From an uncultured virus (IMG/VR IMGVR_UViG_3300048502_000088) (lineage: Duplodnaviria > Heunggongvirae > Uroviricota > Caudoviricetes), in the IMG/VR virus record IMGVR_UViG_3300048502_000088, positions 62,001 to 96,486 of that record: a stretch of DNA of 34,486 nucleotides; one strand, written 5' to 3'. The notes beneath the pieces are model-generated. The model was not told where the DNA came from and ran no database searches. It was given only the letters and a program-made list of their open reading frames with translations. How positions within the stretch are numbered: the first letter of the stretch is position 1; every line of letters starts with the position of its first letter. A program made the position numbers and the translations under genes. Positions 1 to 34,486 of the stretch are shown piece by piece.

Positions 1-263
1 AAGCGCGCGAACTTCTCGGTTTCCAGTTGCTCCCACTTCTGCTGCGTCCCCGGCATGGGCTGCATCTCGGTGACGGGGCCGTAGGCGCAGTGGCTGCTGC
101 GACCGCGCTTGTACTTGAGGATGTCGGCCTCAAACGTGGTCTTTTCGCCGTGCTCCAGGTAGTTGCGCAGCGACTTCTTGTAGAAGTTCGCCGTCCAGTT
201 GCTTAGGGTTTTGTACCCGTTGTCGTCGAGTGTCGCCCCAGCCTTAATCATCATGCGGCTCAT
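1..263 (-). CDS. Probable major capsid protein, N-terminal part (runs off window)
   Basis: ATG at 263 with AGGAG RBS; open to window edge (MSRMMIKAGATLDDNG...). Call rests on position after portal and prohead protease only. Confidence 0.5.
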   Translation of the reverse strand, partial: MSRMMIKAGATLDDNGYKTLSNWTANFYKKSLRNYLEHGEKTTFEADILKYKRGRSSHCAYGPVTEMQPMPGTQQKWEQLETEKFAR

Positions 264-303
264 ATTTTCTCCTGTTTTATTGGCCTAGTTGACAGCCCGA
301 ATT

Positions 304-2184
304 TTAAAGCCCGACCGATCCGTCTTCGGCGTCGGGTTCCGACGTCGGAGTTCCGCTGCCGTCACGCTTGATCAGTTGCAGTCCAACTCCGCGAGGGAAT
401 CCGTCCGTGCCAGTACCCTTGACCGCCTGGCCGATGGGGAGCACCGGATTGTTGGGCGTGCCGACTGCGGTGAGTTTGTCAACCAGTGCGGTCAGCGCGT
501 CAATCTTCGCGTCGTACCCCTTCTGCATGCCCTTGAGCGCCTCACTCACGGCGGCGGCGACATCCGGCTCAGCGGACTTTGCCATCTCAGCGTCCACGTC
601 TTTGCAGACCTGTGCGAGAGCAGCCTTACCAGCGTCGGAGTCGTAGTCCATGCCGCTCGCCATTGCGTGCGCGTGCTCGGCCATCGCGTCCATGGCCTTG
701 CCCATTTTTTCGTGGTGAGCTTCCTTATCGGTGTGGTGTTCCATCTGCGCCTTGCAGAACGCCATCTGCGCCTTGGGGCCAGCCGAGGTTTCGCCGTCGG
801 CCTTGCCTACCTCGCCCTTGTGGTGCTCCATCATGGCCTTGCATGCTTCCTTCATCTCGCCATGAGACGCTGCCATTTTTTCGTGCATGTCGGCGCACTT
901 TCCGAAGTGCGCGCCCATTTTCTTGAAGTGAGCCGCGAGACCCTTTTTCGCCGCCTTCAGCATTTCTTCGTTCATTTTTTTTGCTCCTGTGTTGGGTTCG
1001 GCGGTCTTGGTAGCCACCGGTATGACTGCTTTAGCAGCGGGAATCAGCTCTGCGGCCTCTTCGGCGCACATCGTTACGAGACTGTCGGCCAACTGCTCCA
1101 CGTGATCGCGGAGCATATCGGGCATTTCGGAGTCGTCACCCTCGTACTCCTCTTCGGCGATGCTGGACCGCCAGAGGTACGCGAGATCCTGAAGGATCTG
1201 TGCGAAGCGGGATACGTCGTACAGCCCCTTTTTAAGGTTGTGCTTCGCCGCGCTCCTGGTGACTGCTTCCGAGAATTTCGCCGTTACCGCTGCGACCATC
1301 TTGTCGGCGGACACCTCGATGCCTGCGGCGCGGGCGGCGGCGGTGATGCGGGCGTGGACCTTTTCCTTCTCATCCTCAGGTATGCCCTTGGCTTGCTCCC
1401 AGCGAGCTAATGCATTTCTCAGGTGGCTCCTGGTGAGAGCGGGGCTGGAGAATTTGATCGGGAACTTCCAGGTGGAAGTGTCTTTGGGGTCGCCTACGTA
1501 GGCGAAGGCGCTTTCGGGTAGGTCTTCACCGGCTACTCGTTTGGTGGGGGCCGCATCGGCGGACTTCTCAGCGGGCGCAAACTTGCGCATCTCGCTGGAG
1601 CCGTTTGCTTTCTGGTAACGGAAACTGGCGGACTTCACGGAGTCGAAGTGGGCGGCGTCGAGGCAGGGGTTGTCTACGAAGGAGACTTCGGAGATTTTGG
1701 CTGCGTAGTCCACAACGGGGTTTGCCTTTTTGCACTTACTGCACGACACTACGCCCGTTTTTTCGTCTTCCTGTGGATCGGCAGAGCAACAAATTGTAGA
1801 CTTCTTGGTGTAGCGCCCGGCCTGAGAAAATCCAGTGACCAAGCCTCGCCGCAGCATGTCGCTGATCTCAGCGTTAGCGGCCTGAGCACCGATCTTAATG
1901 GCCTTTGCGGCGTCGTCGAAGTCCATTTTCTGGACCTTCCCGGCAATCACGCCAGCGTGCATGAGGCGAACGTTTCCGAGGGACGGCTCTTGACCTGCCA
2001 GCGTGGTGGACTCAAATATTTCGTTCGACCAAGCCTTCGTTAAAGGCACCTGCCAGTCGTAGATGCAGCGCTCGTTATCCTTGTCCACCTTTTCGGCGGT
2101 CATGATCCCGTAAGCGGTCGCGAGTCCATCGGGTCCGTCAACAACGTCGGTGATGGTGACTGTCTTGCGAAATTCCTTCATCAA
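304..2184 (-). CDS. Prohead protease / scaffold fusion
   Basis: 626 aa; N-terminal VDKDNE...RLMH...TGFSQAG...ISEVSFVDNP pattern of phage maturation proteases; central FAYVGDP...WKFPI...H.RNALAR domain; His/Met/Ala-rich helical C-terminus; between portal and capsid genes. Confidence 0.75.
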   Translation of the reverse strand: MMKEFRKTVTITDVVDGPDGLATAYGIMTAEKVDKDNERCIYDWQVPLTKAWSNEIFESTTLAGQEPSLGNVRLMHAGVIAGKVQKMDFDDAAKAIKIGAQAANAEISDMLRRGLVTGFSQAGRYTKKSTICCSADPQEDEKTGVVSCSKCKKANPVVDYAAKISEVSFVDNPCLDAAHFDSVKSASFRYQKANGSSEMRKFAPAEKSADAAPTKRVAGEDLPESAFAYVGDPKDTSTWKFPIKFSSPALTRSHLRNALARWEQAKGIPEDEKEKVHARITAAARAAGIEVSADKMVAAVTAKFSEAVTRSAAKHNLKKGLYDVSRFAQILQDLAYLWRSSIAEEEYEGDDSEMPDMLRDHVEQLADSLVTMCAEEAAELIPAAKAVIPVATKTAEPNTGAKKMNEEMLKAAKKGLAAHFKKMGAHFGKCADMHEKMAASHGEMKEACKAMMEHHKGEVGKADGETSAGPKAQMAFCKAQMEHHTDKEAHHEKMGKAMDAMAEHAHAMASGMDYDSDAGKAALAQVCKDVDAEMAKSAEPDVAAAVSEALKGMQKGYDAKIDALTALVDKLTAVGTPNNPVLPIGQAVKGTGTDGFPRGVGLQLIKRDGSGTPTSEPDAEDGSVGL

Positions 2185-2292
2185 TGTTTAGTGTTGTCAT
2201 GCGATGTTATTCCCAGGCAAGTGCCGTAAAAATGACATTCATACATAACCACCAGTAGCGGCGTGTATCTCATTTTTGGTAGGCTGTTGTTA

Positions 2293-2499
2293 ATGGCGAA
2301 GACGGGAGAACCAGGAAAGACGAGGTCGTGGCGTCTGATGACAGAGGAAGAAGTGTCGGACTTGCTGTGCCTCTCGCTTGCTGCGATCAGGAAGAGACGG
2401 AGGCTCGACATGCCCCCGAAATTCATCAAGATCGGCGCGTCCGTTCGCTACAGACCAGAAGACGTGGACGCTTTTATTGAAGGGGGCGGTGGCAGGTGA
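2293..2499 (+). CDS. AlpA/excisionase-like HTH DNA-binding protein
   Basis: LMTEEEVSDLL.LS...IRKRR...PPKFIKIGASVRYRPEDVDAFI is the AlpA/HTH_17 pattern. Confidence 0.8.
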   Translation: MAKTGEPGKTRSWRLMTEEEVSDLLCLSLAAIRKRRRLDMPPKFIKIGASVRYRPEDVDAFIEGGGGR

Positions 2500-2753
2500 C
2501 CGACTTCGACATCGCCCGCCAGCAGGCGTGGGATAGGTTCGCTGCGCACGCCTCAGAATGCACCTTCATTAGGGTAGGTCCGAACGGGGAAATGCTAGAC
2601 AATGTCAAGGATCGCTCTGCGCAGCTTGCCGCTGAGCGTGCGGACGCGCTGTTGGCTGAGCGGGACAAGCGATTTACTGCGGAGGGGTCGGCGCTGGGAC
2701 TGAAGCCAGCCACGGAACCGCTGGCCCCGAGGTTCATGGGGTCCGCTGATTGA
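2496..2753 (+). CDS. Hypothetical protein
   Basis: 85 aa; GTGA/TTGA overlaps with both neighbours. Confidence 0.6.
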   Translation: MTDFDIARQQAWDRFAAHASECTFIRVGPNGEMLDNVKDRSAQLAAERADALLAERDKRFTAEGSALGLKPATEPLAPRFMGSAD

Positions 2754-3283
2754 CCGCCATAGCAGGCTTCATCCACACAGACGGCAGGGTCTGGATCGGC
2801 GGCGACAGCGCGGGTTCCTGTGGTCCCGATTTAACGCTCCGTGCCGACCCGAAGATATTCCGCAACGGAGACTTCCTGTTCGGGTTCACCTCCAGCTTCC
2901 GCATGGGGCAGGTTCTCCGTTACAAATTCCAACCGCCAGAGCGCCACGATCAGGAGATTTTTTCCTACATGGTGACGACGTTCGTGGATGCGGTGCGAGC
3001 CTGCCTGAAGGATGCCGGTATGGCTTCGAAGGACAAGGAAGTCGAGAGCGGAGGGACGTTCCTGATCGGCTATCAGGGAAGACTGTTTCTCATTGATGGC
3101 GATTATCAGGTGGAGGAACCGCTGGACGGGTACGACGCCTGCGGGTCGGGACATGCACTGGCGCGTGGGGCGTTGTTTGCTACGCATGGGATGGAGCCAG
3201 CGGCGCGGATAACGACGGCGCTTCAGGCTGCGGAGCGGCATAACTGCATGGTGCGGGGGCCGTTTGTGGTGGACAGTATTTAA
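2750..3283 (+). CDS. HslV/proteasome-beta-like Ntn-hydrolase peptidase
   Basis: Thr directly after Met, GGDS near N-terminus, conserved K, ACGSG..A.GAL motif; 177 aa. Confidence 0.75.
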   Translation: MTAIAGFIHTDGRVWIGGDSAGSCGPDLTLRADPKIFRNGDFLFGFTSSFRMGQVLRYKFQPPERHDQEIFSYMVTTFVDAVRACLKDAGMASKDKEVESGGTFLIGYQGRLFLIDGDYQVEEPLDGYDACGSGHALARGALFATHGMEPAARITTALQAAERHNCMVRGPFVVDSI

Positions 3284-3300
3284 GGGAGACCCCAGCAAGG

Positions 3301-6300
3301 CTACTTAAATTTCGTGGCTATTTGTATACACCGGCATTTTGGGTGAGCCACGGGCCGCACGTGGCCTGAAGGAAAAGCCTTACCGAACTCTACCGGCCCT
3401 GCATCGGCATTAGCCTGGCACTCATCGCACGGCCCCAAGGACGAGCAAACCCACTTCGTAGCCAGCACCACCCCAGTCTGCTCCCAGGCGGCGTAATTTC
3501 CCGCCGACTGCGCGTTGTGAACCTCGGTGGCAGCGATATTCTCCGCTCGCGCCTCATCGAACGTGTCCAGGTCCTTGATGGCCTGGATGAGGTCGGTCAT
3601 CTTCGTCTCCGCCGAGAAAGCATCCGTGACCGCCTTGCGGATCGCCTCCCGCGTGGTCGCGTCGATACTCCACGCGGCATTCGGATTAGCCACCAGCTCC
3701 CCATCCACCCACTTCATGCCGACCATCTCAGCGGCACGGTCCTGTGCAAACTCGCGCGCCAGTTGCTGCTGTGTGCCGATGTTTACCGAAGACACGGCCT
3801 GCACTTGCGACAATCCACGGAGCGCACCTGAGTGCGCGGCTTCGTACAAAGTTTCCTCCACGATAGACGGCAGGTCGAAGACTTCGTAGTCCAACGCGGC
3901 GTACAGGATCATATCGCGCTGGTCGTCTTTGCGGAGTTTGCCTCTGGAGATTTTCTTGACGCTGGAGATTCTGGTGATAACGCCTGACTTGATGCCAGTA
4001 AGCCACTTGTGGACATCCTGCTTCAGCTGAAGCTTCAGGTGTTTTGTGCTGGCGTCATCCGCAGGATCGTTGCTGGCTTCGGAGGTCGGATCAGCTTCGG
4101 CTGAGATCACCGGCGTGGAGACGGTAACTGGTTGCGGTGCGCGGTCGGTGAAGGGGTCTGTCCCGTCACCCTTGGCCGTCTTCAGCGCAGCGGGAACGCC
4201 CAACAGTTCCACGCGCTCTGGATCACCGTCCCTGGGGCTGATTGTGATCGCGGTTACGTTGTATGTCAGGCCCGCCATGGCGGTGCTCATGGACTCCACA
4301 TACGACGCTGCATTGTCTGGATTTACGTAGGCGATGGTGGCGTGCGGGTGATACTCGAAGTCGGCTTTCTTCCAGTCGCCGTGTGCCACGATGGATGCGT
4401 TGATGGATGCCAGATCCGAAGACTCAACCTCAACGTGCAATGGCGCGGCGTCATCGCTGTTGGCGGTCGGATCGAATGCCGCTACCTTGCCGAAGGCGAT
4501 ATTGAACGGCGGCATATCGCGGAGATGCTTACGGATGGCGGCGGTGTCGCCCTTGAAGCCATAACGAACCGTTATGTGGGGGGTATTCTCCAGTCCCTTC
4601 GCCATCAAATGCGATTTATCGATGGACGCCCGCAGTGCGGCTAGCTTCATGCCTGCGTCACTGGCAGGGGCGATGTCTACCTGCGTACTCCCGTAGGAAT
4701 ACTTCTCGAGGCCACGGAGCATCAACGGCGCATCCTCGTCAACCGGCACCGCGTCAAACACCTTACCCGAAGGTATCGACCAGACCTTCTCGACCTGGGT
4801 CCCCGGCACAAACATCGGCATGGGGTCGCCGCGTTCGACCAGGATGACCCTGCTGGACTTGCGGGAGCGGGCGGGTTCAGGTGGCGCTACTTGTGGTGTC
4901 GGCTTAGGGTCGTCTGAGTTTGCGGGGGGCGCTCCGATGGCAAGCCAGCCGTTAGGCGTCAACGCCCCGAGTTGGTCCGCCTGTGGCTCAGCGCGTGGAT
5001 CGTCGCCTCTGAGCTCCCGGCGTTCGTTGATCGTGTAGATGCCGCTCTTGACGTAGCCGGTATCGATCTCCATTTGCTTGAGTCCGTCAAGTTCCATCTG
5101 CGGGTCAAAGGATATTTCGTATTGGTCGTAGCCCAGCTTGCGCTGGATGAAGAAGTTTAGCTGTGCCTGGAGCCACTGGACGTACGGGGCCGTGCCTTCT
5201 TCTTCGGCGGCGTCCTGGGCCGCGACAGCTGATGCGCGGTTCATCGATTTCAGGAGTCGTTGTGCTGAGCATCCAATCCCGAACGAAATCTGATGGATCA
5301 GGTAGTCGTCGAACAGGTCAGTCAGCAGCGGTTCCTTCGGGAATAGGATCTGCTCCTGTTTTCCGTCCCGCTGAAATCCCTGAATGACGCGGTACCCACG
5401 GCGGGTATCGAGTTGCCCGGACAGTTCTGAGTTCATCCACTGCATCGCCTCGGTGGCCTCTTTGGCGGTCACGTCGGCGGGGGCGATATGGAGCATGTCG
5501 GGGATGCTGCCTGAGCGGTAGTAGGCGTAAACGAAGATGAGGCGGGCGACGCCGATCTCGATAAGTTTGGCGATTTGCTCGACGCTGCCGAATCCGTAGA
5601 GCGCACTCGACATAGTGTTACGCGGAGCAATATTTCGGGGCACGTAAAATAGCTGATCCGTAGTGCAATCGATCCTTGGAATCCCGTCCCAGAGCTGACT
5701 ATATGCAGGGCTTGGAGGCTCCGGCGTGAACCCAGTGTCGTCAATATAACGCGCAATGGAATCACTACTCAGGAGCACCTTGAGGCGCGGAATGCCGCCC
5801 CTACTGCCGCGCTCCACGGCGAAACATGCGCTGTCGGTAACGAGCATCGCATCAAGGAATGGCCTCAACCACTGCGACCACGGCTGCTGGCCATCGGGGC
5901 ACTCGAACAGCCCGGTCAGTCTGCCGATGTTCTTGTCCCTCATGGCGCGCTTAGCGCGGTCGGTGTGCATCTCGCCAGCAACCGGCTTCAGTTGGATGCG
6001 CCACGGCAGGTAGCAGATCGTGTCTTTGACGTTCTCAATACAGATGCGGGCGAGGGGGTATTGCGAAAGGGTCTTAAGTTGAGCCGCCGTGTACTCAGCA
6101 TCCGGCCTCGGCGTATAAACCAGATTCTGCCCGTAGAAGAAATTCATCCCCAACGGCTGCGAGCCTGGCGGCCCCATCGGCTGTATCGGCTGCAACGCTG
6201 ACGGCCAGTTGCGGGAATCTACCCCCGCGATGGTAGATGGAGGCGGGCGGAACAGGCCATTCGCCATGCGACGGGCGCCGTTCGCAACGGCATTGGCCAG

Positions 6301-6342
6301 TGGGGCGATGTTACGAACTATCGGAGCCTGAATGAGACGCAT
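3301..6342 (-). CDS. Portal protein fused to 2H phosphoesterase (Acb1-like) and MuF head-morphogenesis domain
   Basis: aa ~1-470 portal-like (YGFGSVEQ, GIYTINERRE.RG.DP); HITV (His589) and HATI (His667) 2H motifs; C-terminal RAENIAATE...KW...C..C...AHPKCRC MuF signature. Confidence 0.85.
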   Translation of the reverse strand: MRLIQAPIVRNIAPLANAVANGARRMANGLFRPPPSTIAGVDSRNWPSALQPIQPMGPPGSQPLGMNFFYGQNLVYTPRPDAEYTAAQLKTLSQYPLARICIENVKDTICYLPWRIQLKPVAGEMHTDRAKRAMRDKNIGRLTGLFECPDGQQPWSQWLRPFLDAMLVTDSACFAVERGSRGGIPRLKVLLSSDSIARYIDDTGFTPEPPSPAYSQLWDGIPRIDCTTDQLFYVPRNIAPRNTMSSALYGFGSVEQIAKLIEIGVARLIFVYAYYRSGSIPDMLHIAPADVTAKEATEAMQWMNSELSGQLDTRRGYRVIQGFQRDGKQEQILFPKEPLLTDLFDDYLIHQISFGIGCSAQRLLKSMNRASAVAAQDAAEEEGTAPYVQWLQAQLNFFIQRKLGYDQYEISFDPQMELDGLKQMEIDTGYVKSGIYTINERRELRGDDPRAEPQADQLGALTPNGWLAIGAPPANSDDPKPTPQVAPPEPARSRKSSRVILVERGDPMPMFVPGTQVEKVWSIPSGKVFDAVPVDEDAPLMLRGLEKYSYGSTQVDIAPASDAGMKLAALRASIDKSHLMAKGLENTPHITVRYGFKGDTAAIRKHLRDMPPFNIAFGKVAAFDPTANSDDAAPLHVEVESSDLASINASIVAHGDWKKADFEYHPHATIAYVNPDNAASYVESMSTAMAGLTYNVTAITISPRDGDPERVELLGVPAALKTAKGDGTDPFTDRAPQPVTVSTPVISAEADPTSEASNDPADDASTKHLKLQLKQDVHKWLTGIKSGVITRISSVKKISRGKLRKDDQRDMILYAALDYEVFDLPSIVEETLYEAAHSGALRGLSQVQAVSSVNIGTQQQLAREFAQDRAAEMVGMKWVDGELVANPNAAWSIDATTREAIRKAVTDAFSAETKMTDLIQAIKDLDTFDEARAENIAATEVHNAQSAGNYAAWEQTGVVLATKWVCSSLGPCDECQANADAGPVEFGKAFPSGHVRPVAHPKCRCIQIATKFK

Positions 6343-6422
6343 GCTGCGTTCAGGGTAGCAAACGCGGGCGGGTAGGCGCTATAAATCAGGGAGATAGGAG
6401 GTCGGCGTGGGTGCTGGCAGCG

Positions 6423-7064
6423 TCACGGTCCCTCCCACTTCCCACCCACCTTAACCTGCCACGCAGGCGACCCAAACAACTCAGCGGAGTACCTGGTGCG
6501 CGGCGATTCCGGCATCTCATACCGGGAGTCATCCAGTTGCTTACGCGCCAGGTCAATCTTCCTGATCTCAGCCTCCAGCGGAGCTTTGGCCTCTTCCGCC
6601 TCGTTGATCGAACTCTCGATGGTGTTCAGGAGTGCCCGCTTAACCCGATCCCCGCCCCTCCATCGCGCGGTAATATTATCCCCCGCCTTCCGCCACTTGT
6701 CAGTCACGCGGTTGAGTTGCGAGATACTGGCCCGCGCTGTAGCCTCCTGCGAAGACAGGCTATTCAGCACACCCTCAAGGATATTGCAGTTCGGGTTATC
6801 GTTCAGGATGCTCATGGTGATCTGACGGATCAGCGTGAGCGCGTTCAGGATTGCGTTATCCTCACCAGCGATAAGGCCGGTGACGTCGTATGCCGCCCGC
6901 GTGTTTGGGTCGATCAGGATGTCGTGGGCTTTCTTGGTGCGGAGGAAGGCCTCGGGGTCGCCGGTAATGTCCGGGTGGTGCTGTCTGGCCAGGATACGGT
7001 AGGCTTCGCGGATATCGGATTCGGTGGCGTCGGTGGGGAGGTCGAGGACCTCATAAGGATTCAA
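6423..7064 (-). CDS. J-domain (DnaJ-like) protein with coiled-coil C-terminus
   Basis: NPYEVL...IREAYR.LARQHHPD...AHDIL.DP..RAAYD with intact HPD; probable TTG start at 7064 overlaps the upstream TGA. Confidence 0.85.
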   Translation of the reverse strand: MNPYEVLDLPTDATESDIREAYRILARQHHPDITGDPEAFLRTKKAHDILIDPNTRAAYDVTGLIAGEDNAILNALTLIRQITMSILNDNPNCNILEGVLNSLSSQEATARASISQLNRVTDKWRKAGDNITARWRGGDRVKRALLNTIESSINEAEEAKAPLEAEIRKIDLARKQLDDSRYEMPESPRTRYSAELFGSPAWQVKVGGKWEGP

Positions 7065-7246
7065 AGTAAATACGCCTTCCGGTACCGCTGTATTTGCTCG
7101 TCCGTCAACGGATAATCCCGCGCACCGCAGCACAACTTGCACGTATCCAGCCCCGGCGCGTCCGAGTTACAGGCGGGGCAGAGGTTCCACCATATCCGCC
7201 AGCGGGCTTGCAGGCGGATCAGCCAGAGGGGGGAGGCCGTAGTCAA
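7061..7246 (-). CDS. Small Cys-rich hypothetical protein
   Basis: CPACNSDAP...C..C; coupled to J-domain gene. Confidence 0.55.
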   Translation of the reverse strand: MTTASPLWLIRLQARWRIWWNLCPACNSDAPGLDTCKLCCGARDYPLTDEQIQRYRKAYLL

Positions 7247-7306
7247 CGTAGCCGCCTCCGCAGCACCGCGTACTTCGCCCGCAGATACCGCAACAGCCAG
7301 AGACGG

Positions 7307-7600
7307 CTATTCCGTGGCAAACGCATCCATTTCCTCTATGGTGATCCCGTGCTGCTGAACATAAACCGCATCCAGATACCCAATGATCGCCCCAATCATA
7401 ATCATCGGTTCGCGGGACATGGAATCAGAGATACCAGCTTTTTCCTCACCCGTGATCTTCATCATGAAGTCATCGACTTTCTGGCCTGCCAGTTCCGCGT
7501 GACGCGCAAACGCCGCATCCACCATCCCACGCACACCTTCGCCTGTGATCCACGCGGACGGACGTCCATCCCATAGTTTCTGTTTTTCTTCGGTGGTCAT
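7307..7600 (-). CDS. Hypothetical protein
   Basis: ATG at 7600 overlaps upstream stop (ATGA). Confidence 0.55.
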   Translation of the reverse strand: MTTEEKQKLWDGRPSAWITGEGVRGMVDAAFARHAELAGQKVDDFMMKITGEEKAGISDSMSREPMIMIGAIIGYLDAVYVQQHGITIEEMDAFATE

Positions 7601-7981
7601 TTTTTCTCTTCCTTCTGCGCCACTGCCCCCGGATGCGGCCGCCATGTGTCCGGTTTAATGCCCACGCCCTCAGCCACCGACTTCGTTGCCCATGCGGCTC
7701 CGCACATCGCACAGTGCAGGTGCAGCACCAGCGATGCCGTATTCCACTCGGGCTTTATATTCCGCGACCCGCACGCCAGGCACCACGGTTTAAGTGGTTC
7801 CGGGTCTCCGTTAACGGGCTGGCTGAGCTTCCATGCCACCCATGCGGCGGCGAGCCAGAGCGGCGCTATCGACAGCAGCCAGGAGTGGCGGCAGGCTGCG
7901 ACAGTGGACCACGCGACCAGCGCGGTGCCCAGCACATAGGCACCGAAGGGGGATAGGTCCGAGGCGGGTCAGGATGTTCAT
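7597..7981 (-). pseudogene. Membrane protein with CxxC...CxxC, apparently frameshifted at a G5 run
   Basis: ATG 7981 overlaps the upstream stop and joins ORF 7597..7935 if one base is removed from 7948-7952, giving MNILTRLGPIPFGAYVLGTALV...; two hydrophobic segments. Confidence 0.45.
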
Positions 7982-8343
7982 GCGTCCGCGACCGCACGGC
8001 GGTAGTCCACCATCTCTTTTCGTGCTGTACCTTGAAACTGGAACGGAACTGAGATCGACAGAACCTCCTCAGCGTAAATGCCGAACGTCCGCTGCCTTGT
8101 GGGCGTGGGAAAATCAGTGTAGTGGTCTCGCCCAAGGCTGATCCATGCTGTTACGTTGCGGGGGATGGGGTCTGGCACCGCCGCCAGCGTCGCCCCCGCC
8201 GCCAGCATCCCAAGGAAGCCACGCCGCGAATACCCGACCTGAGAGCGGCCCTTGAGCGGTTCGTCTTCGGGGATTATGAGGTTGTTTTTGCGCGTGAATG
8301 TCATAGCTTCACACGCCATCCTCGTCTGGAATTTTTTCAACAA
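7978..8343 (-). CDS. Hypothetical protein with internal twin-arginine-like motif
   Basis: SRRGFLGMLAAGATLAA; start uncertain. Confidence 0.5.
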   Translation of the reverse strand: MLKKFQTRMACEAMTFTRKNNLIIPEDEPLKGRSQVGYSRRGFLGMLAAGATLAAVPDPIPRNVTAWISLGRDHYTDFPTPTRQRTFGIYAEEVLSISVPFQFQGTARKEMVDYRRAVADA

Positions 8344-8381
8344 GAAATAGCCTCTTCTTGGTGGCTATTAGGTCCCCAACC

Positions 8382-9059
8382 TTAACATCGGGACCGACCG
8401 GTGCCAGCAGGGCAATACGAGTACCAGCCGGAGCGTTATCGTACACCGATAGTGATTCGCACGGCCAGACTGGCGGTATATAAGTCATCGTTTCCCTGTT
8501 TCGTTGATTGCAGCCAAGACCAGAATGTACGAATGCTCTACCTCAAAATCAACTTTCACGTCTCGTCCATATAGGCCAGGCACTCTCACATCTGCCTTGC
8601 ATCTCAGCCCGCTTGCCTCCAGAAACTCCTCCACGTCGTCCCTGAATGGATTCGGAGAACGGAGGCGCTGGTGAATCCCGAAATCGGCAATTCTCACACA
8701 CGTCTGAGAAAGATTGAAAATGGCGGTAGCTATGTTAACGGCATCTTGCCCAGACAGTTCCAGCTCAAGGCATCCGTTTCTTAAAGCAATCCCATGCTCA
8801 GCGCAGATATCACCTAAAATCTGCCGCTTCCGCTCGGTGGAATCCATTTTCACCTGAGCGTCTTGAAGATACAAGCCGGTCTGCCCGCAATCGGAAAGCA
8901 GATAGGACTCGTACAGCAAGGGCCGTTTCTCCAAAAACACGTCAACATGTGAGCCGTTCGGATAGACGAAAGGGGTGGACATCCGAAGTGCTCCGCTGCG
9001 CACGACATCGCATTCCTCTACCAGAGGCAACAAATGGACGATGTTTAACATCGGGACCG
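8382..9059. repeat. 15-bp direct repeat TTAACATCGGGACCG at 8382-8396 and 9045-9059
   Basis: Exact match read from sequence; brackets the DUF1828-like region. Confidence 0.85.
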
Positions 9060-9126
9060 TCCCGCCGACCACGGGGACTATCGTTGCGCCTACACCGAAC
9101 AGCCTAAGCATGTCTCTGCGGTTCAT
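8485..9126 (-). CDS. DUF1828-like protein, probably C-terminally truncated, with Tat-like leader
   Basis: STPFVYPNGSHVDVFLE...LSDCGQT...F..DVEEFL...V.G.YG...VDF; leader MNRRDMLRLFGVGA. Confidence 0.65.
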   Translation of the reverse strand: MNRRDMLRLFGVGATIVPVVGGTVPMLNIVHLLPLVEECDVVRSGALRMSTPFVYPNGSHVDVFLEKRPLLYESYLLSDCGQTGLYLQDAQVKMDSTERKRQILGDICAEHGIALRNGCLELELSGQDAVNIATAIFNLSQTCVRIADFGIHQRLRSPNPFRDDVEEFLEASGLRCKADVRVPGLYGRDVKVDFEVEHSYILVLAAINETGKR

Positions 9127-9377
9127 TCTGCACCCAAAATCTCACCCAAAGGAATCCACTTAAAAACCACATCATCCACCCAGCAGCGCACCTGGCCACG
9201 GTCGGGCGGAGACATCACGCGCACAGGGTAATATTTCCGACCTGAACGGTTCGACATGCGCCATAGCGCCGGATACGCCTGGAAGGGAGGCCAGACAGAG
9301 GGGCGGGAGGTGGCGTTGTTGAAGGCTGTCTTTGCCCAGTGGCCCGGCGTCGGATCTTCGTGCTCAAGGATCACCAT
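9123..9377 (-). CDS. Hypothetical protein
   Basis: GGAGG RBS; ATGA overlap with next gene. Confidence 0.55.
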   Translation of the reverse strand: MVILEHEDPTPGHWAKTAFNNATSRPSVWPPFQAYPALWRMSNRSGRKYYPVRVMSPPDRGQVRCWVDDVVFKWIPLGEILGAE

Positions 9378-9898
9378 TCGTCGCCTCCCACGTCAGGAAA
9401 CAACCAAGAGAAATCCTCTAGCGCGTCATTCCGCTTATCGTCGCGGGACTGACGCTGTTTAACCATGCGCTCGTAGCGGGCGCGGGCTTCTTCGGTCATT
9501 TGGACTCCTGCGACATCAAGAGCGCATTGAGAGAAATGTAGACCAGCATAAACTAAACCAAACCATGAAGGCCATTAGAGGCAGCACCCGCGATCCCGGC
9601 AGTCACATAACCGGACCAGAACATGATCCTCTTCTGTCCATTCGTCACGGATACACTTCCCGCCGCGCTTGCTTAACCGCTGCGGCTTCCTCGGGCAGTC
9701 CGCGCTTAACGAGAAGTGCGGCCATCGCGCTGGGCTTTCGCTCCTGCTGCGATGCCATCCTGGCCAGCCTGCGAAACACATAGCCTGGAAGCCTGATGCT
9801 GAGAACCTTGCTGTCCGATGTCATCCTCTAAACTGTAACCTTAGATGACAGCCGCTGTCAACCATTTTCTTCGGCCCCCGCCATGCACTACTCGCGGC

Positions 9899-10096
9899 AT
9901 GCCATTCCCGTTAATCCAAATCATCATCGCGCTCGTGGTTGTGGGTCTCATCTTGTGGGTGATCGAGCAAATACCCATGGACGCCATGATTCAAAAGATC
10001 ATCCGCGTCGTAGTCGTGGTCTGCGTATGCCTATGGCTGCTCAGTTTCCTGTTCGGCGCTGCTGGCTACCTCTCACCGCTAACGCTGCGCAGGTGA
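9899..10096 (+). CDS. Small two-TM membrane protein (Thivi_2564-like)
   Basis: LIQIIIALVVVGLILWVIEQIPMD..IQKIIRVVVVV.V.LWLL. Confidence 0.7.
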   Translation: MPFPLIQIIIALVVVGLILWVIEQIPMDAMIQKIIRVVVVVCVCLWLLSFLFGAAGYLSPLTLRR

Positions 10097-10255
10097 CTAC
10101 CGGCGGTCATTTCCTGAGCGACATATTCACCCCGGCGGGTTTCTTTAACTCCTGCGTGGGCGGAGCTATGTGCTCGGCGGCTGGCTGTCCGCAGGCGCAG
10201 CGAGTGCCCGGCCTGCTGTCCTGCCTGCGCATATCCACCCTCCCTCATCCCCCTG

Positions 10256-12409
10256 TCACCACGTCTTCGCCACGTCACCCCTCTTCGGCATCCCCGGCGG
10301 CAATATCAGATTTCCCCAGACGTGCGCGCACTGCGAGCACCGCCAGCCCTGCTGCATCCGCGACACCGACACCGACGTACACGCGGGGCACGCCAGTGTC
10401 TCATCCCCGACTGCGGGCTTTGTCATCTGACTGCCAACCACCTTACCCATAATCTTTTTGGCCAACTCGTTATCTCCAATCTGACCCTGCACCACAGGGT
10501 TCTCCGCCATCTTCTTCATTAACTCGATCAGCCCCATGCTCCGGTTTAAGCCGAACAGCTCCGTGAGCGCGAACACGCAGGCGTCCAGCGACCCCGGCGA
10601 ACGCCCCAGTCTTTTCCTGACATCCTCCGCCGTGTCGCCGCTGCGGATCGAGCACATCTCCTCTTCGAGCGTCTGGAATACTCCGCAGTGGATAACTCGC
10701 GTCGGCTGATTCTCGTACAGCAGAGACACGGGGTCCGCTCTCAATATTTTCCCCCGCGAAGAAGTTACCAGGTCCACGCGCATGTGTGGGTTCGCATGGT
10801 GAAGCGTGCTGCGGACCATCTCCCCGCCGTAATTCCGTTCGGCGACCACCAGGTCCGCGCCCCATTTGAGCCACATGTCGTTGACCATGGAGGCCCACTT
10901 TTCAGGGGAGCCCGTCATGCTGGCGTCTTCGAGGACGTAAGCGCGGTTATCCTCGCCCATGCCGCAGACGACGATGCCGATGTTGTCGGCCTTTTCCCCG
11001 ATAGCGCCTGAGGCTCCCGACGGATCTACGCCTACGACGATACGGCGCATGGGGACGGGGAAGTCGTTGGTCCCGCCGCATACATCTCCGAGACAGCGAT
11101 CCAGTACCATCGAGGTCCAGAGCGCTCCCGGCAGTTCGTCCTGGTAGTCGCCATCCCTGAACCGCGCGCGCATACGTGCCGGCATCCGGTCGAGCATGGC
11201 CAAATAATCGGGGTCGATGTTTTGCAGGTTATCGACCGGGTTCATCTTCAACCAGGCGTAGTCGGCGGGGTTCAGCTTCTTCTCCGGCGACAACGGGTCA
11301 ACGTTGAGGTGGAACTCCTTGTAACTCCAGTGCCCGCGCCCGACAGGGTTGAGATCGTGGAATTCCCTGTTTTTCAGGTAGCAGGAAGAGATTATGCCTT
11401 CAGGGGTAACGTGCGTCGAGTGGTCCTTGCACTGATCACAGAGCCCCTTGCGCCCCACAACGCGCTGCACAAGGCGGGTACGGACGGTCAGAACCGACTG
11501 GTATGAGATCTGTGAAGATTCATTAATGTGAATGGTGCTGAACTCCCTGCCAAGTACTTTGTCAACACGGTCTTTATCGTCGAGCCCGCCGACCCAATAC
11601 TCAGAGCCGTTCAGGAACGTCATATAGCCAAACTGGAGATTCAGCTTAACCGCCGCGCGCAGCCCTGGAAAGAAAAGGTCCATCACCTTCGGGATTGTGT
11701 CGAGCCAGAGGGACTCCCAGGCATTGACGCGGTGAAGCCTGAGGCTGACATGGCGGCTACCCGCGTTGAACAACGCGCGGTTGATGATGTTGCGGACTAT
11801 TACCGCTGTTTTGCCGGAGTTGTGGTTCAGGATGCCGTTGGCGAAATATTGCTCGGTTACCGGGACGTGAAGCGTGTAGTATGGAAGCTCCGCAGCGCCG
11901 ATAACGGAGACGACGCGATCCATGGCGTAACCGCCGGGCGCCGGGTTATCTCGTGACTTGCCAGTTAACCGCCACCATGCCAACAGAAGGACGTCGCTGA
12001 GCCTTTCAATCCGACCCTCCGGCAGAACGGCGACCCCAACGCCAGGAAGCAGCCGCTGCGCCTGAACCCACCCTGACTGCGACCAGAACCGATGATCAGG
12101 CGTCACCGTTATTCGACGACCCGACGCCAGCGTCACTTCCAGCATCCGACAGTAGCCTTTAAGGAAAGGTGCTTCCGCTACCTGCGTACCGCGAGAGGTG
12201 ATCACCCGGACTGGCTTGCCGATCTCGGCCAGTTCCTTGATCGTCTTATCCTGTCCATCAAGAATCGTCCAACTGGCAACGCAGCGAGATCCCCCTTCAA
12301 GCTGTGTATGGCGGTTTTCACCGCGCATTAAATCGCTTGCCTGAACTTGCTTATCGGTGAACCTGCCCGGCTTCGGTTGCGGCGCGACCGCTACGGCTTT
12401 CTTTGCCAC
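10256..12409 (-). CDS. terL: Terminase large subunit, intein-containing, with C-terminal Zn ribbon
   Basis: Walker A GGSR|SGKT split by intein; Walker B TIHINE; DLNP coupling motif; nuclease VVGVDP...D...E...D; CPAC...CSQC tail. Confidence 0.92.
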   Translation of the reverse strand: MAKKAVAVAPQPKPGRFTDKQVQASDLMRGENRHTQLEGGSRCVASWTILDGQDKTIKELAEIGKPVRVITSRGTQVAEAPFLKGYCRMLEVTLASGRRITVTPDHRFWSQSGWVQAQRLLPGVGVAVLPEGRIERLSDVLLLAWWRLTGKSRDNPAPGGYAMDRVVSVIGAAELPYYTLHVPVTEQYFANGILNHNSGKTAVIVRNIINRALFNAGSRHVSLRLHRVNAWESLWLDTIPKVMDLFFPGLRAAVKLNLQFGYMTFLNGSEYWVGGLDDKDRVDKVLGREFSTIHINESSQISYQSVLTVRTRLVQRVVGRKGLCDQCKDHSTHVTPEGIISSCYLKNREFHDLNPVGRGHWSYKEFHLNVDPLSPEKKLNPADYAWLKMNPVDNLQNIDPDYLAMLDRMPARMRARFRDGDYQDELPGALWTSMVLDRCLGDVCGGTNDFPVPMRRIVVGVDPSGASGAIGEKADNIGIVVCGMGEDNRAYVLEDASMTGSPEKWASMVNDMWLKWGADLVVAERNYGGEMVRSTLHHANPHMRVDLVTSSRGKILRADPVSLLYENQPTRVIHCGVFQTLEEEMCSIRSGDTAEDVRKRLGRSPGSLDACVFALTELFGLNRSMGLIELMKKMAENPVVQGQIGDNELAKKIMGKVVGSQMTKPAVGDETLACPACTSVSVSRMQQGWRCSQCAHVWGNLILPPGMPKRGDVAKTW
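11819..12283 (-). mobile_element. Mini-intein (155 aa, no homing endonuclease) in the TerL P-loop
   Basis: Starts at Cys43, TPDH block B, ends YFANGILNHN, +1 Ser; removal restores GGSRSGKT. Confidence 0.92.
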
Positions 12410-12526
12410 TGATCTCAGGGTAACCCTTGACAGCGGGCGCAGCCCAGGCTAAACTGACAGCGTATTTAAAATCCCAACGGAGCCTAAAAAAGAGCGCTTG
12501 CTCCGTGCGCTGGAAAGGCACCCCTC

Positions 12527-13448
12527 GTGCATAAAAATCAAATAGTCGTTTGCGTAAAACAGGACGGAAAAATCCTCCGCGAATCTCGCGACAGAGAGTC
12601 GGGAGATACCGTATCCATGCCCTTCGGCTCCGAGTACACGGTACTGGTAAAAAACCTCAACTCCGTGCGTGCCCAGATCAATATGGCCATCGACGGCGAG
12701 GACGCGGTCGGCGCCGTGATCATCGGCGCTAACCAGAGCGTCGAGCTTGAGCGATTCGTTAAGGGCGGCAACCTCACGCAGGGCAACCGCTTTAAGTTCA
12801 TCGAGCGTTCGGCGGCGGTCGAGGCTCATCGCGGGATCGGGGCCGAGGATGGCCTGGTGCGGGTCGAGGCGTGGCGAGAGAAGATAGAACCGTACACGTA
12901 CATCCCGGTGGCTTATCCTGTGCCCTCACCGGGACCAGGCCTCTGGTATCCTCCCTACCCGGCTCCCTACCTGCCTCCGTATCGACCGCGCCCCTACTGG
13001 GAGCATCCGTACGGAACGTGGTGCAATGCGACAGGCGGCACTACGTGGCCGATCAATGCCGCCAACAGCGCCGCAACAGCGCAACAAGCTTCAGCGGCCA
13101 GAACACCAATAGCGGACCCAGCCTCCGCCAGCGGTCATCTATTCAGGCGCGCGGAGCGAAGATGGGGCCATTACGAGGCGCGCCTGGCCCCGCCGTCTCC
13201 TCCACCCACGAAGGCATCACGGTCCCCGGCGGCATCAGCAACCAGCAATTTACTCTCGCCTCCCGTTTCCCGCTGGAGCCGACATCCTCAGTGATCGTCC
13301 TGAAACTGCGCGGGGATGTCGATGGCGTGCTCCGGTTGCGGAGCCAATCACCGTGGCGCACAAACTCACCTGTGGGACGTGCGGCAAGAATAATAAGCAC
13401 GGGAACCTGTTCTGCGGGCGTTGCGGCGCGGGGCTGGCGCTGGCCTGA
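12527..13448 (+). pseudogene. Phage hypothetical protein with C-terminal double Zn ribbon, broken by two frameshifts
   Basis: First frame PFGSEYTVLVKNLN...FKFIER; second frame GITVPGGISNQQF...VIVLKLRG; third frame EPITVAHKLTCGTCG...FCGRCGAGL, TGA at 13448. Confidence 0.7.
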
Positions 13449-13455
13449 ATACTAA

Positions 13456-13495
13456 AGGGGCCACCCCGCCGTTAAGCGTGCTCCGGGTGGCCCCT
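13456..13495. terminator. GC-rich hairpin between convergent genes
   Basis: AGGGGCCACCC...GGGTGGCCCCT 11-bp arms; no strong U tract. Confidence 0.4.
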
Positions 13496-13670
13496 GCCCT
13501 GTATCTTCCGCGCCCGCCATTAAAGGCGGCTCCTTTCGGAACTATCTTACAACGGCTTCGAGGAGAATAGAACCTCGCCACCATCTCCCGTTCGCGCGTT
13601 AATCTCCCCGGAGGCGACCATGTCCAGCCCAACCTCAAGAAAGCCTGCGGGCGGACGACTCCCCGCCGCC

Positions 13671-14144
13671 TTACCCACGTGGCACCGGGTTACTCTCGAC
13701 ATACCGCGCGATCTCGCTGTACAGCGGGTGGTCGCACAGTGCCACGCTCATCTTCACGTTCATGTCGCGCTGGCGGACCATGTCCACCCGCACCCGAACG
13801 GCGTCCATCGTTCCAGGCGGGCAGTCTTTGGTGTAGAAGGCGATATGGAACTCATCCACTGAAGGCTCCGAGCCAACCACCTCCCCAGCGCTAACAAAGT
13901 CTACGTATTTTTCTTCGCCCAACGCAAACTGCTCCCACGCCGACCGATTCAGCACACCGATACTGATAGTTCCATTGGGGGTCCACTTAAAGAACTGCTT
14001 GTTTTCTGGAGATCCGTCGTAGACGGCGGTGAGTTTAATCGTCCGGAGTTCTTCTCCGCGATCAAGGCTGGTCTCGTAGGACTGAACTTTGAACTTCGCG
14101 CGCACGACGCCGCTGGCGCGAGCAGTTGCTTTTTCGTTTTCCAT
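13671..14144 (-). CDS. Phage hypothetical protein
   Basis: VRAKFKV...SPENKQFFKWTPNG.I...F..G.E.YVDF recognised as a common phage family; GAGGTG RBS. Confidence 0.7.
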   Translation of the reverse strand: MENEKATARASGVVRAKFKVQSYETSLDRGEELRTIKLTAVYDGSPENKQFFKWTPNGTISIGVLNRSAWEQFALGEEKYVDFVSAGEVVGSEPSVDEFHIAFYTKDCPPGTMDAVRVRVDMVRQRDMNVKMSVALCDHPLYSEIARYVESNPVPRG

Positions 14145-14229
14145 ATAACACCTCAGAGCGTACTACCGGATCACTTCTTCCCGGTGCCGCCTGCTGGCAT
14201 ATTACCATAACAACCCGTGCTCCTTCCGC

Positions 14230-14424
14230 TTAATCCGCAATACCTTCGCCGACTTTTCGTGGACGATCCTGCGTGACTTCGGAGTTCGGTTGGTCTTCCC
14301 CGTAATCAGAAACCAGATGCAATAACAATAGCACCGAAAGCGACCACACAACAGCCAGCACAGGGTCAACCGCTGACATACAGCAGGCGGTTACGACTAC
14401 GGCGCAGAGAGCGGCCTCGATCAT
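14230..14424 (-). CDS. Small membrane protein
   Basis: Hydrophobic N-half; ATGA overlap. Confidence 0.45.
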   Translation of the reverse strand: MIEAALCAVVVTACCMSAVDPVLAVVWSLSVLLLLHLVSDYGEDQPNSEVTQDRPRKVGEGIAD

Positions 14425-14642
14425 TTACCGCGCACCTTCCACCTGACCCGCCCCTGCCGCCTCAGGCACGTCGGACAGATATGCCGCTCACCGTGCATGC
14501 GCCAGCCTGCGTGATAGGCCAGCATGTTAACGTTTACGTGCGTGTCCGCCGACCACTCACCCGCGACCTGACAGTGCATGCCGCGCGGCGGTATCGCGTC
14601 ACATTCCAGACGGAGGTGGTGGAGGATGTATTCGGCGATCAT
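14421..14642 (-). CDS. Small Cys/His hypothetical protein
   Basis: LECD...GW...HICPTC. Confidence 0.55.
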   Translation of the reverse strand: MIAEYILHHLRLECDAIPPRGMHCQVAGEWSADTHVNVNMLAYHAGWRMHGERHICPTCLRRQGRVRWKVRGK

Positions 14643-14679
14643 GGCGCGTGGCTAATACGGTTACTTAACGCTCTGCCCC

Positions 14680-15090
14680 TCAACCCCGCGCCGAAGCCTT
14701 TCGCTCCAGCTCCGTCACTCTATCCTCCAGCGTCCGCTCCGCCGTCACCGGCTCCAGAATAATGCGGCGGTTGTCATGGCCGTACTGGTTACTGCCATAG
14801 TTGTCGGTTAGTAATGCCCCGAAAGACAGATCGGACTCCAGCAAGCGCACGCCTTTGGTGGACAGATACCACTCGCCTGCGCGGGGCACCCGGAACCAAT
14901 CCTCCCCTCCCTTCCTTAGCCACGCATCCGGCAGCCAAGCATCCGGGATTTTATGATGCTCCAATTGCATGACGTTGTAGGCGTTGTCGGGCGCAAGCCG
15001 GACAGTGGCGCTGGCGGTTCCTGTATCGATAGCTAACGTCTCAACCGCCTTCAACCACGGCGGCATCCATTCAATGTTCTGACGGTTCAT
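14680..15090 (-). CDS. Hypothetical protein
   Basis: AGGAG RBS; C-terminal TLEDRVTELER. Confidence 0.6.
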   Translation of the reverse strand: MNRQNIEWMPPWLKAVETLAIDTGTASATVRLAPDNAYNVMQLEHHKIPDAWLPDAWLRKGGEDWFRVPRAGEWYLSTKGVRLLESDLSFGALLTDNYGSNQYGHDNRRIILEPVTAERTLEDRVTELERKASARG

Positions 15091-15111
15091 TTCAACTCCT
15101 GAGGTGGATAC

Positions 15112-15162
15112 CTCCGGCTTTCAGCTGGAGAGCTTTTAGCGGCTACCGGCTTTCAGCCGGTA
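15112..15162. repeat. Twin hairpins with CCGGCTTTCAGC(C/T)GG core
   Basis: CTCCGGCTTTCAGCTGGAG (15112-15130) and TACCGGCTTTCAGCCGGTA (15144-15162). Confidence 0.7.
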
Positions 15163-15456
15163 CGTCGTTCATTTTTTCTTCCTTCTGGTTGCCACACATT
15201 ACCATAACAAAATAAAGACTTTAATTACGATTTCTTCGGGGAAGGTTGCCACCCCGAAACCTGTGGCGCTACCATTTCCCGCATCGGCCACCGCTCCAGG
15301 CACCTCGTCACAGCCACAGAACCAGAACTCAGAGCCATTCGACGGTGGCTTTACGTCAGCGTGCTCTCCATTCATCCCGCCGTGCCTGTACGGCAGGCGC
15401 AGGCTTATCAGTCCCGGCCCGCTCCAACCTCGACCAGCCAGAATACGCCTCATGCT

Positions 15457-15858
15457 TTAACCCTCCTTAACCATCCGCTTCCGCCCATGACTCTTCTGCT
15501 TATCCCGGCACGCAGCCCCGCCGCACGTGACCTGGTTTGGAGCCGACTTATCGACGCCCTTGCGCCCGCAGTGCGGGCAGTCCACCTTACCCCACCCACG
15601 GCCTCCCCATGGCGGCAGGATCTGGCGGTGGATCACAGGAGCCGCCCCGGACCGTCCACGGGAGGATCTCCGAGTACTCCCATTAGCCATCCCAACACGA
15701 ACGCGAAGGCCACAGCGATCACCGCAGCGCGTCGGCCACCGCGATACCCCACCCACATACAGGCGGACAACGGGATACTGGTACATTTGCTCACACTTTA
15801 AGCCGATCTCCTTTTCGCAAACAGCCAAAGATTCGGGCGTGTCCATCATGAAAATCAC
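15457..15858 (-). CDS. Hypothetical protein with Cys-rich C-terminus
   Basis: CPHCG...NQVTCGGAAC; coupled to neighbours. Confidence 0.4.
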   Translation of the reverse strand: MIFMMDTPESLAVCEKEIGLKCEQMYQYPVVRLYVGGVSRWPTRCGDRCGLRVRVGMANGSTRRSSRGRSGAAPVIHRQILPPWGGRGWGKVDCPHCGRKGVDKSAPNQVTCGGAACRDKQKSHGRKRMVKEG

Positions 15859-16045
15859 CCGCCAAGCCTCAACCGTCGAGCGCGGTCAGTCTGCTTTTTT
15901 CGTGGCTTCCGGCACGCTGGACAGTGCAGTGCCCGACCGCTCGTAGCGTTAAATCCAACCTGGCACAAGGCACATATTTTCTTCAAGACGGGACACGACC
16001 AGCAACCGCCCGCCATGAAACCGGGGGCGAATGGCTCACGGGTAA

Positions 16046-16384
16046 TCAACGTTGCCATACAACTCCGCAGTTGACGGTTTCGCGCAACTCAACCCGCGAA
16101 ACCAATTCGATTTTATTGCCGATCCACCGAGCAATGATCTCGCAGGTTGGGTTCGGCATGAAGTCATTGAGGCACCGATGATCGAGCGCGTCTTTAATCG
16201 GCTCCCACAAACGCTTCAGTTCGGCGTAATCCACCACCCACCCCATTGTGGCGTCAATCTCGCCAGTTACCTCCAGGCGCACGCGGTAGGTATGTCCGTG
16301 CATTCTGTGGCACTTGTGGCCATCGGGCACGTTGGGGAGATAGCGAGCCGCGTCGAAACTGTCTTCAAGAAATATCGTCATCAT
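16046..16384 (-). CDS. queD: 6-carboxy-5,6,7,8-tetrahydropterin synthase
   Basis: FDAA...KCHRMHGHTY...GWVVDY..LK...LDHR.LND...NPT.E.IA...L.ET; first Zn-ligand His position reads Arg (FDAARYL). Confidence 0.9.
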   Translation of the reverse strand: MMTIFLEDSFDAARYLPNVPDGHKCHRMHGHTYRVRLEVTGEIDATMGWVVDYAELKRLWEPIKDALDHRCLNDFMPNPTCEIIARWIGNKIELVSRVELRETVNCGVVWQR

Positions 16385-16411
16385 GCCCGCACCTCTTTCG
16401 CAATAAACCGC

Positions 16412-16651
16412 TTATTTACCCCTCAGCCTCTCCAGCGCCCTCTTCCGCCGCGTCTTTAACCCCTCAGCCCGCACCCGCCTCTTATCCTCCGGCGACATCG
16501 TTGCGAGGCCCTTGGGGACCTTAACCGCGCCTCCCTTCCGCCCCATGGCCGAGGCGGCGGCGGTGAGGTCGGCTGACTGCTGACCGCCAGAGGCGTTAAT
16601 CGAGGCGTTAATCGAGGCGTTATCCGGGGTGTTAACCGAGGCGTTAACCAT
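16412..16651 (-). CDS. Small basic protein with GRKGG motif and NASI repeats
   Basis: AAASAMGRKGG...KGLATMSPE; 12-bp tandem repeats near 16590-16647. Confidence 0.5.
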   Translation of the reverse strand: MVNASVNTPDNASINASINASGGQQSADLTAAASAMGRKGGAVKVPKGLATMSPEDKRRVRAEGLKTRRKRALERLRGK

Positions 16652-17117
16652 TCTCAATATCGCTCCATGGTCCATCGATATGCAGTGAAAACTGAATCCT
16701 GGCCGAAGAATCGGACTGCCTCGCGGATATAAGTTCATCCAGGGCGGCGCTGTACATGAAACACGCCCCGGTGGCAGTCCCGTCGGACCTCGCCACTCTC
16801 CAGCGTGCCCTCCCCGGCCCTTCCTTTATCAGCACGTCCAGCTTAGCGTGCAGCCCCTGCACCGCATCCCGGTCACGCTCCATCTGCCGGTTCTGCGACA
16901 TCATGATCAGCGGGGACTGGAAGGTGCTGACGACGGTGAGAACCAGATTAAACATAATGAAAGGGTAGGGGTCGAAGGCAGATCCGCTAACAAGCCAGAT
17001 GGTGTTAATGGCAATCCAAACCGCAGTGAGCGCAGATCCAATAGCGATGAACGTCCATGATCCGCAGAACTCGGTTACGATGTCGGCGGCGCGCTGTGAG
17101 CGTGTCAGGTTTTCCAT
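16644..17117 (-). CDS. DUF1003-like membrane protein
   Basis: GSWTFI...FDPYPFIMFNL.L...FQSPLIMMSQNRQ..RDR. Confidence 0.85.
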   Translation of the reverse strand: MENLTRSQRAADIVTEFCGSWTFIAIGSALTAVWIAINTIWLVSGSAFDPYPFIMFNLVLTVVSTFQSPLIMMSQNRQMERDRDAVQGLHAKLDVLIKEGPGRARWRVARSDGTATGACFMYSAALDELISARQSDSSARIQFSLHIDGPWSDIENG

Positions 17118-17268
17118 TTATTATTGACTCTTTCAGGCGTCGGGATGGTTACTCATGCTGCCCGGACCATTGCCATACGTTGACTATACGCTAATTAACG
17201 CTCCAGAGTCAACGGGCTGGTATTTTTTACGGGGCCACCCGTTCGGGCGGAACGTGGCTGAGCGGCAC

Positions 17269-17775
17269 TCAACCTTTCAAGCACCGCAAGTAATCCAGGA
17301 TCTCAAGCGCTCGCTCGCTCTTTCCATTGGCGGGGCACGGCTCTTTCAGTTGTGCTTCGGCCGCTTTCTTCAGGCGGGGCCAACTCGGCATCCCGCAATG
17401 CCACTCAATCCGCACCGCTCCACATTCGCAGGGCATGCAGTGGTCCATCGACCAGCGATCCATCGGCCAGCGATGACCGATCAAATCCCGCCAGTGCGCG
17501 TAGCAAAGCTGGTTCGCGTAGGACGCCGGTCCTTTGCAGTGCTGTCCGGTGGTTCGGCTGACCTCACGACAGTCGCCGACCCTCGACCATCGCGGACGCG
17601 GTTTCAGTTTCGGGACGATTGGCTGGGCGACGATTGGCTGGGCCGGAGTCGCGTGGAAGTTCGGCAGTCCCCGGCGCAAGTACTCCAGGCCAGCCTCAAA
17701 TACCGCCAGGTCATCGGCTGCGATCTGAAGTTGCAACGCGCTGCATCGTGTCATATCCGACCGCGCGCTGGCCAC
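17269..17775 (-). CDS. Cys-rich hypothetical protein
   Basis: C...TTGQHC...LC.AH pattern; start uncertain. Confidence 0.4.
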   Translation of the reverse strand: MASARSDMTRCSALQLQIAADDLAVFEAGLEYLRRGLPNFHATPAQPIVAQPIVPKLKPRPRWSRVGDCREVSRTTGQHCKGPASYANQLCYAHWRDLIGHRWPMDRWSMDHCMPCECGAVRIEWHCGMPSWPRLKKAAEAQLKEPCPANGKSERALEILDYLRCLKG

Positions 17776-17803
17776 TTTTCAGTCGTTCCGCCTGCTGTCC
17801 CGG

Positions 17804-18484
17804 TCATGATGACACCTTGATCTGTCTGGCAATAAATTCGGAGTAAGCAGGTGGAATCGACTCCGAAAGTTCGTCGATTTTCATCCAGTCTATCCCCATT
17901 GCCTCAAAGCCCCAAGATTGAGGAAGAACCACCCCGATTGGATTCCCGCGTGTCTCCTTTGGCTTAGCGTAATGCCGTTTCTCTTGCGCGATGTTCCGGA
18001 CCTTCGCGCCATAAACCCCAAGGGTTTTATCGGCATGGCGACAAGGACCGGGGGTGCTGATTTCACAGTTGGACTCGAAATATCGATGGCGGCGCAATTG
18101 GAAACCGTGAGATTGCAAATTGAACATGCTTCCGCAGAGCATCACGGCATCTTTCAACGGAGCGCCAAATACATTTTCGATGACATAGGGCAGACGACTT
18201 CTCTTCAGCATCGCCCGAACTGGAGCGATGAGATCGGGATGCTTTCGGGCGTTGGTCATCGTCTTCAGCGCGCAATAGTGTTGGCACGGAGGGCTTGCCC
18301 AAATGAAATCGAAATGTCGCAACCACTCGTAAGTAAAGGCTGGGCTCAGGGCATCAGATTGGGTAAACTGTTCTCCGCAATATCTCGGCTGTGGGTTGAT
18401 GTCTACGCCGTGAACCTTGAACCCAGCCCTCTGCAAACCCTTCGTTACGCCCCCGGCTCCGCAGAAAAGATCCAGCGCCTTCAT
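17804..18484 (-). CDS. Phage-type short C5 DNA cytosine methyltransferase
   Basis: LDLFCGAGG (motif I), ASPPCQ (IV), IENV (VI), R.R.FE (VIII), MGIDWM...SIPPAYSEFI. Confidence 0.9.
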   Translation of the reverse strand: MKALDLFCGAGGVTKGLQRAGFKVHGVDINPQPRYCGEQFTQSDALSPAFTYEWLRHFDFIWASPPCQHYCALKTMTNARKHPDLIAPVRAMLKRSRLPYVIENVFGAPLKDAVMLCGSMFNLQSHGFQLRRHRYFESNCEISTPGPCRHADKTLGVYGAKVRNIAQEKRHYAKPKETRGNPIGVVLPQSWGFEAMGIDWMKIDELSESIPPAYSEFIARQIKVSS

Positions 18485-18696
18485 GCTGACACCATCGTTA
18501 CTTGTGATTCCAGCGGCGCAAGCCTCCAGCCCGGTAACAGCGAGGCAACGTCTTCGTCTGCCAAGCTCCGCATCTGGATTATGGTCAAGTCCATGCTTCG
18601 CAGTTCCATGCTTCGCAGGTCCATGCTTCGCAAGTCCATGCTTCGCAGGTTGCGGACGATTGCAAGTATCTCGTCCAGCTTATTGTCGGGGTTCAT
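18481..18696 (-). CDS. Small protein with (LRSMD/E)4 repeat
   Basis: 15-bp in-frame tandem repeat at ~18587-18650; ATGA overlap with the methylase start. Confidence 0.5.
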   Translation of the reverse strand: MNPDNKLDEILAIVRNLRSMDLRSMDLRSMELRSMDLTIIQMRSLADEDVASLLPGWRLAPLESQVTMVSA

Positions 18697-18721
18697 GTCT
18701 GCCACGAATCTCACTAACCAC

Positions 18722-18750
18722 ACCCTATCACCGCGCGCACCGTATGTCAA
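18722..18750 (-). promoter_or_regulatory. Sigma70-like leftward promoter
   Basis: TTGACA-N17-TAGGGT with TG extension on minus strand. Confidence 0.6.
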
Positions 18751-18863
18751 TAAGCGTCAAATGATTATTTTGGCTTGAGGGGGGAATCCATAAAAAGTGG
18801 ACCGCGCAGTGCTTTTTGCCGCCTTTTCGGTTGTTTCGCCTAATCGAAAGATTACCGGGCGAG

Positions 18864-19218
18864 GCCGGTCGCCGGTCGCCGGTCGCCGGTCGCCGGGTCG
18901 CCGGTCGCCGGTCGCCGGTCGCCGGTCGCCGGTCGCCGGTCGCCGGTCGCCGGTCGCCGGTCGCCGGTCGCCGGTCGCCGGTCGCCGGTCGCCGGTCGCC
19001 GGTCGCCGGTCGCCGGTCGCCGGTCGCCGGTCGCCGGGTCGCCGGTCGCCGGTCGCCGGGTCGCCGGTCGCCGGTCGCCGGTCGCCGGTCGCCGGGTCGC
19101 CGGTCGCCGGTCGCCGGTCGCCGGTCGCCGGTCGCCGGTCGCCGGTCGCCGGTCGCCGGTCGCCGGGTCGCCGGTCGCCGGTCGCCGGTCGCCGGTCGCC
19201 GGTCGCCGGTCGCCGGGT
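18864..19218. repeat. Heptamer tandem array (GCCGGTC) x ~50 with a few 8-nt GCCGGGTC variants
   Basis: Directly visible, ~355 bp. Confidence 0.97.
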
Positions 19219-19253
19219 TTCCATCACACCATCGGTCGATCACATTATTCCGC

Positions 19254-19282
19254 TTGACACGGTTTCATGTTTTTGGCATACT
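19254..19282 (+). promoter_or_regulatory. Sigma70-like rightward promoter, probably leaderless mRNA
   Basis: TTGACA-N17-CATACT; ATG at 19289. Confidence 0.65.
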
Positions 19283-19288
19283 CTAAGT

Positions 19289-19486
19289 ATGACAAGCACA
19301 ACAGAGCGGTACCTGATGACGACCGACGGCGGCACCAGCTGGGAGCGGGTCACCCGCGCCATGCTGATGGCCGTACTTGACGCGCGCGGGGTGTCCCGCT
19401 GGGACCGCAAGCAAGCACTGGCAGAGGCACTGGCCGGCATGGAGCCGCAACCCCTGCCTGGCGTAAGATTCCGGGCTTGCTGCTAG
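19289..19486 (+). CDS. Hypothetical protein
   Basis: [15 protein letters not shown]...; directly after promoter. Confidence 0.55.
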
Positions 19487-19524
19487 CCTCTCTGCGCAGT
19501 GAGTGACTGCGCATAACTTATAGA

Positions 19525-19543
19525 GTCACTTGGAGGTGACGAA
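19525..19543 (+). promoter_or_regulatory. RBS hairpin GTCAC-TTGGAG-GTGAC (also 19877-19893 and 34459-34477)
   Basis: 19-bp identity with 34459-34477; covarying ATCAC/GTGAT copy at 19877. Confidence 0.65.
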
Positions 19544-19782
19544 TGTTAGCCTGGACCGATACGACCGTCGAGAACTTCAGAGCGGCGTCGCTGGCAAATT
19601 ACGCGCAGGAATTTGCCGCATCGCGCCGTCCTGATGATGACGCTATGGTCAGCGATGACGCTACCGTGGCCACGCCGAGCGCGCTGTACCGCGCGTATGT
19701 CTATGCTGTCTATCATTTGCTCGAGCGACCAGTAAAGCGCGTCGCGCGTAAGATTGCCCACTCGGGATACTGGGGATACTGA
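19543..19782 (+). CDS. Hypothetical protein
   Basis: GGAGGTG RBS. Confidence 0.55.
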   Translation: MLAWTDTTVENFRAASLANYAQEFAASRRPDDDAMVSDDATVATPSALYRAYVYAVYHLLERPVKRVARKIAHSGYWGY

Positions 19783-19897
19783 TATGACACAGCCGGTGGG
19801 GCTGAATGCCGGTAACCGGAACGTGCTCTGTACAACGTATAGCGCGCGTCCCGCTGATCGGGACTAAAGTAAGGCAATCACTTTGGAGGTGATAGAG

Positions 19898-20020
19898 ATG
19901 AGATACGCAGAGTTTTATCATTTTTCGACAGGTTACATTGCAGGCACGATCCCGCCGCAATTCTCAGATTCGTTCTCACGGTCGCGGGAGACTCGGAAGT
20001 TTCAGGAGGTGTCCGCATGA
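19898..20020 (+). CDS. 40-aa hypothetical protein, possibly truncated
   Basis: GGAGGTG RBS; MRYAEFYHFSTGYIAGTIPPQF...; stop overlaps ATG 20017. Confidence 0.5.
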   Translation: MRYAEFYHFSTGYIAGTIPPQFSDSFSRSRETRKFQEVSA

Positions 20021-20322
20021 TCCGGGAATACCGGGACCTGAAACCCACTGACCTTTCTGTCGTTACCGTGCTGGCCACGCGCGATGCACGGAACGACTAT
20101 GGCCAGTCGCGGACATGGACGCTGAAACACCATACTGCGGGGTTCGAGTGCGCAGGTGCCGGTGTCCGCTCCACTGTTGAAAAATGGAGCGTCACCTCAG
20201 TTTCGAATGGCTCCACCTTCGGCAATTCGTTTCTGAACGAATCAGACGCGCGCGAGGTGTTTGGATCTGACAAGCCATGGTATCGGGACACCGCGCGGTT
20301 CCCGTATTCCAAGGCCAGCTAA
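20017..20322 (+). CDS. Hypothetical protein
   Basis: AGGAGGTG RBS. Confidence 0.6.
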   Translation: MIREYRDLKPTDLSVVTVLATRDARNDYGQSRTWTLKHHTAGFECAGAGVRSTVEKWSVTSVSNGSTFGNSFLNESDAREVFGSDKPWYRDTARFPYSKAS

Positions 20323-20435
20323 ACCTCGCTGGACCTTAACTCCCCTGCCCTGGTACGCTCCATGCGTACCAGGGCTATGCCCGGTTACAGGCACTCTCCC
20401 GCGCGTGGGTGACGCGCGATACAAATCATGGAGGA

Positions 20436-20474
20436 TACTTTCCGTTAGGCGAGTTAACCGGGAAACCACCCCGC
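20436..20474 (+). repeat. Intergenic module M1
   Basis: TACTTTCCGTTAGGCGAGTT shared with 21099-21118; 27-bp GGCGAGTTAACCGGGAAACCACCCCGC identical to 22944-22970. Confidence 0.85.
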
Positions 20475-20524
20475 ACGCCTGGCCAGCTAGAAAACGGCCA
20501 TAAACCGACAAGGAGAAACTAAAA

Positions 20525-20908
20525 ATGACACTCACTCAAGTGTTCCGAATCGAGGATTTTTCCGGCACTGTGATTGCTGCCGATCAGGCCGCTGAGACGG
20601 CTCTGGCCGCAATGCCGCGAGACGGCTATTGCATCGATCAGTTCGGCCAATGGTTTGACCGCGATCAAATGCTGGAAATCGTGGCCGCTGCGGGCAACTA
20701 CCGCCCGCATGTGGTGGTCGATATGGACGGGCACGAGATCGCATCTTTTGACTACCGGGATGCGGCGGAGGCATGGGCCGAAGAGCGAAGATTGAGTTTT
20801 TGCGCCTCCCGTCCGGATGGGGATCGCGGTTACCTTCCCATGAGTGTGATTCCCGCTGGCCCCCGTCAGCGCGCGCACCAACACAGCACGAAATGGGTGG
20901 CTGCATAG
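20525..20908 (+). CDS. Hypothetical protein
   Basis: AAGGAG RBS. Confidence 0.6.
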   Translation: MTLTQVFRIEDFSGTVIAADQAAETALAAMPRDGYCIDQFGQWFDRDQMLEIVAAAGNYRPHVVVDMDGHEIASFDYRDAAEAWAEERRLSFCASRPDGDRGYLPMSVIPAGPRQRAHQHSTKWVAA

Positions 20909-20939
20909 AGTGACGCGCGATATAAAGCATAAGGAGATA

Positions 20940-21125
20940 GTCAGCCGTCGCGGTCAGCCGTCGCGGTCAGCCGTCGCGGTCAGCCGTCGCGGTCAGCCGT
21001 CGCGGTCAGCCGTCCAACCAATAAAACGATAACCTTCGTACGATAACCTTCGTACGATAACCTTTGTACGTCGCCAAAACCACGATCCTGAAGGGCGGTA
21101 CTTTCCGTTAGGCGAGTTTACCGCG
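20940..21125 (+). repeat. Intergenic module M2: (GTCAGCCGTCGCG) x ~5.8, (CGATAACCTTCGTA) x3, CACGATCCTGAAGGGCGGTA hairpin block
   Basis: Directly visible; same layout as 22737-22970. Confidence 0.9.
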
Positions 21126-21185
21126 AACCGAAACCAAAACCACAAACCCGGCGGGTGGCCGGTGAAACAACCCCCAGGAGAAAAA

Positions 21186-21431
21186 ATGTACACAATCGAA
21201 CGAAGCAACGGAGACAGCGCCACGGCCAACAGCAAGGCTAGCGCTATCAGCACGGCACGGCGTATGCTCGGAGTCGCGCGCGTTTATCGCGGCGCGCAAT
21301 ACCAGACAGACAGACCCATAGGGCGCATCGGAGACCGTGAGTACTGCACCGGCCTGGATATTTGGCGTTCACGCGCAAACGCGGCTCGTGAGACCAACGG
21401 ACACGCTGACGTGGTTATTACGTGGGGCTGA
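21186..21431 (+). CDS. Hypothetical protein
   Basis: AGGAG RBS, ATG 21186. Confidence 0.6.
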   Translation: MYTIERSNGDSATANSKASAISTARRMLGVARVYRGAQYQTDRPIGRIGDREYCTGLDIWRSRANAARETNGHADVVITWG

Positions 21432-21529
21432 AGGGTGAAGTAACCAGCGGTTACTTCACCTGGCAGCAGCGCGCCGTGCGCATCACGGCATTGCAGTTAG
21501 AGTCACTGGAGCCTGGGAGGGCAGGAAAA

Positions 21530-22735
21530 ATGGATAAAGCGCAGAGAATCGAAACCATGCGGGGGCTGTTACCCCGCGACAGTAAAGCGCAGACCGTGCG
21601 CGGGATCGCAAGGGCGCTGAGGGGCGGCGGTAGGGCGCGGTACGCCCTTACCGGGTACGCGAGAGTGGAGTCGCGGGACGCGTACCATCAGGCACGCCTC
21701 CGTTCTCCGAATCCATTCAGGGACGACGTGCTGGTGGCGCGGAAGGGCAAGCGTAAAGACTGGTATGCCGCGCAATCCCGGCGACGGAAGGACGCCCGAT
21801 ATATGCGTCTAGGCGCACTGACTTGCGACGCGCTCGGGCATGTGGCGCGGAACACCCAACAGAAGCTTATAGCGGCGGGCGTGTCAGTCCGGGCGGTTGC
21901 GGCTCTCGGCAGGCTGGGTGTGGATCGGCGCGCGGCGCGCATCGCGGCCTGGTTGAGCGCTCCGGCGCGGGCGGCAGAGGCTACCATGAGCGCTTTCGAC
22001 GGTCAGGCATACGCGGCGGCGGAGGCGCTGCACACGCGCCAGTCTCAGTACGGCAGCTCCCGCGCGTCTTGGGTGTGCGGCCTCTCAGCCACGGAGGAAA
22101 CGGATTGGAACGCCTACAGTAAGCGGTACGGCCACCCGGCAAATTGGAAAAATCCCGCGTATAGCGTGGACGTGCAGGCGATCCCCGGCGGTTACGAGGT
22201 CCGGGCGCGGGTGTGCAGCGTGCGCGACAAGGTAACGTATGTGCCGATGCCGCGCGGTGCTGACTTTGCGCACCGGGCGCGGCTGGCGTCGGACGTGTAC
22301 TGCATCGTGACCGGCGCGGATACCGTGGATCGGTACGACGTGCGCGGGCGTAAGACGGGCGTGGCGCTGCTGATCGGCGGCGCGTGGGAGCACGGAGCAG
22401 AACGAGCGGACTGTGAGCGTGAGAACGCACGTAAGGCCGAGATCGCGGCGCGGCAGGCACGGGAAGCGGCGCAGACACGCAGGCAGGACCGCCGGGAGCG
22501 GTTATTCTCCCGCCTGGCGTCGGTCCCTGTGGTCGCGGACATGATCCGCGCTGAGGGCGCGTGTATGGCCGGTATCCAGTCCTGGTGCTCGGCTCGCGGC
22601 GTGGACCCGGCGGCATCGGTGCCGTTGCGGGTGCTGGCTCACGACGCGGCGGCGGCGGGCTACGCCCTCAAGGTGGCGCGGCGGGTTCTGGCGAACGCGG
22701 CTCGTGAGACCATACGTGGGGCTGAAGGCCGCTAA
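21530..22735 (+). CDS. Ala/Arg-rich hypothetical protein (~400 aa)
   Basis: Long ORF, GGGAGG/AGGA RBS before ATG 21530; C-terminal GAC.AGI.SWC motif. Confidence 0.65.
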   Translation: MDKAQRIETMRGLLPRDSKAQTVRGIARALRGGGRARYALTGYARVESRDAYHQARLRSPNPFRDDVLVARKGKRKDWYAAQSRRRKDARYMRLGALTCDALGHVARNTQQKLIAAGVSVRAVAALGRLGVDRRAARIAAWLSAPARAAEATMSAFDGQAYAAAEALHTRQSQYGSSRASWVCGLSATEETDWNAYSKRYGHPANWKNPAYSVDVQAIPGGYEVRARVCSVRDKVTYVPMPRGADFAHRARLASDVYCIVTGADTVDRYDVRGRKTGVALLIGGAWEHGAERADCERENARKAEIAARQAREAAQTRRQDRRERLFSRLASVPVVADMIRAEGACMAGIQSWCSARGVDPAASVPLRVLAHDAAAAGYALKVARRVLANAARETIRGAEGR

Positions 22736-22736
22736 C

Positions 22737-22970
22737 CAGCCGTCGCGGTCAGCCGTCGCGGTCAGCCGTCGCGGTGAAGCCGTCGCGGTCAGCCGTCGCG
22801 GTCAGCCAAACGATTAACCGCGCAACCACGCGCGACCGTGTACTAACGATTTAGCAGGCATCCGGGCATTTTATTCACGATCCTGAAGGGCGGTAATTTC
22901 CGTTAGGAGAAGTTACCGGACTTCAGCACTAAAACCACGATCCGGCGAGTTAACCGGGAAACCACCCCGC
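22737..22970 (+). repeat. Intergenic module M3: 13-mer array x ~5.4, CACGATCCTGAAGGGCGGTA block, M1 tail
   Basis: Directly visible. Confidence 0.9.
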
Positions 22971-23030
22971 GTAATAGACGCGCATAAAATAGGAGAAAAA
23001 TATGAGATCAGGAGATCAGGAGATAAGAAG

Positions 23031-23384
23031 ATGAAAAGCAACAGAGACCTCGGATATGAGCCACTCTACGGTGAGGCGGGACAACAATTAGGCGCAGAGA
23101 AATCATGGGAAAACGACTACACCTACGTATCGACCCTTTCGCTCCACGTGACAATCGGTCGCCGTGGTGCAGAGTACCGCGTGTACGGGTATACCTACCA
23201 CAATGAGCAGGACGGATCGCGGGAAGGGATCAGGGGCAGATGTTGCGGGCGCGCAAAGAGACCCGAGGAAGCGATGAGCCAGTTTCGCAAAAATGCAGCT
23301 TCTCTTGGGTGGCACATGCAGGGCGTCGATAAGGTGCTGCTCGACATGCGTGAGTCCCTCGTTGACGAGTGCGTCATTGATTGA
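23031..23384 (+). CDS. Hypothetical protein
   Basis: Preceded by tandem AGATCAGG repeats giving stacked AGGAG RBSs. Confidence 0.6.
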   Translation: MKSNRDLGYEPLYGEAGQQLGAEKSWENDYTYVSTLSLHVTIGRRGAEYRVYGYTYHNEQDGSREGIRGRCCGRAKRPEEAMSQFRKNAASLGWHMQGVDKVLLDMRESLVDECVID

Positions 23385-23540
23385 CCTCATAACCCTCAGG
23401 GGCGTCATAACGCCGGCCGCCGGTCGCCGGGTCGCCGGGCATGCACAGGCGACCGATCTGCTCGAGCAATCCGTCCGCACCGACCCGGGCGAGGCGTCGC
23501 GGTGGGGGACTTCAATACGTATCGGCGGACGAACTGACCT

Positions 23541-23747
23541 ATGAGGAAAAATATGCTACGACAATCAGTTATTGACTACGCTGAGTTTGAGAAAGCCACC
23601 CGCGCTGAAATACTCGCAGCCAAAAGACTTCCGACCGATGACGAGCTGGACCGCGTAATAGACGCGCGCGGGTGTTCCCGTAATGTCGCGCGCATACACC
23701 TGGGAGACTACAGGACCGAGCAGCGGCGGGACGCGGAAGGGCGGTAA
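23541..23747 (+). CDS. Hypothetical protein
   Basis: 68-aa ORF in same-strand tract. Confidence 0.5.
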   Translation: MRKNMLRQSVIDYAEFEKATRAEILAAKRLPTDDELDRVIDARGCSRNVARIHLGDYRTEQRRDAEGR

Positions 23748-23821
23748 CTACAGTTACGCCACTTACCAGCATCCGAAACCAAAACCATAAACCAAATTAC
23801 TAACAGGAGAAACAACCCCAC

Positions 23822-23965
23822 ATGAAACGATACTGGATCTACTTCCGTGGCACGCGCAACGGCGAACATATTACCGCTCCGACCATGGCCGCCGCTAAGG
23901 CTGCATTCGCAGCTAACAACGGCATCCCCTCAACATCCGGCTACATCGCAGGCAGGGCGGCATGA
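23822..23965 (+). CDS. 47-aa hypothetical protein
   Basis: AGGAG RBS; MKRYWIYFRG...; TGA overlaps recombinase ATG. Confidence 0.5.
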   Translation: MKRYWIYFRGTRNGEHITAPTMAAAKAAFAANNGIPSTSGYIAGRAA

Positions 23966-24684
23966 GAAAGCCCAAGCCCGTAGCGCGCCATTGGTACGGC
24001 TACGTCAGAGTCTCAACCGAGGAGCAAGACACTTCCGGCCTGGGCCTCGAATCCCAGGCCGAAAAAATACAAGGCATGGCGACAGCTAAGGGGATAACCC
24101 TCAAGGGCGTCATAACGGACGGTGGTTACAGCGCTAAGTCACTCGACCGTCCTGGTATGCAGCAACTCTTAACCCTCATGCGTGCGGGTGAGGTGGCCGG
24201 TGTCATCATCAGTAAATTAGACCGTCTAACCCGCTCCGTGAAGGATCTATCTGTCATCCTGGACTTACTCACGGATCGGGACATAAATCTTATTAGCACT
24301 TACGAGACCCTGGACACCGGCACTGCCGGGGGGCGTATGATCCTGCATATCACAACCACGATTGCGCAGTGGGAGCGCGAGGTAATCTCCGAGCGCACGC
24401 GGGACGCCTTACGCGCCAAGGCTCGCCGGGGCGAGCACGCGGGCATGGTCCGGTACGGCTACCGATCCACCGGTAAGAGGGGCCTGCAAGTCCCTGACGA
24501 AGCAGAGCAGGCCATCATAACCCGCATTACCGAAGGGCGGGCCTGCGGACTATCTATGCAGGCGATTGCCGATCAGCTCAACGCGTGCGGGCTGGCCACC
24601 CGGCGCGGGAGTGCCTGGCGCGTGCAGTATGTCGCCAACGTCCTCAGCGGCCTGGCGCGGGCCGGGGCGGTTCCGGCGGCCTGA
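23962..24684 (+). CDS. Serine recombinase (resolvase catalytic domain plus short recombinase domain)
   Basis: GYVRVSTEEQ, D.G.SAKSLDRPG, KLDRLTRS, AQWERE.ISERT, YGY, IA..LN..G..TRRG..W. Confidence 0.93.
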   Translation: MRKPKPVARHWYGYVRVSTEEQDTSGLGLESQAEKIQGMATAKGITLKGVITDGGYSAKSLDRPGMQQLLTLMRAGEVAGVIISKLDRLTRSVKDLSVILDLLTDRDINLISTYETLDTGTAGGRMILHITTTIAQWEREVISERTRDALRAKARRGEHAGMVRYGYRSTGKRGLQVPDEAEQAIITRITEGRACGLSMQAIADQLNACGLATRRGSAWRVQYVANVLSGLARAGAVPAA

Positions 24685-24815
24685 AGTGACCCCCTGAAGG
24701 GGCCGCTCCCGCGTTAGGCGGGCTGCCGAGGCGCGGAATTGTAATCCGCGATGCGCCAGACAGTGCCATAAACCACCCCTTCGCGTGGCCTTCGCGTAAG
24801 TGGTACGATCAGTGT

Positions 24816-25133
24816 ATGTCACACAAGCTAACCAAACTAATCATCTCAGTACCCTCGGAGTTGCTGGCGGGGATAGACGCACAACTCGACAAGTACACCT
24901 TAACAACCCGTAGCGCGTATGTGCGTGGCGTGCTATTGGAACATCTGAGGGGTAAGGGTGTGCAATTGGATGGTGCGGGCAAGCCTGTTGGTGTCGTGAA
25001 TGCACCTGCACCACCCCAACGGCCAGTATGCGACTATGATGGCTGCCACACCCCGAACGGCGACTATAAGACATGCTTGGACGGCACCAAGTACGCGCGA
25101 CAAAACTGCCCGTGCGCGTGCCACAAGGCCTAA
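24816..25133 (+). CDS. Ribbon-helix-helix (CopG-like) protein with Cys-rich tail
   Basis: ISVPSELLAGID...TRSAYVR..L. Confidence 0.65.
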   Translation: MSHKLTKLIISVPSELLAGIDAQLDKYTLTTRSAYVRGVLLEHLRGKGVQLDGAGKPVGVVNAPAPPQRPVCDYDGCHTPNGDYKTCLDGTKYARQNCPCACHKA

Positions 25134-25616
25134 TCCCGGCCCTTGGTGTCTGAATCGCATTGAATCACTTGGATGTTGATTTGCTGCTGGTTGTCCGGCT
25201 GGAGCTCGCCGGTGAGCTTGCCCAGCATCTCCAGATTTTTGTGCAGTTGGTTGGCGATCGGGGCCAGTACGGTTAGGTCAGCACCGACGGCAACATCATT
25301 GCCGTCTTCATCCTTTATGACCCTTACGGCTGTCTCGCACTTGTCCGCGTGACGCTCCAGGCGGGCGCGGAGATTATCGACGCCTTGCCGTACCAATCCG
25401 AGCACGGGCGCGTCTCAATAAGATAGGGGAAGTTCGCTCTGCTCTTCTCAGTATCGGTATGATTACCTTGGTCTTATACCTATGTAACGCCATCGGAGAA
25501 ACAGGCGGTACAAGCCCCTCAGAAACAGCCCTCAACGGCATCCCATCCATGAATCTTTTGATGATTTGTGCCTTTTGGGGGTGGTTTTCGACTGCGAATT
25601 GCTGTCCGGATGCCAT
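25130..25616 (-). pseudogene. Terminase small subunit-like protein split into two frames (25374..25616 and 25130..25405)
   Basis: N-half HP....I...G.PLR.VS...ALHRY HTH-like; C-half LEMLGKLTGEL...QINIQVI; halves overlap out of frame. Confidence 0.45.
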
Positions 25617-25714
25617 TTCCTATGCCATTGTAACGCCTAAGCGATACAAATAGCGATACAAGCGATACAAGCCTTTAGAATCATAAGGTTACAGAGATAA
25701 AAGGAAAGACTGTT

Positions 25715-25921
25715 GCCCGCGAACGCGGCCATGCCCCGCGAACGCGGTCAGTTATGGACGCGCGCGAGGTGTTGGTGGTAACCGGAAACCGCCCCAAGGT
25801 AGACTGAAATCCTAAACGCCTGATGAGCAAGCCGTTGGCTCTGACATGGACTGCGCAGTGGCCGGAGCGGCAAGCATTACCGGCCACCAAGCCAACTGCC
25901 CGCGAACGCGGTCAGTTATGG
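25715..25921 (+). repeat. CCCGCGAACGCGG x3; longer CCCGCGAACGCGGTCAGTTATGG x2
   Basis: Copies at ~25715, ~25735, ~25899. Confidence 0.8.
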
Positions 25922-26112
25922 TATAACGGGAATGCACTGGAAAGGGGCGCGGCGTTCGCCCTTTCTGGTGCCACGGCGCCGACCGGACCTGAGCACCGCT
26001 ACCTCACGGTGGCGCTCAGGTCCTTCGTGCTACTTACCGGCGCGCTGGCCAGCGGGGCAGCACCCCCGGCCCCAAATTACCCTTGACTCCCCCCACGCCC
26101 CCGTGATACCTT

Positions 26113-26198
26113 ACAGAAGTCACCTGCTGCGGGCTAACCCCCGCGTCACCTCCAACCGACCACAAACCCCTCAGCCTCGGCTGGGGGGTTTCGCGTTT
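26113..26198 (+). ncRNA. Candidate small RNA with anti-Shine-Dalgarno seed
   Basis: Upstream TTGACT...TGnTACCTT; seed CGTCACCTCCAA (26144-26155); terminator-like AAACCCCTCAGCC/GGCTGGGGGGTTT; no ORF. Confidence 0.5.
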
Positions 26199-26206
26199 CA
26201 GCGGCA

Positions 26207-26502
26207 CTGAGATAAGGTACCCTATCTCAGCGCCCACCCTATCTCACCACCCTATCTCAAAATAAGTCTTTTGTTTTGTGTTACTTGCGATACTTTGAGA
26301 CAAGTAAATCTCTGAGTGGGGCATATTCCGCGATTCGTTCTCCATAAGTGGGTATATATGTTTTTCACCGGAAAAGGTATAGAGGCCCTATAGGGAGATT
26401 TTTTAGTCAAGGTACCTTAACTCACTTATCTCAAATTAAATAAGTATATATATATCAATAGTTTACAGGTGAGCTAAGTTGCCTCGCAGCCTATCTCACC
26501 TT
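26207..26502. other. AT-rich region with TATCTCA iteron-like repeats and IHF consensus (ori- or pac-like)
   Basis: TATCTCA at ~26223, 26240, 26253, 26427, 26492; inverted copy at 26208; TATCAATAGTTTA (26453-26465) matches WATCAANNNNTTR. Confidence 0.5.
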
Positions 26503-26656
26503 GGCTCAAAAGGAGGGGTACCCATACTCAGATGGGTCTGGGGAGGTCGGGGCAGGATATTTCCATGTTTTCGCCCTATCTTTCGCTTTTATTTGCATTT
26601 GACTATTGCAATCGTCTTTGCGATTGACTTAAGATGGTTTCAGAGGAGCAGGACAA

Positions 26657-27079
26657 ATGACAACCCACAAAACTCTTGACGGCGCGCGGATGGCGGCCAA
26701 ATCTGGGCAAGTGCGCTCTATCGTGGAGATCGATCACGCAACCGAGGGACGTTGCTACATCGGCGTCCGCGCGACCATGGCGGCCCTTAATGTGGCCTTG
26801 GCTCACAAGCCGATGGCGGAAATTAAACGCTTGATTGCCGAGCACACAATACTGACCGATACCGAGATCGCCGCGTCCCGCGAACAGGCGCTCCGGGATC
26901 ACACTCACTGCGAGCGATGCGCAAAAAAGATAGACGGAAACGCGGCCTACTCGCAGCAGGAGAGGTACATGGGCCACGCTGTAAGGGCCTGGTACTGTGA
27001 GCCATGCCGCAACCTGCTCGCCAATATTGGGGTTGGCGAGTACACAGCATTGCAGGAGAGGGCGGCGGAGGCGAAGTAA
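26657..27079 (+). CDS. Hypothetical protein with C-terminal CxxC...CxxC
   Basis: GAGGAG/AGGA RBS; HCERC...YCEPC. Confidence 0.65.
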   Translation: MTTHKTLDGARMAAKSGQVRSIVEIDHATEGRCYIGVRATMAALNVALAHKPMAEIKRLIAEHTILTDTEIAASREQALRDHTHCERCAKKIDGNAAYSQQERYMGHAVRAWYCEPCRNLLANIGVGEYTALQERAAEAK

Positions 27080-27205
27080 TGGGAAAGTTTGCTCGCAAAA
27101 CACTACGTGATCGTGCGCACGACATCGCTCGACTGTTGGCGGCTCGGGACGAGTACATAACGTCAAGCCCAACCTGGAAGCCAGCGGCGGCGGCACGGGA
27201 TTAAC

Positions 27206-27409
27206 GTGAGCGGCCCACTCAGCCACCTGCCCCCGGAACGTCGCCGGGAGATCGCCCGCGAGGCGGGGCGCGCGTGCAAGACGCGGGCCGGAAGGGCGCC
27301 GTGCCACTATCCCGATGCGCCCGATTCGTGCAAGCGTTGCCGCGCCCGCATCAGCGAGAGAAAGTCGAGGCTAAGAAAGCGGGAGGCGTCAGTTCAGGGA
27401 GCCCCCTGA
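27206..27409 (+). CDS. Small basic protein
   Basis: LPPERRREIAREAG motif. Confidence 0.45.
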   Translation: MSGPLSHLPPERRREIAREAGRACKTRAGRAPCHYPDAPDSCKRCRARISERKSRLRKREASVQGAP

Positions 27410-27474
27410 AGGGGTCACGGGACAGCACGAACTACGCTGGTAGTGTCGTGACAGGTCAGAGGTTACCACAGTCA

Positions 27475-27912
27475 TTATATTTCCAGAAGCTTTTCGAGCA
27501 TTTGCGTAGCCATCGAGTCCGGCGTGGTGGGGATCATCCCCCACTGAAACCTCGCGTCCCCCGTCTCCGTAACGGTCACTTCCCACCCCAGCTGAGGCTC
27601 TTGGCGGCAGTCCCATGTCACCTTGCCTCTGCCAGTGTCAAAGGCCACGTGCAGCGTAGCGCCATCATCAACGACACTACGCAGGACAAGATCATTAGGC
27701 CGTTCGTCCTGAATCGCAATTATGTCGGCTCCGTTGGATTTTTGTTTTAGTTCTGAGATGTGCGCCCTGATTCGGTCCTTCAATTCTGTCCATAGCGGCA
27801 GTCCGTTGGCGCTCTTGATTCTTTGTTCTTCAACGAACCTGGCGGTGTCGAGCCTCTTGTCCTCCCGCTTCTGGTTTAGTTTTCGTATGGCATCATCAGA
27901 CCAATCGGCCAT
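27475..27912 (-). CDS. Hypothetical protein
   Basis: GGAGG RBS before ATG 27912. Confidence 0.6.
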   Translation of the reverse strand: MADWSDDAIRKLNQKREDKRLDTARFVEEQRIKSANGLPLWTELKDRIRAHISELKQKSNGADIIAIQDERPNDLVLRSVVDDGATLHVAFDTGRGKVTWDCRQEPQLGWEVTVTETGDARFQWGMIPTTPDSMATQMLEKLLEI

Positions 27913-27952
27913 GGCAACCCCTCCCGCTGTACGTTCGTACCCGATCTTGAGT

Positions 27953-28162
27953 TTAATTGCGAAGTCGAGGTGCATCTAGATTGGGGTCGTCGGCGTCCGT
28001 TTTGGGGCGGGGCGCGCCCGCTTCTTTTCGGCGAAGTTTCTTTAGCTGCGCTTCGTCCTTCAGGAGTGCCGATTTCGGAACCGCCAGAACCATCCGAACG
28101 GCATTATCGAAGCGCTCCCATTCCGTATTGCCCGGAACGTTTGGTGCGGGGTGTGGTTTCAT
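27953..28162 (-). CDS. Small basic protein, paralog of 31771..31959
   Basis: ERFDNAVRMVLAVPKSALLKDE aligns with EKFDRAIRASLSVSKEAVLKEE. Confidence 0.6.
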   Translation of the reverse strand: MKPHPAPNVPGNTEWERFDNAVRMVLAVPKSALLKDEAQLKKLRRKEAGAPRPKTDADDPNLDAPRLRN

Positions 28163-28591
28163 GCTGGGTACATCATACCGCTTTTCTACTTGTCCAGAGA
28201 TCGCCAGTCCGTAACGTGGCCAAGGTTGTTTAGCGAGCTGCACGTAGAGGCGCTGAATGATCCTCCGCCGTCAGATTTCGCTCAGCAACTATGATTCTGA
28301 TGGGGCATTGGAGTGCAGTGCTCCAACCCGATGCGGCATATTACATTTCCATCGGAATAGGCGCCGACGGTCCACGGTCCTTCTGTGCGACGGCTTGCGA
28401 GCGCAACGCTCTGTGTGTTTATGGATTCTGTTTCCACGCGCAATCCTCCTGTGTTCAAATGAGATTGAGCGAAGAAAGCAGAACGCCAGCATAGCTTCCG
28501 GCTTCGACGGTGTACCAGACCGAAGACTCCTAAACGGCTATGGACAGGGTACGTGTACCCGATGCCAGTATAACAAACTGGCCGGGAGCAT

Positions 28592-29422
28592 ATGACACCA
28601 GCCGTTCCGCTCAGTGAAATCGGGAGATGTACCGGGCGCTTTTACCTGGACGAAGCGCGCCCGCTAATTGCCATGCGATGCTATTTCGACGGTAGCGAAG
28701 GCAGCGACGACGGCGGAGCAAAATGGCTCACGCTCGCTGGGTATATCGCTAGCGACGGCTTCTGGGGAAGATTTCAGGGGAAGTGGGAAACAATGCTCAA
28801 GGAGCGCTACCCAATCGCCCCGTATATCCACATGAATCCACTCGTCATGCACGAAGATCCGTTTGAACGGGTGGTCGGCTGGACAAACGGCAAGATGACC
28901 GAATTGGTAACCGACGCCATCATGGTCCTTAACGGACTGGACAAGGAGGAGTTCTGTTCATTTGCGTGCAGTATAGACCTGAACGCACATAAGCGGCTGA
29001 TTGCTGAGGGCGTGAAAATGCCATCAGAGCCGATTGAGATTCTGACACACGCATGCGTGTTGGGTGCCTTTACCTGGTACTTTAGGAACCGACCCGGAAA
29101 GATGGAGATGGCTTATATTTTCTTCGATCAGGGAGAGCCATTCCTTGAAATTATTCGCAAGATATGGATGGGAAAAAGCGCTCCGGGACGGGTTACAGTG
29201 GAGCCAATATGGGGGCTGATCGCTGGTGTTCAGCCTATGGACATGCGCAATACCCCACCAATCCAAGCTGCCGACATGCTGGCATGGGCGCGGACACGTA
29301 GCCTGTCCTCAAAGAAGCGTTTATATCAGCACTTGGACAAAATAATAAGCACGGTCATCCCCCAAGACAGCGTGCGGCTCGGAGAGGAAAAAATGCGGGA
29401 ACTGGCAAAAGTAAACGCCTAG
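28592..29422 (+). CDS. DUF3800-like protein
   Basis: YFDGS...LAGY...W..F...W...HM...FFDQG...IQAADMLAW. Confidence 0.7.
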   Translation: MTPAVPLSEIGRCTGRFYLDEARPLIAMRCYFDGSEGSDDGGAKWLTLAGYIASDGFWGRFQGKWETMLKERYPIAPYIHMNPLVMHEDPFERVVGWTNGKMTELVTDAIMVLNGLDKEEFCSFACSIDLNAHKRLIAEGVKMPSEPIEILTHACVLGAFTWYFRNRPGKMEMAYIFFDQGEPFLEIIRKIWMGKSAPGRVTVEPIWGLIAGVQPMDMRNTPPIQAADMLAWARTRSLSSKKRLYQHLDKIISTVIPQDSVRLGEEKMRELAKVNA

Positions 29423-29474
29423 TTAGGGTAATTATATACTTGCCTAAAGTTAACGAAACCCCTATAATTAAAGT

Positions 29475-30428
29475 ATGGAACGTGAGCCAACCAGCCTTCA
29501 GGAAGCCATTCTATACTTTGCTGATCCGACAAACTGCCGAGACTATTTGGTGAAGCGCCGCTGGCCGGATGGCGTGGTTAAATGCCCGACGTGCGGCTGC
29601 GATCAAGTAAAGTTCCTGGCGAACCAGAACCGCTGGTGGTGCCCGAACGAACACTCCCAACGGCAGTTCAGCCTGAAGACTGGCACGATCTACGAAGAAT
29701 CGCCCCTCGGTCTGGACAAGTGGCTCACAGCAACCTGGCTGATTACGAACTGCAAAAACGGCGTGTCGTCATGCGAGATCGCGCGGGCGCTGAACATCAC
29801 GCAGAAAACGGCATGGTTCCTGGATCATCGCATTCGGCTATCGTTCGGTCTGGCGAGTCCCGACAAGTTCACCGGGCATTGTGAGGCGGACGAAACTTTC
29901 ATCGGGCAGAAGTCGCGCAACATGCACCGCGACGTTCGCGCCCGCAAGATCACCGGAACGGGCGGCAAGGATAAAACCGCCGTCATGGGCATTCTGGAAC
30001 GTGGCAAGGACGGCAAGCCAAGCCAGATGCGAACGACCGTGATTCCGAACCGCAAGAAGAAAGCCCTACAGGCTGAAGTCCGCAAGCACGTTGAGGCCGG
30101 ATCGGCGCTGTACACTGACGCGCTCCAGTCCTACACCGGACTGACTGAGTTTCAGCACGGCGTTGTGGACCATGCCGTGAAGTATGTCGATGGGAAAATT
30201 CACACGAACGGCTGCGAAAACTTCTGGAGTCTGACCAAACGGATGCTGAACGGTACGTATGTTTCCGTGGAGCCTTTCCACTTGTTTCGCTACTTGGATG
30301 AGCAGAGCTACCGGTTCAACAATCGGAAGATGACGGACGCGGAGCGGTTCGACTTGGCCGTGCGTGGGATCGTTGGTAAGCGGATCATGTACGATCAGTT
30401 GACCGGGAAGATGGACGCGACGGCATGA
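29475..30428 (+). CDS. IS1595-family transposase
   Basis: RWPDG..CP.CG Zn ribbon, EADET, TD, HTN..ENFW, YLDE..YRFN; TTGCCT-N17-TATAAT promoter overlapping the left TIR. Confidence 0.95.
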   Translation: MEREPTSLQEAILYFADPTNCRDYLVKRRWPDGVVKCPTCGCDQVKFLANQNRWWCPNEHSQRQFSLKTGTIYEESPLGLDKWLTATWLITNCKNGVSSCEIARALNITQKTAWFLDHRIRLSFGLASPDKFTGHCEADETFIGQKSRNMHRDVRARKITGTGGKDKTAVMGILERGKDGKPSQMRTTVIPNRKKKALQAEVRKHVEAGSALYTDALQSYTGLTEFQHGVVDHAVKYVDGKIHTNGCENFWSLTKRMLNGTYVSVEPFHLFRYLDEQSYRFNNRKMTDAERFDLAVRGIVGKRIMYDQLTGKMDATA

Positions 30429-30480
30429 ACTCTGCCATATCGTAAACCTTCACGCGGGAAGCGCCGCCCACGGTAAGCAC

Positions 30481-31440
30481 CTAGCCGATTTTTTGACGCA
30501 GCCAGTCAAATGCAGATTGCCGTTCAGTTATGTTCGGTTCGGAGAATAACCCCATTGCATCGTCTCGTTGGATCGCCAGTATCCTGCGACCAATGAACTC
30601 TGCAATTGGCGGCGCTACCGCGTTGCCAATGAGTCGCCCGCGTCTACCGTCCAACCGGGCGGGAATCCCATCAGTTTCTCGCACTCGGTCCAGGTCAAGT
30701 TTCTGGCCACATAATATTGGTCTGTCAGAGTGACCGCCCTGATGCTTTCCAGTTTGGGCGCGTATCGTGGGGCAGATGCCTTTTGCCGAGGTGTACCCAA
30801 AGCCTCCGCGACGCTGAACCAAAAGCGGAGCGTCTGAGATAAACTCTCCATGAACGCGGGGTCTAGTGTCCGTTCGGCCCTCTCCTCTCGCCGGAGTATC
30901 CCTAAGCAATTTGCTGGGCTCAGAATAGAACCGATGGGAAAGCGCCGATCTATAAGATCCGACAAGAAATACTCTTTCGCGATTGTGGGGAAGGCCCGCG
31001 CTGAGAGTGTTACACGCAAACCATACGCCCATATACCCGATCTTTTCAAGTTCGTCGATAACTGACTCAAAGGCGGACCCCCCGTCTGAACTGAGGAGGC
31101 CCGCGACATTCTCCAGGACAATCCATGATGGCTGAACTTTTCCAGCAAGTTCCGCAAACCTGAAAAACAGTCCGCTTCTGGCTCCGTGGATTCCTTTGCG
31201 TTTAGAATTTCCATGGCTGACGTCTTGACACGGCCAGCCGGCCGCCCAGACTTCAGCTTGGGGGATGTCTTTCGCTTTGAGCGTGGTGATATCGTCATGA
31301 AGTGGAACCTCCGGCCAGTGCCGCTTTAGAATTCGTTGACAATGGGGATCGATCTCGCAGTGGAATGCTGGCTTCATGCCAGCCCACTGAAAACCAAGAT
31401 CAAAACCGCCTATTCCGGCAAAAAATGATGCGAAGCGCAT
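30481..31440 (-). CDS. C5 cytosine methyltransferase, alpha polypeptide (motifs I-VIII and X)
   Basis: FAGIGG, GWPCQ, ENV, R.RVF, GNAV; no canonical motif IX in this frame. Confidence 0.92.
   Translation of the reverse strand: MRFASFFAGIGGFDLGFQWAGMKPAFHCEIDPHCQRILKRHWPEVPLHDDITTLKAKDIPQAEVWAAGWPCQDVSHGNSKRKGIHGARSGLFFRFAELAGKVQPSWIVLENVAGLLSSDGGSAFESVIDELEKIGYMGVWFACNTLSAGLPHNRERVFLVGSYRSALSHRFYSEPSKLLRDTPARGEGRTDTRPRVHGEFISDAPLLVQRRGGFGYTSAKGICPTIRAQTGKHQGGHSDRPILCGQKLDLDRVRETDGIPARLDGRRGRLIGNAVAPPIAEFIGRRILAIQRDDAMGLFSEPNITERQSAFDWLRQKIG
30615..31298 (-). CDS. Nested alternative-frame methyltransferase beta polypeptide carrying motif IX
   Basis: 227-codon ORF wholly within the alpha gene ending RNLTWTECEKLMGFPPGWT; start uncertain (31298 or 31214). 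Confidence 0.75.
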   Translation of the reverse strand: MTISPRSKRKTSPKLKSGRPAGRVKTSAMEILNAKESTEPEADCFSGLRNLLEKFSHHGLSWRMSRASSVQTGGPPLSQLSTNLKRSGIWAYGLRVTLSARAFPTIAKEYFLSDLIDRRFPIGSILSPANCLGILRREERAERTLDPAFMESLSQTLRFWFSVAEALGTPRQKASAPRYAPKLESIRAVTLTDQYYVARNLTWTECEKLMGFPPGWTVDAGDSLATR

Positions 31441-31462
31441 TATAGGACCCCCGCACATGTTC

Positions 31463-31645
31463 TCATGGCGTCGGCAGTACCCCCGCTGCCCGAAGTGCCA
31501 ACTGACGAAGCCACGCTGACAATTCTAAACCGTCTCTGGCGGCCGCTTTCAGGAGAGCATCTTTCTGCTGCGCTGGAATGCGCATGCGAACGACGGCATC
31601 CTTTAGCGCTTTTGGGCGCTGTTTTTTCCGTTGCGCCTTCTCCAT
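31463..31645 (-). CDS. Ribbon-helix-helix regulator upstream of methylase
   Basis: VRMRIPAQQKDALLKAAARDGLELSAWLR. Confidence 0.7.
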   Translation of the reverse strand: MEKAQRKKQRPKALKDAVVRMRIPAQQKDALLKAAARDGLELSAWLRQLALRAAGVLPTP

Positions 31646-31653
31646 TAGAATAC

Positions 31654-31682
31654 ATTGTAGCCACATTGATACCCCACGTCAA
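31654..31682 (-). promoter_or_regulatory. Sigma70-like promoter for the RHH-methylase operon
   Basis: TTGACG-N17-TACAAT, overlapped by CAATGT direct repeats. Confidence 0.65.
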
Positions 31683-31770
31683 TATCACTGGATTATGTTT
31701 TTATCGATCCATGCCCTTCCATAGAGACATCGGCTGAACGGGGAAAATTCTACAGGGCTATACTTGTTAC

Positions 31771-31959
31771 ATGAATACCCAGCCGACACAGGCCGAAACT
31801 ATCGCGGCGCTATCGCTCCGCTGTGACGACCCGGACCAAGCTGAGAAGTTCGACCGTGCTATCCGTGCATCGCTGAGCGTTTCGAAGGAAGCCGTGCTGA
31901 AGGAAGAGACGCGACAGAAACGGCTCCGGGCGAAGCGGCGAACCAGAAAGCTCGCCTGA
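31771..31959 (+). CDS. Small basic IS passenger protein
   Basis: TATACT -10 just upstream; paralog at 27953..28162. Confidence 0.6.
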   Translation: MNTQPTQAETIAALSLRCDDPDQAEKFDRAIRASLSVSKEAVLKEETRQKRLRAKRRTRKLA

Positions 31960-32237
31960 ATCGACCGGCCCTGTCACGTCACCACCACTGTAGCAGTTAC
32001 TTTAGCCAACTATATAATTACCCTAGTTAGCGGGGTTACCGCGCCGTGGAGGCGGTAACCGTGGCGGGGCGAGCGGGGCGGGTAACCACCCCCTGCAAGC
32101 GGAGATGTTTTGTCAGCGGACGTCAGCTGGACGCTGGAGGGGCTGAGTTGACTGGGTTACAGGCGGGGAGCGCTCGTTCGCTGGACGTTCGAACTACCGT
32201 AAAAACTACCATAAAAGTTTTATATACATAAATACCC

Positions 32238-32266
32238 TTGACAAAAGCGGGGTAACAAAGTATCAT
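32238..32266 (+). promoter_or_regulatory. Sigma70-like promoter just inside left end
   Basis: TTGACA-N17-TATCAT. Confidence 0.7.
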
Positions 32267-32305
32267 TGAAGAGTAGTAGGGAACTAGGAAACGAAAGGAT
32301 ACGAG

Positions 32306-32638
32306 ATGATTATCACGATGATGAAACGAAACGACATGATCGAAGTAACCACCGATCAGTTCGACCCGAAGAAGAAAGTCTTTAACTTCGCCAATATGGC
32401 GCTCGCGACCGAGTTTGTTCGCAAAGCTTGCGCGGCGCGCATCCGGGAACGCATCTGTCTCGAAGATTACACAGTCGATCCACCCCGGATGATGCACTAC
32501 GAAAAAGGCATCCCCGGCCATTCCTTCGCCACTTGGTGTGACGCGGATGGCGTCGGCCACGACTGGAAGTTCAAGAAACTGACCGAAGCTGAAACCGCCC
32601 GATTTTCAGACCTTCTCGTTTCGGGGGTGGCACAGTGA
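32306..32638 (+). CDS. Hypothetical protein
   Basis: AAGGA RBS; first gene after promoter. Confidence 0.6.
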   Translation: MIITMMKRNDMIEVTTDQFDPKKKVFNFANMALATEFVRKACAARIRERICLEDYTVDPPRMMHYEKGIPGHSFATWCDADGVGHDWKFKKLTEAETARFSDLLVSGVAQ

Positions 32639-32669
32639 CATACCGCCCGCTCCAAGACGGAGGAAAGCA

Positions 32670-33131
32670 ATGAAAATCGTAAACCTTACCCCGCACGCCC
32701 TGCACATCCGCAGGGTTGACGGGACCGATATCACCATTGAGCCTTCGGGTATCGTCCCGAGGCTTGAAGTCAGCCGCGCTGAATGCGCTCCGGTGACCTG
32801 TGAAGACGGCGTTGAGATCGCCGTTTCCCGCGCGACGTTTGGCGCACTGATTGGGATGCCGCCTGTGTCTCGGTCCTGCACCGCGTGCTCGATCAGCGAG
32901 GCCGAAGCGCGGGACGGTAGACTCCCGCGCGATATCGCCTGTGAGGACGGCTATGCGCATCGGTTCGTAACCGATACAGCCTTTGTGGTTTCGGCGCTGT
33001 GCGCTCAATCGCCAGAACTGTCCGGGCGTTCCGATGTGTACACGCCCGGCGAAGCGCTCCGCGATAGCGCTGGAAAAATCATCGGCGCTACCGGACTTTC
33101 GCGCATTAACCCGCTGGCAGGTACGCGATGA
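32670..33131 (+). CDS. Phage-type hypothetical protein
   Basis: IVNLTPH...I.PSG.V.R...VVS...R.DV.TPG...RD..G.IIG; GGAGG RBS. Confidence 0.7.
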   Translation: MKIVNLTPHALHIRRVDGTDITIEPSGIVPRLEVSRAECAPVTCEDGVEIAVSRATFGALIGMPPVSRSCTACSISEAEARDGRLPRDIACEDGYAHRFVTDTAFVVSALCAQSPELSGRSDVYTPGEALRDSAGKIIGATGLSRINPLAGTR

Positions 33132-33337
33132 AGCCACTACTGAGCGGAATGCCTGAACCCGAAACGCCGGTATACCAGGCCAGCACGATGGACTGGACGC
33201 CGGAACAGCGCCGCGCGTGGCTTGTCAATCGCGATGCCGAAGCGTCCGCGCGAATACGCGCCGGTAACCGGCAAAAGGATTCCGATGTGGACGCGCCTGG
33301 TTTGGATCGCGCGTGCGAACTGGACGGAATGTACTAA
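33128..33337 (+). CDS. Hypothetical protein
   Basis: ATGA and TAATG overlaps with both neighbours. Confidence 0.55.
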   Translation: MKPLLSGMPEPETPVYQASTMDWTPEQRRAWLVNRDAEASARIRAGNRQKDSDVDAPGLDRACELDGMY

Positions 33338-34269
33338 TGTCCCGCTCCACCATTTCCACCTTTCAACTCTTCGAGCGGTTCCCCGATCAGGAAGCCGCTC
33401 GAATCTACCTCGAAGGCCGCCTGTGGCCCTCCGGTCCTACCTGTCCGCAGTGTCACTCCAGAGATCGCGTGACGGCGCGTCCGAAGGGTTCTTATCGTTG
33501 CGGCGCGTGCAACAAGTTCACGTTCACGGTGAGAGATGGCACGATCTTTGGAGCATCAAAGATTCCCCTCCACAAGTGGGTTTACGCCATGTACTTGCTA
33601 GTGACGGCGCGTAAGGGGATTTCTTCGCTTCAACTGGCGAAGGAAATCGGGATCACCCAGAAGTCCGCATGGTTCATGCTGCAACGCTTACGCGAAGCCT
33701 GTTCGACCCCCGACAACATCGACAAGCTCCGGGGGATCATCGAAATCGACGAGACGTTCGTGGGCGGCAAAGAGAAGAATAAGCATGAGCATAAAAAGCT
33801 CAAAGCCGGGCGCGGATCGGTAGGCAAAACCGCTGTGCTCGGGATGCGCGAACGCGGTAACGCTGGCCGGACCCGCGCGATGGTTGTAGACTCCACAGAC
33901 GCAGGGACGGTCCAGAACGAAATTCACGGCATGGTCGAAGCCGGATCGCAACTCTACACGGACGAGTTCGGCGCGTACACCGACCTCGACGGCCTGTTCT
34001 TTTCGCACGACACCTGCAACCACAGCGCGGGCGAATGGGTCAAGGGCGCGGCGCACACGAACAGCATCGAGAGCGTTTGGGCCGTGCTCAAGCGTGGTCT
34101 GCACGGTGTCTATCACCACGCCTCGCCGAAGCACCTGCACCGCTACGTGGACGAGTTCACCTGGCGACTGAACGAGGGTAACGTCATCGTCCACACCTTG
34201 CGCCGCCTGGACTCGTTTGTTGACGCTGTAGCGGGCAAGCGTATCACCTACAAAGAGGTGATCGCGTGA
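33337..34269 (+). CDS. IS1595-family transposase
   Basis: CPQC...C..C Zn ribbon, EIDET, TDE, HTNSIESVW, YVDEF.WR.N; ATG overlaps upstream TAA. Confidence 0.95.
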   Translation: MSRSTISTFQLFERFPDQEAARIYLEGRLWPSGPTCPQCHSRDRVTARPKGSYRCGACNKFTFTVRDGTIFGASKIPLHKWVYAMYLLVTARKGISSLQLAKEIGITQKSAWFMLQRLREACSTPDNIDKLRGIIEIDETFVGGKEKNKHEHKKLKAGRGSVGKTAVLGMRERGNAGRTRAMVVDSTDAGTVQNEIHGMVEAGSQLYTDEFGAYTDLDGLFFSHDTCNHSAGEWVKGAAHTNSIESVWAVLKRGLHGVYHHASPKHLHRYVDEFTWRLNEGNVIVHTLRRLDSFVDAVAGKRITYKEVIA

Positions 34270-34394
34270 CGCCAAAGACCCCGCCGGAACTGGACGCAAT
34301 TGCGGATGTGGTGCTCAACTATAAGCCGAAACCGAAGACCAAAGCCCAGCGCAAACGCGCGCGAAAGGCTAAGAAAAATGCGAAGGCGGGGTAG
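34266..34394 (+). CDS. 42-aa basic protein at the IS right end
   Basis: GTGA overlap; MTPKTPPELDAIADVVLNYKPKPK...; stop lies inside the TIR. Confidence 0.5.
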   Translation: MTPKTPPELDAIADVVLNYKPKPKTKAQRKRARKAKKNAKAG

Positions 34395-34486
34395 TAATGT
34401 ATATAATTCCCAAAAGTTTCCTTGACAATTATGGTAGTTTTATGATTATAATTGTATTGTCACTTGGAGGTGACGAAGATGGTTAA

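Follow-up and report, generated by a model that had tools for sequence, protein, structure and literature searches.

A phage portal protein with a predicted 2H phosphoesterase domain between its portal and MuF modules

The phage sequence analysed here, a window of 34,486 nucleotides from an IMG/VR virus record of 96,486 bp, encodes a portal protein that carries an additional enzyme-type domain of the 2H phosphoesterase superfamily, followed by a MuF module. The gene lies at 3301..6342 on the minus strand of the window and codes for 1013 aa plus the stop codon. The fusion is probably a means of bringing the enzyme into the capsid. We regard the chances as evenly balanced that this represents a capsid-cargo design, in which the portal-borne 2H enzyme would be carried in the head and would degrade nucleotide immune signals of the host.

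The gene is a single unbroken reading frame, 1013 aa long when counted from the first ATG, within an open frame of 1025 aa. In the full-length AlphaFold2 model, the chain contains three folded modules with two disordered linkers between them. The portal module (aa 1-474; 4921..6342, minus strand, as for all parts of the gene) is followed by linker 1 (aa 475-545; 4708..4920), the 2H domain (aa 546-716; 4195..4707), linker 2 (aa 717-763; 4054..4194), and the MuF module, which is of the SPP1 gp7 type (aa 764-1013 plus the stop codon; 3301..4053). The pLDDT drops below 50 at aa 475-545 and aa 717-761, and the modules on either side are modeled with confidence. Linker 1 is rich in proline: two consecutive blocks of 40 residues, the first beginning at aa 441 and the second at aa 481, contain 6 and 8 prolines, respectively. 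Its length and sequence vary between relatives. Linker 2 is rich in proline, threonine, aspartate, and serine. The preliminary description of this gene had proposed a portal-2H-MuF fusion in one uninterrupted frame with a Pro-rich linker, and it had placed the 2H domain at about 4190-4700. Based on the profile matches and the full-length model, the fusion is real, the proline counts bear out the linker, and the DNA range agrees with the boundaries given above.

The sequence is of metagenomic origin, and this leaves room for the idea that the fusion is an artefact of assembly or of a frameshift, or that the 2H domain is only a dead spacer. We consider this extremely improbable. An independent viral contig of 94,887 bp (L009) contains a full-length portal-2H-MuF ORF with 97% identity and 52 synonymous codon changes. 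Because this contig was assembled separately and bears the same ORF, an assembly artefact, which the preliminary description had left open, is rejected. The three-domain architecture also recurs in other metagenomic sequences (P0046, P0048, and P0070/L012), and the invariance of the HxT motifs and their flanking residues among relatives argues against a dead spacer.

The portal module is recognized by phrog_2662 (aa 65-491, E 8.8e-55) and by a local portal HMM that covers aa 40-470. The best PDB matches of the full-length model in Foldseek are the portal proteins of phage 812, HK97, GTA, T5, and lambda, and the top 30 or so matches are portal proteins, with target-normalised TM values of up to 0.64. 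Pfam Phage_portal (PF04860) gives 23.4 bits, which is below its cut-off of 39.1; this cut-off is passed by 14 of the 22 close relatives (P0002-P0023). The C-terminal module matches phrog_2468 (aa 892-1005, E 4.5e-14) as well as eight further MuF-type PHROGs, and a local MuF HMM covers aa 860-1013. Its score for Pfam Phage_Mu_F (PF04233), 27.8 bits, is slightly under the cut-off of 29.6, and the module aligns to relatives that do pass Pfam MuF. The helical N-terminal part of the MuF module was modeled at a pLDDT of 81-96. Portal and MuF domains were found together in 17 of the 22 close metagenomic portal relatives (Pfam, E <= 0.001). In the whole phage record, this gene provides the sole portal match, the sole 2H match, and the sole MuF match.

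The gene and the terminase are both part of the late operon and share one strand. The large terminase subunit (10256..12409, minus strand; phrog_979, E 2e-39; Terminase_6C) is located upstream, and a head-region gene of 626 aa containing DUF6582 (304..2184, minus strand) is located downstream. For this neighbor, no PHROG match had an E below 0.15 and the PDB gave no match by sequence; it is tied to a "head maturation protease" PHROG solely via its homologue P0027 (E 2.1e-8).

The middle domain is, according to its sequence and predicted structure, a 2H fold with an intact HxT/HxT pair. Pfam PF13563 matches at aa 577-707 with 47.1 bits in the whole protein and 51.5 bits when the domain is used alone, compared to a cut-off of 27. 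The two histidine motifs claimed in the preliminary description, with His589 and His667, are both present: H589-I-T591 (4570..4578, family consensus HVTVRYG) and H667-A-T669 (4336..4344, family consensus EYHPHATLAYV) are catalytic-type motifs, and H-x-[TS] occurs nowhere else in the protein. The structure prediction and Foldseek search of the domain that had been suggested there recovered the 2H fold. The domain model has a pLDDT of 92.3 and a pTM of 0.84, there are 38 PDB matches at E <= 0.001, and all matches listed down to rank 44 are 2H-fold entries. Residues H589, T591, R593, Y594, G595, H667, and T669 are invariant in all seven close relatives, and across 33 sequences, both His and both Thr positions are either invariant or at least 90% conserved. 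Motifs, fold, and the PF13563 match all place the domain in the 2H superfamily.

Assigning the domain to a specific branch of this superfamily is less straightforward, and the label "Acb1-like" used in the preliminary description stands only in part. It is supported by hhalign, where the 2H family aligns to T4 Acb1 with a probability of 45.7% (E 2.1e-4) and with both HxT motifs aligned, compared to 2.2% and a mis-registered 27-column match for E. coli ThpR/LigT. It is not supported by Pfam Acb1 (PF23474), for which the domain reaches only 14.1 bits (E 0.04; cut-off 27). Among the 33 family members, 17 touch Pfam Acb1 at E <= 0.01, with a best value of 4.8e-6. One MuF-fused relative (P0024) passes Pfam Acb1 with 35.2 bits; it aligns to the 2H family with a probability of 98.5% and to T4 Acb1 in BLASTP with E 6e-6. 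The domain itself gave a nonsignificant BLASTP match to T4 Acb1 (E 0.064 over 13 residues). No solved 2H protein was significant in a family-profile search of the PDB, where the best 2H entry was Acb1 of phage BCSR5 (9q2g, E 0.75). The PDB sequence search returned nothing meaningful, as 7ong is a designed repeat protein matched in three stretches, each with an E of ~0.8.

Other results point toward enzymes that act on RNA. In the structural ranking, LigT-like, CPDase, and Usb1 entries are placed above Acb1, and Pfam LigT_PEase (PF02834) gives 25.8 bits, above its cut-off of 23.3. The cargo could be an RNA 2',3'-cyclic phosphodiesterase involved in end-healing, like LigT and CPDase, or a 3' exoribonuclease like Usb1. 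Its targets, early in infection, would be RNAs of the host or the phage, for example tRNAs that anticodon nucleases of the host have cleaved. An RNase comparable to Usb1 is also one of the two options put forward in the relevant passages of Iyer et al. 2017 (PMC5512222). We nevertheless find an RNA target unlikely. The gap to Acb1 in the structural ranking is partly the result of the shorter chain of Acb1; the Z scores, which are influenced by chain length, differ by about 1.4-3 units. The ThpR comparison in hhalign gave the low probability mentioned above, and the LigT/ThpR equivalog TIGR02258 gives 19.4 bits, far short of its cut-off of 65.7. Moreover, no RNA ligase, KptA, polynucleotide kinase, or RtcB was found by Pfam in 103 ORFs (38 selected ORFs of the window and 65 ORFs of at least 90 aa outside it). 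Taken together, the lack of RNA-repair matches in these ORFs and the profile comparisons lean toward signal degradation rather than RNA repair.

The 2H clade is large, with 2377 clusters at E <= 0.001. Among 150 of the relatives, the median length is 934 aa and 55 exceed 1500 aa; the clade occurs mostly within long multidomain phage proteins. In 79 related viral loci we found 95 matching ORFs, including 53 portal-MuF proteins, 2 portal-2H-MuF proteins, and 3 separate 2H-MuF proteins. When the presence of the 2H domain is mapped on a portal tree of 29 rows, at least four gains or losses are required. In addition, this 2H module is present as an insertion in P0027, the homologue of the neighboring head gene mentioned above (38% identity, E 2e-46). 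Because of these gains and losses and the presence of the module in the neighboring head gene of a relative, we conclude that the 2H module acts like a swappable capsid-cargo cassette. This behavior suggests that the portal-MuF junction could be mined for other packaged effectors. Only two records of cultured or named phages matched the 2H piece, one from an uncultured phage and the other being gp321 of Tunturiibacter phage Tunturi_5. The latter is a 1362-aa protein encoded amid structural genes. A scan of bacterial genome contigs with a single protein gave 290 pattern matches and no relative.

In the capsid-cargo design, the sole portal would continue into a flexible linker of ~70 residues, a 2H domain predicted to be catalytically intact, a second linker, and MuF as a module of the head interior. 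The C-termini of portal proteins, which form the crown, point into the capsid interior. SPP1 gp7 enters the procapsid by portal binding (PMC6316719). Given these two facts, about 12 copies of the enzyme would be expected within the head, at the vertex through which the DNA leaves. The 2H enzyme would be a metal-independent phosphodiesterase with an Acb1-like action, and its substrates may be cyclic oligonucleotides of the CBASS type or the type III CRISPR type, or 2'-5'-linked ones. It could be released, ejected with the DNA, and then be active in the new cell; alternatively, it could be active at an earlier stage, in the cell that produces the phage, as long as the portal subunits have not yet been assembled. 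A more far-reaching version is that ready-made counter-defense enzymes can generally be plugged into the portal-MuF junction. In this phage, a distant relative of Acb1, in ~12 copies, would be freed in the head, be injected with the DNA, and destroy cyclic-nucleotide alarms before phage genes are expressed. We consider this possible but doubtful.

How the enzyme might be freed from the portal was addressed by searching for processing signals. Protease sites flanking the enzyme were rejected as candidates: linker 1 and linker 2 have no common 3- or 4-mer and contain no VAK, AAK, or LAK, no common motif was seen by eye in the linkers of 10 relatives, and neither Peptidase_S78 nor phrog_9427 had a match anywhere in the phage genome, so that no prohead protease is recognizable. 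Programmed slippage that would produce a plain portal was rejected as well. The gene is without A/T runs, and its only homopolymers are two C6 stretches (at aa 472 and aa 587). Slippery heptamers occur just twice, at aa 948 and aa 1001, where they could not yield a plain portal. These results lend no support to a release of the enzyme from the portal.

Without cleavage of the chain, the enzyme would be left in the capsid outside the cell. It may be that the enzyme is never delivered but remains tethered to the portal and is active only late in the producing cell, before and during procapsid formation, when some defense systems sense head proteins; its location in the capsid would then be a by-product of the fusion. 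The lack of a protease motif, slip site, or recognizable prohead protease fits with this, and because the portal gene is the only one, every portal subunit carries the enzyme. In the CBASS literature, proteins of virion assembly are reportedly linked to escape from type I CBASS, and proteases of phages to the activation of CBASS. We regard nondelivery as quite unlikely, however. That profiles detected no protease counts for little, MuF/gp7-type proteins are documented carriers of cargo in the capsid interior in the published passages on gp7 (PMC6316719), and the 2H module also occurs in another head gene and in giant multidomain proteins resembling the "polyvalent" ones, which fits with selection for packaging.

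If the more far-reaching version is correct, it would provide the phage with a time-zero defense against CBASS or type III CRISPR. A particle-borne enzyme would be active ahead of any build-up of the host alarm. To our knowledge, all characterized enzymes that degrade signals of the cyclic-nucleotide type, Acb1 and Apyc1 among them, are produced after infection has started. Time-zero degradation of signals by a packaged enzyme has been predicted, and no demonstration of it was found in the literature that we searched. Searches for literature linking Acb1 with MuF yielded nothing relevant, and those on the BCSR5 phosphodiesterase yielded nothing.

The precedent claimed in the preliminary description for fusions of 2H to a portal or MuF is indeed in print. 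In the passages that concern them, Iyer, Burroughs, Anand, de Souza, and Aravind 2017 (PMC5512222) and Iyer et al. 2022 (PMC9503650) describe 2H domains fused to MuF or portal in the "polyvalent" or head-packaged effectors of phages, and the role proposed there, as a prediction only, is that of a packaged and injected protein that either destroys signaling nucleotides or works as an RNase. Both the fusion and the counter-defense idea are thus already published, and our gene is a further example of a predicted design. Because the design and its interpretation are in print and the recurrence is wide, the discovery is incremental. The gene is nevertheless a clean and compact test case for the 2017 and 2022 prediction, with one enzyme module, clear boundaries, a sole portal, and a near-identical second isolate. 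As in the systems described in those passages, 2H is joined to portal and MuF in a terminase-portal late-gene context with no linked RNA ligase, and here too the 2H clade is found mostly inside long multidomain proteins. An enzyme domain and virion-head domains share one chain in a portal-terminase phage, as expected of a polyvalent, head-packaged effector.

Among characterized enzymes, Acb1, the anti-CBASS nuclease of T4 (gp57B) and of Erwinia phage FBB1, shares the 2H fold and the HxT/HxT tetrad with our domain. Acb1 cleaves 3'3'-cGAMP, cA3, and related signals of CBASS and thereby protects phages; its further features are a C-terminal lid and aromatic residues that stack on bases, which in FBB1 are Y12, W74, and F107. 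The catalytic tetrad of Acb1 consists of H44, T46, H113, and T115, according to the part of Hobbs et al. 2022 that deals with it (PMC9117128). In the hhalign alignment, both motifs of T4 Acb1 and of the domain read H-x-T-x-x-Y, with [DE]-Y-x-P before the second one. The domain is somewhat longer than T4 Acb1 (~170 aa versus 152 aa), and whereas Acb1 is a free-standing protein, our domain is a module of a fusion. LigT/ThpR, the archaeal and bacterial 2'-5' ligase-like proteins, CPDase, and Usb1 differ in that there is no significant sequence-profile match to them and no RNA-repair partner genes were found among the 103 ORFs mentioned above.

The portal-MuF fusions recognized by phrog_2662 have the same two modules in the same order. 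The "putative portal protein" of Brevundimonas phages vB_BpoS-Strzyga and Polewnik aligns in tblastn across aa 39-1006 of the query with 27-29% identity, and gp3 of Arthrobacter phage Sonali, a "portal and MuF-like fusion protein," is a comparable portal-MuF chain. These known fusions are ~720-860 aa long and without a 2H insert, whereas our protein has ~290 residues, comprising the two linkers and the 2H domain, between the portal and MuF modules. MuF-carried toxins, reportedly described by Jamet and colleagues in 2017, also use a MuF-family module as a cargo carrier; in these toxins the cargo is C-terminal to MuF, whereas here it is N-terminal. SPP1 gp7, a MuF-family protein that depends on the portal to get inside the capsid according to the passages on its entry (PMC6316719), likewise resembles the predicted carrier role of MuF in our protein, but gp7 is a separate protein present in few copies, whereas MuF and portal are covalently linked in our protein.

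The portal-2H-MuF gene lies at 3301-6342 on the minus strand of the window as one ORF without interruption, which encodes 1,013 aa counted from the first ATG (the open frame is 1,025 aa). The portal module matches phrog_2662 in a PHROG profile search (aa 65-491; E, 8.8e-55), the 2H module matches PF13563 (aa 577-707; 47.1 bits for the whole protein, with a cut-off of 27), and the MuF module matches phrog_2468 (aa 892-1005; E, 4.5e-14) and eight further MuF-type PHROGs. The scores for Pfam Phage_portal (23.4 bits; cut-off, 39.1) and Phage_Mu_F (27.8 bits; cut-off, 29.6) are below and slightly below threshold, respectively. The protein contains exactly two H-x-[TS] motifs, H589-I-T591 (DNA 4570-4578) and H667-A-T669 (DNA 4336-4344). 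A full-chain AlphaFold2 model, based on an alignment of 45 sequences (mean pLDDT, 79.4; pTM, 0.48), consists of three confident bodies, with pLDDT below 50 between them at aa 475-545 and 717-761, and the top-ranked PDB hits of this model are the portal proteins of phage 812, HK97, the Rhodobacter gene transfer agent, T5, and lambda. Because the profile searches and the model both give three modules, the triple fusion and its coordinates were correct in the preliminary description.

The window is the final 34.5 kb of a 96,486-bp viral record with a completeness of 94% according to CheckV. L009, a distinct viral contig of 94,887 bp, contains a full-length ORF of the same kind with 97% identity to the window gene. 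Ungapped comparison of the two genes gave 52 synonymous and 36 nonsynonymous codon differences, about 14 of the latter being due to a small indel near the C terminus. This contig and the other three-module proteins described below argue strongly against the fusion being an assembly artefact. The fused gene is the sole match in the record to the local portal, 2H, and MuF profiles and to Pfam Phage_portal, and therefore the phage has no plain portal. The 2H codons (window 4195-4707) show zero differences from L009, and in the portal 30 codons differ; identity over the whole region is 98.7%, and about 7 differences are expected in 522 nt. The unchanged 2H codons may be due to chance or else, possibly, to a recent exchange of the cassette.

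The 2H fold of the middle domain is well grounded. A model of the piece covering aa 530-725 (33 sequences in the alignment) had a pLDDT of 92.3 and a pTM of 0.84. Foldseek gave 38 PDB matches at an E of ≤0.001, and every match listed down to rank 44 has a 2H fold, as had been proposed for this domain; they include Usb1, the penguinpox cGAMP phosphodiesterase (PDE), archaeal 2'-5' ligase-like proteins, plant CPDase, LigT, AKAP18, and Acb1. In the structure comparison, the Z values were 16.2 for Thermus TT0787 (1iuh), 15.9 for Deinococcus CPDase (5h7e), 15.7 for the Pyrococcus 2'-5' ligase-like protein (1vdx), 15.1 for human Usb1 (6d2z), 14.5 for E. coli LigT (5ldm), 13.4 for MHV ns2 (4z5v), 13.1 for phage FBB1 Acb1 (7t26; 135 of 137 residues aligned), 13.0 for the Burkholderia phage BCSR5 enzyme (9q2g), and 11.8 for the penguinpox cGAMP PDE (9bkq). 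As judged from the model, structural comparison singles out no Acb1 kinship, and an RNA-directed enzyme, acting in end-healing or as a Usb1-like RNase, holds better structural ranks than Acb1.

Sequence comparison is slightly more informative. The 2H domain alone scored 51.5 bits with PF13563, 25.8 bits with LigT_PEase, and 14.1 bits with Acb1 (PF23474), for which the cut-off of 27 was not reached. All 33 family members match PF13563, 17 of the 33 match Acb1 at an E of ≤0.01 (best, 4.8e-6), and 16 match LigT_PEase. In hhalign, the family profile aligned with T4 Acb1 (gene 57B) with 45.7% probability (E, 2.1e-4) over 77 columns covering both HxT motifs, and with E. coli ThpR/LigT with 2.2% probability in a 27-column match that is out of register. 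A metagenomic protein that is also MuF fused, P0024, passes Pfam Acb1 (35.2 bits) and matches T4 Acb1 (BLASTP E, 6e-6); it is clearly related (29% identity over 166 aa; E, 2e-12; hhalign, 98.5%). The window domain itself gave no significant BLASTP match to T4 Acb1 (E, 0.064), nor did the family profile match PDB sequences significantly, the top 2H match being the BCSR5 "Acb1" (E, 0.75). In our reading, the domain would represent a distinct 2H clade, closer in sequence to Acb1 than to LigT and outside Pfam-defined Acb1 (Acb1 was defined by Hobbs et al. 2022, PMC9117128). The earlier label "Acb1-like" is reasonable, in view of the hhalign result and the bridging P0024, yet unproven, as the domain scores below the PF23474 cut-off and the structure is not specific. 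No Pfam match to RNA ligase, kinase, KptA, or RtcB was found among 38 selected ORFs of the window and 65 from the rest of the genome. This lack of an RNA repair partner and the sequence lean to Acb1 count against an RNA-directed enzyme and support the idea that the 2H enzyme would degrade nucleotide second messengers of host defence.

With the 2H domain as the query, an exhaustive phmmer search gave 2,377 clusters at an E of ≤0.001 and 665 at an E of ≤1e-10. We examined 150 relatives (P0026 to P0175), namely, P0029 and 149 phmmer rows, the protein of the query itself being left out. They have a median length of 934 aa, with 55 longer than 1,500 aa and only 20 shorter than 350 aa, and therefore the 2H module resides mostly inside long multidomain proteins. 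A portal is present in at least 8 of the 150, at least 3 of these 8 also having MuF, and MuF without a portal, preceded or followed by the 2H module, in at least 6; these counts are lower bounds, since the local profiles were built from this portal-MuF family and miss other portal and MuF families. The three-domain order noted in the preliminary description recurs in three proteins found by the 2H search, namely, P0048 (983 aa), P0046 (1,368 aa; an insert interrupts its portal), and P0070 (1,730 aa), which is apparently the 1,730-aa ORF of viral locus L012, as the domain coordinates of the two are identical. In the 79 viral loci obtained with the whole protein as the query, 95 ORFs had a profile match: 53 portal-MuF, 20 MuF only, 15 portal only, 3 2H-MuF as a separate ORF, 2 2H only, and 2 portal-2H-MuF. 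The separate 2H-MuF ORF lies downstream of a portal ORF in loci L017 and L058 and was detected alone in L018.

Several relatives have further peculiarities. Among cultured phages, the 2H piece has a single match (35% identity), gp321 of the 309-kb Tunturiibacter phage Tunturi_5 (L008), a 1,362-aa protein annotated as "MutT/NUDIX hydrolase" and encoded between head-tail connector and tail genes; it is likely a polyvalent virion protein. The portal-2H proteins P0029, P0058, and P0062 share a C-terminal domain of about 200 aa in place of MuF, for which a profile search gave no match; its conserved stretch, "PFDL...GVE.K...KITM.KDA", resembles a PD-(D/E)xK nuclease signature. Inserts of 300 to 370 aa that match intein-type profiles interrupt the portal genes of P0007 (Intein_splicing) and of P0046, P0062, and P0070 (PHROGs of intein-bearing thymidylate synthase or RNR).

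The 2H module also appears to be mobile. In a maximum-likelihood tree of 29 portal domains (without P0070, whose coverage was below 60%, and without the fragment P0031), 8 rows bear 2H and at least four gains or losses are needed, compared with a mean of 7.3 changes after shuffling; 2 of 500 shuffles were as low as 4, in a sample that is not random, as the 2H-bearing rows were partly gathered via the 2H search. The most telling case is P0027 (1,011 aa), a homologue of the 626-aa DUF6582 protein encoded downstream in the window (38% identity; E, 2e-46; N-terminal part E, 2e-21). Here the same 2H module, 51% identical to that of the window, is inserted between two halves of a DUF6582-type protein. 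Since the module occurs in P0027 as well as in portal genes, it moves between different head proteins, which fits selection for entry into the capsid. The 626-aa protein (window 304-2184, minus strand) has a His-rich, helical C-terminal half with repeated "HH" in the BLASTP alignment, and the N terminus of P0027 has a weak match to a PHROG for "head maturation protease" (E, 2.1e-8) that is absent from the window protein.

In portals, the C termini build the crown, and the crown points into the capsid. SPP1 gp7, of the MuF family, is reported to enter the procapsid through portal binding, and gp7-like proteins to serve as toxin carriers into capsids (PMC6316719). Because of this portal binding and the inward-facing crown, about 12 copies of the enzyme would be tethered in the head interior by linkers of about 70 residues. 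The linkers of the fused protein have no common motif and no VAK-type site, Peptidase_S78 and phrog_9427 had no match in the genome, and the fused gene has no slip site able to yield a plain portal. Release of the enzyme from the portal is without support from these linker-motif, protease-profile, and slip-site searches; slip-site production of a plain portal and a protease motif in the linkers were both tried as explanations, and neither applies to the window gene. Were the chain to remain intact, the enzyme could be active only in the producing cell before assembly, which is a rival reading. The predicted targeting of the 2H enzyme to the virion is well grounded.

Other genes of this phage deserve mention. 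A plus-strand ORF at 2750-3283, antisense within the minus-strand row of head genes, matches phrog_1040 ("peptidase HslV family"; E, 1.6e-24) and is possibly a protease gene adjoining the portal; the minus-strand ORF that overlaps it (2831-3298) had no match. The gene immediately upstream of the portal gene (6423-7142, also on the minus strand) encodes a 239-aa DnaJ (J)-domain protein (PF00226; E, 5e-16). In the 717-aa large terminase (10256-12409, minus strand), the terminase match begins only at about aa 197, and the preceding part (aa 55-197; Intein_splicing, 28.2 bits; cut-off, 35.8) may be an intein or intein remnant. Five ORFs (29475-30428 and 33313-34269, plus strand; 30481-31458 and 17804-18484, minus strand; 23962-24684, plus strand) comprise two IS1595-family transposase genes within the phage genome, two C5 cytosine methyltransferase genes, one of them short (226 aa) and matching only the N-terminal third of the Pfam model, and a 240-aa serine recombinase with only the start of the "Recombinase" domain. 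A QueD-like 6-pyruvoyl-tetrahydropterin synthase (16046-16384, minus strand; PF01242; E, 3.3e-25) hints at 7-deazaguanine-type DNA modification. Outside the window (G000:C1, about 33,700 to 50,100), the phage has tail genes (Rcc01698_C, DUF2460, Phage_BR0599, and Gp84_N) akin to those of the Rhodobacter gene transfer agent and of phiJL001-type siphophages, and together with the GC content of 59% this tentatively suggests an alphaproteobacterial host.

In the literature searched, we found no study that put a 2H enzyme fused to portal or MuF to an experimental test. Iyer et al. (2017, PMC5512222) described 2H domains "fused to MuF or portal domains" and proposed either an RNase role or the degradation of nucleotides from nucleotide-activated defence systems; they likewise noted the lack of such RNA repair partners for this kind of 2H domain. 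The window gene is of the same fusion type, a likeness drawn from their text and the legend of their Fig. 5. It is no surprise but a further case of a known, already predicted fusion, and it would offer a good test case for the predicted packaged 2H enzyme.

Follow-up and report, generated by a model that had tools for sequence, protein, structure and literature searches.

The window analysed here, a stretch of 34,486 nucleotides, belongs to a ~96-kb tailed phage from peat whose host may be an acidobacterium. The divergent region between its leftward late genes and a rightward array of small genes is the site of a heptamer array (GCCGGTC, about 50 copies; 18864–19216; period 7, 49.7 copies, 97% matches), followed by a plus-strand sigma-70-like promoter (19254–19282; TTGACA, 17 nt, CATACT, with a TG; 10 of 12 matches) that is kept in both close relatives, L005 and L006. 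This is the only good predicted promoter for the small-gene array; the consensus scan, which covered sigma-70-like promoters, returned three plus-strand sites against 2.5 expected. The initial annotation had described about ten small same-strand genes, and ten plus-strand ORFs do lie between 19289 and 23965: g65 (19289–19486), g79 (19543–19782), g40 and g101 (19898–20322, with an ATGA overlap), g127 (20525–20908), g81 (21186–21431), g401 (21530–22735), g117 (23031–23384), g68 (23541–23747) and g47 (23822–23965, 47 aa). None of the ten had a Pfam or PHROG match.

The array closes with a gene for a 240-aa serine recombinase (23962–24684, plus strand), found at the same position in all three genomes, the ATG of which overlaps the g47 stop as ATGA (23962–23965), as had been noted initially. 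A Resolvase catalytic domain places the protein in the serine recombinase superfamily (PF00239, 6.6e-37; 127 bits, where the cut-off is 23.3, and 128 bits when the whole genome was scanned), and its translation contains YVRVSTEEQ and KLDRLTRS, which we take to be catalytic residues; its best solved match was the TP901-1 integrase catalytic domain (9.3e-20). Its carboxy terminus is the first half of a Recombinase domain (PF07508, 4e-06, profile positions 2–50 of 102 only), and phrog_95 was matched at 87–309 of 651. This partial domain and the length of 240 aa set it apart from resolvases and invertases and from large serine integrases. No zinc-ribbon or coiled-coil part was present and no Pfam match to a resolvase-type helix–turn–helix was reported; assignment as a large serine integrase, which has a full Recombinase domain, a zinc-ribbon/coiled-coil part and roughly 450–700 aa, was rejected, and a classical resolvase was ruled out on domain make-up. 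Differences from L006 fell mainly at third codon positions both in the recombinase gene (38 of 49, indicating purifying selection) and in g81 (8 of 9), which at 98.8% aa identity shows the strongest conservation among the small genes; both are therefore real genes.

In a profile scan, the serine recombinase was the only site-specific recombinase of the genome, with no match to the tyrosine recombinase profile PF00589 in 96.5 kb (control genomes matched in 14 of 14). Of the two components of a Red/RecET module, exonuclease and single-strand annealing protein, the first is encoded as a YqaJ/RecE-type exonuclease (PF09588, 6.4e-10, 39.9 bits against a cut-off of 22; phrog_434, 2e-22), and the genome profile search returned for a RecT-like annealase only a weak phrog_561 match (6.4e-9), with no Pfam support.

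All repeats listed in the initial annotation were recovered where it had placed them, far beyond chance, and a scan of the whole 96.5-kb genome showed that the dispersed repeats are confined to 18–24 kb of the window. The 20-mer CACGATCCTGAAGGGCGGTA occurs exactly at 21081 and 22876 (two matches at up to three mismatches against 0.01 expected; 0 of 100 shuffles reached two) and forms the head of a 43-nt repeat, the two copies of which are 91% identical. A 27-mer is exact at 20448 and 22944 (again, 0 of 100 shuffles reached two matches), GTGACGCGCGATA occurs at 20409 and 20910 with no other copy in the 96.5-kb genome, and AAACCAAAACCA leaders occur at 21131 and 23776 only. Stem-loops of the CCGTTAGG type lie at 20442, 21105 and 22900, with a fourth CGTTAGG past the recombinase at 24712; four sequences revealed no covariation for this stem-loop. 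The core motif CTGAAGGSCGSTAA had six matches at up to one mismatch, against 0.04 expected. This motif was absent from the initial annotation, as were the 50-copy heptamer array, a 14-mer triplet and the linker families at 19470–19542 and 21464–21511.

These elements make up the plus-strand spacers between the genes. Linker family 1 (19470–19542) comprises a shared gene tail (ending FRACC, then stop), an 8-bp stem-loop and a Shine–Dalgarno block, AGAGTCACTTGGAGGTGA, and recurs twice in L006 (2160–2238 and 2800–2875) and twice in L005 (4010–4100 and 4500–4595), ahead of different genes. Behind g79 lies a movable block (19785–19894) with an ATG, continued in other variants by g401, then 22 nt that repeat the 3′ end of g401 (19796–19817, 91%), stem-loops and a Shine–Dalgarno site, which together look like an empty cassette site; 98 nt of it (19797–19894) follow g81 in L006 (4488–4585, 98% identity). 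The g101 stop is followed by a perfect 12-bp stem-loop (20347–20375; arms 20347–20358 and 20364–20375; RNA folding z −4.55), and homology to L005 starts within its right arm, at 20369. Intergenic block A (20409–20474) carries the first GTGACGCGCGATA copy, a variant CCGTTAGG stem-loop and the first 27-mer, with joints at 20421 and 20437. The second GTGACGCGCGATA copy shares its spacer (20910–21070) with 13-mer array 1 (GTCAGCCGTCGCG, 5.8 copies, 20940–21014) and the three 14-mers (21026–21070), and 13-mer array 2 (GTCAGCCGTCGCG, 5.4 copies) lies at 22737–22807.

Module B, the 43-nt repeat with a CA-rich leader (21081–21148), consists of a CTGAAGGGCGGTA head plus the CCGTTAGG stem-loop and is not stable (RNA folding z 0.05). 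Over the g81 stop codon, a stem-loop precedes linker family 2 (21427–21511; leader CAGCAGCGCGCCGTGCGCATCACGGC..AGAGTCACTGGAG); 21427–21467 contains a 19-nt, 84% palindrome with a perfect 12-bp core (z −3.84), and the linker (21464–21511) precedes three unrelated genes, in the window, in L005 (5105–5152) and in L006 (3400–3432). The last ~45 nt of g401 are shared with the 3′ end of g81 and are at the end read in another frame; TACGTGGGGCTGAAGG closes g81 and g401 in two different reading frames, marking it as a DNA- or RNA-level element. Module C, which shares its spacer (22876–22970) with the second 27-mer, is a long stem-loop with CTGAAGGGCGGTAA and its inverted copy as arms; it is moderately stable (z −2.06) and has a minus-strand core-motif match at 22913–22926. 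The L006 module is a patchwork of B and C copies, suggesting exchange between copies. Another spacer (23389–23504) is a composite of fragments: 24 nt repeated from the recombinase coding sequence (23389–23412; 23 of 24), a piece of heptamer array, 33 nt of the end of an L006 insert (23463–23495, matching L006 1802–1834) and one 13-mer-like unit; 22967–22983 likewise matches g68. Block D (23727–23821), common to all three genomes, has a stop-codon stem-loop (GGCGGTAAC..GTTACGCC), a CA-rich leader, a Shine–Dalgarno site and joints at 23736 and 23751.

Comparison of gene order between relatives, the check proposed initially, revealed that content and order differ in relatives and metagenome variants, with many junctions in or beside the modules. 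All comparison sequences were metagenome assemblies. The late genes of the two close relatives, G001 (L006) and G002 (L005), are collinear with those of the phage, in blocks of 92.7–99.7% identity, and of the 10 ORFs that precede the recombinase, L005 has homologues of only 3 and L006 likewise of only 3; each side carries whole genes absent from the other. Diverged alleles of g65 are present in both relatives (69% aa identity in L005, 62.5% in L006). The 3′ two thirds of g79 are common to the relatives, and its 5′ part has a 75-nt replaceable segment, exchanged in run X4 (joint 19562 to 19638). Cassettes missing from both L005 and L006 include g40 and g101, g127, which is also skipped in the run X2 variant (joint 20437 to 20943), and g117, which is replaced in X3 and X4 (joint 23007 to 23509). 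The ORFan cassette g401, without a family match, follows g79 in the X2 and X3 variants; g401 and g140 take different positions in different variants. L006 retains just the last ~50–60 nt of g68 (23700–23825 matches L006 5879–6004). The g47 cassette is present in L005 and missing in L006 and X4, in which the recombinase occupies its start position (joint 23825 to 23992). The tandem arrays also vary. The heptamer array is hypervariable: L006 has a short version that a 440-bp insert interrupts and that encloses a 124-aa piece, with no promoter, of a large protein of cellular type, and L005 has a 21-mer repeated three times instead. In L006 the counterpart of 13-mer array 1 runs to ~40 units (each of 10, 11 or 13 nt), against ~5 in L005, and that of the 14-mer array has ~2 copies in L006 and 5 in L005.

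Contigs from four peat metagenomes contributed 14 alternative joints. Twenty-four of their 28 ends lay outside the interior of any gene, where 34% would be expected (binomial P 2e-8), and 13 fell in repeats or arrays, against an expectation of 15% (P 1e-4). For this test the analyst chose the repeat intervals from the repeat search, and the ends of joints do not count as independent observations; as metagenome contigs terminate at repeats, the joints may be biased toward these. Both ends lay in a repeat in only 5 of 14 joints. The initial proposal that cassettes are gained or lost at repeats predicted module-by-module deletion, and this was seen: L005 and run X3 join 21085 in module B to 23736, within GAAGGGCGGTA, 11 nt that both copies share. 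In L006, 21434 is connected to 19797 inside the 10-nt run TGGGGCTGAA, and the X2 joint lies between the two GTGACGCGCGATA blocks; identical runs at these crossovers span just 10–13 nt. Some other joints share 0–5 nt, exactly at start or stop codons (19783 to 21186; 19792 to 21532, in the movable block), and are better accounted for by illegitimate recombination combined with selection than by homology. Within a module, crossovers occur at different positions (four different joints at 21427, 21429, 21434 and 21435; others at 23534, 23736 and 23751). A different linear gene order, of the kind that L006 has, explains the two joints that go back (21503 to 21008; 22692 to 19844, again in the movable block).

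We consider the driver of this variation to be, with reasonable likelihood, recombination at short homologies between conserved linkers in a hyperplastic early-gene region. ORFan cassettes would be read rightward from the promoter at 19254, each bracketed by a 3′ end with its stop codon in or beside a GTAAC/GTTAC-type stem-loop and by a leader with a Shine–Dalgarno block, with tandem arrays in two spacers. The same few linker families, recurring as direct repeats in this genome and across co-circulating relatives, would supply 10–45-nt patches of homology at which recombination could delete, insert, replace or move cassettes and leave genes intact. Such recombination may be of the annealing type, through the phage's own exonuclease and annealase genes, or proceed by template switching; its YqaJ/RecE-type recombination genes are the probable agents, as in the cassettes of T4-type phages discussed below, and lambda Red is described as recombining 22%-diverged DNA efficiently (PMC2327257). 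Several intergenic repeats, which are fragments of neighbouring coding DNA, would be leftovers of such events. We infer this pathway and the direction of each event, as well as a regulatory role of the linkers, which is assumed.

Linker-mediated ORFan shuffling is already described for the promoter-early stem-loop (PeSL) cassettes in hyperplastic regions of T4-type phages (Arbiol et al. 2010, PMC2839356; Comeau et al. 2014, PMC4122927), so the initial suggestion of an undescribed kind of system did not hold up against these accounts. In both settings, repeated composite intergenic motifs spanning the upstream stop codon, a stem-loop, a Shine–Dalgarno site and a start codon are concentrated in an ORFan-rich variable region, these motifs are where near-identical phages differ by insertion, deletion or replacement, and homologous recombination is proposed at patches of <50 bp. 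However, the peat phage and T4 are not related (the peat phage terminase reaches no more than 36% identity, with Synechococcus phages), and the PeSL motif includes a strong sigma-70-like early promoter, whereas the consensus scan predicted none inside the peat phage modules. The PeSL stem-loop is a terminator or attenuator; here, the stem-loops at 20347 and 21431 are very stable, C is moderately so and B is not, and no plus-strand U-tailed terminator was predicted inside the modules. The peat phage also differs in having not one linker family but several distinct ones, spacers with hypervariable tandem arrays (7-, 13- and 14-mers), stop codons embedded in stems and a serine recombinase gene closing the array. 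Excised mini-circles, each with a cassette and one chimeric motif, are another PeSL trait; in the assembled peat contigs, the two joints that go back are accounted for by linear orders, as described above. As in Botstein–Campbell modular exchange and lambdoid moron accretion, non-homologous genes are swapped between conserved flanks and single ORFan genes are added between genes (PMC2839356). However, morons bring their own promoter and terminator, neither of which was predicted for the peat phage cassettes, and the peat phage linkers are repeated many times within one 5-kb stretch of one genome, which is why rearrangements within one genome (deletion and translocation) are seen.

A possible but less probable alternative is illegitimate, homology-independent recombination followed by selection for intact genes, in which the repeats would be regulatory elements and scars that mark events without driving them. 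The joints with 0–3 nt shared exactly at ATG or stop codons, the insertion of g47 between two ATGA tetramers, the fragments of nearby coding DNA in spacers and the cellular-type protein fragment inside the L006 heptamer array are all consistent with it. Moreover, 24.8–34.5 kb of the window, which lacks dispersed repeats, is as mosaic as the small-gene array; repeats are therefore not required for plasticity, and the platform proposed initially is not a self-contained unit. Against this alternative, joint ends are concentrated in repeats, which make up 15% of the region, three sequenced junctions fall in 10–13-nt runs present at both parental sites, above chance microhomology, and the B/C patchwork in L006 points to exchange between copies.

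In an integron, cassettes without promoters of their own lie on the same strand, an imperfect palindrome ends each of them, a single upstream promoter serves the array and a recombinase gene is adjacent; the peat phage array resembles integrons in all these respects. We nevertheless regard it as improbable that the co-transcribed small serine recombinase cuts and joins at stem-loop modules, as an integron-like platform with a serine rather than a tyrosine enzyme. Retention of its gene at the 3′ end of the array under purifying selection in all three genomes, its status as the genome's only site-specific recombinase, the 27–29-bp palindromes behind stop codons and the four joints clustered beside a palindrome at 21427–21435 argue for such a role. 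However, junctions occur in at least five linker families that are unrelated to one another, the two perfect palindromes have no sequence in common, crossovers shift within a module, and no serine recombinase is known to act on folded single strands. Furthermore, the family (227–249 aa) is widespread, and homologues at 57–61% identity adjoin terminase genes where arrays and dispersed repeats are both absent, in one metagenome contig and one Terriglobia prophage, the latter equipped with a tyrosine integrase of its own. In contrast to integrons, the genome has no IntI-type tyrosine recombinase, the serine recombinase lies at the 3′ end rather than divergently at the 5′ end, junctions are not at one fixed position, and, judged against the attC consensus, with its conserved inverse core sites at the end of every cassette, there is no common attC-like core, cassette ends carrying at least three unrelated palindromes. 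The PeSL authors themselves drew the integron analogy and left open help from a targeted recombinase (PMC2839356). A specific version, in which the recombinase recognizes stop-codon stem-loops (with GTAAC/GTTAC stems, a base bulging out of some) as the ends of cassettes and excises or inserts ORFan cassettes there, with the hypervariable arrays as accessory or regulatory sites, is marginally less credible still; if true, it would make the locus a phage-borne counterpart of the integron that captures genes by means of a serine recombinase. No evidence emerged for the recombinase role proposed initially, and the gene is probably a conserved downstream member of the same transcription unit, not the shuffling enzyme.

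That the shuffling is an assembly artefact is very hard to credit: assemblers switch strains at repeats and arrays, and G001 ends within a tandem array, but misjoining cannot create the presence or absence of whole genes, the 21085–23736 junction was found independently in L005 and X3, the L006 form was found again in X4, and several joints recur in two runs from different studies.

Together, these data support gain, loss and shuffling of cassettes, with the repeated spacers marking where genes are swapped, lost and moved between close relatives; the small-gene stretch is part of the hyperplastic early-gene region of this tailed peat phage.

Rightward small genes begin at about 19250 in this phage, whose IMG/VR record spans 96,486 bp, is estimated to be 94% complete and has the window as its final 34.5 kb. 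Upstream lies a leftward run of late genes that includes those for the portal (3301-6342) and the terminase (10256-12409) and ends with a cytosine methyltransferase gene (17804-18484); on the other side, we took the array as far as the gene for a 240-aa serine recombinase (23962-24684). Ten ORFs, named here by their length in amino acids (for example, g401), lie within 19289-23965. Most have strong Shine-Dalgarno sites, and Pfam and PHROG searches returned no match for any of the ten; in the protein atlas, all matches to g401 were below 0.9. The repeats named in the initial annotation were all present where it had placed them. Its exact 20-mer and 27-mer each occur twice (0.01 and 0.00 copies expected, respectively), a number reached for neither in 100 shuffles, and a core motif that it had not named, CTGAAGGSCGSTAA, had six matches at no more than one mismatch (0.04 expected). 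Whole-genome self-comparison placed dispersed repeats only at 18-24 kb of the window, with one long tandem array elsewhere as the exception. Two stem-loops 3' of stop codons were far more stable than shuffled sequence (z of -4.55 and -3.84). Rfam gave no matches over 18400-25400 at E values up to 1, and RNAalifold, run on four module copies, neither recovered the expected stem nor showed a compensatory pair. Three copies of the Shine-Dalgarno block CACTT(T)GGAGGTGA are present: at 19525-19540 and 19877-19893, where folding puts the ribosome site inside a small hairpin, and at 34461-34473, at the extreme end of the window ahead of the next gene set.

A scan of viral_contigs with the recombinase found 10 loci, two of them close: L005, on the 14.5-kb contig G002 (98% amino acid identity), and L006, on the 94.9-kb contig G001 (96%). 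Relative to the window's genome, G001 is circularly permuted, with colinear late genes in blocks of 92.7-99.5% identity and one 1.9-kb stretch at 99.7%. Unlike the late genes, the small-gene array is a patchwork between the relatives. Only g65, g79 and g81 among the ten ORFs have homologues in L006, and only g65, g79 and g47 in L005; about a dozen other small ORFs fill the corresponding interval in the two relatives. Nine cassettes or fragments from the relatives, eight of which are small ORFs of this interval, had no significant Pfam family. A 140-aa gene, g140 (26657-27079), has a counterpart at 84% amino acid identity in L006, but on the other side of the recombinase: downstream in the window, upstream in L006. 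Both g81 and the recombinase gene are under purifying selection; their differences from L006 fall mostly at third codon positions (8 of 9 and 38 of 49, respectively). The early half of the genome (24800-34486 plus genome positions 1-20700) is patchy against G001, with 27392-32023, for example, lacking a counterpart, and promoter-like spacers common to the genomes, such as 26551-26643, stand before different genes. A tandem array with a period of about 24 nt lies outside the window (genome positions 12382-12835); contig G001 ends within it, and it probably breaks assemblies. Other queries added no relative: g401 and a degenerate stem-loop pattern matched nothing in viral_contigs, a 13-mer dimer pattern matched G001 alone, and a contig carrying the exact 20-mer inside an unrelated coding sequence (L015), with no other similarity, was taken as a chance match.

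When the window, L005 and L006 are compared side by side, the spacers are the conserved pieces. The linker at 19470-19542, made of a gene tail, a stem-loop and a Shine-Dalgarno block, occurs twice in each relative before different genes; the leader at 21464-21511 stands upstream of three unrelated genes across the three genomes; and the 98-nt spacer at 19797-19894 follows g79 in the window and g81 in L006. A stop-codon region, CTGAAGG.CG.TAAC with a GTAAC/GTTAC stem, ends g401, g68 and one L006 gene, all three with the C-terminal residues ..AEGR; the same region closes g81 in another frame, and geneless copies lie in spacers B (21081-21148) and C (22876-22970). TACGTGGGGCTGAAGG closes two genes, each in a frame of its own, so conservation of this stretch is at the level of DNA or RNA, not of protein. 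Short copies of coding DNA from the vicinity also lie in the spacers. A direct repeat of 24 nt, identical at 23 positions, pairs 23389-23412, in the spacer after g117, with 24094-24117, inside the recombinase gene; 22967-22983 matches g68 at 17 of 17 positions, and 19796-19817 matches the end of g401 at 20 of 22. We read these copies as scars of past events.

Two junctions in the relatives fall inside short runs common to both parental sites. In L005, spacer D (23727-23821) directly adjoins the 14-mer array plus the module B head, with the crossover within an 11-nt run present in both copies, GAAGGGCGGTA; compared with the window, g81, g401, g117 and g68 are gone. In L006, the end of g81 is joined to the 19797 spacer within TGGGGCTGAA. 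We mapped Logan contigs from four peat metagenome runs of four studies (X1-X4) on 19230-25200 and recorded the window positions that abut in them. The L005 form recurred in X3 (21085 to 23736) and the L006 form, which lacks g47, in X4 (23825 to 23992), a run without cover in bins 20630-20829, 21830-22429 and 23030-23229. In X2, g127 was lost between the two GTGACGCGCGATA blocks (20437 to 20943); X1 and X3 joined the g79 stop to the g81 start (19783 to 21186); and in X2 and X3 a pair of joints (19792 to 21532 and 22692 to 19844) put g401 directly after g79. In the window itself, g79 is followed by an ATG and, behind that, by a duplicate of the g401 end; the place looks like an emptied cassette site. 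At least 15 joints were listed, 13 of them within 19289-23992, and one from a second table brought the count to 14; left out were two joints at 24780 and three unclear ones from that table: 23432 to 19230, which is ambiguous because of the heptamer, 22740 to 25130 and 25152 to 22722. Joint ends lay outside gene interiors in 24 of 28 cases (34% expected) and in repeats or arrays in 13 of 28 (15% expected), and 5 of 14 joints had both ends in repeats, all on ends that are not independent, with repeat intervals that we chose from the repeat search and contigs that tend to end at repeats. The proposal in the initial annotation that cassettes are gained, lost and shuffled at the repeats was borne out. 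Just after the recombinase, ORF 24816-25133 (105 aa) has its first ~190 nt replaced in L006, X3 and X4 (joint 24780 to 25028). Its N-terminus resembles a ribbon-helix-helix by eye, an assignment that we dropped, the sole Pfam match being at E 0.22, and no homologue of this ORF was found beside the Terriglobia recombinase.

About 50 copies of the heptamer GCCGGTC (18864-19216) separate the divergent late and early gene sets, stopping 38 bp short of the -35 element of the sole predicted sigma-70-like promoter; a 15-mer array of four copies lies at 18589-18650. L005 has three copies of a 21-mer in place of the heptamer array, which in L006 is short and split by a 440-bp cellular-type gene fragment. 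The two 13-mer arrays of the window run to 5.8 and 5.4 units; L005 has about 5 units and L006 about 40, which there are 10, 11 or 13 nt long. A GCCG(G)TC core is common to the array units. We rejected a coding role for arrays with units of 7, 10, 11 and 13 nt, whose frames are open merely as the unit has no stop codon; they could be operator arrays for a repeat-binding regulator, slippage-prone seeds for template switching and DNA capture, or decoys for host nucleases. Between the heptamer stretches of L006 (1393-1834) is a promoterless 124-aa open frame, 98% of which aligns at 73% identity to the interior of proteins of 700-2000 aa that carry He_PIG and BACON_2 domains and are assigned by one source to the 'TIGR03437 family'. 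This stretch resembles cellular DNA that was captured within the array, and its last 33 nt recur at 23463-23495 of the window.

No isolated phage comes close: the region had no blastn match among 50,697 phage records, and the terminase shares no more than 36% identity with that of Synechococcus phages. The occurrence of the sequence in peat metagenomes, the position of the recombinase's nearest genomic homologue (57% identity) in a prophage of a Terriglobia MAG and the 'TIGR03437 family'-like fragment in the relative hint at an acidobacterial host. A QueD-like gene (16046-16384) and two cytosine-5 DNA methyltransferase genes (17804-18484 and 30481-31458) suggest that the phage modifies its DNA. 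Two paralogous genes of ~317 aa lie ~3 kb apart on the plus strand (29475-30428 and 33313-34269; phrog_25593, E values of 6e-39 and 2e-38).

Our data fit a mechanism in which short homologies in the linkers recombine, the one put forward for the promoter-early stem-loop (PeSL) cassettes of T4-type phages. There, ORFans in hyperplastic regions have repeated composite motifs on their flanks, and it is to these motifs that the differences between near-identical phages map (PMC2839356; PMC4122927). This phage encodes a YqaJ/RecE-type exonuclease, with a weak RecT-like match, and lambda Red is efficient at recombining diverged DNA (PMC2327257). Several joints, however, coincide exactly with a start or stop codon and have 0-5 letters in common, and 24.8-34.5 kb, which lacks dispersed repeats, is no less mosaic than the array. 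Illegitimate recombination with selection therefore plays a part as well. The repeats seem to favour and mark exchanges without being required for them.

The initial annotation had also offered the recombinase as an agent of exchange. Judged by its PF00239 match (6.6e-37) and its best solved match, the TP901-1 catalytic domain, the 240-aa protein is a real serine recombinase, and it is the sole site-specific recombinase in the genome. It counts neither as a classical resolvase nor as a large serine integrase; its match to the Recombinase domain covers the first half alone, and its family is widespread, with members of 227-249 aa. A metagenome scan with it yielded 41 loci, with top identities of 59-61% and not one additional close relative, and a genome_contigs scan yielded six, the best (57%) being the Terriglobia prophage, which is without arrays. 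Homologues of 57-61% identity adjoin terminase genes at the locus L007 and in the Terriglobia prophage L068. This prophage also encodes a tyrosine integrase of its own, and both loci lack arrays and module repeats. The overlap of the recombinase start with the g47 stop is real in the window, but it is not a fixed feature, since g47 is absent in L006 and X4, where the recombinase starts at the window position of the g47 start. Junctions are spread over at least five unrelated linker families, crossover points vary and the two perfect palindromes have no sequence in common; we therefore consider it very improbable that the recombinase drives cassette exchange, a role that its array-free homologues also leave unsupported.

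The principle is not the undescribed system that had been suspected, as linker-mediated shuffling of the PeSL kind is already known in T4-type phages; our search of the open-access literature found no description of this particular system. The PeSL authors reported no evidence yet of such ORFan shuffling in viruses other than T4-type phages and left open the involvement of a dedicated recombinase (PMC2839356). The modular, linker-mediated shuffling is alike in both, whereas here the lineage is unrelated, the module anatomy differs and natural variation is unusually rich. A logic documented mainly in T4-type phages is present in an unrelated, uncultured peat phage, many variants of which coexist in natural samples, with cassettes caught at different positions beside apparently empty sites. 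Combined with the site-specific recombinase gene at the end of the array, these features make the choice between general recombination and a targeted enzyme directly testable. The ~25 ORFan cassettes are probably candidates for host interaction or anti-defence, and the extreme variability of the arrays and the captured cellular gene fragment point to the arrays as entry points for foreign DNA.
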